From an uncultured Gammaproteobacteria bacterium (GTDB taxonomy: Bacteria > Patescibacteriota > Patescibacteriia > Magasanikbacterales > UBA922): 64,000 nucleotides of DNA. Both the position numbers and the translations under genes were made by a program. Shown in pieces: positions 1 through 64,000 of this stretch. The stretch lies in contig OZ246405.1 in the NCBI GenBank assembly GCA_965231005.1, forward strand, positions 476,223-540,222, in the 5' to 3' direction. Under the pieces are notes generated by a model. The model was not told the DNA's origin. It saw nothing but the letters and a program-made list of their open reading frames with translations, and did not search any database. The stretch's first letter is position 1. Each line of letters begins with the position of its first letter.

Positions 1-703
1 GATAAGCAGTATACTTGCTGTGTTGATTGCTGGTTGTACTGGTGTTGCTTGTTACAAGCTTGTATATCGTCCTTTAAAACATAGAAATGCATCTGCAGCA
101 ATTTTATTGATTGCAAGTCTTGCAATCATGATTTTTCTAGAAAATCTTGCTTTATTTTTTTATGGACCAGCCGTAAAAACACTAGATGCCATTCCTGTTC
201 AAGCAGGAATTGAACTGTTCGGTGCTGTAATAACACCACTGCAAATTGGAATTATAATTATTTCAGCTGTATTGCTTCTGGTTGTTTTTTTGGTTGTTCG
301 ATATACAAAAATTGGAAAAACTATGCGTGCTGTTTCTGATAATCCAGAATTAGCAGCTATTACTGGAATTGATTGTGAGCGAATCCATACGCTTGGTTTT
401 TTTGTTGGATCTGCAATTGCAGGAATTGGATCTGTTCTTATTTCATTGGAACAAAATATAAGTCCGCTTATGGGGACAGGACTTATTATAAAAGGGTTTG
501 CAGCTTCAGTGATTGGTGGAGTCACGTCTCTTCCTGGTGCTGTGCTTGGAAGCTATCTTCTGGGTATTGTTGAAAATATTGGAATTATTTGGATGCCATC
601 TGGGTACAAAGATGCGATTGCATTTTTTCTTCTTCTTATATTCCTAATTATTCGACCGCAAGGATTACTCGGTATTTCAAAAGGAATGAGGGAAACACAT
701 TAA
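1..703 (+). CDS. livH: Branched-chain amino acid ABC transporter permease (LivH-like); 5' end truncated by window edge
   Basis: Reading frame is open from position 2 with no upstream stop. Multi-TM hydrophobic product. Directly followed by LivM-, LivG- and LivF-like genes. Confidence 0.75.
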   Translation, partial: ISSILAVLIAGCTGVACYKLVYRPLKHRNASAAILLIASLAIMIFLENLALFFYGPAVKTLDAIPVQAGIELFGAVITPLQIGIIIISAVLLLVVFLVVRYTKIGKTMRAVSDNPELAAITGIDCERIHTLGFFVGSAIAGIGSVLISLEQNISPLMGTGLIIKGFAASVIGGVTSLPGAVLGSYLLGIVENIGIIWMPSGYKDAIAFFLLLIFLIIRPQGLLGISKGMRETH

Positions 704-710
704 TAATATT

Positions 711-1580
711 ATGATTAATTACGTTATACATACGCTTATTACAATAGGATATTACAGCATACTTGTTGTAAGTCTTAATCTTGCGCTTGGATATACTGGA
801 ATCATTAATTTGGGTCATGTTGCATTTTTTGCAATAGGCGCATATACAAGTGCACTCCTTACACTCTCAGGAATTCCTTTTGTACTAGCATTTTTTCTTT
901 CAGCTGTTGTTGCTGGTTTTTTTGGATATTTTCTTACTGTGCTTACAAATAGATTAAAAGGAGACTATGTGGCACTTGCAACGTTAGGGTTTAGTTTTAT
1001 TATTGGTTCTATATTATTAAACTGGACAAGTCTTACAAAAGGCGCTCTTGGTGTTCCTGGAATAGAAAAACCAAATATATTTGGTTATGCAATTATTGAT
1101 AATATTGGATATCTTATATTTACGTGGGTGGTTGCGTTGTCTGTCTATTGGATCATGTATAGGATTGTAAATTCTCGGTATGGAACGTTGCTTCAAGCTG
1201 TCAGAGACGATGCCATTGGATTAACAGCATTTGGAAAAAATATTTTTAAATTAAAATATCAAGCAATGATGGTTTCTGCTGGAATGGCAGGTATAGCAGG
1301 ATCACTCTTTGCACATTATATTACCTATATTCATCCAACAAATTTCTATCTTCCAGATATTATTTTTATGCTCAGCATGGTGATTGTCGGTGGACTTGCG
1401 TCACTCAGAGGGAGCATTGTTGCAACATTTGTCCTTGGTATTATTACTGAAATGCTTCGGTTTATTGATCTTCCGTCGCATGTTATTGGTCCATCTCGTC
1501 TTATGATTTATACTGTTATACTTATTGTAGTCTTGTTATACAAGCCGCGTGGTTTTTTTGGAAAAGTTGATCTTCATTAA
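711..1580 (+). CDS. livM: Branched-chain amino acid ABC transporter permease (LivM-like)
   Basis: 289-aa polytopic membrane protein. Tight spacing with flanking liv-type genes. Confidence 0.75.
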   Translation: MINYVIHTLITIGYYSILVVSLNLALGYTGIINLGHVAFFAIGAYTSALLTLSGIPFVLAFFLSAVVAGFFGYFLTVLTNRLKGDYVALATLGFSFIIGSILLNWTSLTKGALGVPGIEKPNIFGYAIIDNIGYLIFTWVVALSVYWIMYRIVNSRYGTLLQAVRDDAIGLTAFGKNIFKLKYQAMMVSAGMAGIAGSLFAHYITYIHPTNFYLPDIIFMLSMVIVGGLASLRGSIVATFVLGIITEMLRFIDLPSHVIGPSRLMIYTVILIVVLLYKPRGFFGKVDLH

Positions 1581-1581
1581 T

Positions 1582-2310
1582 ATGTTAGAAGTAAAACAGA
1601 TTAAAAAATCTTTTGGTGGTGTCCATGCAATAAAAGGATCTAATTTTACTATTGAAGAAAAAAAGATTACTGCACTTATTGGACCAAATGGGGCAGGAAA
1701 AACAACATTGTTTGACATTATTACTGGATTTACAAAACCAGATACTGGAGAGATTATATTTAATGGTGTCGATGTATCAGATCAATATCCATTTGTTCGT
1801 GCCAATAATGGAATGAGTCGCACATTTCAACAAGTTCGTCTTTTTCACTATCTAACAATTCTTGATCATTTGATTCTTTCTGAAAATAATGATGATACAC
1901 ATCTATTAAAAAATATGATCAAGACTGCGACTGTTGATCGAAGCAAGTATAAAAAAATATTAGAAGAATATGGAATAGAGCATGGACTGGACACACAGGT
2001 AAGTGATTTATCATATGGGCAAAGAAAGTTATTGCAAATTGCAATGGCAGTAACAAAACCACATACACTCCTTTTACTAGATGAACCTGTTGCAGGAGTA
2101 AACACTGTTGTGCAAGACAGAATTGAGCAATTACTTTTGGATTTAAAAAAACGTGGAGAAACAATTCTTATTATTGATCATGATATGAATTTTATTCGTA
2201 AACTTGCAGATCAAGTTATTGTGTTAGATGCAGGCATTGTCTTATTAGAAGGATCACCTCAAAAAGTGTTAGAAGATCCTCGCGTATTAGAAGCATATCT
2301 AGGAGAATAA
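1582..2310 (+). CDS. livG: ABC transporter ATP-binding protein (LivG-like)
   Basis: Walker A GPNGAGKTT, ABC signature LSYGQRKLL and Walker B LLLDEP are present. I placed the start at ATG 1582, immediately after the livM stop, rather than at the in-frame upstream Met at 1549. Confidence 0.85.
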   Translation: MLEVKQIKKSFGGVHAIKGSNFTIEEKKITALIGPNGAGKTTLFDIITGFTKPDTGEIIFNGVDVSDQYPFVRANNGMSRTFQQVRLFHYLTILDHLILSENNDDTHLLKNMIKTATVDRSKYKKILEEYGIEHGLDTQVSDLSYGQRKLLQIAMAVTKPHTLLLLDEPVAGVNTVVQDRIEQLLLDLKKRGETILIIDHDMNFIRKLADQVIVLDAGIVLLEGSPQKVLEDPRVLEAYLGE

Positions 2311-2316
2311 TAGTAT

Positions 2317-3039
2317 ATGAACACACTTCTTTCTTTATCAAAATTGAATGCAGGATATAAAGATCTTCAGATATTAAAAGACGTAAGTTTGGAATTGGAA
2401 AAAGGATCGATTTCAATTCTTATGGGACCCAATGGCGCAGGAAAATCAACATTGCTTAAGTCAATTTTTAATATTACTGATATAACAAGCGGATCAATTA
2501 TGTTTGAAGGAAAACATATTGAACATTGTCATACACATGAATTGTTGCATCGGGGTATTTCTTTTGTGTCACAAGGCAAAGTTAATTTTGGTATTTTGTC
2601 TGTTGAAGAAAATCTTCTTATGGGAGCGCATCACATACAAGACAACAATATTGTAAAAGAGCGTATCAAAAAGGTTTATTCGCAATTTCCTATTTTAGAA
2701 AGTAAAAAAAGTGAGTACGCGTTTAGTCTTTCCGGTGGACAACAACAGATGTTGGCAATTGGTCGAGCACTTATGAGCAGTCCAACATTACTTCTTATGG
2801 ATGAACCATCACTTGGTCTTGCACCGAAATTAGTCAAAGAGCTATTTCAGCATATTCTCGAGATAAGAAAAGAATTCAACACGACCATCTTAATTGTAGA
2901 ACATAACATTAAAAGTCTTATGGATATTGCAGATTATGGTTTTGTGCTTATGCAAGGTGAAGTTGTTGCTCATGATGCATGTGCAAGATTAAAAAATAGT
3001 GATATCATGAAGAAAGTATTTGTTGGTCACTTTGAATAA
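2317..3039 (+). CDS. livF: ABC transporter ATP-binding protein (LivF-like)
   Basis: Walker A GPNGAGKST, signature LSGGQQQML and Walker B LLMDEP are present. Confidence 0.85.
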   Translation: MNTLLSLSKLNAGYKDLQILKDVSLELEKGSISILMGPNGAGKSTLLKSIFNITDITSGSIMFEGKHIEHCHTHELLHRGISFVSQGKVNFGILSVEENLLMGAHHIQDNNIVKERIKKVYSQFPILESKKSEYAFSLSGGQQQMLAIGRALMSSPTLLLMDEPSLGLAPKLVKELFQHILEIRKEFNTTILIVEHNIKSLMDIADYGFVLMQGEVVAHDACARLKNSDIMKKVFVGHFE

Positions 3040-3045
3040 AACAGT

Positions 3046-4317
3046 ATGAAAAAGAAAATTCTTGATTTACATATTCATTCAAAATACTCTCGTGCCTGTT
3101 CAAAAAATTTAGAGCTCCCCTCTATTGCGAAAGCATGTGAAACGCGCGGGATTGATATTGTTGTTACGTCTGATTTTACACATCCGGCCTGGTTTTCTGA
3201 TATTAAAGAACAATTAGTAGAAGATACAGAAGGTGTATATAAACTAAAAGATGATTCTAGCAAAACTCGTTTTATTATTGGTACAGAGATTGCATCAATA
3301 AAAAAACATAAAGATAAGACACGACGTGTTCATCTTCTTGTGTTTGCACCGTCTATTGAAGTTGCAGAAAAATTTAATAATGCACTTGATGCCAGAGGAA
3401 TTAATCTAACTGCAGATGGAAGACCAATTATTGGGATGCCAAGTAAAGATATTTTGGAATTGATGTTAGAGATTGACGAGCGTATGGTTATGATTCCAGC
3501 ACATGCATGGACGCCGTGGTTTGGTGTATTTGGTTCAAAAGGTGGATATAATTCTATGGAAGAAGCATTTGATGATCTTGCACCACATATTTTTGCAATA
3601 GAAACTGGTTTATCGAGTGATCCACTTATGAATTGGCGATGTTCATGGCTAGATAATATTGCTCTTGTTTCAAATTCCGATGCGCATAGTACACCAAAAC
3701 TTGGTCGTGAAGCAAACGTACTCCAATTTGAAGATAATGAAGAGGTTACGTATACAGAAATAATGAGAATTATTCGGGATCAAGATAAACATAAATTTAT
3801 TGAAACATTAGAATTTTATCCTGAGGAAGGAAAGTACCACCATGATGGTCACAGGGCTTGTAATTTTTCTTGTGAACCAGAGGAAACAAAAAAAAGAGGG
3901 AACATGTGTCCTGTGTGTAAGAAGCCATTGGTTATTGGTGTGTTGAATCGTGTGCATGAATTAGCAGATAGAACAGAAGAACAAGCTCGTGCAGCTGCGC
4001 GCATTCCGTACAAAAGTATTTTTCCACTTCCAGAAGTTCTTGCAGATGTGTATCAAGTTGGACCAAATACCAAACGGGTAAAAACAGTATATGATGAACT
4101 TATTGAGAAACTTGGTTCAGAATTTCATATTTTACTAGATGCATCAATTAAAGATATAGAGAAAGCAAGCTCTGCACAAGTTGCTAGAGCAATTGATAGA
4201 ATGAGGAAAGGAGAAGTATTTTTGTCTGCAGGGTTTGATGGTGAATTTGGTGTTGTAAAAGTATTTGGAGAAGATGAAGATAGGGGATGGGGAAAGCAGA
4301 CAGAATTACTTATTTAA
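3046..4317 (+). CDS. PHP-family metal-dependent phosphoesterase with C-terminal Cys4 zinc-ribbon
   Basis: N-terminal LDLHIHSKYSRACS matches the PHP histidine motif. Internal CNFSC...CPVC cysteine pairs are present. Confidence 0.6.
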   Translation: MKKKILDLHIHSKYSRACSKNLELPSIAKACETRGIDIVVTSDFTHPAWFSDIKEQLVEDTEGVYKLKDDSSKTRFIIGTEIASIKKHKDKTRRVHLLVFAPSIEVAEKFNNALDARGINLTADGRPIIGMPSKDILELMLEIDERMVMIPAHAWTPWFGVFGSKGGYNSMEEAFDDLAPHIFAIETGLSSDPLMNWRCSWLDNIALVSNSDAHSTPKLGREANVLQFEDNEEVTYTEIMRIIRDQDKHKFIETLEFYPEEGKYHHDGHRACNFSCEPEETKKRGNMCPVCKKPLVIGVLNRVHELADRTEEQARAAARIPYKSIFPLPEVLADVYQVGPNTKRVKTVYDELIEKLGSEFHILLDASIKDIEKASSAQVARAIDRMRKGEVFLSAGFDGEFGVVKVFGEDEDRGWGKQTELLI

Positions 4318-4334
4318 AATTAATCTTAGTTCAA

Positions 4335-4372
4335 ACAAAAAACCACCCGCCAATTGGCAGGTGGGTTTTTTG
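4335..4372. terminator. Bidirectional rho-independent terminator
   Basis: Hairpin CCACCCGCC/GGCAGGTGG is flanked by an A-run on one side and a T-run on the other. It lies between convergent genes ending at 4317 (+) and 4383 (-). Coordinates approximate. Confidence 0.6.
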
Positions 4373-4382
4373 GTAGAAAAGT

Positions 4383-4958
4383 TTATCTTTTCTTACGTCT
4401 TTTAGTAGCTTTACGCTTTGCTGGCTTACGTTTCTTTGTAGCTTTACGTTTTGCAGGTTTACGCTTTTTAGCAGCTTTTCTCTTTTTAGGAGCAGCTTTC
4501 TTTTTGCGCTTTGCTGGCTTACGTTTTTTAGTAGCTTTACGTTTTGCAGGTTTACGCTTTTTCGCAGCTTTTCTCTTTTTAGGAGCAGCTTTCTTTTTGC
4601 GCTTTGCTGGCTTACGCTTTGCAACTTTACGTTTTGCAGGTTTACGCTTTTTAGCAGCTTTTCTCTTTTTAGGAGCAGCTTTCTTTTTGCGCTTTGCTGG
4701 TTTACGTTTCTTTGTAGCTTTACGTTTCGCTGGCTTACGTTTTTTAGTAGCTTTACGTTTTGCAGGTTTACGCTTTTTCGCAGCTTTTCTCTTTTTAGGA
4801 GCAGCTTTCTTTTTGCGCTTTGCTGGCTTACGCTTTGCAACTTTACGTTTTGCAGGTTTACGTTTCTTTGTAGCTTTGCGTTTCGCTGGTTTTCGTTTTG
4901 CAGCTTTTCTCTTTTTAGGAGCAGCTTTTTTACGAGTTGCGCGTTTTCGTGCTGGCAT
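4383..4958 (-). CDS. Lysine/alanine-rich histone H1-like (Hc1/AlgP-like) DNA-binding protein
   Basis: Product is MPARKRATRKKAAPKKRKAAKRKPAKRK... made of KRKPAKRKATKK-type repeats. A strong SD (GGAGGTG) sits 6 nt upstream of the ATG on the minus strand. The overlapping ORFs on other frames or strand are repeat artefacts. Confidence 0.7.
   Translation of the reverse strand: MPARKRATRKKAAPKKRKAAKRKPAKRKATKKRKPAKRKVAKRKPAKRKKKAAPKKRKAAKKRKPAKRKATKKRKPAKRKATKKRKPAKRKKKAAPKKRKAAKKRKPAKRKVAKRKPAKRKKKAAPKKRKAAKKRKPAKRKATKKRKPAKRKKKAAPKKRKAAKKRKPAKRKATKKRKPAKRKATKRRKKR
4390..4950. repeat. Tandem coding repeats (about 30-nt subunits, blocks of 90-126 nt) inside the histone-like gene
   Basis: The motif gcagcttttctctttttaggagcagctttctttttgcgctttgctgg recurs at about 4471, 4564, 4654, 4780 and 4900. 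Confidence 0.8.
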
Positions 4959-5230
4959 ATGTACACCTCCTCTCTTTTCGAGAGTATTATATATGTAACT
5001 TTGACATGACCATGGTACACACCAAATGGTATTACATACAAATTTTTTTTACATGACAAGCATTGATGTAAAAAAATTTAAAAAATAAAAAAATATTTTT
5101 CAATCGACCTTTTACAATAGTATAATTTGTTTTTTGTTTTTTTGATATAGTTTTGCGTTGAAAACTGTGTATAACTTTGCAAAAATAAAAAAAGGTTGTT
5201 TTACCTTTTTTTGTTTCTACAATTGTTTTT

Positions 5231-5875
5231 TTATTTTTTTATATCTTTTGCAAAACCTAGAATAAAAAACATCAAAATACTTCCAAAACAAATTCCTGCA
5301 AAATTAAAAAAGAAAAGAGTAAGACTACTCATTGCAAATGCCAGTTCTCCATTTGCTAATTGTAATCCACTAACTGCAAGCGGAGGTACAATGGCAACAG
5401 CGATTGCGATTCCTGTTAATGATTCAAGAACTTTTGGTCGTGCATAGCTATATGCGCCAGCAAGCCCACTAAACAGTGCCACTAAAAAATACAAAAGATT
5501 TGGATCTGTTCGAAGGAACATTTCAGTCGTGATTTTAATTGATTGTCCTTCAATAATTATTGCTATCGTTCCAAGAAGATAAGCAATTATTACTGTAAAG
5601 AAAGAACCAAGAATAACATGAAGTAATGCACGAAAGAATCTTTTTATCTCAAATGCTAAAAATGCAAGAGAAAAACTTATAATCGGAATAATAAGAGGTG
5701 CCAAAACCATGGCACCAATAATAATTGCTGTATTATCTAATAGTAATCCAAGTCCAGCGAGTGCTGCTGCAAGTCCTGTAAGCGTATAAAAGTTTGTTAC
5801 ATTATTTGTATGGTGTTCTAAACGTACTTGCGTTTTTTGTCTCATACGTGCAAATCGAGACAATGATATTCTCAT
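5231..5875 (-). CDS. Polytopic integral membrane protein (possibly DUF389-like)
   Basis: 214-aa product with at least 5 hydrophobic helices. Abuts the HD-domain gene on the same strand. Confidence 0.45.
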   Translation of the reverse strand: MRISLSRFARMRQKTQVRLEHHTNNVTNFYTLTGLAAALAGLGLLLDNTAIIIGAMVLAPLIIPIISFSLAFLAFEIKRFFRALLHVILGSFFTVIIAYLLGTIAIIIEGQSIKITTEMFLRTDPNLLYFLVALFSGLAGAYSYARPKVLESLTGIAIAVAIVPPLAVSGLQLANGELAFAMSSLTLFFFNFAGICFGSILMFFILGFAKDIKK

Positions 5876-5876
5876 A

Positions 5877-6590
5877 TTATGTTGTTAGAAGAAGATTATA
5901 AATGAGTGTTTCTCCGCGGGCTATATAATTATCAAGATCTTTTTTTGACAAAAAAGAACGGTGCCATTCGTAAATATCAATTTGCTTTATCCAAGCAATA
6001 AAGTTTTTCAAGATTTCAACAAGAAGTTGTTTTGCTTTTTTTGTTTTTAATTCAAATTGTTTTGTCATTAAAAACCACTTTACCATTATTTTATATCCAA
6101 TTTTATATAATGTTGATGACGCTGCAAGCTTTTGAATGTATTCGGTTCTGTCTACATGAAGAAGATCAAGTGCGTCTGCATCCTTTAAAATATCCAAAAG
6201 TATTCTGTTTTTCTTTCTTAAAAAGATTTTTGTTAATATTGTTCCTGTCCCCATACTTTTACAGAAAATAATTCTTGTTGCCATTCCAGCCACAGTGCCA
6301 AATAATCCATAACGAATTGTCCAATACCAAAGCATGAGTGCAGAAATAGTGTCATCGATCAGTGGCATAACAATAAAAGATGGTTTACGAGTAATTGTCC
6401 TGCCAACATCATGCCACCACGCAGAAAGCATAAGAGCCTCCCTTTGTTGTCTTGATAAATCATAACTATCAGCAATTGTCTTACAATGGCCAACGACCCG
6501 TTTTACATGGGCAAGATCATGAATAGGATCTTGGGAGCGAGACATCATTTTTTTAGCTAAAATAAGCAATTTTTTGACTTTATTTTGCAT
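5877..6590 (-). CDS. HD-domain phosphohydrolase
   Basis: H..H (HDLAHVKRV) and WWHDVGR motifs are typical of the HD superfamily. Confidence 0.7.
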   Translation of the reverse strand: MQNKVKKLLILAKKMMSRSQDPIHDLAHVKRVVGHCKTIADSYDLSRQQREALMLSAWWHDVGRTITRKPSFIVMPLIDDTISALMLWYWTIRYGLFGTVAGMATRIIFCKSMGTGTILTKIFLRKKNRILLDILKDADALDLLHVDRTEYIQKLAASSTLYKIGYKIMVKWFLMTKQFELKTKKAKQLLVEILKNFIAWIKQIDIYEWHRSFLSKKDLDNYIARGETLIYNLLLTT

Positions 6591-6876
6591 ATATGTTCAA
6601 ATAAACGTGTCTAGTATACCATGGCTGGTAGAAACACTCAATTATGGTATAGTAATAATGCCCAGTTGACCTATTGACAATATAGGAAAATATTGCTAAG
6701 ATTAGCTGTTCGTTCATTACAATGGATCAATCTCGGATCATTGTAGAGTGGCCTTGCTTAACTCATTTTTAGTGAATTGAGCAGGCCCACTCTCTTTCCT
6801 GAGTGGAATCCAAAACAAAGATGGGTAGATCTGGGTTCAGATTTGCCTACAGAACTCGAACACAAAGGGGGACATC

Positions 6877-9051
6877 ATGAAAAAGGGAAATACCTTCTGG
6901 GTATGTACACTCTTGTTGGCCGGCTGCCTGGATGGTGAGCTGGACAACGATGTGATCGGCAAGAAGCAGTGCTTGGACACGTTCCAGGCAGAAGCTCTTG
7001 TCCTGGTCGACTGCGAAGAAACTGTCACATCTTGGTGTGGTGACAATTCAGACAACGAGGATTGCAAGAAGTTCCTGTCGTCTTCGGATGCGGGCGCTGA
7101 TGCAAGCGATGCTGCTGAGGACACTGACACCAAGGTGAACAACGACAAGTGCCAGAAACACAGCGACTGTCCAACACCGAGCAACCCGTGCAAAAAAGCC
7201 GCGTGCGGCAAAGACGTGAAGTCCGGCAACATGGTCTGTACCGAGGTGGGGCCTGAAACTTGCGGCAGCGATGCCAATGGTGATGGAACTGCTGATGGAA
7301 AGGCTGAGGATGCCGATGTCACCGAAGATGTTGGTAGCGATGCAGATACTTCGGACTCTGGTAGCGATGCCAAGGACGCAGGTGACACAGAGGACGGCGG
7401 AGACGTTGCCGAAGTCAAAGACGCTGATGATGCAAGTGATGGAGGCGCTGTTGATGCTGCTGATGCTGCCACCGCAGACACGTCTATGTTCGATGCAGGT
7501 GGCCACGATACTGACGCTGGTTCGGACGACGATGGCGATGCAGCAGGAGATGTTGCTGAAGTCAAAGACGCTGATGATGCAAGTGATGGAGGCGCTGTTG
7601 ATGCTGCTGACGCTGCAACCACAGACACGTCCATGTTCGATGCAGATGGTCAAACGGATGCAGGTTCGCACGACGTTGACGCAGGTTCTGTTGACACCAG
7701 TGGTGACACAGCAGATTCTGGCGTAGACACCAAGGCTGACACAACCACGCCTGCGTGCTCGACAAAGGACTGCGACGACAAGAACCCATGTACGACTGAC
7801 TCCTGTGACAAGCTGAAGGGCTGTGTGAACTTGGCAAACACTGCCACGTGTTCGGACGCAAATCCGTGTACGGTTGGCGATGTGTGTGCTGACAAGGTCT
7901 GCAAGCCTGGCAAGCCGAATACCTGTGATGACAAACTCGCATGCACGGTTGATTCTTGTGACAAGCTGAAAGGATGTGTCCACAAGACAGACAACAGCAA
8001 GTGCGACGACGGGAAGAAATGTACCGACGATACGTGTGTTGTCACAACAGGTTGCATTCACAAGCAGAAATCCGGTTGTGCTCCGTGCACCAAGGCGACC
8101 CGAAAGAAGGACTGCGACGACGGAAATGGCTGTACAGCTGACCTCTGCGTTCAGAGCGCTTGCTACCACGAGTCACTGGACCAAAAGCCCTGTGACGATG
8201 GGAGTAAGTGTACGCAGAGTGATGTGTGTAAGGACAAGACCTGCGCCGCAGGAAAGCAACTCGACTGCAACGACAAGAACGCCTGCACGGACGACGTCTG
8301 TGACCCCAAGACCGGCTGTACGCACAAGAACAACACCAACAAGTGTGAGGACGGGAGCAAATGCACCCTTTCTGATGTCTGCAAGGATGGGAAGTGCGTG
8401 CCGGGCAAGAAGCTCGACTGCAACGACAAGAACGCCTGCACGGACGACGCCTGTAACGCCAAGGCCGGCTGCACACACAAGCAGGATGATAACAACACGT
8501 GTGATGACGGCAACAAGTGCACCAGTGATGCATGCGTTGCTGGCAAGTGCGTCAGCAAGCACATTGCCGGCTGCAAGTCGGTCTCGGTTACCCTTACGGT
8601 CGCTTTGAACACCAAGTTTCAGACGTACATGCAAAACAATCAGCAGGGGCCTTGCAACAAAGCCTTGCGCATCTTTATCGAGAAGTGCGAGGCCAAGAAC
8701 GTCTACGGCAACAAAGTGGTCATCATCCCATCCGGGTTTTATGGAGACTACGATAAAGACATCGTCAAGCTGAAGGAGATAGTGTACACACATCCTACAA
8801 AAGCCGAGGCATGGGTGAAGGGGTCTGCAGATTGTCGCATCAACATCTCGGGCTACCTATCGGAGGTCAAAGACGCACTCAAGGATTATAAGTGTTGGGC
8901 GACGGTGAATCCTCCGAAGGGTGTTAACGAGCTGAAGCCCATTCTCACGACTTCTGCCGGCTGCACGTACGAGTATTCCCTTGCAGACACCTGTCTTCCG
9001 AAGGAACTTGGTTCGCTCATCTGGTGCAACAAAAAGCCCATCTGCAAATGA
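6877..9051 (+). CDS. High-GC, Cys-rich secreted lipoprotein with acidic D/A/G-rich region and about 8 Dictyostelium-type CTDC-like Cys repeats
   Basis: Signal peptide with lipobox LLLAGC. Repeats of the form C-D-D-K-N-x-C-T-x-D-x-C-D-x-x-x-G-C-x-H-K alternate with C-x-D-G-x-K-C-T variants. G+C and codon usage differ strongly from the flanks. Confidence 0.75.
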   Translation: MKKGNTFWVCTLLLAGCLDGELDNDVIGKKQCLDTFQAEALVLVDCEETVTSWCGDNSDNEDCKKFLSSSDAGADASDAAEDTDTKVNNDKCQKHSDCPTPSNPCKKAACGKDVKSGNMVCTEVGPETCGSDANGDGTADGKAEDADVTEDVGSDADTSDSGSDAKDAGDTEDGGDVAEVKDADDASDGGAVDAADAATADTSMFDAGGHDTDAGSDDDGDAAGDVAEVKDADDASDGGAVDAADAATTDTSMFDADGQTDAGSHDVDAGSVDTSGDTADSGVDTKADTTTPACSTKDCDDKNPCTTDSCDKLKGCVNLANTATCSDANPCTVGDVCADKVCKPGKPNTCDDKLACTVDSCDKLKGCVHKTDNSKCDDGKKCTDDTCVVTTGCIHKQKSGCAPCTKATRKKDCDDGNGCTADLCVQSACYHESLDQKPCDDGSKCTQSDVCKDKTCAAGKQLDCNDKNACTDDVCDPKTGCTHKNNTNKCEDGSKCTLSDVCKDGKCVPGKKLDCNDKNACTDDACNAKAGCTHKQDDNNTCDDGNKCTSDACVAGKCVSKHIAGCKSVSVTLTVALNTKFQTYMQNNQQGPCNKALRIFIEKCEAKNVYGNKVVIIPSGFYGDYDKDIVKLKEIVYTHPTKAEAWVKGSADCRINISGYLSEVKDALKDYKCWATVNPPKGVNELKPILTTSAGCTYEYSLADTCLPKELGSLIWCNKKPICK
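7395..7650. repeat. About 115-bp near-identical direct tandem duplication inside the lipoprotein gene
   Basis: Two copies of gttgc[ct]gaagtcaaagacgctgatgatgcaagtgatggaggcgctgttgatgctgctga... differ at 6 positions. The differences are not restricted to adenines. Confidence 0.7.
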
Positions 9052-9062
9052 GTTCAACAAAC

Positions 9063-9165
9063 GATCACCACCCTCTCCTCGCGCATGGTGATCTGCTGTG
9101 GGAGGCTCCGAGCCCGCTCTCGGAGCCTCCCCGGCGCGCATCTCCGAATATTACCATATTCGGAG
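9063..9165. terminator. Cluster of three GC-rich hairpins directly after the island gene
   Basis: GATCACCA...TGGTGATC, then GGGAGGCTCCGAG-cccgct-CTCGGAGCCTCCC, then CTCCGAATAT-tacc-ATATTCGGAG. A T-rich tail follows. Coordinates approximate. Confidence 0.4.
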
Positions 9166-9346
9166 CTCCTCAATTTTCATTTTGTTTATAGAAGTGAAAT
9201 TTGTAAGAGCTTAGAGAAAATAGCTGAAAAAACAGGATTTATGAGTCTTGTTTTTTTCATCTTTATTTGCTATGCTACTGATGTTTTTATAGTGATTGAA
9301 GCACAACGCTTATTGTTCCGAGTGAGAAAAATGTAAATGGGCCTGT

Positions 9347-9419
9347 GGGCCTGTAGCTCAGTGGTTAGAGCACAACGCTTATAACGTTGGGGTCGATGGT
9401 TCAATTCCATCCAGGCCTA
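9347..9419 (+). tRNA. tRNA-Ile with anticodon UAU (gene TAT)
   Basis: Manual cloverleaf fold. Acceptor is GGGCCTG/CAGGCCT with a G1-U72 wobble. D-arm GCTC-AGTGGTTA-GAGC, anticodon stem CAACG/CGTTG with loop CTTATAA, T-arm GATGG-TTCAATT-CCATC. No CCA is encoded. Confidence 0.7.
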
Positions 9420-9464
9420 CAGGCAGATTTACATTGTTTTCGAACGACGGAACAACCTATCAGG

Positions 9465-9504
9465 ATAACGTTGGGGTCGATGGTTCAATTCCATCCAGGC
9501 CTAC
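9465..9504 (+). repeat. Exact 40-bp duplicate of the tRNA-Ile 3' half (att-like scar or tRNA pseudogene fragment)
   Basis: ataacgttggggtcgatggttcaattccatccaggcctac at 9381-9420 is repeated 44 bp downstream. A further 14-nt exact match to the anticodon-arm region (agcacaacgcttat) lies upstream at 9300-9313. Confidence 0.85.
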
Positions 9505-9524
9505 GAGCCGATTTGAATTTTTTT

Positions 9525-10496
9525 ATGACTGACACCATACATATTTCTGAAGAAAACGCAGGCAAGCGCCTGGATGTTTTTTTAGTAGAAGAGACTGGTT
9601 TGAGCAGATCTCAAGTTCAAAAGAGCATTAAAGAACAGTCTGTATTAGTTAATGATGCTCCAGCAAAAAAAACAGGGCAACTTCTACATGCTGGTGATAA
9701 TATTTCTTTTCTTAAAAAGGAAGATGGCCCAACTATTTCAGCCACAAAGGAGCCTGTGCTGCATCCTTCGGATCATCCAATACACATTATTCATGAATCA
9801 AATGATTTTCTTGTTGTAGAAAAACCTGCAGGACTTCTTGTCCATCCAACACAAGCAAGCGAAAAAGATACATTAGCAGGGAGACTGATTCATTTGTTTC
9901 CAGGATTGGCTGGAGTTGGAGATAGTCCTGTCCGTCCGGGGATTGTTCATCGTTTGGATAGAGATGCTTCTGGATTACTTGTTGTCGCAAAAACACAAAA
10001 AATGTTTGAGCACTTAAAAAGTCAATTTAAAGCACGGACAATAAAAAAAGAATATGTTGTTTTAGTGCATGGACTTGTTGAAAAAGAATATGGCTCAATT
10101 GATTTTACCATTGATAGAGGAAAAGAAGGACGTATGGTTGCTCGGCCAAAAGTAACTCTGAATTTAAAAAACGTTAATAAAATGCAGCCAGGAAAAGAAG
10201 CATTAACAGACTATTCTGTTGAAAAGAGATTTGTTCGTCATACGCTTTTGCGCGTAAGAATCCATACTGGTCGTATGCATCAAATTCGTGTACACATGTT
10301 TGCTTTTAATCATCCAGTAGTAGGTGATACACTATATATTAATAAGAAATTATCTAAAAAAAGTGATAGGCCTCTTCATAGGATGTTTTTGCATGCACAA
10401 ACATTGTGCTTCCAAGATCTTTCTGGAAAAGAAATGTGTTTTTCTTCTGAACTTCCACAAGAGCTTCAATCGTATTTAGATGAATTTGATACATAA
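9525..10496 (+). CDS. rluD: RluA-family 23S rRNA pseudouridine synthase (RluD-like) with N-terminal S4 domain
   Basis: Catalytic motif HRLDRDASGLLVVAK is present. I placed the start at ATG 9525, because the longer ORF from TTG 9387 would run through the tRNA. Confidence 0.8.
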   Translation: MTDTIHISEENAGKRLDVFLVEETGLSRSQVQKSIKEQSVLVNDAPAKKTGQLLHAGDNISFLKKEDGPTISATKEPVLHPSDHPIHIIHESNDFLVVEKPAGLLVHPTQASEKDTLAGRLIHLFPGLAGVGDSPVRPGIVHRLDRDASGLLVVAKTQKMFEHLKSQFKARTIKKEYVVLVHGLVEKEYGSIDFTIDRGKEGRMVARPKVTLNLKNVNKMQPGKEALTDYSVEKRFVRHTLLRVRIHTGRMHQIRVHMFAFNHPVVGDTLYINKKLSKKSDRPLHRMFLHAQTLCFQDLSGKEMCFSSELPQELQSYLDEFDT

Positions 10497-10498
10497 GT

Positions 10499-11068
10499 AT
10501 GAAAGCAAAAGGAAACATCATTATTATTTCAGGACCTTCTGGAGCAGGGGAAGATAGCATCATCAATGGACTTGAGAAATTGTTGCCGATTGAGCGTGTG
10601 ATAACCACCACCTCGAGAGAAAAACGTCCGGGAGAAACAGAAAAAGATCCATATTATTTTATTTCAAAAGAAGCATTTGAAAAGGGAATTAAAGATGGAG
10701 ATTTTTTTGAACATGCAAAACACTATAACGATCAATACTATGGTGTGACAACCAGTGAAATAGAACGGGTAAAACAGAGCGAGCATTTGGGGGTTTGGAA
10801 GATTGATTATAAGGGTGTTATCAAAGCAAAAGAACTTATGCCTGACATTCCTGCCATTTTTGTAAATGCTCCTCTTGAGATTCTTGAACAGCGTATTCGA
10901 GGGCGTAAAGATATCACAGAAGCATATGTTCAAGAACGGATGGCTTATACGAAAGAATGGTTACAACATTTAGATATGTATGATTATTCTGTAGTAAATG
11001 AACAAGGCAAATTGAATGAAACAATTGCTCAAATTAAGGCTATTATTGATAAGGAGTTTTCCTCTTGA
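10499..11068 (+). CDS. gmk: Guanylate kinase homolog with degenerate Walker A (GPSGAGED)
   Basis: TTTSREKRPGE...YYFISKEAFEKGIKDGDFFEHAKHYNDQYYGVT aligns with Gmk core motifs. The P-loop Lys and Ser/Thr are replaced by Glu-Asp. Confidence 0.65.
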   Translation: MKAKGNIIIISGPSGAGEDSIINGLEKLLPIERVITTTSREKRPGETEKDPYYFISKEAFEKGIKDGDFFEHAKHYNDQYYGVTTSEIERVKQSEHLGVWKIDYKGVIKAKELMPDIPAIFVNAPLEILEQRIRGRKDITEAYVQERMAYTKEWLQHLDMYDYSVVNEQGKLNETIAQIKAIIDKEFSS

Positions 11069-11151
11069 CAAAAAAGTGCCTTTCAGGTACACTGAGCCTA
11101 CTTTAAAACGTCCGATGTTGGGACCGCTCAACCTCTCGCTAAATATATACT

Positions 11152-11568
11152 ATGTCAGAAGATATTAGAAATTCTCTGAAGCCAGGCATGATTGTCAAGG
11201 TTCATCAGAAAATTAAAGAAAAAAATATTAAAGGAGAAGAAAAACAAAGAATTCAAGTATTCGAAGGTTCTGTACTTGCTGTAAAGCACGGTAGCGAACC
11301 TGGAGCAACAGTGACTGTTCGTAAAGTTTCAAATGGTGTTGGTGTAGAAAAGATTTTTCCAATTCATTCACCTGTTATCGATAAAATTGAATTGATTCGA
11401 GAAATGAAAGTGCGACAATCTCGCGCATATTACCTCCGAACACATAAGAAAAAATTGAAAGAGGTTCGAAAACCAAAAAAGGCTGCAAAGGCGAAAAAAG
11501 CTCCAACAGCTAAAAAGGCTGAACCAAAAAAAGAAGAAAAGAAAGTAGAAAAGGTTGAAGCAAAATAA
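11152..11568 (+). CDS. rplS: 50S ribosomal protein L19 with Lys-rich C-terminal tail
   Basis: FEGSVLAVKHGSEPGATVTVRKVSNGVGVEKIFPIHSPVIDKIEL matches the L19 core. Confidence 0.85.
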   Translation: MSEDIRNSLKPGMIVKVHQKIKEKNIKGEEKQRIQVFEGSVLAVKHGSEPGATVTVRKVSNGVGVEKIFPIHSPVIDKIELIREMKVRQSRAYYLRTHKKKLKEVRKPKKAAKAKKAPTAKKAEPKKEEKKVEKVEAK

Positions 11569-11582
11569 ATGTATAATAAGAA

Positions 11583-11603
11583 CCCCGGGATACCGGGGTT
11601 TTT
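11583..11603 (+). terminator. Rho-independent terminator after rplS
   Basis: CCCCGG-gata-CCGGGG followed by TTTTT. Confidence 0.7.
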
Positions 11604-11750
11604 AATTTGTAGGAATTTTAATTTTAAAAACATCCCGTGTTATCACAGGATGTTTTATGTAGTACTTCGACTTCCTAACTATCTGAACTATGTTTAGCGC
11701 AGATAGTCAGGTGAAGTCGAAGCATGGCAACTACTGCACACTGACTTGGC

Positions 11751-12212
11751 TTAAAAGAGATCAAGGTCACCGAGCTCAAGGATTCTGACTTTGTCTGGCC
11801 GTTCACGTACAAGGTAGGCATCGTAGCCGATGAAGCGTTGTTTGTCCTTCAGGAACAAGGTACGGAGCCACCAGACTTCGTCGTCTATTTGGATCGACCC
11901 GTTTGAATTAACCTTGATTGTCACGCCTTGCTTTGCTGCATTGGTCAGTGAGAAGCGAGGGCCATTTTGGCAGACAATTCCTCCGATTGGATCGCTCGGC
12001 TGAGCAGGATTGCCTTTGGCATCAACGTAGGTGAGATTGGTAGGACAGGAGAAGGCTCTGCTTGGCTCAACTCGGATGATTGGGTTCTGGTACTTACCCG
12101 GTTCAACTCGATAGTAGTGCTCGGTTCCGTCTGCTCCGATCAAGACGATTTTGTAATCGCCAGCCTCTGGGTCAACGGTTAGTCTCCATTGACCAAATTC
12201 GAAGTGTTGCAT
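11751..12212 (-). CDS. Hypothetical protein (153 aa) in a higher-GC islet
   Basis: ORF with SD AAGGGGGT upstream of the MQHFEF start. No recognisable motifs. Confidence 0.5.
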   Translation of the reverse strand: MQHFEFGQWRLTVDPEAGDYKIVLIGADGTEHYYRVEPGKYQNPIIRVEPSRAFSCPTNLTYVDAKGNPAQPSDPIGGIVCQNGPRFSLTNAAKQGVTIKVNSNGSIQIDDEVWWLRTLFLKDKQRFIGYDAYLVRERPDKVRILELGDLDLF

Positions 12213-12362
12213 GGTACCCCCTTTGCTGTGCATTTTTTTATATCATGTTTAAAACAAATGGTCAATGACAAGGATTTCAATATAGTTGTACCATTGACAG
12301 ATTTTCATTTTTGTGATAGGTTAAATCGTCGGCAATACTGCCGCTTTTACATGGAGGCTGCA

Positions 12363-12881
12363 ATGCTCAGCTCTTTGAAAAAAGGAACACTGCGGTTTCT
12401 GTTCCAAGAACTATGCAAAAAAGCTGGTATGCTTCGCAAGTGGATGCCTGCTAACGATGAAACAGCACACATCGTCCGCAAAGTGACTTTGACGTGGGCA
12501 GGAACTCGAGCAGGACAAATTCGTCCAAGCATGCGACATATCGAAATCGAAGCATCCAAACCGTTTACGGTATTGGTTGGGTTCGATCTTTCCATACCTC
12601 TGGTACTGAGCAACGGCTACGATCCATATGGCCAACTTTCTTCAGTCCGCTGTCCTGATGGAATCCACCGTGTTGTTTTCGCAACGTTTGTGGGCAGAGG
12701 ACCAAAGACGTTTGAGCTTCTGGTTCGGTTTGATGTCGATTTGTTCGACCTTGAGGTTGAGGATCTACGAACGCTTTCTTTTGAATACAAAGTAGATGCC
12801 AGATTCGACTTGAGTAACAGTCGAGAACCGCAGGCTGCCTACGAGCCACACAGTTGGCAGAAGTTTGGCTTTTTCAGCTGA
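12363..12881 (+). CDS. Hypothetical protein (173 aa) in a higher-GC islet, divergent from the previous gene
   Basis: GGAGG lies 5 nt upstream of ATG 12363. No recognisable motifs. Confidence 0.5.
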   Translation: MLSSLKKGTLRFLFQELCKKAGMLRKWMPANDETAHIVRKVTLTWAGTRAGQIRPSMRHIEIEASKPFTVLVGFDLSIPLVLSNGYDPYGQLSSVRCPDGIHRVVFATFVGRGPKTFELLVRFDVDLFDLEVEDLRTLSFEYKVDARFDLSNSREPQAAYEPHSWQKFGFFS

Positions 12882-12898
12882 GCACTACACAACAAACG

Positions 12899-12942
12899 GC
12901 CCCAGTACTGAGCGCAGTACTGGGGCCGGAGGATGATTTTTG
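12899..12942. terminator. Strong hairpin (13-bp perfect stem) plus T-run; probable bidirectional terminator between the islet and uvrA
   Basis: GGCCCCAGTACTG-agcg-CAGTACTGGGGCC followed by ...GATTTTTG. Confidence 0.55.
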
Positions 12943-12959
12943 AGCAATATGCTCTTTTT

Positions 12960-15827
12960 TTATTTCATTTCAGCTTTCAAAAATTTTCCAGTCCAACTTT
13001 CTTTTGACTTTATAATATCTTTTGGTGCGCCTTCAGCAACAAGTGTCCCACCTTTTTTTCCACCTTCTGGTCCCATATCAATAATCCAGTCAGCAGATTT
13101 AATTACATCAAGACTATGTTCAATAATTAAGACGGTGTTTCCTTTATCAACCAATTTATTGAGAACACTGAGCAGGCGTTTAATATCATCAAAATGAAGG
13201 CCAGCAGTAGGTTCATCAAGAATATACAGTGTCTTTCCTGTTGCTTTTCTTGAAAGTTCTGTTGCAAGTTTTACACGTTGTGCCTCACCACCAGAAAGGG
13301 TTGTTGCTGGTTGTCCAAGTTTAATATATCCAAGTCCAACATCGCGCAGCACTTGTAACTTATCTGCAATATTTTTTGTGTCAGAGAAAAATGAGTATGC
13401 TTGCTCAATCGTCATTTCAAGAACATTTGAAATGTCTTTTCCACGGTAGTGCACTTCAAGTGTATCTCTGTTGTATCGTGTTCCTTCACATTCATTACAT
13501 TCTACAAATACATCAGTCAAAAATTGCATTGGGATTCTCACATATCCTTCTCCAGTACATGCTTCACAACGACCACCACCTTTTACATTGAAACTAAATG
13601 TTCCAGCATCATAGTTTCGAAGTTGTGCTTCTGATTGGCTTGCAAAAAGATCACGAATACTTGTGAATACACCAGTGTACGTTGCAGGGTTACTTCGTGG
13701 TGTTCGACCAATCGGTGTTTGGTCAATCGAAATAACTTTATTAAGATTGCTTAGTCCTTTTATTTTGGTATGTTCACCTGGTTCTGTTTTTGCTCTGTGG
13801 AAATGCTTGCTGAGTGCACGACTCAAAATTTTATGAATGAGTGTTGTTTTTCCAGATCCAGATACACCTGTTACACAAATTAATTTTGCAAGTGGAATAT
13901 CAACATCAATATTTTTTAAGTTAAATGCTTTTGCTCCAGCAATAGTGATTTTCTTACCACTTCCTTTTCGCACTTTTTTTGGAATAGGAATTTTTTCTTT
14001 TCCAGTAAGGTAGTTTCCTGTTATTGATTTTGCATTTTTCTTAATTTGATTAGTACTTCCTTTTGCAATGATTTCACCACCATAGGTTCCAGCCCCTGGA
14101 CCAACATCAATCACATAGTCAGCAGCTTCAATCAATCCTTTATCATGTTCTACAACAATTACACTGTTCCCAATATCACGAAGATATTTAAGTGTCTTGA
14201 TGAGTTTTTCAGAGTCTTTTGAATGAAGACCAATAGATGGTTCATCTAATATATAAATAACACCAGTAAGACCAGCAGAAAGCTGTGTAGAAAGACGAAT
14301 ACGCTGCGCTTCACCACCAGAGAGTGTATTAAGTGATCTATCAAGAGATAAATAATTAAGTCCTACACGAACAAGATGATCCAATCGTGTTGTTATCTCG
14401 TCAACAATTGGTTTTGCAACAGCCATATGACCTTGCAAGATTGTTTCAACAAATGATGAAGTGTTCTTCGCATCTTTTGCTTTTTTCTTATCCATTGCCT
14501 TTTTTGCAGCGCTAAACAATTCAGCTGCTTCCTCAACACTCATTTCAGAAATATCTGCGATAGAGAATTCTCCAATTTTTACTGCTAAGGATTCTGGTTT
14601 CAATCGTTTTCCATCACACACAGGACATGCGCGTTCACGCATATAATGCTCAATTTCTTTTCGAATGTATTCAGAAGTTGTTTGTAAATGTCGTTGTGTC
14701 AAATTTGGAATAATTCCTTCAAAGTGAACTTTCTTTTTATCAATTTCATACACCTGTCCATCAGTTCCAAAATACAACATGTCCATAACAGATTTTGGCA
14801 AGTCTTGCACAGGAACATGCGTGCTAAAATTATGAGCTTTTGCAACAGCCTCGAGAAGTTTTTGGTAGTGTTGTTGATTTCCAACAATACGTGTCCATGG
14901 TTGAATAGCTCCTTCTGCAAGTGTAAGGCGGGGATTTGGAATAACTAGTTCAGGATCTACATCTAAAATCAATCCAAGTCCACCACATCGCTGACAAGCA
15001 CCATATGGGCTATTAAAGCTAAATGAGCGGGGTTCTATTGGTTCAAAGGTCTTTCCTGTTGCCAAACATACTGGAATGGTTGAATAGGTATGTTCTTCAC
15101 CTTCTTCTTCATTTTCAATAACAACAAAGCCATTTGAAAGATCTACAGCTTTTTCAATAAGTGGGTGAAGCGTTTTGGTTTGTTTTCCTGTTATTCTTCC
15201 GAGCACGATTTCAATATCGTAGTTTCGTGTGAGTTCAAACTTAAATTTGCTGAGTTGTGCAATACTCATTTGCACACCATTTACTCGGAATCTGTCATAT
15301 CCAGTTTGTTCCAATTTTTTGATAAGAAGTTTTGGTTTTATTTGTTGCTGTTTAATAACAGGGGACAGTACAAGTAATTCTGTTCCAGCCTTTGTCAATT
15401 TTCTGACGAGTTCTGTTATTTGCCCGATTGAATGTTGGACAACAGGCGTATTTGTTTCAGGACAAAATTGAACACCAACACGTGCAAATAATAGACGAAG
15501 ATAGTCTGCTATTTCAGTTGCTGTTCCAACAGTAGAGCGAGGATTTTGTGTGTAATTCTTTTGATCAATCGCAATAGTTGGAGAAAGACCTTGGATTTCA
15601 TCGACATCAGGTTTGTCCTGCATATCCATGAATTGTCGAGCATATGCATTTAAACTTTCTGCATATCTTCGTTGTCCTTCTGCGTAAATTGTGTCAAACG
15701 CAAGAGATGATTTTCCAGATCCGGAAAGTCCAGTGATAACAACGAGTTTATTTTTTGGAATGTCTATTGAAACGTTTTTTAAATTATGTACGCGGGCATT
15801 TTTTATGTGAATCATCTGATTGGCCAT
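12960..15827 (-). CDS. uvrA: Excinuclease ABC subunit A
   Basis: 955 aa with two ABC ATPase modules ([20 protein letters not shown]) and zinc-finger CxxC pairs. Full-length UvrA architecture. Confidence 0.95.
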
Positions 15828-15865
15828 AGTATGTTGTTCTTTCTTAGCAATAAATAATTAGTATG

Positions 15866-17272
15866 TTATCTGTATCCGAATTTTCCGTAGAATTTTCTTC
15901 GTTGTGCTGACTGACTTCCTATGTCGACATCGTGAATCAATCCGGCATTGATATTGAGTATGACACCTTTTTTAAGTTCTTCAGCAGTAAGCATGTATTT
16001 TTTATTTTCTGGAACTTTTGCCGTTTGCGAGAATGCTCCATTGTCACCAAGATCAACAATATTATTTCCTATTTTTCCAATCCAGTGGTCTTCGTCGAGA
16101 ATGAAGTCAAAGGCCTCGTTCATATCTAGGTCAAGTACAAATCCTTTGAAGCTTCCTCCAGCACAGTTTTTTACTGCTTTGTCTATTTGTGCATCAGAAG
16201 CTCTTACTGTATAAAAGATTGTTTTTGTCACATCGTCGTTTGCTGTTCCTCCTTGGACTACTTTTTTATGAGATCCATCATCACAAACTGCATATAAATG
16301 TATTGTTTTTACCCACGTCCATGTCCATGATTCTGAAAGTAATTGTCCAGTAAATGAGTCAGCATAGAGATCGCTGTTATATATCATTCCTACAATATTT
16401 GACTTATAGCATCCAGGTGTGTCCTTTGGTCGTTGGAAACACATAAAGGTTTGTCCTGGCGAAGGACCACAGTATGATCCAAGACAGCTTTGCCCTCCAC
16501 TATCTTCTACAATATATTTGCTTCCACAGAGTCCTTCCTTTGCTTCTACATCAAATTTCAATGTTGGATCTTTAGACTTTTTTTCAAGAATTTGTGCTTG
16601 CTCAGCAGCGCTTTTCTCTAAATCTTTTTTGCTTAAAGCAAGAGCAAGTCTTCCTTTTCCTTTCTCACAGAAAAGGGGAGCGTTTTGTTGCGGTTGAATT
16701 AGCCATGTTTGTGGCAATCTAAAATTCACTAAATATGGGTTAACTGTATTTAAAATGAAATAAGAAAGTGACGCTAGAAACATTCCCATGAGCGCACCAG
16801 CTATTTTTTTCTTTGCCGATGTAATTACTTCTGTATTTCCTCCAGAGGTAATCCATCCAAATCCAGCAAGCATAATTACAAGGAGTGCAATGATTCCTGC
16901 AATAACAATGCCATATCTATACATGAGTTGAATGAACTCTCCAACGTTTGCAAAAGAGGTTGTTCCACCAAAACTTGTTTGGGTTTCTGCAACAGTTGAT
17001 GGATAACAAAAACCAATTGGGAATACATCTTTTCCTATCGCTATTTCTGTTCCACCACACGCCTTTTGCGCATCTATCCCTTGGTACAGTGGATTTTGTT
17101 TTGCTTCTTCCTCACTAAGACCAAATGGACCAGACTTTCTAAGTTCAATGCAGTCGTTTAATGTAAAACAGCGGCTGTCTGTTTGTGCCGCTGCAACGTT
17201 TGGAAATATAATACCTATACTTATTGTCAGTACGAAAAGGGGAAGAATTTTTTTGAATAATTGGACAGCCAT
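15866..17272 (-). CDS. Cys-containing secreted or membrane protein with central double-TM hairpin
   Basis: Signal peptide MAVQLFKKILPLFVLTISIGIIFPNVAAAQ. Central YGIVIAGIIALLVIMLAGFGW...IAGALMGMFLASLSYFIL forms a TM-loop-TM unit. I chose the start at the internal Met that abuts the upstream stop; the alternative start at 17338 would overlap dsbA. Confidence 0.5.
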   Translation of the reverse strand: MAVQLFKKILPLFVLTISIGIIFPNVAAAQTDSRCFTLNDCIELRKSGPFGLSEEEAKQNPLYQGIDAQKACGGTEIAIGKDVFPIGFCYPSTVAETQTSFGGTTSFANVGEFIQLMYRYGIVIAGIIALLVIMLAGFGWITSGGNTEVITSAKKKIAGALMGMFLASLSYFILNTVNPYLVNFRLPQTWLIQPQQNAPLFCEKGKGRLALALSKKDLEKSAAEQAQILEKKSKDPTLKFDVEAKEGLCGSKYIVEDSGGQSCLGSYCGPSPGQTFMCFQRPKDTPGCYKSNIVGMIYNSDLYADSFTGQLLSESWTWTWVKTIHLYAVCDDGSHKKVVQGGTANDDVTKTIFYTVRASDAQIDKAVKNCAGGSFKGFVLDLDMNEAFDFILDEDHWIGKIGNNIVDLGDNGAFSQTAKVPENKKYMLTAEELKKGVILNINAGLIHDVDIGSQSAQRRKFYGKFGYR

Positions 17273-17273
17273 A

Positions 17274-18044
17274 TTACGTATTGTTGGTTGATAATTGTCC
17301 GAGTAAGAGTGTATTCCACTGATCTTCTGTGATAACACCTTCTACTTTTACATCGTTTACAAAATAGGTCGGTGTTCCACGAACACCAAGGTCAATACCA
17401 TCTTGTAAGTCTTGTTGTACATTTCTTAAATATTTTTTCGATGACAAACATGTTGAAAATGTTGTGGTGTCCAATCCTAATTGATTTGCATATTGGAAAA
17501 GAGAGGACTCACTCAAATTCTTTTTTTCAAAAAGTAACCCATAATAATTCCAGAATCTTCCTTGTTCTTGCGCACATGCTGCTGCAAGACTTGCTTGTGT
17601 TGCATTTGGATGGATACTGTCAATTGGAAAATGTTTGAATACAATGTGAACGGCAGAATTGTATTGTTTAGAAATTTTTTGAAAGATCGGATACGATTGT
17701 TGACAAAACGGACACTCAAAATCTATAAATGCAAGAATAGTTATTGGTTCGTTTCCACTACCAATCTTCGGGTCTGCTTTTCTAATCCTTTGTAATATAT
17801 CTGGAAGAGAAGCAGTACTTGTTTGATCTGAAAGACCTGGTGTTTTTGTAAATCCAGAAGAAAATTCTTTTGCAAGATCGCCGTCTGTTCCTGTCTGAAT
17901 TTTGAAGAAATAATAACCTGAGATTCCAATAAAACCGACGATAAAAAGCCCAATGATTGATGCAATACCAATCAATAATACTCCAGCAGGTCTTTTGTAA
18001 AAAGGCTTTTTTGTTTGTGTTTCTGTGCTGAAAGAAGTGCTCAT
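17274..18044 (-). CDS. dsbA: Membrane-anchored DsbA-like thiol:disulfide oxidoreductase (CPFC active site)
   Basis: N-terminal TM anchor. Thioredoxin fold with FDFECPFC and the downstream GTPTYFVN motif. Confidence 0.75.
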   Translation of the reverse strand: MSTSFSTETQTKKPFYKRPAGVLLIGIASIIGLFIVGFIGISGYYFFKIQTGTDGDLAKEFSSGFTKTPGLSDQTSTASLPDILQRIRKADPKIGSGNEPITILAFIDFECPFCQQSYPIFQKISKQYNSAVHIVFKHFPIDSIHPNATQASLAAACAQEQGRFWNYYGLLFEKKNLSESSLFQYANQLGLDTTTFSTCLSSKKYLRNVQQDLQDGIDLGVRGTPTYFVNDVKVEGVITEDQWNTLLLGQLSTNNT

Positions 18045-18264
18045 AAAGACGACAGGTCATTTGAATAAACATAGTATAGCATATTTTTTAATCTGTCAAT
18101 AGTTAGGCGGGGACACTTTTTTTCTGGCATCTTTGGACAAAAAAAATCTCGATTTTTCGAGATTTCTTTTGCAGTTTAAACACACAATATATTATATGTT
18201 TAAAGTGGGTTCGCAGTAGTGTGGGAACTACTGCGAAGACCCCCCTTCGTTCTTGTCCCTGGTC

Positions 18265-18939
18265 TTACGACGCACGCTTGTTCAAGAGTCTGTCCATGTC
18301 GTGGATTGCCTTTTTGAATGAGACAATGTCTGCTTCACTGATGTCGTCGCCAATGTCAGCTTCTCGCACTACTTGGCGCATGATCCGGAGGACTTCCTGT
18401 GGAGGATTCTGCAGAGCAGACTCAGCACCGAGCTTCTTTCTCAGACTCTCTTGGATGAAGTAGCAAAGGAGATATGTTGAAATACCTCTCATGTTCAAGT
18501 CACTGGAACTTGCGAACATGAGATATTCCAACATCTGCATGGCCTTTTTCAGGTCTTCGACGCTTTTCCAGGTTTTGTATGCCGACCAGTACAGCTTGCC
18601 AAGTTCCATGACAGCGATCTTATCGGCCCTCAGCACCTCATGTTCCAGTGGGTTCGGCGCTGCAAGCACCTGTACATCAATGGAATTCAGTGCCTCCCGG
18701 ATTTTTGCCTTTTGTGCAGCTTTTTCGACTTTGCTTCCTTTTGCTTCTGCGTTCCGTAGCGCTCTGTTAGCCTTTTCAACAATCCTGAATACGTCCTGGA
18801 TCGATTTGATTGTCAGATCGGTGAAAGGGAACAGAAAGACAGTGGCATCGTTGCCATCTCTCAAGTCAGGCTGGGTTGTGCCGCTCACAGGCGGGAGCGG
18901 AATCACATTGCCGCCCTTCCCAGATGTACACTTACTCAT
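18265..18939 (-). CDS. Hypothetical protein (225 aa), higher-GC gene
   Basis: SD GAGGAGGTG upstream of the MSKCTSG start. A hairpin terminator TTCGCAGTAGT...CTACTGCGAA lies just downstream at about 18218-18246. Confidence 0.5.
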   Translation of the reverse strand: MSKCTSGKGGNVIPLPPVSGTTQPDLRDGNDATVFLFPFTDLTIKSIQDVFRIVEKANRALRNAEAKGSKVEKAAQKAKIREALNSIDVQVLAAPNPLEHEVLRADKIAVMELGKLYWSAYKTWKSVEDLKKAMQMLEYLMFASSSDLNMRGISTYLLCYFIQESLRKKLGAESALQNPPQEVLRIMRQVVREADIGDDISEADIVSFKKAIHDMDRLLNKRAS

Positions 18940-19019
18940 GTGCACCTCCTCGTCCATATTTTTTTGGGACCCTCTATATAACCATATTTTTTGATATACG
19001 TCAAGTCCCCAAGGAAGAT

Positions 19020-19048
19020 TTGACATATATATAGGAAAGTCATACAAT
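19020..19048 (+). promoter_or_regulatory. Sigma70-like promoter (TTGACA-17-TACAAT) for the gene at 19098
   Basis: Hexamers read directly from the sequence. This is a divergent promoter region. Confidence 0.35.
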
Positions 19049-19097
19049 ATAACACATATAATATCCTTAAAAAATCCTTATATTTAACATAAATTTT

Positions 19098-20114
19098 ATG
19101 CCAGAAGCAGCACGTAAATTTCAACCAAAAGAGGGGGAAAACAAAGAAAAATTCACATTGGCAGGAGATCCAATAGCAGAAGATATTGTAGCTACTGCTA
19201 TGGGTGATGAGGCAGAATCCGTTGCGGCTGCTACTGATGAGAAGGCTGAAAAGAAGCCAAAAATTACCACTTCTGTATCAAAAGATAAACGAGGAGCAAC
19301 TGGTGGTAGAGAACACTTCAAGACGGATTTTAAGGGTGGAGAAGATGCCACAATGGAAACACTAAAAATGGCGAATCCAGCTGCTGCAGAGGCATTGGAA
19401 GCATCTCAAAAAGCTGCAGCCGCTAAGCTTGAAGAAATCAAAAAATCAGACACCCCACCGCCACTTCCACAATCAGCTGTAGACAAACATCATGCAGATT
19501 TATATGAAAAACACAAAGACAATCCAGAGGTTGTTGCATTGAAAAAACAAGAAGCACAAGAGTCGGGTTTTGCTCCAGAAGTAGACGCACATATACAAGA
19601 TTATCTTGCAGCATCATCACAAATGGAAGATGCATATATTGATTATCTTGCATTAAAGAAAGCACGTCCATGGTACAAATTGCGTGCTCCTTTGGCAGAA
19701 AAACAAGCAAAGGCTGATTGGGAAGAAGCAAAAGCAAATGTACAGGCTCTTACAGATACTCTATCTAATATTGGTGTTGATAAAGCAAGTGCAGATGAAT
19801 ATGCACAAAAAGTTAAAAGTGCTAGTGCAGGAAAAGGTGCTTCAACCATGAAAACGTACCGCCCACCAAGTTCACCAGACAGTTCTATTCCAGTAAACAC
19901 AATGTCTCCTGGAGCACGGACTGAAAAACCTATTGGTAGTCGTCCAATTGAGCCTGCAAGAACAGCTGGAGAAAAAAGAGAAGATGTAGGAGAAGAAACA
20001 TTAGAAATGATGAATCCAGACGCAGCAGAAGCATTGAAAAAGTCAAAAGAGGCCACAGCAGCAAAAGAAGCACAAAATGATGATCAAGAACAGCCTCCTG
20101 CATTAGCTGCATAA
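19098..20114 (+). CDS. Low-complexity Ala/Glu/Lys-rich, probably disordered protein
   Basis: 338-aa ORF with no TM segments and a repetitive AAEALE/KKSKEA pattern. Confidence 0.5.
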   Translation: MPEAARKFQPKEGENKEKFTLAGDPIAEDIVATAMGDEAESVAAATDEKAEKKPKITTSVSKDKRGATGGREHFKTDFKGGEDATMETLKMANPAAAEALEASQKAAAAKLEEIKKSDTPPPLPQSAVDKHHADLYEKHKDNPEVVALKKQEAQESGFAPEVDAHIQDYLAASSQMEDAYIDYLALKKARPWYKLRAPLAEKQAKADWEEAKANVQALTDTLSNIGVDKASADEYAQKVKSASAGKGASTMKTYRPPSSPDSSIPVNTMSPGARTEKPIGSRPIEPARTAGEKREDVGEETLEMMNPDAAEALKKSKEATAAKEAQNDDQEQPPALAA

Positions 20115-20134
20115 TCTTATTTATAGAGAAAACA

Positions 20135-20162
20135 AAAATCCCCTTGATTTAGGGGATTTTTT
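20135..20162 (+). terminator. Rho-independent terminator
   Basis: AAAATCCCCT-tgattt-AGGGGATTTT followed by TT. Confidence 0.7.
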
Positions 20163-20166
20163 AATA

Positions 20167-20195
20167 TTGACATATTTCCACATCTGTTGTATACT
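20167..20195 (+). promoter_or_regulatory. Sigma70-like promoter (TTGACA-17-TATACT) upstream of rpsB
   Basis: Hexamers read directly from the sequence. A small leader hairpin CCCTAT...ATAGGG follows. Confidence 0.4.
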
Positions 20196-20284
20196 CTTTC
20201 CATCTTAATTTATCCCTTATTTTTGCGTTTTTTTCCTCCCTATCCACGTATAGGGCTTGCAAAAAGAGGTTAAAAGGAAAATAT

Positions 20285-21019
20285 ATGAAAATACCTAGTA
20301 TCATGGAGATGCTACAGGCCGGAGTCCACTTTGGACACCAAACGTCTCGTTGGCACCCAAAAATGAAGCCATTCATCTTTACAGAAAGAAATGGTGTTCA
20401 TGTTATTGATTTAGAAAAAACACAGGAGAAAGCAAAAGAGACATACGAAGCAGTAAAAAAACTTGCTGCACAAGGAAAGAAAATCGTATTTGTCTCAACA
20501 AAACCACAAGCACGTGAAATTGTAAAAGCAGCTGCAATTGACTGTGGTATGCCATACCTTATCGATCGATGGGTTGGTGGTTTTCTTACAAACTTTCCTG
20601 AGATCAAAAAATTGATTAAAGGATATGTTGACATGAAAGAAAAGCAACGAACAGGTGAACTTGAAAAATATACAAAAAAAGAACAACTCACCATCAAAAA
20701 AGATTTAGAAAAAAAGGATGTTCTTCTTGCAGGACTTGCAGAAGTAACAGAAATGCCAGAAGCAATTTTTCTTCCTGCACTTCAAAGAGAAAAAACAGCA
20801 GTGACCGAAGCAAACAGAACCGGTGTTACTGTTATTGGAATTGCTGATACAAATGCAAATCCATTGAAGTCAAATCATTTTATTCCTGCAAATGATGATG
20901 CAGTAAAAGCAATTACCATGATGGTAAATCTTATTGCAGAAGCAGTAAAAGAGGGAACAAAAGAATTCGAAAAAAGTAAATTAGCCGAAGTAAAACTTCC
21001 AGAAAAGGCTACAGCATAA
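20285..21019 (+). CDS. rpsB: 30S ribosomal protein S2
   Basis: MLQAGVHFGHQTSRWHPKM is the canonical S2 N-terminus. Confidence 0.95.
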   Translation: MKIPSIMEMLQAGVHFGHQTSRWHPKMKPFIFTERNGVHVIDLEKTQEKAKETYEAVKKLAAQGKKIVFVSTKPQAREIVKAAAIDCGMPYLIDRWVGGFLTNFPEIKKLIKGYVDMKEKQRTGELEKYTKKEQLTIKKDLEKKDVLLAGLAEVTEMPEAIFLPALQREKTAVTEANRTGVTVIGIADTNANPLKSNHFIPANDDAVKAITMMVNLIAEAVKEGTKEFEKSKLAEVKLPEKATA

Positions 21020-21039
21020 AAAAATAACATAAAAATACT

Positions 21040-21684
21040 ATGGGAATCAATACATCTGACATTGCAAAACTTCGTGATATCACAGGTGCTGGAATGCTTG
21101 ATTGTAAAAAAGCACTAGATGAAGCACAAGGTGATTATGAAAAAGCACTTGAATTACTACGTAAAAAAGGAATTGCAAAAGCTGCAAAGCGTGCTGGAAA
21201 AGTTGCGGCAGAAGGAATTGTTTCAAGTTATATTCATGGTTCAAAAATTGGTGTTCTTGTTGAAGTAAATAGTGAGACAGATTTTGTTGCAAAGAATGAC
21301 ACATTCAAAGCATTGGTAAATGATATTGCAATGCATATTGCAGCAGCTGCGCCACAATATGTTTCTCGTGACGAAGTTCCAGCAGATGTGATTGCAAAAG
21401 AAAAAGATATCTATGCTGAACAAATGAAAAATGAAGGAAAACCAGCAGAGATGATTGAAAAAATTACAGAAGGGAAAATGAATAAGTTTTATTCTGAAAT
21501 TTGTTTACTTGAACAATCATACATTAAAGACGAAGAAAAAACAGTTGAACAAATGCTTACTGAAAAGACTGCAGAAATCGGAGAAAAACTTTCTATTCGT
21601 CGTTTTGCCCGTTTTGTTGTAGGGGAAGGAATCGAAAAAGAAAGTGCAGATTTTGTTTCAGAAGTACAAGAACAGCTTGGATAA
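21040..21684 (+). CDS. tsf: Elongation factor Ts (short form)
   Basis: ITGAGMLDCKKAL and TDFVAKND motifs are present. Gene follows rpsB. Confidence 0.9.
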   Translation: MGINTSDIAKLRDITGAGMLDCKKALDEAQGDYEKALELLRKKGIAKAAKRAGKVAAEGIVSSYIHGSKIGVLVEVNSETDFVAKNDTFKALVNDIAMHIAAAAPQYVSRDEVPADVIAKEKDIYAEQMKNEGKPAEMIEKITEGKMNKFYSEICLLEQSYIKDEEKTVEQMLTEKTAEIGEKLSIRRFARFVVGEGIEKESADFVSEVQEQLG

Positions 21685-21707
21685 AATAAAAATAAAATTT
21701 TATACAC

Positions 21708-21732
21708 AAACCCCGGTAAAACGGGGTTTTTT
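21708..21732 (+). terminator. Rho-independent terminator after tsf
   Basis: CCCCG-gtaaaa-CGGGG followed by TTTTTT. Confidence 0.7.
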
Positions 21733-21773
21733 GGTGTACAAAAATATGCTAAAATAAGAGCACAATAAGTGTT

Positions 21774-24700
21774 ATGACGCGACTCGTCCGAACATACAAG
21801 TTTTTAGGTATTTTAGCATTCCTATGTTTTGCATTGGTGTGGTATTTTACTATTGGTTATGGACAACTTTTTGCACCAAAAGCAAAAGGAGTTGTGAAGC
21901 AATGGGCAACAGGTGCAAATGGAAACTGGAATGTTGCTGCAAACTGGGAACCATCTGGAATTCCTACAGCAACCGACGATGTTGATTTAACAACAACAAC
22001 TGGAAGTTATGTTATTACTATCCCAGACGGATATACAGCAGAGTTTGCAAGTTTTAATGCAAATTCAGGCCAAGGACTCAATGTTCGTTTAATAATGTCA
22101 GGAGATATTAGTACAAATGGTAACGTGACATTTGGTTCAAGCTCAACGTTTACGCTTGCCACATCTTCTCCTATTTCAATTGGTGGAAATTTAACAGTTG
22201 AAAGTGGTGGTGATATTCAAACAGATGGAACGGTTACAAATATTGTTCATTTGACTGCAGCAAATATTGATATTCAAGCTGGTGGTGAAGTCGATGTTGA
22301 TGGTCTTGGACATGCAGGTGGAACCTTTACAAATAATGGAGATGGCCCAGGGGGAGGAATATATGGTTCAGAAGATGCCGGTTCTGGTGGTGGGCATGGT
22401 GGTCTTGGTGGAAAGGATGCAACAGCAGCTTCTCCGGGTGGAGGAGGATATTGTGATATTACTGCACCAACGACAGCTGGTTCTGGTGGTGGTGGAGGAG
22501 GAAATCAAACTGGTGGTTCTGGAGGAGGAATTATTCAGCTTGTGACTGCGGGCTCGTTAACTATTGATGGAACCATAACTTCAAATGGAGATAATGGTGG
22601 GACAGAATCAAGCAGAGATGCTGGTGGTGGGGCTGGTGGAAGTGTTTTCCTTCTTGCATCAACAACAGTTGGTACTGCTGGTACTGTACGAGCAAATGGA
22701 GGAAATAGTGGAAATGGAAATGATTCTGGAGGTGGTGGAGCTGGCGGATGTGTTAAATTGCAATTTAATACCAATTCTTTTCCTATAACAAGTATCCAGG
22801 CTTACGGTGGAACAGGAAATCAGTATGGTGGTGCTGGACAAATTTATATTAAAAATGATGTTTTGTCAGACGATGATCTTTATATTATTAATGATGGAAA
22901 TAATGGGACAACACCTGCAGATACGCAGCAGATTGCTGCCTCTTTGACAATGGATTCTCTAACACTTGCGAGTTCTTCAGTCTATGCTGTGACAAGTACA
23001 AATGCTTTGACACTTAATGATGCCGATCCACTTACTGGAGGAAATACGTCTGGAACGTTACGTATTGATAATACTGCAACGTTCACTCCTCCAGCGGCAT
23101 TTACTCTTTCAAACGCTACATTAGAATTTACAGAAGGAGCAACTTGGACTGCCTCTTCGACTTCAGATCTTACGATTGGGTCAAATGGAACATTGGATTT
23201 GCGTAACTTTACAACAACGACTGGTTTGACATTAGATGATTTTACTATCAATTCTGGCGGAACAGGAACACATGGGGCAAATACAACTGCACAAACGCAT
23301 GTATTTCATATATCGGCAACAACAACAAATATTCTAGCAGGTGGAACTATTGATGTAGACGGAAAAGGATATACAGGTGGTTCCACAACAAACGATGGTA
23401 ATGGACCTGGTCCAGGACAGTTTGGTCCAATAGAATCAGGTTCTGGAGGTGGACATGCGGGTGCTGGAGGTTCAAATGAACAAAATACTGCTGGTGGTAG
23501 TGCATATTGTGTTACAAATAATCCTGGAACAATTGGTTCTGGTGGAGGTGGTGGTGGAAATGTATCTGGTGGAGCTGGTGGTGGACTTATCAAGCTTGAT
23601 ATGTCCTCTACGCTTGTTGTTGCTGGAACACTTACTGCAGATGGTGCTGTTGGTGGAGATGAAGCTGGTCGAGATGGTGGAGGAGGGGGTGGAGGGGCCG
23701 TCTATCTTTCTGGAACAATGCTAACACTTAATGGATCAACCATTACGTTAGATGGTGGAAATGCTGCAAATGGAGATAATTCTGGTGGTGGAGGTGGTGG
23801 TGGATGTTTTTATGCTTTGTATGACACATATTCAGACGATACTGCAACAACAAGTACGGCTGCAGGTACTGGGCAGACCTCTGCTGGCTCTGTTGCTGTT
23901 GCTGGGACATGGACTTTGGCAGTAAACAATAATGCTCCATCAGTGACTGCATTTACTGCTTTGGCAATAACAGATGGTACAGGCTTGGTCAGGATTTCAA
24001 CCACAACAGTTAGTGATGCAGATGATGATGCTGTTACGCTTATCGTTGATTATTCTATTGATAATGGCACAACCTGGGCATCATCATCAATTAGAGAAGC
24101 GTCTGCAGATGCAGGTGGAACTCCAGCAACCTCTACTGGTTCAATTGGTCCAATTAGTATTGCCACTTCAAATAACGTAAGTTTTGAGTGGCATTCGAGG
24201 AATGATAGTGTTGTTACAAGTACAGAGGTTTGGATAAGAATAAGTCCAAATGATGGAACAGAGTATGGGACAGCCGTAACAAGCACACTTGCGTTTGAAG
24301 TGGACAATGAGGATCCGACTGTTCCAGAAAATCTTACTATATTTAATACATCGACAACGAGCGTCATATTTGGTTTAGGAACAACATCAACCGATAGCAA
24401 TTTTCTTGAATATAAAATATTTTATAAACAAGGTGCATCTGGTGTTACAGAATCTGATACTGCATACACGTCTACGACAGATGCTAATTTTGGTGATTCT
24501 AATTTTAACTCAGCAGTTGTGTCCACTAGTATTGGAGGCTTGTCTGTAAATACACAGTATGTTGCTGCGCTGTATGCGTATGACAGTTTTGGAAATAGCA
24601 CGTCAACTGCAGGAGAAATTTCATTTTACACATTAGCAAGTGCGCATGGCACACCAACTGTTGCAACTCCTGGAATAACAGACATGCAAATTAATTTTGT

Positions 24701-27700
24701 TGATACATTAAATAGTACAACGACAGAACTTTCTATTTATAACATCACTGATGCACAATATGTCAATGCATTTGGTCTATCATCTGCTACACCAGTTTGG
24801 CAGACAACTTCTACATGGGATTTAAATTTTGAAATAAGCGGTCTTAGCACAAGTACTCCATATCAATTTGAAATAGTTGCAAGAAATGGAGACGGCATTC
24901 CCACAGTAAGCTCATCTGCAAGTCTGCCGCTATATACGCTTGCTGAAACTCCTGGGACTCCTACAATTGGTTCTGTAGCAACGACAACAATGCCGATTAC
25001 CATTGCACCGAAAGGGAATTCTACATCAACAGAGTACGCAATTTATAATACATCAGATGATAATTTCTTATCAGCAACTGGGGCATCTACAGCAAGTCCT
25101 GTTTATCAAACAACATCTACATGGGGGACATCATTTGCTGCAATAGGATTGAACACAAGTACACCATATACATTTGAAGTACTGGCAAGAAATGGTGATC
25201 AAGTTCTCACTGCAAGTTCTACAGTGAGTGCAGGAACATATACATTGGCAGAGGCAGCTGGTGCTGCAACAATAAGTTCTCCTACGCTCACTACACTTCA
25301 GATTGCATTAGATGACGTGGGGAATTCAACATCTACTTCTTATGCGGTTTATAGTTTAACTGACTCGGCCTATGTTGGTGCAAACGGTGTTTCAAGCACA
25401 ACAGCTGTATTTATGACAACGTCAACATGGGCAACTGTTTCTTCAACAAGTTTGACTGCAAATACATCATATTCGTATGAGGTTGTTGCCCGAAATGGTG
25501 ACTCAGTTGATGCTCCATCGTCAACAGCAAGTACTGGTGTGTTTACACTAGCAAATGTCCCATCTCTTGGTTCAGTTTCAAGTAATGGAGATCAAATTAC
25601 AGTGTCTTTCTCTGGTGATGCAACACAGTATTCTGTTGAAAGTACAAGTGGTGGACTAAGTTCAGGATGGATTAGTGGCTCATCATATGATTTCACAAGT
25701 TTAGATTGTGGCCAGACATATACATTTAGAATTAAAGGACAAAATGGTGATGCAGTAGAAACAGGTTATTCAGGAACTGACACTGGAGAAACAGCAGGTT
25801 GTGGTGGAGGTGCTGCAGCTGCTGCTACAGTTACAAAAACAGTAAAAAAGACAGTTGAAAAAGTAGAAAAAGTTAAAGAAGAAGTGAAAGAAAAAGTTGT
25901 CGAAGTAAAGAAAAAGGTTACTGATGTCGTGAAAAAAATATTTTCAAAGAATAAAACATCAGCCCCAGCTACAGGGAATACTGCAGGTGCAGGAGGAGCG
26001 AGTGGTGGCGCTTCTGGTGGAGGATCAGCAGGTGGTAGTTCAGGAGGTCAAGCAAGTGCACCACCAACAATAGATGCTGCTGTTTCTTTGGCAAAAGAAG
26101 GTCGTGTTGTTGAAGCAACAAATAGTCGACAAGTAGACATTGTTCTTGAAACAGGATTTTCAAAAGTGACATTGCTTGATGATGCAGGAAATATTTTAGA
26201 AAATATTGATATCAACCCAATTATTCCTTGGCAGCTTGCTGCAGGTGATGGAGAAAAATGTGTGACAGCAGTATTTTATGATGCGCTTGGCAATGAAGCA
26301 GGAAGAAAAGTAACATGTGTAAATTTAGATACAACACCACCTCGAGCACCATTCATTCAAAATGCTCAGACAAAGATTGCACTGACAGATATTTCAACGG
26401 GGCGTCTGGTCACTGTAAGAGGTACGAGCGAACCAAATATTGGTATTCTTATTTCTGCAGTACGCACAGGTGACATTTCAGAAAGTGATTTATCTGTGAA
26501 CATAAATCCTTTCCACATATATACAGTACATGCTGCTGGCACACAGACATTTAGAACCCAGTCCGATGACAAAGGTTTTTGGTCATTTACATTCCCAGAA
26601 TCGTTTGACGTTGGAAAATATTCCATTTCTGTTCAAGCAGAAGATAAGGCAGGAAATGTTTCTGAACCTGCGACTGCACAAATTTCTGTCTTACCAAAAA
26701 ATATTGCAAAAGTTATAAAAGCGGTTATTGATAATCCAGAAGTTGAACGTATTAATGAAACAATTGTTGCACCTGCTGTTATTGCAGTTGGTGGTGCAAA
26801 TGTCGTGGCAACTGGTTTCCAATTACCACAAGTATTCATGTTCTTAAAATATTTGTTCTTGCAACCAGTTCTCTTGTTTAGAAGAAGAAAACACAAAGGA
26901 TGGGGAACAGTATACGATGGATTTACAAAAAAACCTGTTGACTTAGCAAGTGTTCGGTTTGTTGATGCAAAAACAGGTGCTATCCGACGTTCACAAGTAA
27001 CAGATGTCCAAGGAAGATACTTCCTTATGGCTGACCCAGGATCGTATAAGATAGAAGTAGATAAGCATGGATTTGGTGGTATTAGTAAGCATTTAGAAGG
27101 GATTGAAACAGATGGAGATTATGCACGTGTGTATCATGGCGAAGAATTGACAATCAGTGAAGGTCAAACAGAAATTAATTATAGTGTGCCAATTGATCCA
27201 GAAGGAAAAGAAGTACCAGCTCCAAAATTAATTCGTAAGAGTATTGTTCGTGCAGTGCAACATATTATAAGTATTGTTGGTATGGGATCAACATTCTTAT
27301 CATTTGTTATTTCTCCAACGCCAACAATTGGTGGTTTCCTTGTTCTCCATGTTGGATTTTATGCATTGTCACATAGATTTTCAAAGAGCAAATTGCCAGA
27401 CTCATTTGGTGTTGTATATGATGATAAAAAGGAAGCGCTCCGTAGAGTTGTTATTCGGGTATTTGATTCTGCCTACAATAAATTAGTCGATACACAACTT
27501 ACTGATGCAAAAGGAAGATACGCATTGCTTGTTGGTCCAAGTAAGTATTATGTGACCTATGAAAAACCTGGATATGAAAAGAAACAAACAAAAGAAATGG
27601 ACTTTTCAAAAGAGCATGGCGGTATGATTACAACAGACGAACGTCTTAGAAGAAGTGGGAAACCAATGTCCAAGAAGGAAAAAGAGGCATTTGAAAAAGA

Positions 27701-27866
27701 GCAAAAAGAAATGCGTGATGCCGCAAAGGAATCAATTGCCAAAAGAAAAGCAGAAGGAGAAGCTGGGGAAGCAACAGGGGAACACGTTGATCCTGAAAAA
27801 CTTATTGCACAGTGGAAGCAAGACCATGGACAAACGCAGGACGATGGTGTACAGTCACAGGAGTAG
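21774..27866 (+). CDS. Giant (2030 aa) surface protein with Gly-rich beta-helix-like region, about 5 FN3-like ~100-aa repeats, internal TM segments and carboxypeptidase-regulatory-like domains
   Basis: N-terminal signal or TM. Repeats of the form YTLAE.PG.PT...NSTSTEY.IYN...TTSTW...TSTPY.FEV.ARNGD. Two copies of a GTVYDGFTKKPVD...DV(Q/K)GRY pattern after a TM helix. Confidence 0.65.
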   Translation: MTRLVRTYKFLGILAFLCFALVWYFTIGYGQLFAPKAKGVVKQWATGANGNWNVAANWEPSGIPTATDDVDLTTTTGSYVITIPDGYTAEFASFNANSGQGLNVRLIMSGDISTNGNVTFGSSSTFTLATSSPISIGGNLTVESGGDIQTDGTVTNIVHLTAANIDIQAGGEVDVDGLGHAGGTFTNNGDGPGGGIYGSEDAGSGGGHGGLGGKDATAASPGGGGYCDITAPTTAGSGGGGGGNQTGGSGGGIIQLVTAGSLTIDGTITSNGDNGGTESSRDAGGGAGGSVFLLASTTVGTAGTVRANGGNSGNGNDSGGGGAGGCVKLQFNTNSFPITSIQAYGGTGNQYGGAGQIYIKNDVLSDDDLYIINDGNNGTTPADTQQIAASLTMDSLTLASSSVYAVTSTNALTLNDADPLTGGNTSGTLRIDNTATFTPPAAFTLSNATLEFTEGATWTASSTSDLTIGSNGTLDLRNFTTTTGLTLDDFTINSGGTGTHGANTTAQTHVFHISATTTNILAGGTIDVDGKGYTGGSTTNDGNGPGPGQFGPIESGSGGGHAGAGGSNEQNTAGGSAYCVTNNPGTIGSGGGGGGNVSGGAGGGLIKLDMSSTLVVAGTLTADGAVGGDEAGRDGGGGGGGAVYLSGTMLTLNGSTITLDGGNAANGDNSGGGGGGGCFYALYDTYSDDTATTSTAAGTGQTSAGSVAVAGTWTLAVNNNAPSVTAFTALAITDGTGLVRISTTTVSDADDDAVTLIVDYSIDNGTTWASSSIREASADAGGTPATSTGSIGPISIATSNNVSFEWHSRNDSVVTSTEVWIRISPNDGTEYGTAVTSTLAFEVDNEDPTVPENLTIFNTSTTSVIFGLGTTSTDSNFLEYKIFYKQGASGVTESDTAYTSTTDANFGDSNFNSAVVSTSIGGLSVNTQYVAALYAYDSFGNSTSTAGEISFYTLASAHGTPTVATPGITDMQINFVDTLNSTTTELSIYNITDAQYVNAFGLSSATPVWQTTSTWDLNFEISGLSTSTPYQFEIVARNGDGIPTVSSSASLPLYTLAETPGTPTIGSVATTTMPITIAPKGNSTSTEYAIYNTSDDNFLSATGASTASPVYQTTSTWGTSFAAIGLNTSTPYTFEVLARNGDQVLTASSTVSAGTYTLAEAAGAATISSPTLTTLQIALDDVGNSTSTSYAVYSLTDSAYVGANGVSSTTAVFMTTSTWATVSSTSLTANTSYSYEVVARNGDSVDAPSSTASTGVFTLANVPSLGSVSSNGDQITVSFSGDATQYSVESTSGGLSSGWISGSSYDFTSLDCGQTYTFRIKGQNGDAVETGYSGTDTGETAGCGGGAAAAATVTKTVKKTVEKVEKVKEEVKEKVVEVKKKVTDVVKKIFSKNKTSAPATGNTAGAGGASGGASGGGSAGGSSGGQASAPPTIDAAVSLAKEGRVVEATNSRQVDIVLETGFSKVTLLDDAGNILENIDINPIIPWQLAAGDGEKCVTAVFYDALGNEAGRKVTCVNLDTTPPRAPFIQNAQTKIALTDISTGRLVTVRGTSEPNIGILISAVRTGDISESDLSVNINPFHIYTVHAAGTQTFRTQSDDKGFWSFTFPESFDVGKYSISVQAEDKAGNVSEPATAQISVLPKNIAKVIKAVIDNPEVERINETIVAPAVIAVGGANVVATGFQLPQVFMFLKYLFLQPVLLFRRRKHKGWGTVYDGFTKKPVDLASVRFVDAKTGAIRRSQVTDVQGRYFLMADPGSYKIEVDKHGFGGISKHLEGIETDGDYARVYHGEELTISEGQTEINYSVPIDPEGKEVPAPKLIRKSIVRAVQHIISIVGMGSTFLSFVISPTPTIGGFLVLHVGFYALSHRFSKSKLPDSFGVVYDDKKEALRRVVIRVFDSAYNKLVDTQLTDAKGRYALLVGPSKYYVTYEKPGYEKKQTKEMDFSKEHGGMITTDERLRRSGKPMSKKEKEAFEKEQKEMRDAAKESIAKRKAEGEAGEATGEHVDPEKLIAQWKQDHGQTQDDGVQSQE

Positions 27867-27893
27867 TATTTATTATCAATAATTTACATATAT

Positions 27894-28895
27894 ATGAGCA
27901 CAAAAGTAGCCATCAATGGTTTTGGGAGAATTGGTCGTCATGCCTTTAAAGTGGCGCAAAAAAATAAGGATATTGAAATTGTCGGCATTAATGATTTAAC
28001 TGACAATCGTACACTTGCTCATTTATTAAAATACGATACTGCATATCCAGATTTTGCAGGTGATGTTACACATGATGATGAATATTTAATTATTGATGGA
28101 AAAAAGATTCCAGCTTTTTCAGAAAAAGACCCAACAAAACTTCCATGGAAAGACTTAGGAGTTGATATTGTTCTTGAATGTACAGGTGTATTTCGAACGA
28201 AAGAAAAGGCATCTCTTCACATAGAGGCTGGAGCAAAAAAAGTATTAATTTCTGCTCCTGGAAAAGGGGAAGGAATCAAGTCATATGTCCGTGGAGTAAA
28301 TTGTGAATCATACGATGGTGCAGACATTATTGATAATGCATCTTGCACAACAAATTGTACTGCTCCTGTTATGCAAGTTATGGAATCTACATTTGGTGTA
28401 GAAAAAGGAATTCTTACAACAGTACATGCATATACTGCAGACCAACGATTGCAAGATGCTCCTCACAAGGATTTGCGTCGTGCACGTGCAGCGGCACAAA
28501 ATATTGTTCCTACAACAACTGGGGCAGCTATTGCTACAACAAAAACAATTCCAGCACTCGAAGGAAAATTCGATGGGATTGCAATTCGTGTTCCAACCAT
28601 TACTGTTTCATTGGTTGATTTTTCATTAGTCCTTTCAAAAGATGTTACTGTCGAACAAGTAAATGACGCATTGCGAAAAGCTGCAGATTCACAATTCAAA
28701 GGAATCTTACATGTGAACGATGAACCACTTGTTTCGACCGACTTTATTGGAAATCCATATTCATCTGTTGTTGATTCAGAGTTTACAAAAGTTGTTGGTG
28801 GAAATTTAGTTAAGATTCTCTCTTGGTATGACAATGAGTGGGCGTATGCAACACGACTTGTCGAAATGATGGGAATTGTTGCAAAAACACTGTAA
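27894..28895 (+). CDS. gap: Glyceraldehyde-3-phosphate dehydrogenase
   Basis: NGFGRIGR Rossmann motif and the ASCTTNC active-site Cys region. Confidence 0.95.
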   Translation: MSTKVAINGFGRIGRHAFKVAQKNKDIEIVGINDLTDNRTLAHLLKYDTAYPDFAGDVTHDDEYLIIDGKKIPAFSEKDPTKLPWKDLGVDIVLECTGVFRTKEKASLHIEAGAKKVLISAPGKGEGIKSYVRGVNCESYDGADIIDNASCTTNCTAPVMQVMESTFGVEKGILTTVHAYTADQRLQDAPHKDLRRARAAAQNIVPTTTGAAIATTKTIPALEGKFDGIAIRVPTITVSLVDFSLVLSKDVTVEQVNDALRKAADSQFKGILHVNDEPLVSTDFIGNPYSSVVDSEFTKVVGGNLVKILSWYDNEWAYATRLVEMMGIVAKTL

Positions 28896-28898
28896 TTT

Positions 28899-30077
28899 AT
28901 GAAATCAATAAAAGAAGCTGGAGATCTTAACGGAAAACGAGTGTTGGTTCGTGTAGATTTTAATGTTCCAATCAAAGATGGTGTTGTAGAAGATAATACA
29001 AGATTACGGACAGCACTTCCTACAATTCAATATCTTATTGAGCAAGGTGCAAAAGTAATGTTGATAACTCATCTGGGACGACCAAAAGGACAAGTTGTTG
29101 AGGAACTCCGAGTTGATCTTGTGGCAAAAGAACTCAGTAGCCTGCTGAAAAAAGAAGTAAAAAAGTTAGATGATTATCTAGGAAAGGAAGTGAAAGATGT
29201 CATTGAAGCAATGGAATCTGGAGATGTTGTTTTGCTTGAAAATATTCGTTTTTCTCCAGAAGAAAAAGATAATACTGGAACACTTGGAAAAGATTTGTCT
29301 ACCCTTGCAGACATGTTTGTTCTTGATGGATTTGGTGTTGCGCATCGAGCTGATGCATCAGTCGTGGGTGTTGCAGCATTTATTCCAGCGTATGCAGGAC
29401 TTCTTTTGGATAAAGAAATTTCAGCACTTTCAGACGTGTTAAATAACCCAGAGCGTCCATTTGTCGTGCTCCTTGGAGGAAAAAAGATTGGAACAAAAAT
29501 TTCTGTTCTTGAAAATCTTATAAAACATGCAGACACCATTCTCATGGGGGGTGCGCTTATTAATACATATCTTCAGGCAAAGGGGTACGATGTTTGTGAA
29601 TCTATTGTTGATCCAAAGTATGCAGATAAAGCACTTGAGTATATGGAGGCGCCAAATGTTGTCACTCCAGTTGACTGGATTGTGGGTCAAATGGATGGAT
29701 CATCACACCGTGTTGCTGGAAAGGATGATGAAAAAAGAGAACTTTGTAAACCTGGGGAGGCTATTTTTGATATAGGTCCAGCTACAATAGATATGTATAA
29801 GAATATTATCAAAGACGCAAAATTGATTGTCTGGAATGGAGCCATGGGATATTTTGAACAACCGATTTATGCGAAAGGAACAAAAGAAATGACAGAGACC
29901 GTTGCTGCAGCATCAAAACAAGGGACCTATACAGTTATTGGCGGTGGGGAGACATTGCAAATGGTTGAATCTTTTGGTCTTACTGATGATATAAATCATG
30001 TGTCAACTGGTGGTGGTGCCATGCTCGAATTATTAGCAGGAAATAAACTACCAGGAATTGCAGCGTTAGAAAAATAA
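28899..30077 (+). CDS. pgk: Phosphoglycerate kinase
   Basis: RVDFNVP, ITHLGRP and GGGA motifs. 392 aa. Confidence 0.95.
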   Translation: MKSIKEAGDLNGKRVLVRVDFNVPIKDGVVEDNTRLRTALPTIQYLIEQGAKVMLITHLGRPKGQVVEELRVDLVAKELSSLLKKEVKKLDDYLGKEVKDVIEAMESGDVVLLENIRFSPEEKDNTGTLGKDLSTLADMFVLDGFGVAHRADASVVGVAAFIPAYAGLLLDKEISALSDVLNNPERPFVVLLGGKKIGTKISVLENLIKHADTILMGGALINTYLQAKGYDVCESIVDPKYADKALEYMEAPNVVTPVDWIVGQMDGSSHRVAGKDDEKRELCKPGEAIFDIGPATIDMYKNIIKDAKLIVWNGAMGYFEQPIYAKGTKEMTETVAAASKQGTYTVIGGGETLQMVESFGLTDDINHVSTGGGAMLELLAGNKLPGIAALEK

Positions 30078-30121
30078 GTATGGTATAATACCACCATAAA
30101 AATACACAATAACAAAAATGT

Positions 30122-30991
30122 ATGCCTGTCAAAAAAACATCAAAAAAAGCAAAACGCACTTTTACAAAAAAAACAGTTCCACAAGATTCTGCACCTCACT
30201 GTGCAATGTGCGAGTCAGTAAATCCAATGCATCATGTTGGTGAGCATGCAAGAAGAATTTTTCTAACATTATTTGGAATTTTATTGGTATATATTATTGT
30301 ATGGATGGCAAGTTTGATTCGAAATAATTTACAAGAATTTAATTACATTGGACAGGCAGGAAGAATGGAAAGAACAATAACTGTTTCTGCATCAGACAAA
30401 GTGACAATTGCACCAGATACAGCAGTTACAACTATTGGCATGAACACAAATGCAAGCACTGTTGCAGCGGCACAGGCAAAAAATTCTGCTGTGATGAATA
30501 CATTGATTACAAAATTAAAAAGTGCTGGCGTAGATGAAGCAGACATTCAAACACAAAATTATAATATTTATCCACGATACAATTACACAGAAGAAGACGG
30601 TCGAGTGTTGAATGGATATGATGTAAATCAGCAAGTAAAAATTAAAATTAGAGATTTAGACAAAGCAAATAGTATTTTGGCACTTGCTGGAGAAGTGGGC
30701 GCAAATACTGTAAGTGGTCTTCAGTTCATTGTTGATGATCCTGATATATATAAGATGCAGGCACGAGAAAAAGCACTCTTAAAAGCAAGAATTAAGGCAT
30801 TGCGTTTGGCAGATTCCCTTGGCGTAGACATTGTTGGCATTGTGTCATACAATGAATTTGGCGCTGGAAATGACAGTGCATTGCCATACAAAGCATACGC
30901 AGAAGTTGGATTTGGTGGGGCAGCTCCTCAAATTGAATCAGGAAGTTCAGAAATTGAAATGAACGTAAATGTAACATACGAAATTAGATAA
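30122..30991 (+). CDS. SIMPL/DUF541 (YggE/BP26-like) membrane-anchored protein
   Basis: The segment RTITVSASDKVTIAPDTAVTTIG...DIQTQNYNIYPRYNY...GANTVSGLQFIVDDP aligns with the YggE family along its length. N-terminal TM anchor. Confidence 0.75.
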   Translation: MPVKKTSKKAKRTFTKKTVPQDSAPHCAMCESVNPMHHVGEHARRIFLTLFGILLVYIIVWMASLIRNNLQEFNYIGQAGRMERTITVSASDKVTIAPDTAVTTIGMNTNASTVAAAQAKNSAVMNTLITKLKSAGVDEADIQTQNYNIYPRYNYTEEDGRVLNGYDVNQQVKIKIRDLDKANSILALAGEVGANTVSGLQFIVDDPDIYKMQAREKALLKARIKALRLADSLGVDIVGIVSYNEFGAGNDSALPYKAYAEVGFGGAAPQIESGSSEIEMNVNVTYEIR

Positions 30992-31020
30992 TTTTTATAT
31001 ACGTTCCGATGTAAACTCTT

Positions 31021-32277
31021 ATGAAAAAAACCGCGATTAAACACATAACAGCAAGAGAAATCATTGATTCTCGCGGAAATCCAACCGTCGAAGCAACTGT
31101 TGTCCTCGCAGATGGATCAACTGGAGTTGCAAAAGTTCCAAGTGGTGCTTCAACAGGAATTCATGAAGCGCTTGAGCTGCGGGATGGATCTCAAAAACGG
31201 TATGGAGGGAAAGGAGTGCTTAAAGCAGTAAAACGTGTTAATACGCTTATTGCAAAAGCATTAAAAGGAAAAGATGCAACTAAGCAACGCATGGTTGACC
31301 AAATCATGCTTGATTTGGATGGAACAGAAAATAAAAAGAAGTTGGGTGCAAATGCCATTCTTTCTGTGTCACTGGCAACAGCGCGTGCAGCCGCAGTATC
31401 GACAAAAAAACCATTGTACAAATATTTGCGTACAACATTTCGATTGAAAGAAAAAGGATGGCGCATGCCAATTGCAACTATGAATGTGTTAAATGGTGGT
31501 CGTCATGCAGACAATGGATTATCAATTCAAGAATTTATGATTGTCCCAATGCACAGACGTTTTTCAGAACGTGTGCGCATGGGATCACAAATCTTTCATT
31601 CACTCAAACATATTTTGCACAAGAAACGATTAAACGCTGGTGTTGGAGATGAAGGTGGCTTTGCTCCTGAACTCGCAAATAATGAACAGGCACTAAAATT
31701 GCTTATGCAAGCAATAAAATTATCAGGGTTTGTACCTGGGAAACATGTATTTCTTGCTATGGACATGGCTGCGTCTGAATTTTTTAGAAAAGGAAAATAT
31801 TATTTGAACAATCCAAGTCAACCGTCTTCAGCAAATAAACTCATGCGTGTTGTAGAATCTTGGGTGAAAAAATATCCATTCATTTCAATTGAAGATCCAC
31901 TTGCAGAAGATGATTGGGAAAACTGGGCATTGTTTACAAAAAAGTTTGGGAAAAAAATAGCGGTTGTAGGAGATGATTTATTTGTAACAAATGTCGAGCG
32001 AGTTCAAAAAGGTATTGATGAAAAAGTTGGGAATGCGGTTCTTATTAAGCTGAATCAAATTGGTACTTTGTCAGAAACAATTGATGCAATTTATCTTGCA
32101 AAGAAACATAAATATAAAACATCTATCTCTCATCGGTCAGGAGAAACATCAGATACATTTATTGCAGACTTAGCAGTAGCAGTAAATTCAGAATTTATAA
32201 AAACAGGATCCATGTCTCGGTCCGAGCGGGTTGAAAAGTATAATCGCTTGATGCAGATTGAGAACGAAGTTTTGTAA
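31021..32277 (+). CDS. eno: Enolase
   Basis: REIIDSRGNPTVE N-terminus and the SHRSGETED catalytic motif. Confidence 0.95.
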   Translation: MKKTAIKHITAREIIDSRGNPTVEATVVLADGSTGVAKVPSGASTGIHEALELRDGSQKRYGGKGVLKAVKRVNTLIAKALKGKDATKQRMVDQIMLDLDGTENKKKLGANAILSVSLATARAAAVSTKKPLYKYLRTTFRLKEKGWRMPIATMNVLNGGRHADNGLSIQEFMIVPMHRRFSERVRMGSQIFHSLKHILHKKRLNAGVGDEGGFAPELANNEQALKLLMQAIKLSGFVPGKHVFLAMDMAASEFFRKGKYYLNNPSQPSSANKLMRVVESWVKKYPFISIEDPLAEDDWENWALFTKKFGKKIAVVGDDLFVTNVERVQKGIDEKVGNAVLIKLNQIGTLSETIDAIYLAKKHKYKTSISHRSGETSDTFIADLAVAVNSEFIKTGSMSRSERVEKYNRLMQIENEVL

Positions 32278-32344
32278 ATAACAAGGAACAAAGAACAAAA
32301 AACAAGGCATCAGAAAGTCTTGTTTTTTTATTCCAAAAATCAAA

Positions 32345-32480
32345 CCAGAAATCAGGGACTAAGGTCTAATCTAGGAACTGCTAAATAGAACACAGATTTC
32401 CAGGATTTATACAGATTGACACAGATCAGATCTGTGAAAATCCTGGTCAATCATGGTAATCTGTGTCCTATCTAATCTTT
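32345..32480. repeat. Imperfect-palindrome intergenic repeat, copy A (family shared with 37290 and 49993)
   Basis: Arms aatagaacacagatt...ccaggattt and aaatcctgg...aatctgtgtcctatctaat. About 70% similar to the reverse complement of copy C. Confidence 0.5.
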
Positions 32481-32561
32481 CTTAAAAAAATAGTTAGATC
32501 TCTAATTCTTATTTTTTACAATATTGATTTGAATCTCTACATGCCGTATACTAATGATGCT

Positions 32562-34124
32562 ATGAATCAAGAAAAAGACAAAAAAGCACCAGGAGTCCTT
32601 ATGATTTTGGATGGTTTTGGCCTTGCAAATCCAAAAGAAAAAGGCAATGCCATTACACCAAAAACAGCTCCACATATTTTTCAGCTCATGAATGAGTATC
32701 CTCATTCAAAACTTAAAGCACATGGAAAAGCAGTTGGATTATTCCCAAACCAGTCTGGAAATTCTGAAGCTGGTCATTTTAATATTGGTGCAGGAAGAGT
32801 AGTAAAGCAGGATTTACTTATGATAAGTGAAGCCATCAAAGATGGAACATTTTATAAGAACACAGCATTTCAACAAGCACTTGAGCACACCAAAAAATAT
32901 AAGAGTGCTGTACATGTTATGGGATTACTTACTGATGGACAAAGTGCTCATACTCATCCAGATCATCTGTATGCTATGCTCGAATATTTGCGTAGAAAAA
33001 AAGTAAAACAAGTGTATATTCATTTGTTTACAGACGGTCGTGACTCTTCACCACATAGTGCACTTACGTTTTTGAATGATTTGCGCATGTACATGAAGAA
33101 TGGAGAGAAGATTGCTAGTGTCATGGGGCGTTTTTATGCAATGGACAGAGATAAACAATGGGAACGAACTGAAAAAGCCTACAATACACTTGTGCTTGGA
33201 AAAGGAGAAAAAGCAGCAAGTGCTGAAGAGGCTATGACACAGGCATACAATCGTGATGAAACAGATGAATACGTAAGTCCAACAATTATTACTGACAAGA
33301 AAAAGCCAGTTGGTCTTATACAAGAAAACGATACTATTTTCTTTTTTAATGCACGCAGTGATAGGGCAAGACAACTTACAAAAGCATTTGTACAAAAAGA
33401 TTTTCTTGCAAAAAATACGGGTGCGTTTAAGAGAAAAAAATTTCCTAAAAATATTTGTTTTGTTGCCATGACAGATTTTGGTCCAGATCTTGATTCTATT
33501 TTTACAGCATTTCCAAGTCCAGATATTCATAACTCACTTGCAAAAGCAGTTGGGGAGTCTCGAAAACAGTTGTATATTTCAGAAACAGAAAAGTACGCTC
33601 ATATGACATTCTTTTTGAACGGGGGTTTTCCAGAACCAATCAATGGTGAAAAAAGAGAACTTGTTCAGTCAACAGGACATCATAGTTACAAAGATTACCC
33701 ACAAATGTCTTGTAAAAAAATTGCAAACATAATTATTAAATATATAAAAAATGAGGCGTACGATTTCATTGTAGTTAATTTTCCAAATGCAGATATGGTT
33801 GGTCATACCGGTGACTTTAAAGCAACAAAAAAAGCAGTAAAGATTATGGATAAACAGGTTCAAAGGATTGTTTCCGAAGTTCAGAAAAAAAACGGTTTTG
33901 TACTAATAACAGGGGACCATGGCAATGCAGAACAAATGCTCAATACAAAAACAGGTGAAGTCATGACAGAACATACGACAAATCCAGTTCCGTGCATTAT
34001 TGTTTCAGAAGATCTTAAAAAAGTGAAATTACGCTCAGGAAAACTTGCAGACGTCGCACCGACATTGCTCAAAATTATGGGTCTTAAAAAACCGAGCGAT
34101 ATGACTGGACGAGCACTCTACTAG
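32562..34124 (+). CDS. gpmI: 2,3-bisphosphoglycerate-independent phosphoglycerate mutase (iPGM), copy 1
   Basis: ILDGFG, GNSEAGHFNIGAGR and DGRD motifs. The start is ambiguous, with in-frame ATGs at 32463, 32541 and 32562. Confidence 0.85.
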   Translation: MNQEKDKKAPGVLMILDGFGLANPKEKGNAITPKTAPHIFQLMNEYPHSKLKAHGKAVGLFPNQSGNSEAGHFNIGAGRVVKQDLLMISEAIKDGTFYKNTAFQQALEHTKKYKSAVHVMGLLTDGQSAHTHPDHLYAMLEYLRRKKVKQVYIHLFTDGRDSSPHSALTFLNDLRMYMKNGEKIASVMGRFYAMDRDKQWERTEKAYNTLVLGKGEKAASAEEAMTQAYNRDETDEYVSPTIITDKKKPVGLIQENDTIFFFNARSDRARQLTKAFVQKDFLAKNTGAFKRKKFPKNICFVAMTDFGPDLDSIFTAFPSPDIHNSLAKAVGESRKQLYISETEKYAHMTFFLNGGFPEPINGEKRELVQSTGHHSYKDYPQMSCKKIANIIIKYIKNEAYDFIVVNFPNADMVGHTGDFKATKKAVKIMDKQVQRIVSEVQKKNGFVLITGDHGNAEQMLNTKTGEVMTEHTTNPVPCIIVSEDLKKVKLRSGKLADVAPTLLKIMGLKKPSDMTGRALY

Positions 34125-34255
34125 TATGATATTATGTGGTTCTAGGGAGCTATCTGTTTGGCATAAACTAGTGTGATTTTAGGTGATTTTGGAAATAAAG
34201 AAATAGCGAAATTAAGAAATAAGGGGAAAAATTTTTTAGTAATTATAAGGGGGGT

Positions 34256-34630
34256 ATGAGTAATTATTTGAGGTTAGAAGATTTAGAAGTATATCGTATT
34301 TCACTTGAGTACGGTAAACTCGGGTGGAATATTTATTCTGGATTTAATTGGAGGATCCAGAAGGTTATGGGAGACCAAATGATCAGAAGTGTTGATTCAG
34401 TTGCAGCGAATATAGCTGAGGGATATGGAAGGTTTCATTATTTAGACAAAAATAAGTTTTACTACAACGCACGAGGGTCTCTACTAGAATCTTCTCATTG
34501 GTTTACTGTGATGGAGCAGAGAGAGTTGATAGATAAGCAAGTATTTGATAAATCGAAAGATTTTTTTTCCGCAATATTGGTCATGCTTAACAAATTGATC
34601 AATTCACAGTTGAAAAGGAAAAACAAGTAA
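34256..34630 (+). CDS. Four-helix-bundle protein (23S rRNA intervening-sequence protein family)
   Basis: AANIAEGYGR motif. 124-aa helical product. Confidence 0.6.
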   Translation: MSNYLRLEDLEVYRISLEYGKLGWNIYSGFNWRIQKVMGDQMIRSVDSVAANIAEGYGRFHYLDKNKFYYNARGSLLESSHWFTVMEQRELIDKQVFDKSKDFFSAILVMLNKLINSQLKRKNK

Positions 34631-34668
34631 CCCTTAATTTCTCAATTTCATTATTTCTTTAAGATTTT

Positions 34669-36249
34669 ATGGAAAAACGTCCTAAACCACTTGTATTGGC
34701 AGTCCTAGACGGTTTTGGTGTTGCCCCAGACAATGAAGGAAATGCAATCACCAAGGCAAAGACGCCAAGTATAGATAAATTCATAGCAGAATTTCCTGTT
34801 ATGACTGTTCATGCATCTGGAACAGAAGTTGGTTTATCATACGGAGAAATGGGGAATTCAGAAGTGGGGCATCTTAATATTGGAGCTGGACGAATCTACT
34901 ATCAAACATTGCCTCGTATCAATAAGGCAATTCAAGGAGGAGATTTTTTTGAAAATAAAGCACTCCTCAGTGCGATTGAACAAGCAAAAAAGAACAAATC
35001 TGCACTTCATCTTATTGGCCTGGTTAGTCCAGGAAATATTCATGCTGCACAAGATCATTTATTTGCATTGCTTGAATTGTGTAAAAAAGAAAAAATAAAA
35101 AAGGTATTTATTCATGCCTGTCTAGATGGTCGTGATACTGGAGCGCAAACTGCAAAAGATTTTATTGGTTTGTTGCAAGAAAAAATGAAAAAACTTAAAA
35201 TTGGAAAGATTGCAACACTCTCCGGAAGGTACTATGCCATGGATAGAGATAATCGTTGGGACAGAATTGAAAAGGCATACAACGCAATGGCTCTAGGGGT
35301 GTCAGATGAATATGCAAGTGATCCTATCAAAGCAATTGATGAATCATATAAGAAAAAAGTTTTTGATGAAGAATTTGTTCCTACTGTTATTGGAAAAGAA
35401 GGAAGTCCAACAACAACGATTCAACCAAAAGATGCTTGTATTTTTTTCAATTTCCGACCAGATAGAGCCCGTGAACTTACAAAAGCATTTGTCCTTCCTG
35501 CATTTGAAAAGTTTAAACGAACATATTTGAAAGGACTCCATTTTGTCACCATGACAGAGTATGAAAAAGATCTCCCTGTAACCGTTGCATTTCCTCCAGT
35601 AGTTATTACAAACTGTCTTGCAGAGGTCATTAGTAATCAAGGATTAAAACAGTTTCATATTGCTGAGACAGAAAAATACGCACACATTACCTTTTTCCTA
35701 AATGGGACAATTGAAGAACCATTTAAAGGTGAAGAAAGAAAAATTGTTCCTTCGCCAAAGGTTGCTTCCTATGACAAGGCGCCTGAAATGTCTGCACCAC
35801 AAATTACAAAGGAAGTTGTGAAAGCAATTGAATCAGATACCTATGACGTTATTATGCTAAATTATGCAAATGCAGACATGGTAAGTCATACTGGAAATTT
35901 TGCTGCAGCAAAAAAGGGGATAGAAGCAGTAGATAAAGGCCTTGGCGAAATTGCTGACCATGTGCTTGCAAAGGGCGGCGTTATGGTGATTACAGCAGAT
36001 CATGGAAATGGAGAAGAAATGGTCAATTTACAAACAGGAGACAAGGTAAAAGAGCATAGCACAAATATTGTCCCGCTCTTCATCATTAGTAGTGAGTTGA
36101 AAGGACATGCTGGTCCGTCTGGTGATCCACCAAATGGTGATTTGAGTTTATTGAATCCAGTTGGTATGCTTGCAGATGTTGCGCCAACCATATTAAAATT
36201 TTTGAATATTCCAAAACCAGACGAAATGACCGGTCGGGCACTCATGTAA
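34669..36249 (+). CDS. gpmI: iPGM, divergent paralog (copy 2)
   Basis: VLDGFG, GNSEVGHLNIGAGR and LDGRDT motifs. Roughly 40% identical to copy 1. Confidence 0.85.
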   Translation: MEKRPKPLVLAVLDGFGVAPDNEGNAITKAKTPSIDKFIAEFPVMTVHASGTEVGLSYGEMGNSEVGHLNIGAGRIYYQTLPRINKAIQGGDFFENKALLSAIEQAKKNKSALHLIGLVSPGNIHAAQDHLFALLELCKKEKIKKVFIHACLDGRDTGAQTAKDFIGLLQEKMKKLKIGKIATLSGRYYAMDRDNRWDRIEKAYNAMALGVSDEYASDPIKAIDESYKKKVFDEEFVPTVIGKEGSPTTTIQPKDACIFFNFRPDRARELTKAFVLPAFEKFKRTYLKGLHFVTMTEYEKDLPVTVAFPPVVITNCLAEVISNQGLKQFHIAETEKYAHITFFLNGTIEEPFKGEERKIVPSPKVASYDKAPEMSAPQITKEVVKAIESDTYDVIMLNYANADMVSHTGNFAAAKKGIEAVDKGLGEIADHVLAKGGVMVITADHGNGEEMVNLQTGDKVKEHSTNIVPLFIISSELKGHAGPSGDPPNGDLSLLNPVGMLADVAPTILKFLNIPKPDEMTGRALM

Positions 36250-36367
36250 TTTGCAATAGTAATTTTAATTCTTAATTACAAAATCTTATGGAGGGGAAAA
36301 TGTAGCAACTTGAGTACTTTGAGTTGTTTTTTTGTTCTTTTAAATTAATTAATGTACTATATGTGAT

Positions 36368-37234
36368 ATGGATATAGATTTATTTAAACCAACAATTATT
36401 AAGCATTTGTGTGCAGAGTCTCGTATTCGACCAAGTAAGAAATACGGGCAAAATTATCTTACATCAAAGCATGTTGTAGAAAAAATGCTTAATGGAGCCG
36501 AACTTCAGTCATCAGATACTATTCTTGAAATTGGGCCTGGATTTGGTTGTCTCACGTTTGCACTTGCTCCAAAAGTCAAAAAAGTGATTGCTTTTGAAAT
36601 TGAAAAAAAATTGCAAAAATTTTGGCAAGGGCAAGTCTCAGATACAGAAGGAAATCGGCTTGTCATACCTAAAAATGTAGATATTGTTTGGGGAAATGCA
36701 CTTGCATCATTTTTAGACATCCAGTCATCATTACCAAAAGGATACAAAGTGGTTGCAAATTTACCATATCAAATTTCCTCACACGTATTGCGCTTGTTTC
36801 TCGATGCAAAGAAAAAACCAGAACGTATGGTGGTTATGCTCCAAAAAGAAGTTGTTGATCGCATTCGTGCCAAACCAGGGGATATGAGTTTGCTTTCAGT
36901 TGCAGTTCAATATTATGGAGATGTTCGTGTGGTGACAAAAGTATCCAGTGGAAGTTTTTGGCCTCAGCCAAAAGTACATTCAGCTGTCATTTCTATTTCA
37001 GATATCAAAGAAAGGCCAAATGCAGCAATATTTTTTAAGGTCGTGCGTGCAGGTTTTACAAACAAGCGAAAGCAGTTGTGGAGGAATCTTCAGCAAGAAT
37101 TAGGGCTTGAAAGAGATGTTATTCAGGATATTCTTAAGACATTATTAGGTAATGAAAAGGTTCGAGCTCAAGAATTATCTATAACACAATGGGAAGATCT
37201 TGTAGAGATTCTGAAAAGTAAAAAGATGGTCTAA
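36368..37234 (+). CDS. rsmA: 16S rRNA (adenine1518/1519-N6)-dimethyltransferase
   Basis: YGQNYL and ILEIGPGFGCLT SAM-binding motifs. 288 aa. Confidence 0.9.
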   Translation: MDIDLFKPTIIKHLCAESRIRPSKKYGQNYLTSKHVVEKMLNGAELQSSDTILEIGPGFGCLTFALAPKVKKVIAFEIEKKLQKFWQGQVSDTEGNRLVIPKNVDIVWGNALASFLDIQSSLPKGYKVVANLPYQISSHVLRLFLDAKKKPERMVVMLQKEVVDRIRAKPGDMSLLSVAVQYYGDVRVVTKVSSGSFWPQPKVHSAVISISDIKERPNAAIFFKVVRAGFTNKRKQLWRNLQQELGLERDVIQDILKTLLGNEKVRAQELSITQWEDLVEILKSKKMV

Positions 37235-37289
37235 TTTGGAGTAAATAGTAATAAAAAGTCTCGGTTTTTTCCGGGATTTTTTGATAGAT

Positions 37290-37400
37290 ATCTGATAGAA
37301 CACGGATTTAACTGATTGAATAGATCAAAACGGATCTAATTCGTGGAAATCCGTGTTCTATCTATATAAATCCTAGTTGATTTGTAGCTGTTATGTTAAC
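37290..37400. repeat. Imperfect-palindrome intergenic repeat, copy B
   Basis: ATAGAACACGGATTT (37295-37309) and its exact reverse complement AAATCCGTGTTCTAT (37347-37361) flank a nested AGATC...GATCT hairpin. The tail ctatctatataaatcctag matches copy C. Confidence 0.55.
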
Positions 37401-37420
37401 TAATAAAACCAAGATAATTT

Positions 37421-37520
37421 GTTAATTGTTTCAGCCAAAGGCTGATCCGCCTCTGGCGGAAATTGCTGATTGTTTATTATACACATATTTATTCATTTTC
37501 TCTCTCTATTATGGTATAAT
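37421..37520 (+). promoter_or_regulatory. Conserved 56-nt upstream block (TTGTTAATTG motif plus two short hairpins) followed by extended -10 TGGTATAAT (37512-37520)
   Basis: About 89% identical to 50160-50215, which is also followed by TGGTATAAT. The TTG 'start' at 37426 lies inside this block, so I treat that N-terminal extension as non-coding. Confidence 0.5.
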
Positions 37521-37536
37521 TTACCTAACAAATCAT

Positions 37537-38229
37537 ATGCAGGATCCATCCTCAACGCACGACTTTTCGAAAGAGCAAAAGACTGGTTTTGTCTTACTGC
37601 TTATTTTTGGTGTATTAACTGTTGCTCTTGGTTTTTTACAAATTAGAAACACAATTTATAAGCCATTTATTATCAGTTCATCACAGACAGAGGACGGTTC
37701 AGATGTAACAGCACTTTTAGATGAAACAACACGGTTACAAACCATTGATACAGATCAAGATGGGCTCAATGATTATCAAGAGTTACATTTTTTTCAAACA
37801 AGTCCATATATTCCAGACACAGATTCAGATGGGTTAACTGACAAGCAAGAATTAGATGGCGGAACTGACCCACTTTGTCCACGAGGAGAGGATTGTTCAA
37901 AAAGTCAGCTTCCAACCGAGCAAGAAAAAGCACCAATTGGTATTTCTGATCTTGCAAATGTTCCAACAGCACAAGATCTTGTGAATAGTGCTGCTCCGCA
38001 GCTTCCAAATGCTCCAGCAAATACAGCAAATGCAAATTCAGAAGGTATTGCACAATTAAAAGAATTATTAAAAGATCCAGCAAAATTGCGTGCATCACTC
38101 GTACAAAGTGGTCAGGTTTCAGAAAGTGATCTTGCACAATTTGATGATGCAACACTTGTAAAAACATTTGAAGATATTCTTGCAAAACAACAGGCGGCTG
38201 TTCCAGCAGGCGCAACACCTCAACCATAA
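37537..38229 (+). CDS. Single-TM protein with thrombospondin-type-3/dockerin-like Ca-binding motifs (DTDQDGLNDYQE, DTDSDGLTDKQE)
   Basis: Start placed at ATG 37537, downstream of the extended -10. TM helix GFVLLLIFGVLTVALGFL, two D-x-D-x-D-G-x-x-D motifs and a Pro/Ala-rich tail. Confidence 0.55.
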   Translation: MQDPSSTHDFSKEQKTGFVLLLIFGVLTVALGFLQIRNTIYKPFIISSSQTEDGSDVTALLDETTRLQTIDTDQDGLNDYQELHFFQTSPYIPDTDSDGLTDKQELDGGTDPLCPRGEDCSKSQLPTEQEKAPIGISDLANVPTAQDLVNSAAPQLPNAPANTANANSEGIAQLKELLKDPAKLRASLVQSGQVSESDLAQFDDATLVKTFEDILAKQQAAVPAGATPQP

Positions 38230-38247
38230 GGCGTAGATTTCCAGATT

Positions 38248-41200
38248 ATGCTTTTCAACACAAAGCACAAAAAAACAAAATCAGTATTTCTCAGTATCTT
38301 TCTTGGAGTGTTTTTGGCTGTTGAAATAGTTGGATTTACATTTTTAGCAAAACCTGCACATGCTGCTGGACTTCCTGTTGTCGATGCTGTTGCCTCTGGA
38401 CAACGTGCAAGTAGTAGTGTGTGGGATACGATTTTGAAAACACTCTATGCAACTGGGTTGAGTGCGCTTATGACAGGTGTTTCGTATATGACACGTAAGA
38501 TCGCATACGACACAGCAGTCTATGCGGCAACAGGATTTAAAGGGCAAAAGCCACTTATCTTTACAGATAGATGGGATGAATATTTAGCAACCGAAGGTGG
38601 AAATGCAGCTGCAACAGCCATTGATCAATTTGGAGAGTCGTTTGGGTTGAATCTTTGTGGTTTCCCGAATGTGAGATTGCAGGCACAAGTCCAAATTGGA
38701 CTTCGAACATTGTACGATCAAGATCAGTTTGGTGTTTCAGGACCACAACCGACCTGTTCTTGGCAACAAGTTTCAGAGCTTTGGGATGCAGAAAATTATA
38801 CCAAGCTTGGAGATTCCGCATTAAATGTCTTTAGTGATGCAATAAGTGTACGAGAAAGTGACTTTGGTATTACACTTGCAGCAATTGAAAAAATCGATCG
38901 ATTCCAAGCAGTACAACAACAAGCAAAATTTTTAGAACGACTTGAAGGAAAAGGATATAAAGCTGTGAAAGGTCTTATTTCAGATAATATCAGAACACCA
39001 GCAAACATTGTTGAAGAAGAAACAAAGGTCCTTACAGCAAAACATCAAGGAGAAATAACATATAGTCAAATTTCTGGTATTTATGGTTCAGGAGCATTGG
39101 AAATTTTACCACAGGCTGCATCTGTCTTTATTAACACATTTTTGAGTCAAGGATTAAATAATTTATTGACAGAGGGACTTGTTCCAGACAAAGCACCTTC
39201 AGAATCAGGAGATGGTGTTGGCAGTTATTATGCTGAGTCAATTGTCAGTAGGAAAAAAGCAACAGAACAAGCATTTAGTTACTTATTTACTGCAGTTCCA
39301 AAGAAACAACTTGGTGCATACGATGCACTTGCAGAGCTTGCAGCATGTCCAAAAAACAGTACAGGCTTAAACAACTGTGTAATTGACGAAGGATTAAAAC
39401 AAGCAATCACTCGTGCAAAGCAGGGTGAGGCACTCACCATAGAAGAAGCAATGGCACCCAATGTTGGGTTGCTCAATGGAGACTGGCCACTTATTTCACC
39501 ACTTCGTATTGCAGATAATACAGATCTTGATTGTAGGTTAAAAGGATATTGTTATTCAAATATTCAAAAATTGAGAAAACTTCGTGTGCTTCCAACAGGG
39601 TTTGAAATTGCAGCACTGCGATCTGATCCAGACAAGCCATGGACACTTCGGCAAGTTGTTGAAGGATATAACAACTGTGATTTTCTTGATCCACCAAAAA
39701 ATACAAAAGTAAAATACAATCCAAAAAAACCATTTTGCCGACTTATTGATCCAAATTGGATTATTCGTCTTCCAGAAACACGTTGTGAATCAACAGTGTT
39801 TGGACCTGAGCTTGTAACAGATGGTTCTCCAGATCGACGAGAAGAATGTGTTGATATTTCTACCTGTATTACAGAGGGACCAAATGGAGAGTGTATTGGA
39901 GATGAATATTATGGATACTGTACGCGAGAACAAAATATCTGGCATATTGGACAAGAATCATGTCCTGCACAATTTAATACATGTAAAACATTTGTTGATG
40001 CTGGTGGTTCTGCTCGTTCTTATTTATCACGAACCATAGATTATGGTGCATGTAATATTGATACGGTTGGTTGTCGTGCATATAGCTTGGAAAGAAAAAA
40101 TGTTGGTCAAGCAGCGTCTCCATGGAAACACAGTGACGAGGTAAATCTTGAATTGAAAAAATTGGGGCGGAATCAAGTCATGTACTTTAATAGTAAAGTT
40201 GCAAACTTCTCATGTCAGGGTGGAGAAGGATGTAATGCGTTCTACCAAGCAGAAGAGACAGATACAGGATATAAAAAACCTGCACAACCAAAACCTATTT
40301 ATTTGAAAAAAGCACCAGACTATCTAGGTTGTTACGATACAAACCCAACACAGCTTGGTATTCAATGGCCAAAAACAAAGAGTGATCTTGCAGCGCTGCC
40401 AGGTCATCCAGCATGTAATTCATTTGCAAATGTTTGTCTTCCAGAAGAAGTAGAATGTCAACAATACAATGCCGTTGCATCTGGCAATGTTGTTTCTGGA
40501 ATTATTGGAACCAAGTTTGCATGTGACGAAGTCTGTGTTGGTTATGATGCATTTAAACAAGAAGCATCATCATTTGAAAAAGACAAATATCCATTGTACT
40601 TCATCCCAGACAATGCAAGATCATTTATGGAAATAAATAATCTTTCTTGTTCTGCAGCAGAAGTCGGATGTGAAGAATTTACGAATCTAAATACAGAAGA
40701 TCTTGAATACTACACAAACATTAAATACTGTGAACAACCAGATGGAAATAATGAAAAAGCATTTTATTCTTGGGAAGGGGATCAGGCAACAGGATTTGTA
40801 TTGAAGACTCATAAATTACTACAAATTGACCAAGAAGAATTTAGCTATATCAATGACAATGCAAAGCCAGCACTTGGAGCATCGAGCGTTGCAAAAGTAT
40901 TCCCTATTGGTTCTCCAGCATATGCAGAAGATAGTAAGAAAAAACTAGAAGCACAGTATGCTATTTGTAATGAAACATTGTACAAGAATTTGGTGAACAA
41001 TGTTCCAAATGCACCAAAAGCTGATGCAGATTGTCGAGCACTATATGACGATGATGGAAAAGTATTTTATCGTTTGTTAGCAAATACTGTCGTTGTTTCA
41101 GATCAATGTCAGGACTTAAGAAGGACAACAGCAACATTTGAAGTTGATACAGACATTGCTTCAAAACAAGCATGTGATAACAAAGCAGGTGTGTGGCAAA

Positions 41201-44200
41201 ATAATCAGTGTCAACGATGTATGGGCGGTGGTGAATTTAAGAATGGAAGTTGTGTCTACGCTGCAATTACTGGTGTAGGCCAATCAACATCATGTACACC
41301 AGCTGCAAATGGATGTCGAAAATATGTTGGAAGCACTGGAAATAATACTGGTGACATATTTAAAGATGAATTTGAACCAAATACTCCTGATGATATAAAT
41401 AAAGCAGTTGAAGGATATGCTGCAACAGGAGGCAATGGAGTTGCAAAGATGGCAACAGAATCAATTCAGGTTGGACTTCATTCTCTTCAAGTTGATGCAA
41501 AAACACTCACACGAACAGTGCCAGTTGCTTCTATTCTTCCAGGAGAAGATGATTTATATGAAATTTCATTCTGGGCAAAAGGTGGACCACTTGCTCTTAC
41601 AATAGAATTAAAAGGTGAAGGCAATGTTTCATATACACTCACACAAAATAATCAAACTGGTCAGGCATCATCTGCATCTGTTGGAAATGAGTGGCGACAA
41701 TACAAATATGGCCCAGTTCGAATTGATAAAGAAGTGAAAAAACCAACACTTGTATTTACATCAAAAGTAAATGGCATTGGTTCAACATACTTCTTGGACA
41801 ACCTCCGCTTTACTCGAATTACAGACACATATTATCTTGTAAAAGATTCATGGAAAACACCAGAAGGATATGATGTTCCATTGATTTGTGATGCAAAACC
41901 AAATGATCCATTCCCAGGTACAGCTCTTGGCTGTCAGGCATATACCTTTACAAATAGTGATGGAAATACACAGCAAGCATTTGCAACTGGTTTTGAAAAA
42001 CTTTGTCGACAAGATGCTATTGGATGTGAAGCACTGTATGACACATATAACACTGTTGAAATTCCATTTGCAGAAGATGCACATATTTATAAATTAGAAT
42101 GTAGCAATACAAATACACCTGTTACAAAAAATACAACATGTGAACTTACCTTTGGTGGAAAGAACCTCGATGATGGATCTTGTACAATTGGCGTTGGTGA
42201 AACAACCTGTCTTGTTGACCACATTACACTTGAAAAAGCTACAGATGTAGATAAGGTTGGAAATGGAAAAGTAGTAAAATCAACAATTATTGTTCCAGAA
42301 GATACACCAGAAAGTGATCCTATTTTCCTTACAAATCGTGATGAATTTACCTGCCAAGGAACACAGCAAGGATGTCAGCGTGTTGCACTTGAAGAGCAAA
42401 AGGTAAAAGCGACCAGTACGACATATTCATTCCCAAGTGAAGCAACAGTACTCAATAACCCAGACACATACTTAGACAACAATAACAGTATTTTATGTTC
42501 ACAAGATACTGTGGGATGTTCACAATTTGGTGGAAGTGCTGGTACATCATTTTTCAAAGATCCACTCCTTACAGGAAATAGAATTTGTGATTATAGAAAA
42601 GATGTTGAAAAAGATGGTGAACTTGTCAGTGGTTGGTTTAGATCAAATTCAGAAGGCAATGTTCCATGTTATGACAAATTCTTAGAAGAAAGTGGTGTCT
42701 ATGGTATTAATTCAAACAAGTCAACATTTTATGAGGGATTTGTAGGAGCATGTCCTGCACAGTTTGATCAATGTACAGAATTGGTCGACAGATATGATAT
42801 AAGTGAAGAATTTCCAAAAGGAAAACCATATTATTCATTATTCAATGCTCAACTTCTCAAGAGTATTGATGAATGTGGTGGACAAGCAAGTTTGAAAGAA
42901 GGATGTGTCTTGTTCGACAGGACAGAAGATCCAAAGAAATCATACAATGCTTCTGCCACATATGACGCAAGTGAACAAAAAGGATTTATTTCAGTTCCTC
43001 CAATTTCTTCTGCAATACAAGGCAATGATTCAAATGTTATTTTGAAAGTTGGTCGTGACAGAGCATGTAGTGAATGGCTTGCATGTAAAACTGCAGTAAC
43101 CAAGAAAGATGATAAAGGTGTGCCACAGCGACTGTGTTATGACTTCCGTGCTTGTGACGAAGTGAGTGGGGGAGAGTGTGCAAATTGGAAAGATTATGGA
43201 TTTGGAGATGAACTCTTAACTGATGAAAAATATGTCACACGAGATGCGTCGTGGCATGGTGAAGACTATACTGGATACTCATTATTGAACAAATATCAAA
43301 TTACCTATTATGATTATATTGTAACGGGGACTCCGTTTATGGTGTATAAAATGCATCCAGATTACTTTGCAGACAATGAACAGTTTGATTGTATTGAAAA
43401 TGGACAAGCAAAGACGGACTGGAGTGTATGTGGATTTGCTCCAAATAAGGGACGTTGTTTTGACGGACAATGTATTCAACCTGTTGCAGCACCGTTCCCT
43501 ATTGATGCTGATGAAAATTCTCCTGGAAAAGTACTAAAAGCGCTTGGTGATAATACTCAATGTAAGGCATATCCAGAGAAAACAGCACCATTTCCACAAT
43601 CAGTGCTAAAGCAGGTTGCAACTGAAAAGAAAAATGAAGCCAAAAAACAAAATCCAAAAGCGCAAAGTGGACAAGACAGCATGATACCACTTGTTGAAGA
43701 TAATAATGTTATAAAAAAGCAAGTTCGATATGAATTTCCATATCGAAAAGCAGGATTTAGTCAGGTGGGCATCTGTCAAGGAAAGGATGATTGTTCTTGT
43801 AGCTATACAAAGGTTGAATATGGTAGTCCACTTGATGTAGATTATTGGAGTGCAAAACAAAAACAAGAAAAAAGTATTCCTCCAGGACAATGTGTTGGTG
43901 GAGACAACGCAGGTGATCCTTGTTCAGAAGATAGTCATTGTTTCTCAGGAACATGTGGAAAAATAACACGACAAGAAGATCATCTTGGTTTGACTGGTTT
44001 CTGTTTAGAACGAGACCTAAGTCGTCCAATTGATGGGGGAGAAGATCTAAATGGAGATAAAAAGTTCGCATGTCTTACTTGGCTTCCAATTGATGTAAAT
44101 CCTGCAGGACTAGATAATTATAATTTATTCCAAGGTGCTGGATATTCACCATCACTTGATGCTGTGACAGAGAAAAAACAGATTGGTGGGGAAGTTATGT

Positions 44201-47200
44201 GTAGACGTTCAACTGCTATTGGTGCTGGACCGTATGATAAAGCGCTATTGCCTGTATTTAAGGATACATCTGGTACATATTTCAACAAGCAATATCCAAT
44301 TTGTTATGATGATAGTAGTGATCCAAACCAGAATTTGCCTGTTCAAAATCTTTGTGGTGCTCCACAGCCATTTGCAAATGATTCGGATAAATTCAACAAT
44401 AAGGGGGCTGTAATTCAGTATAGCTGTGATTCATCTGATCATAGTGATTTTAATAGATATAGAATGGTCGCATGTAATGCAACAGGAAATAAGAGGAAAG
44501 ATTTCTATGAAGCAATTTTGAGTTGGGCACGGAAAGATGGTTTTGGATTAGTAGGGTCTGGACAAAATGTTGTTGTGCTTAGGACAGAAACAGGGCATGA
44601 GAGTAAATTGACTTCTAAAAATGAGGGAAAAGATATCTATCCTACTAAATTGATACCAATAGATGAGTGGGATGGTATGACCAAAAAAACAGATGGTTCT
44701 TGTTTCACAAACCAACCACAGGCTGGAGGGACAGAAGGAAAGCTCATTGTCCGTCATCCTCCACGGTTATGGAACGAAGAACAAGGAAAATTTAAACAAA
44801 TAAAATACTTTACTCAGGGACCAAATGCAGAGGTCTGGCATCATGAGGGTAATTATTACCAGGATGAGAAGGGTTGTAAGTCGTTTGACGGAAAACTAAA
44901 TGTCTCTGGTGTTGCGGCGTATCCAGGCGAAGTATTTTATGATGAACAGCGAACAAAGGATTATTTATATCGTTCGCCATATGAACTTGTGATGAATCGA
45001 CGTGATTTGAATAAAGTATTCTTTGTTCCAACACTGTTCCCAGGAGGTGCAGAAGGAAATAATCCATTACTCCTTTCAAAGCAAGTGTACATTGATTTCG
45101 CAGAGCTTGATGCACGACTTGATAAGTATACAAAAGGTGAAGCGCAAACATTGAGCATGAAGAATTCTGTGAAAGGATTCCCAAATGATAGTGTACTTGA
45201 TGAAGACGATGGAGAATACAAATATAAAAATGCTGGTGATAATTTTAATGGTAAGTTTATTGATGCTGAAGTGTTATTTGCACCAGAGGATTCATCGCAA
45301 TTAGCACCTGGAGGTTTCAAACCAACAGTTAACAAAGATAATGCCGTCTACACATATGTAGTTACTCCATCACAAGATAATGATTTGAATAAAAAACACT
45401 ATGAGTTATATGAAGGTTCGGGAAGCGATCCAAAGTTTGCAAAAGCTGCAAAGGACTCCAGAAATTATATTGATCGCCGGTATGTATTGGTGTATCACAA
45501 TGATCACAATGCAAAGAAGACAAAAGCAGGCATGAATAATAAGTTGCGGAATTTGGAGTGGATAAGAAATAATTTAGATAAAAATACTGGAATTCCGAAA
45601 GCAGATCCGTTTACTGAGAAGGTTGTTTGTGATAAACGTTTGGCTTTTCCAACAGATGATAAATCTGATGAGACAGATGAAGATCGATATGGAGGAAACA
45701 ATTGGTTTGCTATTGGTATGGACTTTAATAAGAATGGAGAATTTCTTGGCTATGTTTCTCGATGGTGCATGCAAACAAACAACAATGCTTTAGAAGATGG
45801 TGGAATTAACATGGCCGTCATTGCACAAGTGAAAGATCAATGTGTTGACTATGTTCAGGTCAGTGATACAACAAAAGATGGAGTAGAAGATGTTCCAAAT
45901 AAAGCATGGACAAATCGTGTATGGATAGACGCTCCGTGGCAAGCCGGTATTAGTGGAAGACTTTTGCCAGATGTTGATATACGACCATTTGGTAGTACAG
46001 AATTAACTGGAAAAGATCTTCAAGTTTATAAGAAAGAGAAACCTAATGAAATTAATGTAGATGTTGTAAAAGCTTTATCAGAAAGAAGAATTACAAATCC
46101 GAAAGTCGATGGGTATCCGTTTGTCTGTATGAATCCTCTCATCAAGGGATTTGGTTTTGCAAACATAAATGCATTTGGTAGTGATAATGCATGTGGTGGT
46201 GTAGAGCTTGGTGTTGGTAGTAATTCAAAAAGTGGTATTAAAAATCCTGAAAAGGAATTCAATGATGCTTCGACAAGACTGTATAATTTATTTGCTCGTT
46301 CATACAAAGTTGTACAACGTGCAGGAGATGTAGGATTTGCAAACAAGAGTCAGTGGAATACGTGGGATGGAACTGACTATGCAAAGGATTCTAAAAAGTG
46401 GCTTGCAGGCTCAAATGTGATTGGTGGAATAGAAGACAGAGGAAACAAGGTTGGAAAAGATTTGAGTCCACCAGTTATTTATTCATTAAACCCACAGACA
46501 TGTTTCAGAGAAACTGGTGCTACATGTGGTGTTGGTGAAAAAGACAATATTACAGTTTCAGAAAAGAATGGAACAAGAACAGATTATAATGGTGATGAGA
46601 TTTCTGACGAAGACCCACAAGGAATAGGACTTCATGAAGCAATTATTAGAAACAAGAACTTTGGTGCAGTAGTAAACTTCTATGCTGCTGCAGACGACAA
46701 TAGAATGCCACTACGTCGTGTTATGATGAATTGGGACGATGGATCATTTACCAATGATGAAACATTTGGTCGATACAAAAACCACAAACCATATTGTGAT
46801 ACAGCAGAGGCTGCGCAAAAAGATAAGAAAGATCCAGACAACAGAAAACCAGATGTTGGTCTTTGTATGAGAAAGTCAGATACGATTCCTTCGCTTATGA
46901 CATGTCAGGAAGACAAGGATTGTCCTGTTGTAGCAGAAGGTCAAGAGCCGTATGAATGTGCAAAAGCAGATGCTGGGCAAGGTGAATTAAAACTTCCAGG
47001 ATATATTAAAAAAGGTGTGTCAGATCATGGTACATACCAAGAACCGCGATTTGGAAATGCACCACGTGCATGTGAAGACAATTTCTTCGAATTCAGACAT
47101 GGGTACACGTGTCCAAAAGATTTCCAACAAAAAGTAAATCAAACAGCGTTTGGTGGAAAGCATGGATATGTTCTTTCTCCAGATACAATTGCAAGACTTG

Positions 47201-47403
47201 AAGCGCTGGGTGTAAAAGCAGATGCAAATGTATGTGTGTTTAAACCAAAAGTTCAGGCGCTTGATTACTGGGGTTGGTGTAATGGAACATGTGCTGGTGG
47301 AAAAGGTTGTTATAATAATGTTGCTGGTATTCAAGACCAATGTGATAAAGATAACGCAGAACCGTGGACTGAATATAATGGAAGTATTATTATTATTCCG
47401 TAA
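38248..47403 (+). CDS. Giant (3051 aa) Cys-rich secreted or surface protein
   Basis: Single uninterrupted ORF. N-terminal signal or anchor FLSIFLGVFLAVEIVGFTFLAKPAHAAG. Cysteines occur throughout and there are no further TM helices. Confidence 0.7.
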   Translation: MLFNTKHKKTKSVFLSIFLGVFLAVEIVGFTFLAKPAHAAGLPVVDAVASGQRASSSVWDTILKTLYATGLSALMTGVSYMTRKIAYDTAVYAATGFKGQKPLIFTDRWDEYLATEGGNAAATAIDQFGESFGLNLCGFPNVRLQAQVQIGLRTLYDQDQFGVSGPQPTCSWQQVSELWDAENYTKLGDSALNVFSDAISVRESDFGITLAAIEKIDRFQAVQQQAKFLERLEGKGYKAVKGLISDNIRTPANIVEEETKVLTAKHQGEITYSQISGIYGSGALEILPQAASVFINTFLSQGLNNLLTEGLVPDKAPSESGDGVGSYYAESIVSRKKATEQAFSYLFTAVPKKQLGAYDALAELAACPKNSTGLNNCVIDEGLKQAITRAKQGEALTIEEAMAPNVGLLNGDWPLISPLRIADNTDLDCRLKGYCYSNIQKLRKLRVLPTGFEIAALRSDPDKPWTLRQVVEGYNNCDFLDPPKNTKVKYNPKKPFCRLIDPNWIIRLPETRCESTVFGPELVTDGSPDRREECVDISTCITEGPNGECIGDEYYGYCTREQNIWHIGQESCPAQFNTCKTFVDAGGSARSYLSRTIDYGACNIDTVGCRAYSLERKNVGQAASPWKHSDEVNLELKKLGRNQVMYFNSKVANFSCQGGEGCNAFYQAEETDTGYKKPAQPKPIYLKKAPDYLGCYDTNPTQLGIQWPKTKSDLAALPGHPACNSFANVCLPEEVECQQYNAVASGNVVSGIIGTKFACDEVCVGYDAFKQEASSFEKDKYPLYFIPDNARSFMEINNLSCSAAEVGCEEFTNLNTEDLEYYTNIKYCEQPDGNNEKAFYSWEGDQATGFVLKTHKLLQIDQEEFSYINDNAKPALGASSVAKVFPIGSPAYAEDSKKKLEAQYAICNETLYKNLVNNVPNAPKADADCRALYDDDGKVFYRLLANTVVVSDQCQDLRRTTATFEVDTDIASKQACDNKAGVWQNNQCQRCMGGGEFKNGSCVYAAITGVGQSTSCTPAANGCRKYVGSTGNNTGDIFKDEFEPNTPDDINKAVEGYAATGGNGVAKMATESIQVGLHSLQVDAKTLTRTVPVASILPGEDDLYEISFWAKGGPLALTIELKGEGNVSYTLTQNNQTGQASSASVGNEWRQYKYGPVRIDKEVKKPTLVFTSKVNGIGSTYFLDNLRFTRITDTYYLVKDSWKTPEGYDVPLICDAKPNDPFPGTALGCQAYTFTNSDGNTQQAFATGFEKLCRQDAIGCEALYDTYNTVEIPFAEDAHIYKLECSNTNTPVTKNTTCELTFGGKNLDDGSCTIGVGETTCLVDHITLEKATDVDKVGNGKVVKSTIIVPEDTPESDPIFLTNRDEFTCQGTQQGCQRVALEEQKVKATSTTYSFPSEATVLNNPDTYLDNNNSILCSQDTVGCSQFGGSAGTSFFKDPLLTGNRICDYRKDVEKDGELVSGWFRSNSEGNVPCYDKFLEESGVYGINSNKSTFYEGFVGACPAQFDQCTELVDRYDISEEFPKGKPYYSLFNAQLLKSIDECGGQASLKEGCVLFDRTEDPKKSYNASATYDASEQKGFISVPPISSAIQGNDSNVILKVGRDRACSEWLACKTAVTKKDDKGVPQRLCYDFRACDEVSGGECANWKDYGFGDELLTDEKYVTRDASWHGEDYTGYSLLNKYQITYYDYIVTGTPFMVYKMHPDYFADNEQFDCIENGQAKTDWSVCGFAPNKGRCFDGQCIQPVAAPFPIDADENSPGKVLKALGDNTQCKAYPEKTAPFPQSVLKQVATEKKNEAKKQNPKAQSGQDSMIPLVEDNNVIKKQVRYEFPYRKAGFSQVGICQGKDDCSCSYTKVEYGSPLDVDYWSAKQKQEKSIPPGQCVGGDNAGDPCSEDSHCFSGTCGKITRQEDHLGLTGFCLERDLSRPIDGGEDLNGDKKFACLTWLPIDVNPAGLDNYNLFQGAGYSPSLDAVTEKKQIGGEVMCRRSTAIGAGPYDKALLPVFKDTSGTYFNKQYPICYDDSSDPNQNLPVQNLCGAPQPFANDSDKFNNKGAVIQYSCDSSDHSDFNRYRMVACNATGNKRKDFYEAILSWARKDGFGLVGSGQNVVVLRTETGHESKLTSKNEGKDIYPTKLIPIDEWDGMTKKTDGSCFTNQPQAGGTEGKLIVRHPPRLWNEEQGKFKQIKYFTQGPNAEVWHHEGNYYQDEKGCKSFDGKLNVSGVAAYPGEVFYDEQRTKDYLYRSPYELVMNRRDLNKVFFVPTLFPGGAEGNNPLLLSKQVYIDFAELDARLDKYTKGEAQTLSMKNSVKGFPNDSVLDEDDGEYKYKNAGDNFNGKFIDAEVLFAPEDSSQLAPGGFKPTVNKDNAVYTYVVTPSQDNDLNKKHYELYEGSGSDPKFAKAAKDSRNYIDRRYVLVYHNDHNAKKTKAGMNNKLRNLEWIRNNLDKNTGIPKADPFTEKVVCDKRLAFPTDDKSDETDEDRYGGNNWFAIGMDFNKNGEFLGYVSRWCMQTNNNALEDGGINMAVIAQVKDQCVDYVQVSDTTKDGVEDVPNKAWTNRVWIDAPWQAGISGRLLPDVDIRPFGSTELTGKDLQVYKKEKPNEINVDVVKALSERRITNPKVDGYPFVCMNPLIKGFGFANINAFGSDNACGGVELGVGSNSKSGIKNPEKEFNDASTRLYNLFARSYKVVQRAGDVGFANKSQWNTWDGTDYAKDSKKWLAGSNVIGGIEDRGNKVGKDLSPPVIYSLNPQTCFRETGATCGVGEKDNITVSEKNGTRTDYNGDEISDEDPQGIGLHEAIIRNKNFGAVVNFYAAADDNRMPLRRVMMNWDDGSFTNDETFGRYKNHKPYCDTAEAAQKDKKDPDNRKPDVGLCMRKSDTIPSLMTCQEDKDCPVVAEGQEPYECAKADAGQGELKLPGYIKKGVSDHGTYQEPRFGNAPRACEDNFFEFRHGYTCPKDFQQKVNQTAFGGKHGYVLSPDTIARLEALGVKADANVCVFKPKVQALDYWGWCNGTCAGGKGCYNNVAGIQDQCDKDNAEPWTEYNGSIIIIP

Positions 47404-47530
47404 ACCCCACCCCTGTGTCTGACCTGAAGGTCAGACCGCCCTCCCCTTGGCAGGGGAGGGAACGGTATAAACCCTCCCCCTGCTAAGGGGGAGGTGGCCA
47501 AAGGCCGGAGGGGGTTAACTACAAAACAGT
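47404..47530. repeat. Cluster of GC-rich palindromic (REP-like) units immediately after the giant gene stop
   Basis: GTCTGACC-tgaa-GGTCAGAC, CCCTCCCC-ttggca-GGGGAGGG and CCTCCCCC-tgctaa-GGGGGAGG are adjacent. Composition differs abruptly from the AT-rich gene. Confidence 0.5.
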
Positions 47531-47536
47531 AAAACA

Positions 47537-47567
47537 AAAAATCTGGCTTAAAGCCAGATTTTTTATA
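47537..47567 (+). terminator. Rho-independent terminator
   Basis: AAAATCTGGCTT-TAAGCCAGATTTT with flanking T-run. Confidence 0.7.
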
Positions 47568-47599
47568 CGCTTGAACATATAAAATTTATATACTCAAGT

Positions 47600-47633
47600 G
47601 CGTCCCTGACAGTCTAGGAAAGTCAGGGGACGC
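47600..47633 (-). terminator. Hairpin terminator for the minus-strand lipoprotein gene
   Basis: GCGTCCCTGAC-agtctaggaaa-GTCAGGGGACGC lies just past the stop at 47665. Confidence 0.45.
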
Positions 47634-47664
47634 GAGTGTGAAAGTTGCCTTGTGGCAGGTGGAA

Positions 47665-48243
47665 CTACTCGTAGATGTGAGAGGTCTCGGTCAGGAGTTC
47701 GCCGTCGGCGCTGTATCGCTGCTGGTAGAGCAGACCGTCGTCCTTCTTCTCGATGCAGGCGTCTTCGTTGATCTCGTCGATGTGCAGACAGGCTTTGGAC
47801 TCAGCATGGTCAGGATCGACTTCGATGGTCATCTTGTTGAAGAGCAGGTGTTTGCCCACGAGGTTGACGTAGCACTTGCCGTTTTCGACTTTGCAGCTGA
47901 TCTCGCCCTTACCGAGCTTGGAGCCCTTGCGGCGGAACTTGCCGTCCATGGCCAGGATCGCATCCGAGCAGGTGACCATCGGGTCCGTGACCTCAATGGC
48001 CTCGCACACGCCGTCGGACTGACGACAGGTCTTGCCCATGGGGCAGCCCACGGTCTCATCGCGGCAGTCGGTCGTCTTGGTCGTGTCGGGCTTCGTGGTG
48101 TCGTCGGGGGTCGTCTTGGTCAGATCGGTCTTGGCGACATCGGTCGAAGTCGGGTTGGTGTTGCTGGACTCATCGGCGCTGCAGCCGAACGTGAACGTCG
48201 CGACCACCAGGGCCGCAACGAGAGAGGTCATGACCTTGTACAT
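47665..48243 (-). CDS. High-GC small secreted lipoprotein, Thr/Asp/Lys-rich linker plus Cys-containing domain
   Basis: SD GAAGGAGA upstream of MYKVMTSLVAALVVATFTFGC. Start placed at the internal Met, as the upstream extension lacks an RBS. G+C by eye is in the high 50s %. Confidence 0.6.
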   Translation of the reverse strand: MYKVMTSLVAALVVATFTFGCSADESSNTNPTSTDVAKTDLTKTTPDDTTKPDTTKTTDCRDETVGCPMGKTCRQSDGVCEAIEVTDPMVTCSDAILAMDGKFRRKGSKLGKGEISCKVENGKCYVNLVGKHLLFNKMTIEVDPDHAESKACLHIDEINEDACIEKKDDGLLYQQRYSADGELLTETSHIYE

Positions 48244-48738
48244 GGTCGTCTCCTTCTCGCTCCGTCGGAGCGAATGTGCTCCAGATCGGAGCTGGTGGCT
48301 TTGGTGGTGTCCGCGGAAATGCGAACAAAGGGCGTCCACTACCTATGTCGAGGACTCAATTTCCGTACAACTTTGCACGAGAATTGTCTCCTCAACATAG
48401 GAGTATTTCACACACGCGTATGATGTTATATATTCGCTTGATTGAGCAAAGATATAAACATGTAAAAGAGCAATTTATCTACTAAATTCGGAGGGTATAC
48501 TCCATCTAAAACATACCATAAAATAGGCAAAATGTCAAATGTCAAGAGGTGCTTGTGGATAAGTTTTCTCTCTTCGCAGACCCTAAATTAGGGGTAAAAA
48601 ACAGTGAAATACAGAAATAGTGCGAAAATTTGCTAAAACAAGGGTTAAAATGCGTGGAGTGGGTTTTATCTTTATTTTATTTTTTCTATGGTAGTATCTC
48701 AGTGTTTTTCCACAGCGGACTACACAAAGGAGGTCCAC

Positions 48739-49686
48739 ATGAGAACGTTCATTACACTACTAGCTTTTCTGCTTTTCTGTGCCTGTCAGTCCACAGACGA
48801 GGCTTCAGGATCATCAGACGGCTCTGGCAAGTCCGGTCCAACAGTCCACCAGGCGTACAAGCCCCTGTTCAACTGGGGGCCGAAGCGGATGAAGAATTAT
48901 GGCGACAAGCCATTATCTGAATTGGATACTGCGCTCGAATATAAATACGACGAGCATGGACGCCTCATCAGATTTTTTGGTGAGTTTGATTTTCCAACCA
49001 AGACGTACTATCCAATTCTTTTTTTCTATGGAAAGAATGGTCTTCTTTCCAGAGTTGAAGGCAAAGGGCATTTCGAATATACGTACCAATACAACGATCA
49101 ACTTCAATTGGTTAGGCTTGTATTTTCCTATTATGATTCAGATACAGGAAAATACAGTAACGTAGCGAGCGTTTTGGTTTACACATACGATGAAAATGGT
49201 CGTCTCGCAACTGTTATTGATTATGAGTCTAGCGAAAACTCAGAGCCAGAAGAGAAAGCTGTTTACTCTTGGAATTCTGCAACTGGAGGGCTTGCTCGCG
49301 TAGAGGAGTACAGATATTCAAAAGGTACATGGAAAACCTACAGTGTTGACGAGTACACGTATGAGTCTGGGAAACTCAAGTCACTCAAGAGTAAGTTCGA
49401 AAATTTTACTAGGTCCTGGGTATACACTTGGCGCCCTGATGGATTTTTGGATACAAGGACATTCGATGATAAAGATCAATCAAGATACATCTATCACGAT
49501 GGCAAGTTAGTAAAGGAGTGTCGGTACGTCTGGAAAAACGACAAGTGGAACGACAAGTCTGACTGTAGAGAAATGGAGCATTCTGAGGAAGGATCATCAT
49601 ATACATTTGAGCGTGATTGGTGGCCATCAATGCCTGGGATAAATTCATACATGCTCCTACACTACGGCCACCTGTCCTGGAAGTAG
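48739..49686 (+). CDS. Lipoprotein with YD-type (RHS-like) repeats
   Basis: SD AAGGAGGT 5 nt upstream of MRTFITLLAFLLFCAC. Repeated YKYDEHGRL, YTYDENGRL and YTYESGKL motifs. Confidence 0.65.
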   Translation: MRTFITLLAFLLFCACQSTDEASGSSDGSGKSGPTVHQAYKPLFNWGPKRMKNYGDKPLSELDTALEYKYDEHGRLIRFFGEFDFPTKTYYPILFFYGKNGLLSRVEGKGHFEYTYQYNDQLQLVRLVFSYYDSDTGKYSNVASVLVYTYDENGRLATVIDYESSENSEPEEKAVYSWNSATGGLARVEEYRYSKGTWKTYSVDEYTYESGKLKSLKSKFENFTRSWVYTWRPDGFLDTRTFDDKDQSRYIYHDGKLVKECRYVWKNDKWNDKSDCREMEHSEEGSSYTFERDWWPSMPGINSYMLLHYGHLSWK

Positions 49687-49716
49687 GAAAGCGCAACAGA
49701 ACGAAAAGGGGGAACA

Positions 49717-49760
49717 GGGCTCATTAGGTTTAACACCCTAGTCGAGCCCTTTTATTTTTT
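49717..49760 (+). terminator. Hairpin plus T-run (long loop) after the YD-repeat gene
   Basis: GGGCTC...GAGCCC followed by TTTTATTTTTT. Confidence 0.4.
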
Positions 49761-49952
49761 CCTCTTGCCATTTAAAGCCTTTATAGCCTTTACGGCATTT
49801 ATGGCCTTTTTTATTTTTTCTTTATCTATTTCCCTTAGAATTGCTTATTTTTTTCACGGTCAAAAACCGACTTTTTATTTTCTTCATATCCATCTTGATA
49901 TCTTTGCTCTGTGGGGCGCGACTGCGTTCATCTATGTTTGGAGGAAATACAA

Positions 49953-49982
49953 GACAGGGTTTGGACCCTGTCTTTTTTTTCA
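49953..49982 (+). terminator. Rho-independent terminator
   Basis: GACAGGGT-ttgg-ACCCTGTC followed by TTTTTTTT. Confidence 0.7.
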
Positions 49983-49992
49983 ATAAAAAAAA

Positions 49993-50150
49993 TGGAACAC
50001 GGATTGAACGGATTAAATGGATACAGAAGGATCAAATCAGTGAAAATCCGTTCAATCTGTGTACTATCTAAATAGATCCTAGAAAACCCCTGATTCCAGG
50101 TTTCTGATTTCTGATCCCTACTTCCTCAATTTTTAGTTCTTTTTTTACCT
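49993..50150. repeat. Imperfect-palindrome intergenic repeat, copy C
   Basis: ggaacacggattgaacgg ... ccgttcaatctgtgtac arms. The tail ctatctaaatagatcctag...cagaaatcag is homologous to copy B and to the reverse complement of copy A. Confidence 0.55.
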
Positions 50151-50159
50151 CCATTTTTT

Positions 50160-50249
50160 GTTAATTGTTTCAGCCAGAGGCTGATCCGCCTTTGGCGGAA
50201 GTTGTTAGTTGTTTTTCCGCTAGGTTTCCACACAATCCTATGGTATAAT
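50160..50249 (+). promoter_or_regulatory. Second copy of the conserved 56-nt block plus extended -10 TGGTATAAT (50241-50249)
   Basis: gttaattgtttcagccagaggctgatccgcctttggcggaagttgttagttgttt matches 37421-37476. Confidence 0.5.
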
Positions 50250-50281
50250 ATACAGCATAATATACATGGAACTCTTGATAA

Positions 50282-53200
50282 ATGATTGAGTTCATAATTA
50301 CACAATTACACCGACTGAAACGGTTGATTTCTTGGTTTATCCCAAGGACAAAGAAGCAGTTCTTCATAACTGCATTTTTCGGTATTCTCAGCCTTGCTGT
50401 GTTTTTTGGTCTTGCCGACGGAGTAAGTGCACAAAATACTGCAGTTAATGTGGGTGCGCAAGGAGTAAACTGGATTATTCGTCTCATGTCAGAGATCTTG
50501 CTTTGGCTTGCAAGAATTTTTATTTCAATGACCGTCTTTGGTTTGAAATTGTTTATTGAAGTAGCAAAATATAATGGATATGTAGATGCTCCAATCGTTA
50601 TTATTGGGTGGACAATGGTTCGAGATATTGCAAACATGTTCTTTGTGGTTGTCATGCTCTTGATTGCCTTTGGAACGATTCTAGGACTTGAGCAATATGA
50701 ATGGAAAAAAACATTGGTCAATTTTATTCTTGCTGCCGTGTTTGTTAATTTCAGTAAATTGATTGCAGGATTAATTATTGATATTGCTCATGTCTTCACT
50801 ATTACATTTTTGAACGCAATTGTTGCAACAGCTGGTGGAAATTTGGTGAACATGTTGCACTTGGATCAGATCCTTCAAATTGTTGGAAATGATTTATCGT
50901 ATGGACAAGATATAGGGTGGGAAGTATTTGGTGGTGCTGTTATGGCCATGACTTTTGCTGGAATTGCCATGATGGCAATTGGTGGATACACGATTGTTAT
51001 GGTTATGCGGTTGGTCTTACTCTGGGTTGCAATTATTCTTTCTCCACTTGCATACATTTTTGCAGTTATTCCACAAACAAAATCATATGCAGACGAATGG
51101 TGGAGTGAATTTGGAAAACACGTGTTAGTTGCACCAGTCATTGTATTCTTTATGTGGCTGGCCTTTTCGGCTCTGGGGCAAGGAAATTTTGCCGGAGCCG
51201 ATCTCAACCTGTCGCTTGAAGGAGAAAAACAAGCAGCCGCTGCTGTTGGTATTCAAGACACTGGTGGTCCAACATCGGTAAGTATTAGTAAAGTTTCCAG
51301 TTGGGAAAACATGGCAAACTTTTTTATTGCAGTTGCCTTTTTGATTGTTGGTCTTGAACGAGTCCAAAAGATTGGTGCTCGTGGTTCTTCATTTGCAGGA
51401 GATGCAGTTGACTTTGGAAAGAAAGCAGCATTATACGGAAGTTTGGTTGGTGCAGGATTGTGGGCAAGTCGTGGTGCAAGAGATTTAGCTACCAAGGGGG
51501 CTGAAGGTGCTGCTGTTGGTACATTGAAACATTTACCTGTTGTTGGTGGAGAGAAAATCAAACGGTATGCAGCAACAGCTGGTCAGGGTATAAGAGGTCT
51601 GTACTATGGAAAAGGTATGGAAGTCACAGAAAAAGGTGAGGAAATTCGAGATGCATTGCAAAAAGATCATGAGACACTAGCAAACCTTAAAGACGGTGGA
51701 GCAGGTTTGAAAAAAGAAATTGCAACACTTGAAAAAGCAAGAGAAAGTGCAGAAGGTGATCAGGCAGCTGAAATTGAAAAGAAACTTGGTGAGAAAAAAT
51801 CTGAACTTGCACAAGTGGCAAGTATGGGAGAAGAACAAAAGCAAGCATTGCAAGAAAAAATTGCAACACAGGAAAAAGAACTTTCCAAAGAAATGGGTGG
51901 AGGATTTATTGGTTGGATGGCTCGAAAAAATATCCAATCACAAAAACGTCTTGGAAAAACAGAAAAGCAGGCAGACGTTCGTCGAGATCTTCTTTGGAAA
52001 CGAACAGGATCACAAGCTGGAGGATACTTTATTGGTCTTGGAAAAATTGGAGATCGTTACAAAGGTGTTGATGCGCAAGATCGTATTGAGCGTGGATGGT
52101 TGGCTGCTGAGTCTATGCGGTCAAAAGCAAAAGATGAAGAATTTGAAAATCTTGGTCGCGGACAGGTTCTTGCAAATGCACGGTATAAGTTTGACGTGAA
52201 TGGATCAAAATTCTTTGGGATGTTTGGAACTACTCCAAAGTATGAATTTTCCAAAGGAACCATGGCAGAACGTATTTCTGAGAGAAAAAATCGTGCAGAA
52301 CGAATTGATAGTACAATACGAAAAATAGAAGGGGAAGCACATCTAAGAATGAGTCTTGGAAAGGTAAAGTTGCAACGTCAGTATAAAGATATAGATGGAG
52401 GTGGAAAACGAGTTGTGAAGCCAGATGGTTCTGTCATGTATGAATTTACAGACGACGATACCATGCGTGCAAAAGCAGAAGCAAAAATGATTGCAGATAC
52501 TGTTAGCGCAGTGGAAGAGAGAGAAATTGAAGAGCATCTTATAGACATGTACCAAGATGGTGATTTGTTGGACAAAGGTGCACAAGATATTGAGCGTGGT
52601 CGATTTAGTGAAGATATGAAAGCTGCACTTGCAAGAGAAGATGAATTGGGCGAAGAGCTTAGTACTATTCAGGCAAGAGAAGTGACTGTAGAAGGTGTTG
52701 ATGGTCCTACTTCTGTAGCTAATTTAATTGAACTAGAAAAAACAGCACGAAAAGCACAAGTAGATGCACAAGTTGCTGCAAAAAATAAAAAGAGTGAACT
52801 TACAAAAAATGCTGCAGATAGACTCATTCAAAGAGATGCAGATTTGAAGGAAATTATAAAACAAGGAAATGATGACAAGAAAAAAAGAGCTGAAATTGAA
52901 AAGAAAGACAAACGAACAAAATCAGATAAAGCATGGTTGCAGACACCTGCTGCTGCTTCAAATCCAGATAGGGTGACTCAGATTGAAGATAAAGATAATA
53001 GAACAGAAGAAGAAATAGCTTGGCTTGCTGCTAACACGGTTCAGGAAATAGAAGATCGTATTACAGCAGCAAAGACCGAGCTCGAAGCTATTGATACAGA
53101 TGAAAAGAAAAAGGAGTTGATCAAAGCTGAAGTAGAAGCAGATAATGAACTTACTGCTTTAAATACAGATGTTACTGACAAGAAAGACGCTGCGCGTGAA

Positions 53201-55288
53201 CAATCAAGAATCAGACGTGCAGCAGAAGAAGTGCTTAAAGAGGAAACTGCAGGAGAGTATGACACAGCAAAGCAAAAATTAAAGAACCATGAAAAAGAAA
53301 TGAATGAATTGCGTGAAAAGTTAAAAGAACAAGGTGAAATGGTTCGACTAGGTGATACAAAGACCATTCAGGAAATTATTGATACACTTACAAGTTCTCT
53401 TACTGGAAAGTCAGAAGCAGCTCAAGTAGATATTCAAAAAGATATTAAAGCATGGCAAAAGTTGTTAAAAGGTGCAAGCTCTGGAAGTCTTGCATGGCGC
53501 TATGGTGCACAAAAAGGATTGCAAAAAGACAGAAAAGATGGATACACATATCAACACAATTATCTTTTGAGTGAAGCAGAGCAGCGTGTTGTGCATGATG
53601 AACGTGGACTTGATACACCAAAAAGTACACTTACAGAATTGATTGAACAATATACAAAGAGCTTTTCAGAAATGTCTATTGAAAGTTTTGTTGCAAATGC
53701 AGGAGACATGCTTGTGAAAATGCTTGACAAACAAGAAAAAGAGACATTGACCAGTCAAGACAAGGCAGTGATGATGGGATTGTTTAAACGTGGATTTGAC
53801 CGTGCATGGATTGATGATGCAATTTATGCTATTACTGGGAACAAAGAAGCGAATAGGTTGATTGGTGAAAAACTTGGTTGGGACGATGATGAATATGTTG
53901 ATGACAAGATTCGAGATATCCAAATGCTTTTGGCTAGTGGGGTGGATGTTGACTTTGTTCGTAACAATGGTGTTATTTCACAAATTAAAGATGTGGCAGA
54001 AATGGACTTTAAGTTGAATATGAAACAGATGGAAAAAGGATTGACAACAGGAAAATTTGTAGACAAAGCAGGAAAAGATATTACAAAAGCTATTCATGAT
54101 AAAGTTCTTTCATTTATGAAAGACAATGACATGAAATTCAATGTTGACCAGGAAATGATGTTTGCCGACTTTTTTTCTGGAGTAGAAGAGGCACAAACAA
54201 AGGCAAGGGAACGTATAGACAAACGCCTTGCAAATATGGGTGAATTAGGAAAAAGTGAAGAATTTATTGCTGAGGTAACAAAAAGGCATAATGCATGGAG
54301 CAGCCGCACAGATAATGCGAGTGCAGCAGCAGCAGTTCGAGAATCTACATATAAGGGTTGGATTCGAAAACATATGGAAAGCCAATCAGAAATGCAGTTC
54401 TTGGGTAACTTGCGTCCCGATGCACTAAAAGTTGGACATGCAGAAAATGCTGGGTGGGCACTCAGTAGTAAAATGGCAGATGGAAGTAATTTATATTTAG
54501 GAACAGGTATGCGTCGTGCACGTCGGCATGTGATGGGAGATGCGCTCAAGATGAGAGCAACAGACAGAACATCTTTCCAAACGCATAGTTATGCAAACTT
54601 AACAGAAAGTCAGTGGGGACAAATGATTACAAGTTTGCGTTTAGATGATTATCTTGCAATTCGTGGAAATACAACAGATCCAAATACATTTCGTAACACA
54701 AATGCGCGTGATCGGTTGCTTCGTGCTGGTTTGAGTAGTATTGATAAAGTAGATGATTATACAGACGAGAATAATACATTTGAGGTTGCCATGCTTCGAC
54801 ATAAAAAAGGTGCGAAAAAAGGACAACTAACAAATTTGGCCCAAAACTGGGCAGTAAAATATAAACAATGGACAGGAAATAATTTTGATGAACTTTCAGA
54901 CGACATGAAGCAAGCATTTATTGTGCAACAAACAATGCAAAAGAATTTTGGAAAGCAAATGAGTGGAAATATTAAAGATTTCTTAATGACACTTTCAGAA
55001 ATGGGTGGAGTAGACATGCTTGAAGCATTTCAACAAGGAAAAATGAATATACGAATGTACAATCCAGCAAAAGGAGAAATGGTAAAATACGACAATGTTC
55101 AAAAATTGATTGAACATTATAATAATGGTGATTTCCATGGCAAGGTAAACCATGAGACACAAGATTACGAAAAAGTTTCTGGACAAATTGCTGATCGTAT
55201 TTCCAAATTTATTCCGAAAAAAGCAGGAAAGGGCGGAGATGATGCATCTGATCGATTAGCAATGGGTCTAGATGATGATGCCGCATAA
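50282..55288 (+). CDS. Giant (1668 aa) polytopic membrane protein, VirB6/TrbL-like N-terminal domain plus about 1200-aa charged coiled-coil/globular extension
   Basis: Signal-like N-terminus, then 6 or more TM helices (for example MFFVVVMLLIAFGTILGL and VMVMRLVLLWVAIILSPLAYIFAVIP). A long E/K-rich region follows. The gene lies next to VirB3/VirB4-like genes. Confidence 0.5.
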   Translation: MIEFIITQLHRLKRLISWFIPRTKKQFFITAFFGILSLAVFFGLADGVSAQNTAVNVGAQGVNWIIRLMSEILLWLARIFISMTVFGLKLFIEVAKYNGYVDAPIVIIGWTMVRDIANMFFVVVMLLIAFGTILGLEQYEWKKTLVNFILAAVFVNFSKLIAGLIIDIAHVFTITFLNAIVATAGGNLVNMLHLDQILQIVGNDLSYGQDIGWEVFGGAVMAMTFAGIAMMAIGGYTIVMVMRLVLLWVAIILSPLAYIFAVIPQTKSYADEWWSEFGKHVLVAPVIVFFMWLAFSALGQGNFAGADLNLSLEGEKQAAAAVGIQDTGGPTSVSISKVSSWENMANFFIAVAFLIVGLERVQKIGARGSSFAGDAVDFGKKAALYGSLVGAGLWASRGARDLATKGAEGAAVGTLKHLPVVGGEKIKRYAATAGQGIRGLYYGKGMEVTEKGEEIRDALQKDHETLANLKDGGAGLKKEIATLEKARESAEGDQAAEIEKKLGEKKSELAQVASMGEEQKQALQEKIATQEKELSKEMGGGFIGWMARKNIQSQKRLGKTEKQADVRRDLLWKRTGSQAGGYFIGLGKIGDRYKGVDAQDRIERGWLAAESMRSKAKDEEFENLGRGQVLANARYKFDVNGSKFFGMFGTTPKYEFSKGTMAERISERKNRAERIDSTIRKIEGEAHLRMSLGKVKLQRQYKDIDGGGKRVVKPDGSVMYEFTDDDTMRAKAEAKMIADTVSAVEEREIEEHLIDMYQDGDLLDKGAQDIERGRFSEDMKAALAREDELGEELSTIQAREVTVEGVDGPTSVANLIELEKTARKAQVDAQVAAKNKKSELTKNAADRLIQRDADLKEIIKQGNDDKKKRAEIEKKDKRTKSDKAWLQTPAAASNPDRVTQIEDKDNRTEEEIAWLAANTVQEIEDRITAAKTELEAIDTDEKKKELIKAEVEADNELTALNTDVTDKKDAAREQSRIRRAAEEVLKEETAGEYDTAKQKLKNHEKEMNELREKLKEQGEMVRLGDTKTIQEIIDTLTSSLTGKSEAAQVDIQKDIKAWQKLLKGASSGSLAWRYGAQKGLQKDRKDGYTYQHNYLLSEAEQRVVHDERGLDTPKSTLTELIEQYTKSFSEMSIESFVANAGDMLVKMLDKQEKETLTSQDKAVMMGLFKRGFDRAWIDDAIYAITGNKEANRLIGEKLGWDDDEYVDDKIRDIQMLLASGVDVDFVRNNGVISQIKDVAEMDFKLNMKQMEKGLTTGKFVDKAGKDITKAIHDKVLSFMKDNDMKFNVDQEMMFADFFSGVEEAQTKARERIDKRLANMGELGKSEEFIAEVTKRHNAWSSRTDNASAAAAVRESTYKGWIRKHMESQSEMQFLGNLRPDALKVGHAENAGWALSSKMADGSNLYLGTGMRRARRHVMGDALKMRATDRTSFQTHSYANLTESQWGQMITSLRLDDYLAIRGNTTDPNTFRNTNARDRLLRAGLSSIDKVDDYTDENNTFEVAMLRHKKGAKKGQLTNLAQNWAVKYKQWTGNNFDELSDDMKQAFIVQQTMQKNFGKQMSGNIKDFLMTLSEMGGVDMLEAFQQGKMNIRMYNPAKGEMVKYDNVQKLIEHYNNGDFHGKVNHETQDYEKVSGQIADRISKFIPKKAGKGGDDASDRLAMGLDDDAA

Positions 55289-55466
55289 TTTATTATCTAA
55301 AATCTATTATTTATAATCTAATATATGGAATTGTTAATATCCTGCTCAGTATAATGATATTAAAAGGTTATATGGCTATATTGCTACTCTATCCTACGCA
55401 ACTAACAATTTAGCAATAAAGCAATATAACAATATATTAGATAGTAGATATTAAATATTAGTCAGT

Positions 55467-56642
55467 ATGATGGATCTTAGCGTAATGATAATACAATTAT
55501 ATGCAGAAAAAACTCCTGAAGAGATTGAGAAGTTGTTAGCATTGGTTGAAACAAAATCAACAGAATATTATGCACATACATGGCAAGATGTCACAGTTGA
55601 ACTCTTAGCAGATCAAGAAGTGCAATTAAATCTTATTAGAACTCTGTATCAGTCTTCTTTTTCTTATTCTGGTGTTGTAGATGAAATTCTTCGTTCGTTA
55701 GATGAATGGTCAGAACGAACATTAATTTTTGAACATCTTTCCTCAAATGATAATATTTTTTATCGAAGATTTTATACATTTTTAGGATTTTTGAATTTTG
55801 CAGATATTGAATTTAAGCGAAAAATGAGATTGCTTGATTCAGAATTGCTTGTACTGGCATGCCATTGGGATATTCCTATATATGTAAATGTTCAGTCACA
55901 CTTTGCAGAATTTGCACAAATAAATGCACTCAAAAAAGAAGCGCTTCTTTTTGCAAATGCTATTGCTGCAAATCAAACAGAGCTAGGTGAAGAAAGAAAA
56001 GAATTAAAAACAATTGCGCAGTGGGTAAAAGCATTTGACGAGCATGAAGGTGCTACGTTTGAAGAGCGAGTAGACACATTTTTATCTGAACAGTTTGAGG
56101 CAACACGTTTGTCAGAAGCAGACTCAAATATTTTAGGGAAAATTCTTTCATTGTACTGGAGTTTAAAAGGATCTTTTATTTGGCAAGAAATTGTTAACAG
56201 CCATACTGCTGGTTATGAGCAAGTAGAAAAGAAAAATGTTCGTTCGGTTGATGATCATTATATTCAGTTATTATACGAAGGAACAGAACAAGACATTGTG
56301 GAATGGTTGCAAGATTATGAAGAAACAGTTCATTGGATAGATCTAACTGGAAAGTCAGAAGCATTTGTAAAGAAAATCTTGTTTGTGCTATCAGAAAAAG
56401 TTGATTTACAAAATCAGCAGCAGGTAGAACTTGTTATTAAATTTATTAATAAGTTAAAAGAACGAGGACTCGAGCTTATTGATGAAGTACTGTACTTTGA
56501 TGAAGAAGATCATTCGTTCCACTGGGATGAAGAACTTATTTTTGCAGAGAGCGAGGAAGAAACCCCAGCTTCCTCTGAAGGTGCAGATGATAATAAGGAA
56601 TCAGATGAGTTAAAGAAACTAAAAGATTCATTCGCACAATAA
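55467..56642 (+). CDS. Acidic cytoplasmic hypothetical protein (391 aa)
   Basis: ORF only; no motifs recognised. Confidence 0.5.
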   Translation: MMDLSVMIIQLYAEKTPEEIEKLLALVETKSTEYYAHTWQDVTVELLADQEVQLNLIRTLYQSSFSYSGVVDEILRSLDEWSERTLIFEHLSSNDNIFYRRFYTFLGFLNFADIEFKRKMRLLDSELLVLACHWDIPIYVNVQSHFAEFAQINALKKEALLFANAIAANQTELGEERKELKTIAQWVKAFDEHEGATFEERVDTFLSEQFEATRLSEADSNILGKILSLYWSLKGSFIWQEIVNSHTAGYEQVEKKNVRSVDDHYIQLLYEGTEQDIVEWLQDYEETVHWIDLTGKSEAFVKKILFVLSEKVDLQNQQQVELVIKFINKLKERGLELIDEVLYFDEEDHSFHWDEELIFAESEEETPASSEGADDNKESDELKKLKDSFAQ

Positions 56643-56644
56643 TA

Positions 56645-56786
56645 ACTAACAATTAACAAAAAACAATTAACAAGTTTTCTTGGTTCTTTATGCGAATATA
56701 TCTCGTGTGAATTTTCAAAAGAACATTTAGACGCTCACCGCACCTAAATAGTTTGTTAATTGTTAATTGCTAGTTGTTAATTGCTA
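56645..56786. repeat. About 145-bp MITE-like element with TTGTTAATTG-type terminal inverted repeats, copy D
   Basis: Its reverse complement is about 90% identical to 62281-62421 over roughly 140 bp, as judged by manual alignment. Confidence 0.6.
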
Positions 56787-56790
56787 AGAT

Positions 56791-58314
56791 ATGGCAAAGA
56801 AAACTCCACAACAAAATGATCAGCCAAGTGCACAACGTCCACCATCTGGTGCGCCGGTTATTCGAATTAAAAAAGCAGACGGAAGTATTGCGACTGTTCC
56901 ATTGGATCAGTTTAAAAAACAATATACTGATTCTTCAAAACAGGCACCTACTACAAGTCCATCAGCCACTCCTGCCTCACCGGCAGGCAGGCCTTCTCCA
57001 TCGGCAGCTGAATCAACTCCACCGGCAGCTCCTGCCTACGCCAAGGTTTCGGCAGGTAAACCAGCCTCACCGGCAGGCAGGCCTGCAGTTGCTGTTCCAC
57101 CACCATTGCAACGGGTAAAAAATAAATTGAAACTTAATTTTTCATCTTCATCTAAAAAGAGTGTTGCTCCTACGCCTCCAGATGTTGAAAAAGAATCACC
57201 AAAAGAAATACCAACGCCAGAAAAAAAGGTTGTTCCTCCAGCTCCTATGCCTGCGAAAGAAAAGGTTTCAAAAGAGTTGCCAAAAAAGATTGAAACACCT
57301 CAAGCTGTTCCAGCACAAGAAGATGAATTTCTTTCTTTTGAAGGACAAGTTCCGCCTCCACCTCCTGTTCGCATGACAAAAGAAAAGGTAGAACGTTCTC
57401 CTACAGATATGCTTGCAGAAACAGCAACGCATGCACTATCTACAACAACTCCTGTTGCACATGCCTTTGTTGATGCTGCTGCAGCAAAAGCATGGGACAA
57501 AGAAGATCATAGTTCTCCTTTGGAAATGTCTATGCACGAGCACGAGGAAGTTCCAGATCATCTTCCAGCACTGCCTGAACAACACGACGAAGTATTAGAT
57601 GAAGTATTGCATTCTCTTTCTTTTCAGATTAGTGAAGAGCTTCATAGCCGTGTAAAATCACTTATTCAGTCGCGGTTAAAAGAAATTAGAACTGATGATC
57701 AGATAATTGCCTATGGAGTTAGACCTGCACAGCAGGGTGGTCTTGGATTAAAACAAGAAGAAGCAAAGATACTTCTCGATGCAATATTGAACGCATTGCA
57801 CCTTCCTCATCAGAAACGAAAAAAAGAAGAAAAAAGAAAACAGGTAAAATCATCTATACCTATTGCGCCACCGATACAAACATCTCAAAAAGCTCCAGTT
57901 GCAAATGTTGCACCACGTCCGCGTGCAGTTCCTTTGAAAAGTACAGGTAAACCAATGGTACATGATGTGCAACATCCAGAACCTGTTACTCATATGCAAA
58001 CAGTCGGACCCATTGATGAACTTCGTATGTTTTCATTAGAAGATTTACGACGTCTTGGGACTACTCCAGATGCGATGTATCAAAAATTATTAGAGAAATT
58101 TACTATTTTGCAAAAAGAATCATATTTACTGTATATCGATGCTGTACAAGCATGGTATCACAGTCCGTTGTATCGTTTGTATCAGTCGCTTTTGCAACAA
58201 GCAATTAACAATGAAAAACCAATGAAAGATATTATTCAGTCACAGGGAAAGGGAAGCATCACAATGGATGAATTTTTACATATTGCAGAACTAGGAAAAA
58301 ATATTAGTTATTAA
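56791..58314 (+). CDS. Pro/Ala/Ser-rich protein (507 aa) with globular C-terminal domain
   Basis: ASPAGRP tandem motif, PPPPP runs and a KRKKEEKRK stretch. Confidence 0.55.
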   Translation: MAKKTPQQNDQPSAQRPPSGAPVIRIKKADGSIATVPLDQFKKQYTDSSKQAPTTSPSATPASPAGRPSPSAAESTPPAAPAYAKVSAGKPASPAGRPAVAVPPPLQRVKNKLKLNFSSSSKKSVAPTPPDVEKESPKEIPTPEKKVVPPAPMPAKEKVSKELPKKIETPQAVPAQEDEFLSFEGQVPPPPPVRMTKEKVERSPTDMLAETATHALSTTTPVAHAFVDAAAAKAWDKEDHSSPLEMSMHEHEEVPDHLPALPEQHDEVLDEVLHSLSFQISEELHSRVKSLIQSRLKEIRTDDQIIAYGVRPAQQGGLGLKQEEAKILLDAILNALHLPHQKRKKEEKRKQVKSSIPIAPPIQTSQKAPVANVAPRPRAVPLKSTGKPMVHDVQHPEPVTHMQTVGPIDELRMFSLEDLRRLGTTPDAMYQKLLEKFTILQKESYLLYIDAVQAWYHSPLYRLYQSLLQQAINNEKPMKDIIQSQGKGSITMDEFLHIAELGKNISY

Positions 58315-58447
58315 CTATTAGTTACTAGTTAATAGACAAGAAAAGAATTTTATTGTAAATCATGTCAAAGCAAGTGGAATCATATTGGTAGTAAATATTG
58401 ATGGATTCTAATAGCTAATAACTAGTAACTACTAACTAGTAAAAGGT

Positions 58448-58918
58448 ATGCAACAATTTGTTGTTCCACAATTTATTGATGTTGAAGATAAAATTTTTGG
58501 TCCAATTACCACAAGACAATTTTTAATTTTGCTCGTTGGGAGTTTAATTATTTTTGTTGGATACAGACTTGCAGATTTTACATTATTTATTTTTATTGTG
58601 GCTATTATTGGGGGTCTTTCACTAATATTTGCGTTTGTAAAAATAAATGGACAAGATTTTCATTATTTTTTGTTAAATATTTTTCAGACAATGCGGCGTC
58701 CTGGACTTCGAGTATGGAGAAAAGCATATACAAAAGACGAATTAAATTTTTTGCGCAAACGTGACATGGAAATAGAGGTAGTCGAGGTACAAACAAGAAA
58801 GAAAGCAAAGCAATCACATATTCGAGATCTTTCATTAATTGTAAACACTGGTGGATATTATCGACCACTCGATGGAATTACACCCCAAGAAAAAACAACA
58901 CTCCCTCCACTTCATTAG
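58448..58918 (+). CDS. PrgI/VirB3-like small membrane protein
   Basis: The N-terminus FIDVEDKIFGPITTRQFLILLVGSLIIF followed by a second TM helix resembles the PrgI/TcpE family. It sits immediately upstream of VirB4. Confidence 0.5.
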   Translation: MQQFVVPQFIDVEDKIFGPITTRQFLILLVGSLIIFVGYRLADFTLFIFIVAIIGGLSLIFAFVKINGQDFHYFLLNIFQTMRRPGLRVWRKAYTKDELNFLRKRDMEIEVVEVQTRKKAKQSHIRDLSLIVNTGGYYRPLDGITPQEKTTLPPLH

Positions 58919-58976
58919 TTTGGGAGTTGTGTTCATGGTATAATGAATTAACAAAAGATTAATATCTGTTCTGATT

Positions 58977-59687
58977 ATGGCAAAGGAAAAGAAACAAAAA
59001 AAAGGACAAACAAAAAAGAAAAAGAAAAAACCAAGTCGTCCATCTACACAGACATATTTGCCGATTGCAGAAATTCGAGACGGTGTTTTAGTGTTGAAAG
59101 ATGGAACACTCCGAAAAGTAATGCTTACATCGAGTATTAATTTTGCCCTAAAGTCTGAAGATGAACAAAACGCACTTATTTCTTCGTATGTTGGCTTTTT
59201 AAATTCCTTAGATTTTCCATTGCAGATTGTTATTCAGTCTCGCAAATTACAGACGCGACCGTATTTAGACAAATTGGTTGCTGCAGAAAAAGAGCAACAA
59301 AATGAGTTGCTTCGAGTGCAGATTGCAGATTACAGGGCATTTATTGAAGAACTCGTTGAGATTGGTCAAATTATGACAAAGCGTTTTTATGTTGTTGTAT
59401 CATATGATCCTGCATCAAATAAGAAAAAAGGATTTTTTACACGCATGAAAGAAGTTATAAAACCAGCATCTGCCATTCGTTTAAAACAATCACGATTTAA
59501 TCAACGAAAAGAAGATTTGGATTTACGCGTCCGACAAGTTTCTGGTGGATTGCAAAGTATTGGTTTGCAAGTTGTTGAACTAGACACACAAGCATTGATT
59601 GAATTATTTTATTCAACCTATAATCCAGATATTTCTTTTGATCAGGGATTAGGAAAAATAGAAGATCTCAGAGTTGAGAATCTCTAA
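58977..59687 (+). CDS. VirB4/TraC N-terminal domain encoded as a separate ORF
   Basis: LPIAEIRDGVLVLKDGTLRKVMLTSSINFALKSEDEQNALISSYVGFLNSL is the typical VirB4 N-domain. A stop falls at 59685-59687, and the next ORF begins 13 nt later in the +1 frame. Confidence 0.6.
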   Translation: MAKEKKQKKGQTKKKKKKPSRPSTQTYLPIAEIRDGVLVLKDGTLRKVMLTSSINFALKSEDEQNALISSYVGFLNSLDFPLQIVIQSRKLQTRPYLDKLVAAEKEQQNELLRVQIADYRAFIEELVEIGQIMTKRFYVVVSYDPASNKKKGFFTRMKEVIKPASAIRLKQSRFNQRKEDLDLRVRQVSGGLQSIGLQVVELDTQALIELFYSTYNPDISFDQGLGKIEDLRVENL

Positions 59688-59700
59688 TATTACGTAGTGT

Positions 59701-61575
59701 ATGCCATTTAAGCCAGAATCCGCAGGAGCGGGCAGACAACGTTCCGGAAAACTGCAGAAGAAGCAGGGAAAGGAACAAGAATTGAAAAAAGAATTGATTT
59801 CGATTGAAGAAGAACGAACCTACCGAGAGGGAACTGTTGCTATCCGTGACTTGATCGCTCCATCTACATTTCGTGTTGAATCAAACTTTATCCAGCTTGG
59901 TGATGTTTTTTTGCGCACCATTTTTGTTATTAGTTATCCACGGTATATTTCTGTTGGATGGAGTTCTCCACTCCTCAACTTAAATATGACAATGGATGTT
60001 TCAATGTTTTTCTATCCTGTTCCATCGCCAATTATTTTAAAACAATTAAAAAAGAAGGTTGGAGCACTGCAAGCACAGCTCAGTGCAGATGCAGAAAAAG
60101 GTGCGCCACGAGATCCAATTCGTGAAACGGCTCTTCGTGACATTGAACAGCTTCGTGACGATCTTACCCAAGGAATTGAACATTTTTTCCAATTTGGATT
60201 TTATGTCACTATTTATGCAAAAGAAAAAGAACAGCTCGAGCAAATAAGTGAAGATATTGAAAATATTTTTGGTTCAAAACTTATTTATACAAAAAATGTT
60301 TTGTTCCAGGCTGAACAAGGATTTACATCAACACTGCCACTTGGAATAGATGAACTTATGGTTGGATTTAATATGAATTCTTCACCAATTGCATCATCGT
60401 TTCCATTTATGTCTTCAGAACTTACCAGTGACGATGGTATTTTGTATGGAGTAAATAGACATAATAATAGTTTGATATTATTTGATAGATTTACCATGCA
60501 AAATGCAAATATGGTTGTGTTTGCTACATCTGGTGCTGGTAAATCATACGCAGTGAAACTCGAAGTGCTTCGAAGTCTGATGCTTGGAACAGAAGTGATT
60601 ATTATTGATCCAGAAATGGAATATGTGCACCTTACAGAAGCGGTTGGTGGAACATTTGTGAATATTTCTCTTGCATCTGAAAGTAAAGTAAACCCATTTG
60701 ACTTGCCACGACCAGTTGGTCAGCAGATTTCAACAGAAGATGTTATTCGTAGTGCAGTTATTACAGTAAAAGGAATGCTTCGGATTATGTTTGGCAAGAT
60801 TACACCGCAAGAAGATTCTATTTTGGATCGTGCACTCCTTGAAACATATGCAAAAAAAGATATTACACCAGCAAGTGATTTGGCAACAGTTGAATCTCCA
60901 ATTATGCAAGACTTGCTTGATGTGCTCGAAGGAATGGATGGTGCAAGTACCCTTGCATTAAAATTGAGAAAATATACAGAAGGGACATTTGCAGGATTGT
61001 TCAATGCACCAACAAATGTGAATATGGATAATCAATTGGTTGTATTTAGTGTGCGTGATCTAGAAGATGAGTTACGTCCAATGGCAATTTACTCTCTGAT
61101 TAGTTATATTTGGAATATTGTCCGAAGTGAACGAAAAAAACGTATTCTCATTATTGATGAGGCGTGGTGGCTTATGACGCACGAAGATAGTGCAAAGTTT
61201 GTCTATGCACTTGTAAAACGATGCAGAAAATATTATCTTGGAATTACAACAATTACACAAGATGTTAATGACTTTTTGCGATCTCAGTATGGTCAGGCAA
61301 TTGTGACAAATTCATCCATGCAGTTGCTGTTGAAACAATCTCCATCTGCCATTGAAACAATTCAAAAAACATTCCTTTTAACCGAAGGAGAAAAATTCTT
61401 ACTTCTTGAAAGTGCTGTTGGAGAAGGAATTTTCTTTGCGGGATTGAAACATGCAGCGATTAAAGTTGTTGCATCGTACACAGAAGACCAACTTATTACG
61501 TCAGATCCACAGCAACTTCTTGAAATAGAAAAAGCAAAAGCAGAATATGAAGCAGAGATTGCAGGACGGGGGTAA
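59701..61575 (+). CDS. virB4: VirB4/TraC/PrgJ-like type IV secretion ATPase (central and C-terminal domains)
   Basis: Walker A SGAGKSY and Walker B LIIDEAWW are present. The conserved segment GDVFLRTIFVISYPRYISVGW is also found. Confidence 0.85.
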   Translation: MPFKPESAGAGRQRSGKLQKKQGKEQELKKELISIEEERTYREGTVAIRDLIAPSTFRVESNFIQLGDVFLRTIFVISYPRYISVGWSSPLLNLNMTMDVSMFFYPVPSPIILKQLKKKVGALQAQLSADAEKGAPRDPIRETALRDIEQLRDDLTQGIEHFFQFGFYVTIYAKEKEQLEQISEDIENIFGSKLIYTKNVLFQAEQGFTSTLPLGIDELMVGFNMNSSPIASSFPFMSSELTSDDGILYGVNRHNNSLILFDRFTMQNANMVVFATSGAGKSYAVKLEVLRSLMLGTEVIIIDPEMEYVHLTEAVGGTFVNISLASESKVNPFDLPRPVGQQISTEDVIRSAVITVKGMLRIMFGKITPQEDSILDRALLETYAKKDITPASDLATVESPIMQDLLDVLEGMDGASTLALKLRKYTEGTFAGLFNAPTNVNMDNQLVVFSVRDLEDELRPMAIYSLISYIWNIVRSERKKRILIIDEAWWLMTHEDSAKFVYALVKRCRKYYLGITTITQDVNDFLRSQYGQAIVTNSSMQLLLKQSPSAIETIQKTFLLTEGEKFLLLESAVGEGIFFAGLKHAAIKVVASYTEDQLITSDPQQLLEIEKAKAEYEAEIAGRG

Positions 61576-61694
61576 TAGTTATTAGTTACTAGCTATTAGT
61601 TATTAGGTCATAGATAATCTGACTTACAATTACTAGATGAACGTACCAAGATTTTTAGTAACTATTAACTAATAACTATTAACTAGTAGAGAAT

Positions 61695-62276
61695 ATGTTA
61701 GATATTCGAAAAAGACTTTTCATCATTTTAGGTCTTGGAGCAGGGCTGATTCTTGTTGTTATTTTGATAATTATGTTTGCTTCAAAGTCTCCTGATGGGG
61801 AAAAAGATATTACAGTAGACACGTTTGTTCCTCAGCAAGTCATCAATACAGATTCAGATGATGCAAAAAGTGATGTGATTGTTCCACCAGACGTTACCAG
61901 TCCTTCTGTTGTGGAAGATGAAAATGAATTATACGCACGGCAAACTGCACGACTTTTTGTTGAAAGATTTTTAAGTTATTCAAATCAAAATAGTAATAAA
62001 CATATTGAAGACGTTCTTCCACTTGCAACAGCGCGGATGAAGCAGTGGATTGCTTCACAAGAAGTGGACGAAGGCACTGCATATGAAGGTGTAACAACAA
62101 AAGTTATTGCAAGTAGTATAAAATCAATTAGTAGTAACCAAGCAATAGTAAATTTTGGTGTGCAGCAAACAATTCAAACAATTACAAAAAAAGATATTAA
62201 GACTCGTGATGGACAACTTTACTTACTAAGGTCTGGCAGTGACTGGAAGGTAGATGGGTTGTTCTGGGATCGGTAA
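61695..62276 (+). CDS. Bitopic membrane protein (N-terminal TM plus about 165-aa extracytoplasmic domain); possible VirB8-like
   Basis: Topology and size only; no motif match. Confidence 0.35.
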   Translation: MLDIRKRLFIILGLGAGLILVVILIIMFASKSPDGEKDITVDTFVPQQVINTDSDDAKSDVIVPPDVTSPSVVEDENELYARQTARLFVERFLSYSNQNSNKHIEDVLPLATARMKQWIASQEVDEGTAYEGVTTKVIASSIKSISSNQAIVNFGVQQTIQTITKKDIKTRDGQLYLLRSGSDWKVDGLFWDR

Positions 62277-62280
62277 AAAA

Positions 62281-62421
62281 ACAATTAACAACTAACAATT
62301 AACAAACTATTTGGGTGCGGTAAGCCTCTGAATGTTCTTTTGAAGATTTACACGAACTGGATTCGTATAAAGAACCAAGAAAACTTGTTAATTGTTTTTT
62401 GTTAATTGCTAATTGTTTTAT
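62281..62421. repeat. MITE-like element, copy E (inverted relative to copy D)
   Basis: acaattaacaactaacaattaacaaac ... cttgttaattgttttttgttaattgctaattg terminal inverted repeats. The core matches the reverse complement of copy D. Confidence 0.6.
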
Positions 62422-62423
62422 AT

Positions 62424-63128
62424 ATGAAGGGGGGAATAAAAAGAATTTTTGAATTGTTGAAAGATTATATCTTTCCGCTATTTTGTCTGGGTTGTAAAAA
62501 AGAAGGAATGTGGGTGTGCAAAGATTGTTTGAATCAGATTGAAACTGTTGGGATATTTCAGTGTCCTGTTTGTGAAAAAGAAAATAAGAATGGACGATGT
62601 TGTGATAATTGTAAAACATCGTCTTTTTTGTTTTGGCATATTGCTGCGGGAAAATATAATGAAGATGAATTATTGGGAAAAATTATTTATCAACTTAAAT
62701 ATCAGTACGTCGAAGAAATGGGGGAGTATGTTTCTTTTTTTATAGAATCTTTTTTAGAAGCAAGAAAAAAAGATTTTTCTTCATTTGATTATATTATCCC
62801 AGTTCCATTGCATAAACGGCGTTTTGCAGAAAGGGGATTTAATCAAGCTGAACTGATTGCAAAGATATTTTCAGAACAAACAAACGTCCCTATTCTTGAT
62901 TGCTTAAAACGACAACGATATACAAAACAGCAAGCACGATTGGATCGTGATAAACGTCAAAAAAATCTTGATAATGCATTTTTGCTTCATTCTCTTGAAC
63001 TAAAAAACAAAAAAATCATCCTTGTAGATGATGTGTTTACAACAGGGAGCACAATGCAAAGTTGTGCAAGGGTTTTAAAAGATGCTGGAGCAGGGGAGGT
63101 TGTTGGATTCACCTTAGCAAGAGGGTAA
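62424..63128 (+). CDS. comFC: ComF-family phosphoribosyltransferase with N-terminal double zinc-ribbon
   Basis: CLGC..C..C, CPVC and CCDNC cysteine pairs, plus the PRTase motif IILVDDVFTTGST. I chose ATG 62424; the longer ORF from TTG 62406 would extend into the repeat. Confidence 0.8.
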   Translation: MKGGIKRIFELLKDYIFPLFCLGCKKEGMWVCKDCLNQIETVGIFQCPVCEKENKNGRCCDNCKTSSFLFWHIAAGKYNEDELLGKIIYQLKYQYVEEMGEYVSFFIESFLEARKKDFSSFDYIIPVPLHKRRFAERGFNQAELIAKIFSEQTNVPILDCLKRQRYTKQQARLDRDKRQKNLDNAFLLHSLELKNKKIILVDDVFTTGSTMQSCARVLKDAGAGEVVGFTLARG

Positions 63129-63205
63129 TAAAAAACATGAACCCCGCGACGTGATAGTGCGAGGCCATGCCTTGCGTTCGCGTGCGGGGTGGTGAGTACG
63201 TTCTC

Positions 63206-63598
63206 CTAATTGGTTTCACGTTGTTCTTTTTGTTCTTTGTGAAGTCTTCTGACGAGCTCAGCGAGCTGAGATTTTTCGCAGGCGTGGCTACATCCTCGTT
63301 TGGTCATTTCATTCCTCAGGTTTTCCAAACCTGAAATCGCCACCATCGGTCCTGTGAATCCACGTCTTTTTCGAAGGTTTTTGATCAGCCAGAAGGAGTC
63401 AACGGTCAAGCTGTTGATGAGTCCGTCGACAGCAACGAGCCAGGGATTTTTGTGCGTCTCATCGAGCGCGTGGCTTGCCTCGCGAGCATCAACGGCGATC
63501 ACAACAGTGAAATCACCTGAAAGCGCGTCTCTGAAACGCGCATGCCATCCGCCTTCATCCTCTAGAATGAGAACAATGGGTTTGCGTTGTGTTGGCAT
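63206..63598 (-). CDS. High-GC stand-alone receiver (CheY-like REC) domain protein
   Basis: SD GGAGGT upstream of MPTQRKPIVLILEDE. Acidic pocket EDE, VAVDG and AISG beta-strand motifs are present. The 220-aa ORF extension beyond this start overlaps the tRNA genes and is rejected. Confidence 0.45.
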   Translation of the reverse strand: MPTQRKPIVLILEDEGGWHARFRDALSGDFTVVIAVDAREASHALDETHKNPWLVAVDGLINSLTVDSFWLIKNLRKRRGFTGPMVAISGLENLRNEMTKRGCSHACEKSQLAELVRRLHKEQKEQRETN

Positions 63599-63696
63599 GT
63601 CTACCTCCGAAAGAGTGTACTGGTAATCAGTACAATCATACCGAAGGAAGAAATTTACAATATGAAGATAGCAAAATATGAGTAAAAAGTCAATAA

Positions 63697-63722
63697 TAAA
63701 AACATCTTTTAAGATGTTTTTA
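63697..63722 (-). terminator. Rho-independent terminator downstream of tRNA-Ser(UGA)
   Basis: AAAACATCTT-ttaa-AAGATGTTTT with a T-rich tail on the minus strand. Confidence 0.6.
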
Positions 63723-63727
63723 TTTTG

Positions 63728-63814
63728 CGGAGAGGGAGGGATTCGAACCCTCGAAGGACTTTCATCCTTAACAGTTTTCAAGACTGCCGCCTTCAACCAC
63801 TCAGCCACCTCTCC
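63728..63814 (-). tRNA. tRNA-Ser (anticodon UGA), type II with long variable arm
   Basis: Reverse complement reads GGAGAGG-TG-GCT-GAGTGGTTGAA-GGC, anticodon loop CTTGAAA, variable arm TAAGGATGAAAGTCCTTC, T-arm GAGGG-TTCGAAT-CCCTC, acceptor CCTCTCC, discriminator G. Confidence 0.85.
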
Positions 63815-63889
63815 GTAATAAATTGTCTCGCCTCCCGCTTTCGCTCGTCTGCGGACTGCGTCCGCCATAGCCGAGCTACAGCGAGGCGA

Positions 63890-63979
63890 TGGCGGAGAGG
63901 AAGGGATTCGAACCCCCGGTACCCGTAAAGGTACAACACCTTAGCAAGGTGCCGCTTTCGACCACTCAGCCACCTCTCC
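63890..63979 (-). tRNA. tRNA-Ser (anticodon GCU), CCA encoded
   Basis: Reverse complement reads GGAGAGGTGGCTGAGTGGTCGAAAGCGGCACC, anticodon loop TTGCTAA, long variable arm, GGGGG-TTCGAAT-CCCTT, acceptor CCTCTCC and GCCA. Confidence 0.85.
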
Positions 63980-64000
63980 GTAAAGGAATATATATAGAAA

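Follow-up and report, generated by a model that had tools for sequence, protein, structure and literature searches.

The occurrence of TrsD homologues beside virB4 in Patescibacteria has already been described. Quiñonero-Coronel et al. (Microb Genom 2025, PMC12102498) report such pairs across Patescibacteria and count 2,272 TrsD homologues, 1,664 of which lie near virB4; those of Gracilibacteria do not adjoin it. The same study treats TrsD as a remote homologue of the VirB4 N-terminal portion with no function assigned, finds no VirB3-VirB4 fusions in Patescibacteria, and cites the virB4-associated TrsD homologue of Ca. Southlakia epibionticum as listed among essential genes. Roles summarized for the VirB4 N-terminal domain are the pairing of dimers, embedding in the membrane and contact with VirB3 and VirB8 (PMC12857230). 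Guglielmini et al. 2014 (PMC4027160) do not name TrsD in their main text. The 'TraD' of the pELF plasmid is a VirD4-like protein (PMC13492992) and is irrelevant to the TrsD/TraD family considered here.

We analyzed a stretch of 64,000 nucleotides (the window) that carries two adjacent open reading frames, ORF1 and ORF2, which correspond to a TrsD-like protein and VirB4. The locus is one more instance of the Patescibacteria T4SS described in PMC12102498, with no substantive difference: it comes from the same phylum-level lineage, encodes VirB4, TrsD, PrgI/VirB3 and VirB6-like proteins with the TrsD homologue adjoining virB4, is chromosomal and has comF next to the cluster. Pfam scans of the window ORFs returned no relaxase. 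The arrangement is also that of TrsD/TrsE in pGO1/pSK41-type Gram-positive systems (PMC12102498), where a protein of ~227 aa is encoded directly upstream of a 672-aa VirB4-like ATPase. ORF1 is 25% identical to TrsD (E 3e-5) and ORF2 25% identical to TrsE (E 3e-50). However, the pSK41 plasmid is conjugative and carries a relaxase and a coupling protein, neither of which was found in the window, and the present locus is chromosomal. Similar pairs are present in Pontibacillus NZ_CP062975, C. perfringens pJFP838A and Haloplanus NZ_CP098516, in which a 'hypothetical protein' with 22-34% identity to ORF1 is encoded directly before a VirB4 of the DUF87/CD1110 type, whose start falls at positions 161-172 of the CD1110 profile. 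A PrgI gene precedes the pair of C. perfringens, as it does here. These pairs differ in being plasmid-borne, in belonging to other phyla or another domain of life, and in their longer N-terminal partners (274, 312 and 552 aa). Single-chain VirB4 proteins (R388 TrwK, the CD1110 family, Myxococcus pYRE) have the domain order and content of ORF1 and ORF2 concatenated, but in one polypeptide, while the present locus encodes two, with the break after ~170-230 residues of the N-terminal domain. VirB3-VirB4 fusions likewise redistribute the VirB3, VirB4 N-terminal and VirB4 ATPase modules over polypeptides, but by fusion rather than fission, and PrgI here is a separate gene. The initial annotation regarded the split as unusual. 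Two-gene VirB4 is instead the rule in Patescibacteria, an arrangement already known, real but ordinary.

The two genes and their junction

ORF1 extends from 58977 to 59687 on the forward strand (236 aa) and ends with a TAA at 59685-59687. ORF2 begins with an ATG and extends from 59701 to 61575 on the same strand (624 aa). Between them lies a 13-nt spacer, TATTACGTAGTGT (59688-59700, forward strand), with no evident Shine-Dalgarno-like motif. Because (59701-58977) mod 3 = 1, ORF2 is in the +1 frame relative to ORF1. The spacer contains a TAG at 59695, the closest stop upstream of ORF2 in its own frame, and the ORF1 frame has an additional stop at 59709, beyond the TAA at 59685. With stops in both frames, the two ORFs therefore cannot be joined by a single slip. 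The initial annotation had placed the two ORFs, the TAA, the spacer, the frame change and the TAG correctly to the base, and every coordinate was reproduced. It was also right that ribosomal slippage could not join the ORFs here, and the conclusion holds generally because orthologous pairs occupy all three relative frames. A promoter and terminator scan of 55200-62500 detected no terminator-like site between the genes. Promoter-like sites in the same region were not in excess (20 versus 25.2 ± 5.0 in shuffles), and a 10/12 match inside ORF1 (59595-59624) is not distinguishable from chance. The DNA of the locus is identical in two further assemblies, both from run ERR2281801, with 0 mismatches over 2599 nt in one (L082) and over 1405 nt in the other (L083).

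ORF2 belongs to the VirB4 family of T4SS ATPases (TrsE-like), judging from its motifs, domain homology, a curated family cut-off and its T4SS neighbors. It scores 346.3 bits against NF045971 (CD1110-family VirB4; cut-off 325), with residues 36-581 aligned to positions 176-728 of 752. Pfam returns P-loop_TraG (3.7e-26, 92.1 bits, cut-off 25.8), AAA_10 and DUF87. A variable, charged N-terminus (residues 1-38) is followed by the second part of the VirB4 N-terminal domain (~40-240) and the RecA-like C-terminal ATPase domain (~241-600). The last of these matches PDB 4ag5, a solved VirB4 C-terminal domain, over residues 241-600 (E = 5e-49); TrwK gives a weaker match to ORF2 (E 5e-5). As had been annotated, the Walker A/B ATPase domain lies in the second ORF, and both motifs are intact on the forward strand: ATSGAGKS at residues 275-282 (60523-60546) and ILIIDE at residues 482-487 (61144-61161). 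Walker A residues G278, A279, G280, K281 and S282 are invariant among 56 ORF2 homologues, and so are D486 and E487 of Walker B. AF2 modelling of ORF2, for which the alignment was shallow (56 sequences, 80-88% identity), gave a poor model (pLDDT 46.5, pTM 0.37) that was kept out of the fold search.

ORF1 has the layout of a TrsD protein, 236 aa encoded 13 nt upstream of a 624-aa VirB4-like ATPase, and we read it as a protein homologous to the first subdomain of VirB4's N-terminal domain but encoded on its own. Its N-terminal tail of ~21 aa (MAKEKKQKKGQTKKKKKKPSR) is Lys-rich and poorly conserved. A phmmer search of ORF1 against all PDB chains gave nothing meaningful, and a profile of 102 ORF1 homologues found no PDB sequence there either. 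The link to VirB4 came instead from fold comparison and NCBIfam profiles. The predicted model folds autonomously (pLDDT 82), and its top match in the fold search is R388 TrwK/VirB4. In three full-length VirB4 models, the profile match to ORF1 is N-terminal. ORF1 resembles the VirB4 N-termini and TrsD weakly in sequence, with 21-34 bits, far under all family cut-offs. Against NF041427 (TrsD/TraD family), residues 29-146 align to positions 20-147 of 201 with 27.2 bits (E 3e-6). The curated cut-off is 200 bits, reached by pSK41 TrsD at 227.6 bits, which leaves ORF1 outside that curated subfamily. PF26593 (TraC-like) appears in the precomputed annotation of a protein identical to ORF1 and of all 120 nearest homologues. 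Our local Pfam hmmscan returned a sub-threshold TraC_F_IV match (16.1 bits) but not PF26593, a model possibly missing from the local set.

Colinearity with full-length VirB4

ORF1 and ORF2 are colinear with full-length VirB4 and tile its profiles without overlap. On the CD1110 profile ORF1 covers positions 9-127 and ORF2 176-728; the corresponding ranges are 91-258 and 292-892 on VirB4_plasma, and 3-165 and 239-724 on TIGR00929. The ORF2 polypeptide thus begins at positions 176, 292 and 239, respectively, without a complete N-terminal domain, and the first VirB4 segment absent from it is the one matched by ORF1. The 858-aa protein of Myxococcus plasmid pYRE is a fused form with both parts in ORF1-ORF2 order: ORF1 residues 28-217 align to its residues 16-205 (BLASTP E 9e-10) and ORF2 residues 142-546 to its residues 334-750 (E 1e-30). 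The break was originally placed at the border between the N-terminal and ATPase domains, but ORF2 keeps ~240 residues ahead of the RecA-like domain. Because these residues correspond to positions 239-446 of TIGR00929, the second part of the N-terminal domain, the break lies inside that domain, after its first ~170-230 residues.

The break point is common to pSK41 TrsD/TrsE and to other monoderm and haloarchaeal plasmids. On the CD1110 profile, where ORF2 starts at position 176, pSK41 TrsE starts at 183 and the ATPase partners of Pontibacillus, C. perfringens and Haloplanus start at 172, 172 and 161, respectively. The exact tiling on full-length VirB4 profiles and this common break point were worked out in the present analysis.

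The colinearity bears on the possibility that ORF1 is an independent accessory factor, chaperone-like or regulatory, and that ORF2 is a naturally short, self-sufficient VirB4. TrsD carries no assigned function and its Gracilibacteria homologues lie away from virB4 (PMC12102498); the ORF1 model folds by itself; and some homologues have C-terminal extensions (300-443 aa among the representatives, 552 aa in Haloplanus), all of which would suit such a factor. However, ORF2 and all partners of the split type start at ~161-183 of CD1110 and lack precisely the segment matched by ORF1, and in the Myxococcus fusion the ORF1 part likewise precedes the ORF2 part. The match of ORF1 to TrwK spans 166 residues, versus at most 110 for other folds. 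Adjacency and order are, moreover, kept in all 76 related loci discussed below, with a median gap of 11 nt. We consider an accessory role improbable, with perhaps one chance in eight, and favor the reading of ORF1 as a detached part of VirB4.

Conservation of the two-gene arrangement

Comparison with orthologous loci, as proposed in the initial annotation, revealed the same split in 76 of 76 related loci and a fused gene in none. These loci, from genomes whose sequence includes the downstream DNA and whose first gene is 52-80% identical to ORF1, derive from Magasanikbacteria, Falkowbacteria, Kerfeldbacteria, Buchananbacteria, Nomurabacteria and Paceibacter-type MAGs. In each, a stop lies at the equivalent place and is followed by the VirB4 gene, with adjacency and order kept. 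Spacers, stop codons and relative frames differ from locus to locus: the gap ranges from -32 to 472 nt, the first gene ends with TAA in 42 loci, TAG in 23 and TGA in 11, and relative frames 0, 1 and 2 occur in 27, 32 and 17 loci, respectively. Almost every ORF2 homologue starts with an ATG of its own. All of the homologues closest to ORF1 (120 proteins, 224-252 aa) and to ORF2 (120 proteins, 598-724 aa) are unfused. Similarly, the ATPase is absent from all of the 150 best ORF1 representatives at 50% identity (124-443 aa), which reach down to 36% identity, and no fused protein was found in any of these sets. Both halves are under purifying selection, with dN/dS of ~0.10 for ORF1 and ~0.06 for ORF2. 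These data show an ancient split that all members of the lineage share and that purifying selection maintains.

Programmed recoding, by frameshifting or stop-codon read-through, could produce a single VirB4 polypeptide from ORF1 and ORF2. In 12 of the 76 loci (for example L013, L029, L058 and L062) the ORFs are in the same frame with a single stop codon between them, and read-through there could in principle yield some fusion protein. At the present locus, however, both frames are closed (TAA 59685, TAG 59695 and the ORF1-frame stop at 59709). Across the 76 loci, the genes are in different frames in 49, gaps reach 472 nt, and neither a slippery sequence nor the spacing is conserved; together with the ATG of nearly all ORF2 homologues, this makes recoding very improbable.

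That one virB4 gene for ~860 aa was disrupted by a recent nonsense or frameshift mutation, or by an indel from sequencing or assembly, as a purely local look at a stop and a +1 frame change over 13 nt might suggest, is the least credible reading and one to which we give next to no weight, given 76 of 76 relatives with the two-gene structure but differing spacers, frames and stop codons, no fusion in the sets of 120 homologues closest to each half or in the 150 best ORF1 representatives, purifying selection on both ORFs, intact Walker A and B motifs in ORF2, and identical DNA in two further assemblies from the same run. An indel error is excluded because the split is conserved in relatives. The initial annotation had offered a natural split or an inactivating mutation as the two explanations; the conservation and the purifying selection uphold the split and refute the mutation.

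Genomic context and implications

The genes around the pair form a chromosomal T4SS set of the Patescibacteria type: VirB4, TrsD, PrgI/VirB3 and VirB6-like genes in a chromosomal context. All features of the cluster lie on the forward strand. Directly upstream of ORF1 is a gene for a 156-aa PrgI family protein, a VirB3-like small membrane protein (58448-58918; Pfam PrgI 4.3e-09, 37.2 bits, cut-off 27) with a hydrophobic segment at residues ~41-68, so that ORF1 is the one gene between PrgI and ORF2. Further upstream, a giant polytopic protein of 1668 aa (50282-55288) is a candidate translocon subunit: its N-terminal membrane region has weak TrbL/VirB6-like similarity (Pfam TrbL E 0.0028, 17.9 bits, under the 25.9 cut-off, residues 122-300), and the assignment is otherwise by position in the cluster. 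Directly downstream of VirB4 is a bitopic protein of 193 aa (61695-62276) with one hydrophobic segment, a membrane helix at residues ~8-30, and no Pfam match; by its position it is possibly a VirB8-like component. A ComF-like phosphoribosyltransferase with a double zinc ribbon (62406-63128; Pribosyltran 3e-08, DZR_2 2.4e-04) adjoins the T4SS block, and comF commonly accompanies T4SS loci in class ABY1 (PMC12102498). Ribosomal-protein, glycolysis and uvrA genes surround the cluster in the window, and the protein identical to ORF1 is encoded on a 1.23-Mb contig. Neither a relaxase nor VirD4 turned up in Pfam scans of the ORFs of the window, in which the cluster sits at the 3' end and several proteins are without a Pfam match.

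Taken together, we estimate a probability of about 90% that ORF1 and ORF2 are two real, co-oriented and tightly linked genes of a chromosomal T4SS of Patescibacteria (Magasanikbacteria-like), with ORF1 as the first subdomain, now detached, of the VirB4 N-terminal domain and ORF2 as the remainder of that domain with the RecA-like ATPase. The genes follow the order PrgI/VirB3-like, TrsD-like (ORF1) and VirB4 (ORF2). With a 13-nt spacer free of terminator-like sites, the two genes are probably co-transcribed. They would be translated separately, and their products would associate non-covalently. In the R388 structure, this part of the VirB4 N-terminal domain docks to the membrane, pairs the protomers and touches VirB3 and VirB8. 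ORF1 may supply in trans the part with this VirB3/membrane-docking role, and would in this way hold the ORF2 ATPase at the PrgI/VirB6-like translocon.

Annotators should label the pair as a TrsD-like protein and a VirB4 ATPase, neither as a virB4 pseudogene nor as a 'repaired' single gene. The two-gene VirB4 does not reveal a new kind of system. What the tiling offers is a testable role for TrsD, as the VirB4 N-terminal docking subdomain acting in trans, in the T4SS of Patescibacteria, which is among the few systems shown to be necessary for their epibiotic life, with essentiality reported only for Ca. Southlakia epibionticum (cited in PMC12102498). The fission point falls within ~20 profile positions (CD1110 161-183) in Patescibacteria, staphylococcal pSK41-type systems, Firmicutes megaplasmids and haloarchaeal plasmids. 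We tentatively suggest, with a chance of roughly one in three, that TrsD-like proteins are the detached VirB3/membrane-docking subdomain of VirB4 and that this agreement reflects one ancient fission in a deep monoderm/archaeal/Patescibacteria T4SS lineage. If this is true, the docking module and the motor could be made, or exchanged, at different stoichiometries.

A VirB4-type ATPase gene and its neighbours

Judged by its sequence, ORF2 (59701-61575, + strand, 624 aa) is clearly a VirB4-type ATPase. Its Pfam matches are P-loop_TraG (3.7e-26), AAA_10 and DUF87, the solved VirB4 C-terminal domain 4ag5 aligns to residues 241-600 (E = 5e-49), and the protein retains intact Walker A (ATSGAGKS, aa 275-282) and Walker B (ILIIDE, aa 482-487) motifs. 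The TrsD-like ORF1 (58977-59687, + strand, 236 aa) stops with TAA at 59685 and is separated from ORF2 by 13 nt, read from the raw sequence as TATTACGTAGTGT; ORF2 is shifted by +1 from the ORF1 frame. The ORF2 frame is closed upstream of its ATG by TAG at 59695, and a second stop lies in the ORF1 frame at 59709. The ORF list and raw sequence exactly reproduce the positions and frame reported in the initial annotation. At this locus, two other assemblies of run ERR2281801 carry DNA identical to that of the window (0 mismatches over 2599 and 1405 nt).

Pfam scans identified a PrgI family protein (58448-58918) upstream of ORF1 and a ComF-like gene at 62406-63128. PrgI proteins correspond to VirB3 in Gram-positive systems. 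The T4SS cluster also includes two genes of conserved position, located after the VirB6-like gene and before PrgI, for 391-aa and 507-aa proteins (55467-56642 and 56791-58314, both +), neither with a match in a Pfam scan; the first half of the 507-aa protein is Pro/Ala/Ser-rich. Directly 3' of virB4 is a 193-aa bitopic protein (61695-62276, +) with a single N-terminal membrane helix and no Pfam match. It is a candidate VirB8-like subunit, because the few Patescibacteria VirB8 homologues come nearly all from class ABY1 (PMC12102498). T4SS loci of that class commonly contain comF (PMC12102498), as does the window.

Elsewhere in the window, Pfam scans show an ordinary chromosomal region (ABC transporter, L19, UvrA, S2/EF-Ts, glycolysis genes, KsgA). 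Tandem cofactor-independent phosphoglycerate mutase paralogues (iPGM_N plus Metalloenzyme; 553 aa, 32463-34124, and 526 aa, 34669-36249, both +) enclose a 124-aa 23S-rRNA-intervening-sequence-family protein (34256-34630, +); a reduced Patescibacteria genome would not be expected to carry such a duplication. A 724-aa protein (6877-9051, +) has several Dictyostelium-type Cys-rich CTDC repeats (Pfam Dicty_CTDC, 1.4e-31), and the numerous long shadow ORFs that surround it on either strand suggest repetitive or compositionally odd DNA. Other large genes encode a 2030-aa protein with fn3 and Big_13 domains (21774-27866, +) and, just upstream of the T4SS block, a 3051-aa protein (38248-47403, +) for which a Pfam scan gave no match at all, followed by a 332-aa RHS-repeat protein (48688-49686). 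The giant ORFs and the RHS-repeat protein may represent surface proteins or effectors associated with the secretion system. Two listed ORFs overlap tRNA genes. A tRNA-Ile with anticodon TAT (9347-9420), uncommon as a genomically encoded tRNA in bacteria, covers the TTG start of an RluD-like pseudouridine synthase ORF (9387-10496, +), whose true start must therefore lie further downstream. At the window end, where tRNA-Ser tga and gct genes stand back to back, a mechanical 220-aa ORF (63206-63868, -) overlaps the same-strand tRNA-Ser(tga) (63727-63814, -), so its 5' portion is probably non-coding and the real gene shorter.

Conservation of the two-gene layout

At E <= 1e-3, ORF1 has 7493 homologues; the best 120 of these (69-100% identity, mostly Candidatus Magasanikbacteria MAGs) are all 224-252 aa long, with PF26593, 'TraC-like', as precomputed Pfam family. 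Searched exhaustively with HMMER, a set of 1.84 billion cluster representatives yielded 2466 relatives, the best 150 of which, with identity down to 36%, are 124-443 aa and therefore too short to contain an ATPase. No fused VirB4 was present among the 120 nearest ORF2 relatives (598-724 aa). Among close ORF2 homologues, a few (83-86% identity; 5671-7836 of the related locus L001, and proteins P0273 and P0276) have ~722-724 aa versus the usual ~625, an extra length of roughly 100 residues.

The comparison of orthologous loci proposed in the initial annotation was made by scanning one genome per GTDB species. It returned 80 loci of 52-80% identity, labelled Magasanikbacteria, Falkowbacteria, Kerfeldbacteria, Buchananbacteria, Nomurabacteria, Paceibacter and other MAGs, and 76 of them extend far enough for downstream comparison. 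In all 76, the ORF1 homologue stops at the equivalent position and is followed by a same-strand ORF2 homologue. Around this constant architecture the details vary: the second gene is in relative frame 0, 1 or 2 in 27, 32 and 17 loci, the median intergenic gap is 11 nt (range -32 to 472), and the ORF1-homologue stop is TAA in 42, TAG in 23 and TGA in 11. Such a pattern marks two independent genes; neither a frameshift nor recoding nor an error in sequencing would leave it. Codon-level comparison, in which synonymous sites were saturated, gave dN/dS of ~0.10 (ORF1) and ~0.06 (ORF2).

Programmed recoding that joins the two ORFs is excluded, both for the window and as a general mechanism, even though in 12 of the 76 loci (L013, L016, L021, L029, L032, L044, L046, L049, L058, L060, L062, L070) the two ORFs share one frame with a single stop between them. 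That junction lies at ~5640-5715 in most of the 12 (3326 in L032, 984 in L058), and the stop is TGA in L058, L062 and L070. Low-level or occasional read-through fusion is conceivable in these 12 loci, not in the window. That the pair is a virB4 pseudogene or the product of a sequencing error is excluded by the conservation data, which settles the choice between natural split and inactivating mutation left by the initial annotation. We put the probability of a natural TrsD-like/VirB4 gene pair at about 0.9.

Nor is the split unusual, as had been supposed. A survey of T4SS genes across Patescibacteria (Quiñonero-Coronel et al., Microb Genom 2025; PMC12102498) counted 2,272 TrsD homologues, 1,664 of them virB4-associated, and lists the Ca. 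Southlakia epibionticum homologue as essential. The two-gene arrangement is the described norm for Patescibacteria and already known.

Position of the break within VirB4

ORF1 and ORF2 tile full-length VirB4 NCBIfam profiles with no overlap. On the CD1110-family profile (752 positions), ORF1 32-149 covers 9-127 and ORF2 36-581 covers 176-728 (ORF2 346 bits, cut-off 325); on VirB4_plasma (894 positions), ORF1 12-170 covers 91-258 and ORF2 32-598 covers 292-892; on TIGR00929 (792 positions), ORF1 19-187 covers 3-165 and ORF2 68-568 covers 239-724. A fused relative, the 858-aa protein of Myxococcus plasmid pYRE, aligns through residues 16-205 with ORF1 28-217 (E 9e-10) and through 334-750 with ORF2 142-546 (E 1e-30). 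Modelled with AlphaFold2 from 102 homologues, ORF1 is predicted with confidence (pLDDT 82, pTM 0.71) as a self-contained alpha/beta domain. The 14 best Foldseek PDB matches of this model are all R388 TrwK/VirB4 chains (probability 0.98-1.0), below which probability falls to 0.2. Together the two products follow the order of VirB4 colinearly, and ORF1 forms its fold independently.

With the ORF2 P-loop starting at ~residue 270 and the alignment to the solved C-terminal domain at 241, about 200 residues of the VirB4 N-terminal domain remain in ORF2. These alignments place the break within the N-terminal domain, following its first subdomain, rather than at the N-domain/ATPase border where the initial annotation had placed it.

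Shared break point and a proposed role for TrsD

The same order is found in staphylococcal pSK41, where TrsD (227 aa; 25% identity to ORF1, E 3e-5) lies directly upstream of VirB4-like TrsE (672 aa; 25% identity to ORF2, E 3e-50), and TrsE starts at CD1110 position 183 versus 176 for ORF2. Searching 72,556 plasmids by tblastn with ORF1, we obtained matches in 52 records; among the 30 listed, nearly all fall within 'hypothetical protein' genes. In the three split-type cases examined, the ORF1-like gene directly precedes a DUF87/CD1110-type VirB4 whose start falls at CD1110 positions 161-172: a Pontibacillus plasmid (274 aa, then 621 aa), C. perfringens pJFP838A (PrgI, then 312 aa, then 641 aa) and a Haloplanus plasmid (552 aa, then 768 aa). 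Some ORF1-like proteins have long C-terminal extensions (400-552 aa in total; 4977-6635 of locus L085, from the Haloplanus plasmid, and representatives P0136, P0182, P0190 and P0203), with homology in the N-terminal ~230 residues. Such extensions hint that the detached module gained extra domains in some lineages.

The 13-nt spacer, with no terminator-like site found in a scan between the genes, suggests that ORF1 and ORF2 would be co-transcribed, and their products may reassemble non-covalently. In R388, VirB4 protomers pair into dimers through their N-terminal domains, which are also embedded in the inner membrane and contact VirB3/VirB8 (review PMC12857230). By analogy, the ORF2 ATPase would be docked through ORF1 to PrgI and the membrane translocon. 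That ORF1 supplies this docking in trans is somewhat favoured, and it fits the gene order PrgI, ORF1, ORF2. The N-terminal tail of ORF1 is Lys-rich and variable in sequence, with a basic tendency in homologues (median K+R fraction 0.27); one might speculate that it contacts acidic lipids. The added value is modest: one break point is common to Patescibacteria, pSK41-type plasmids, Firmicutes megaplasmids and haloarchaeal plasmids, and TrsD therefore gets a testable role.
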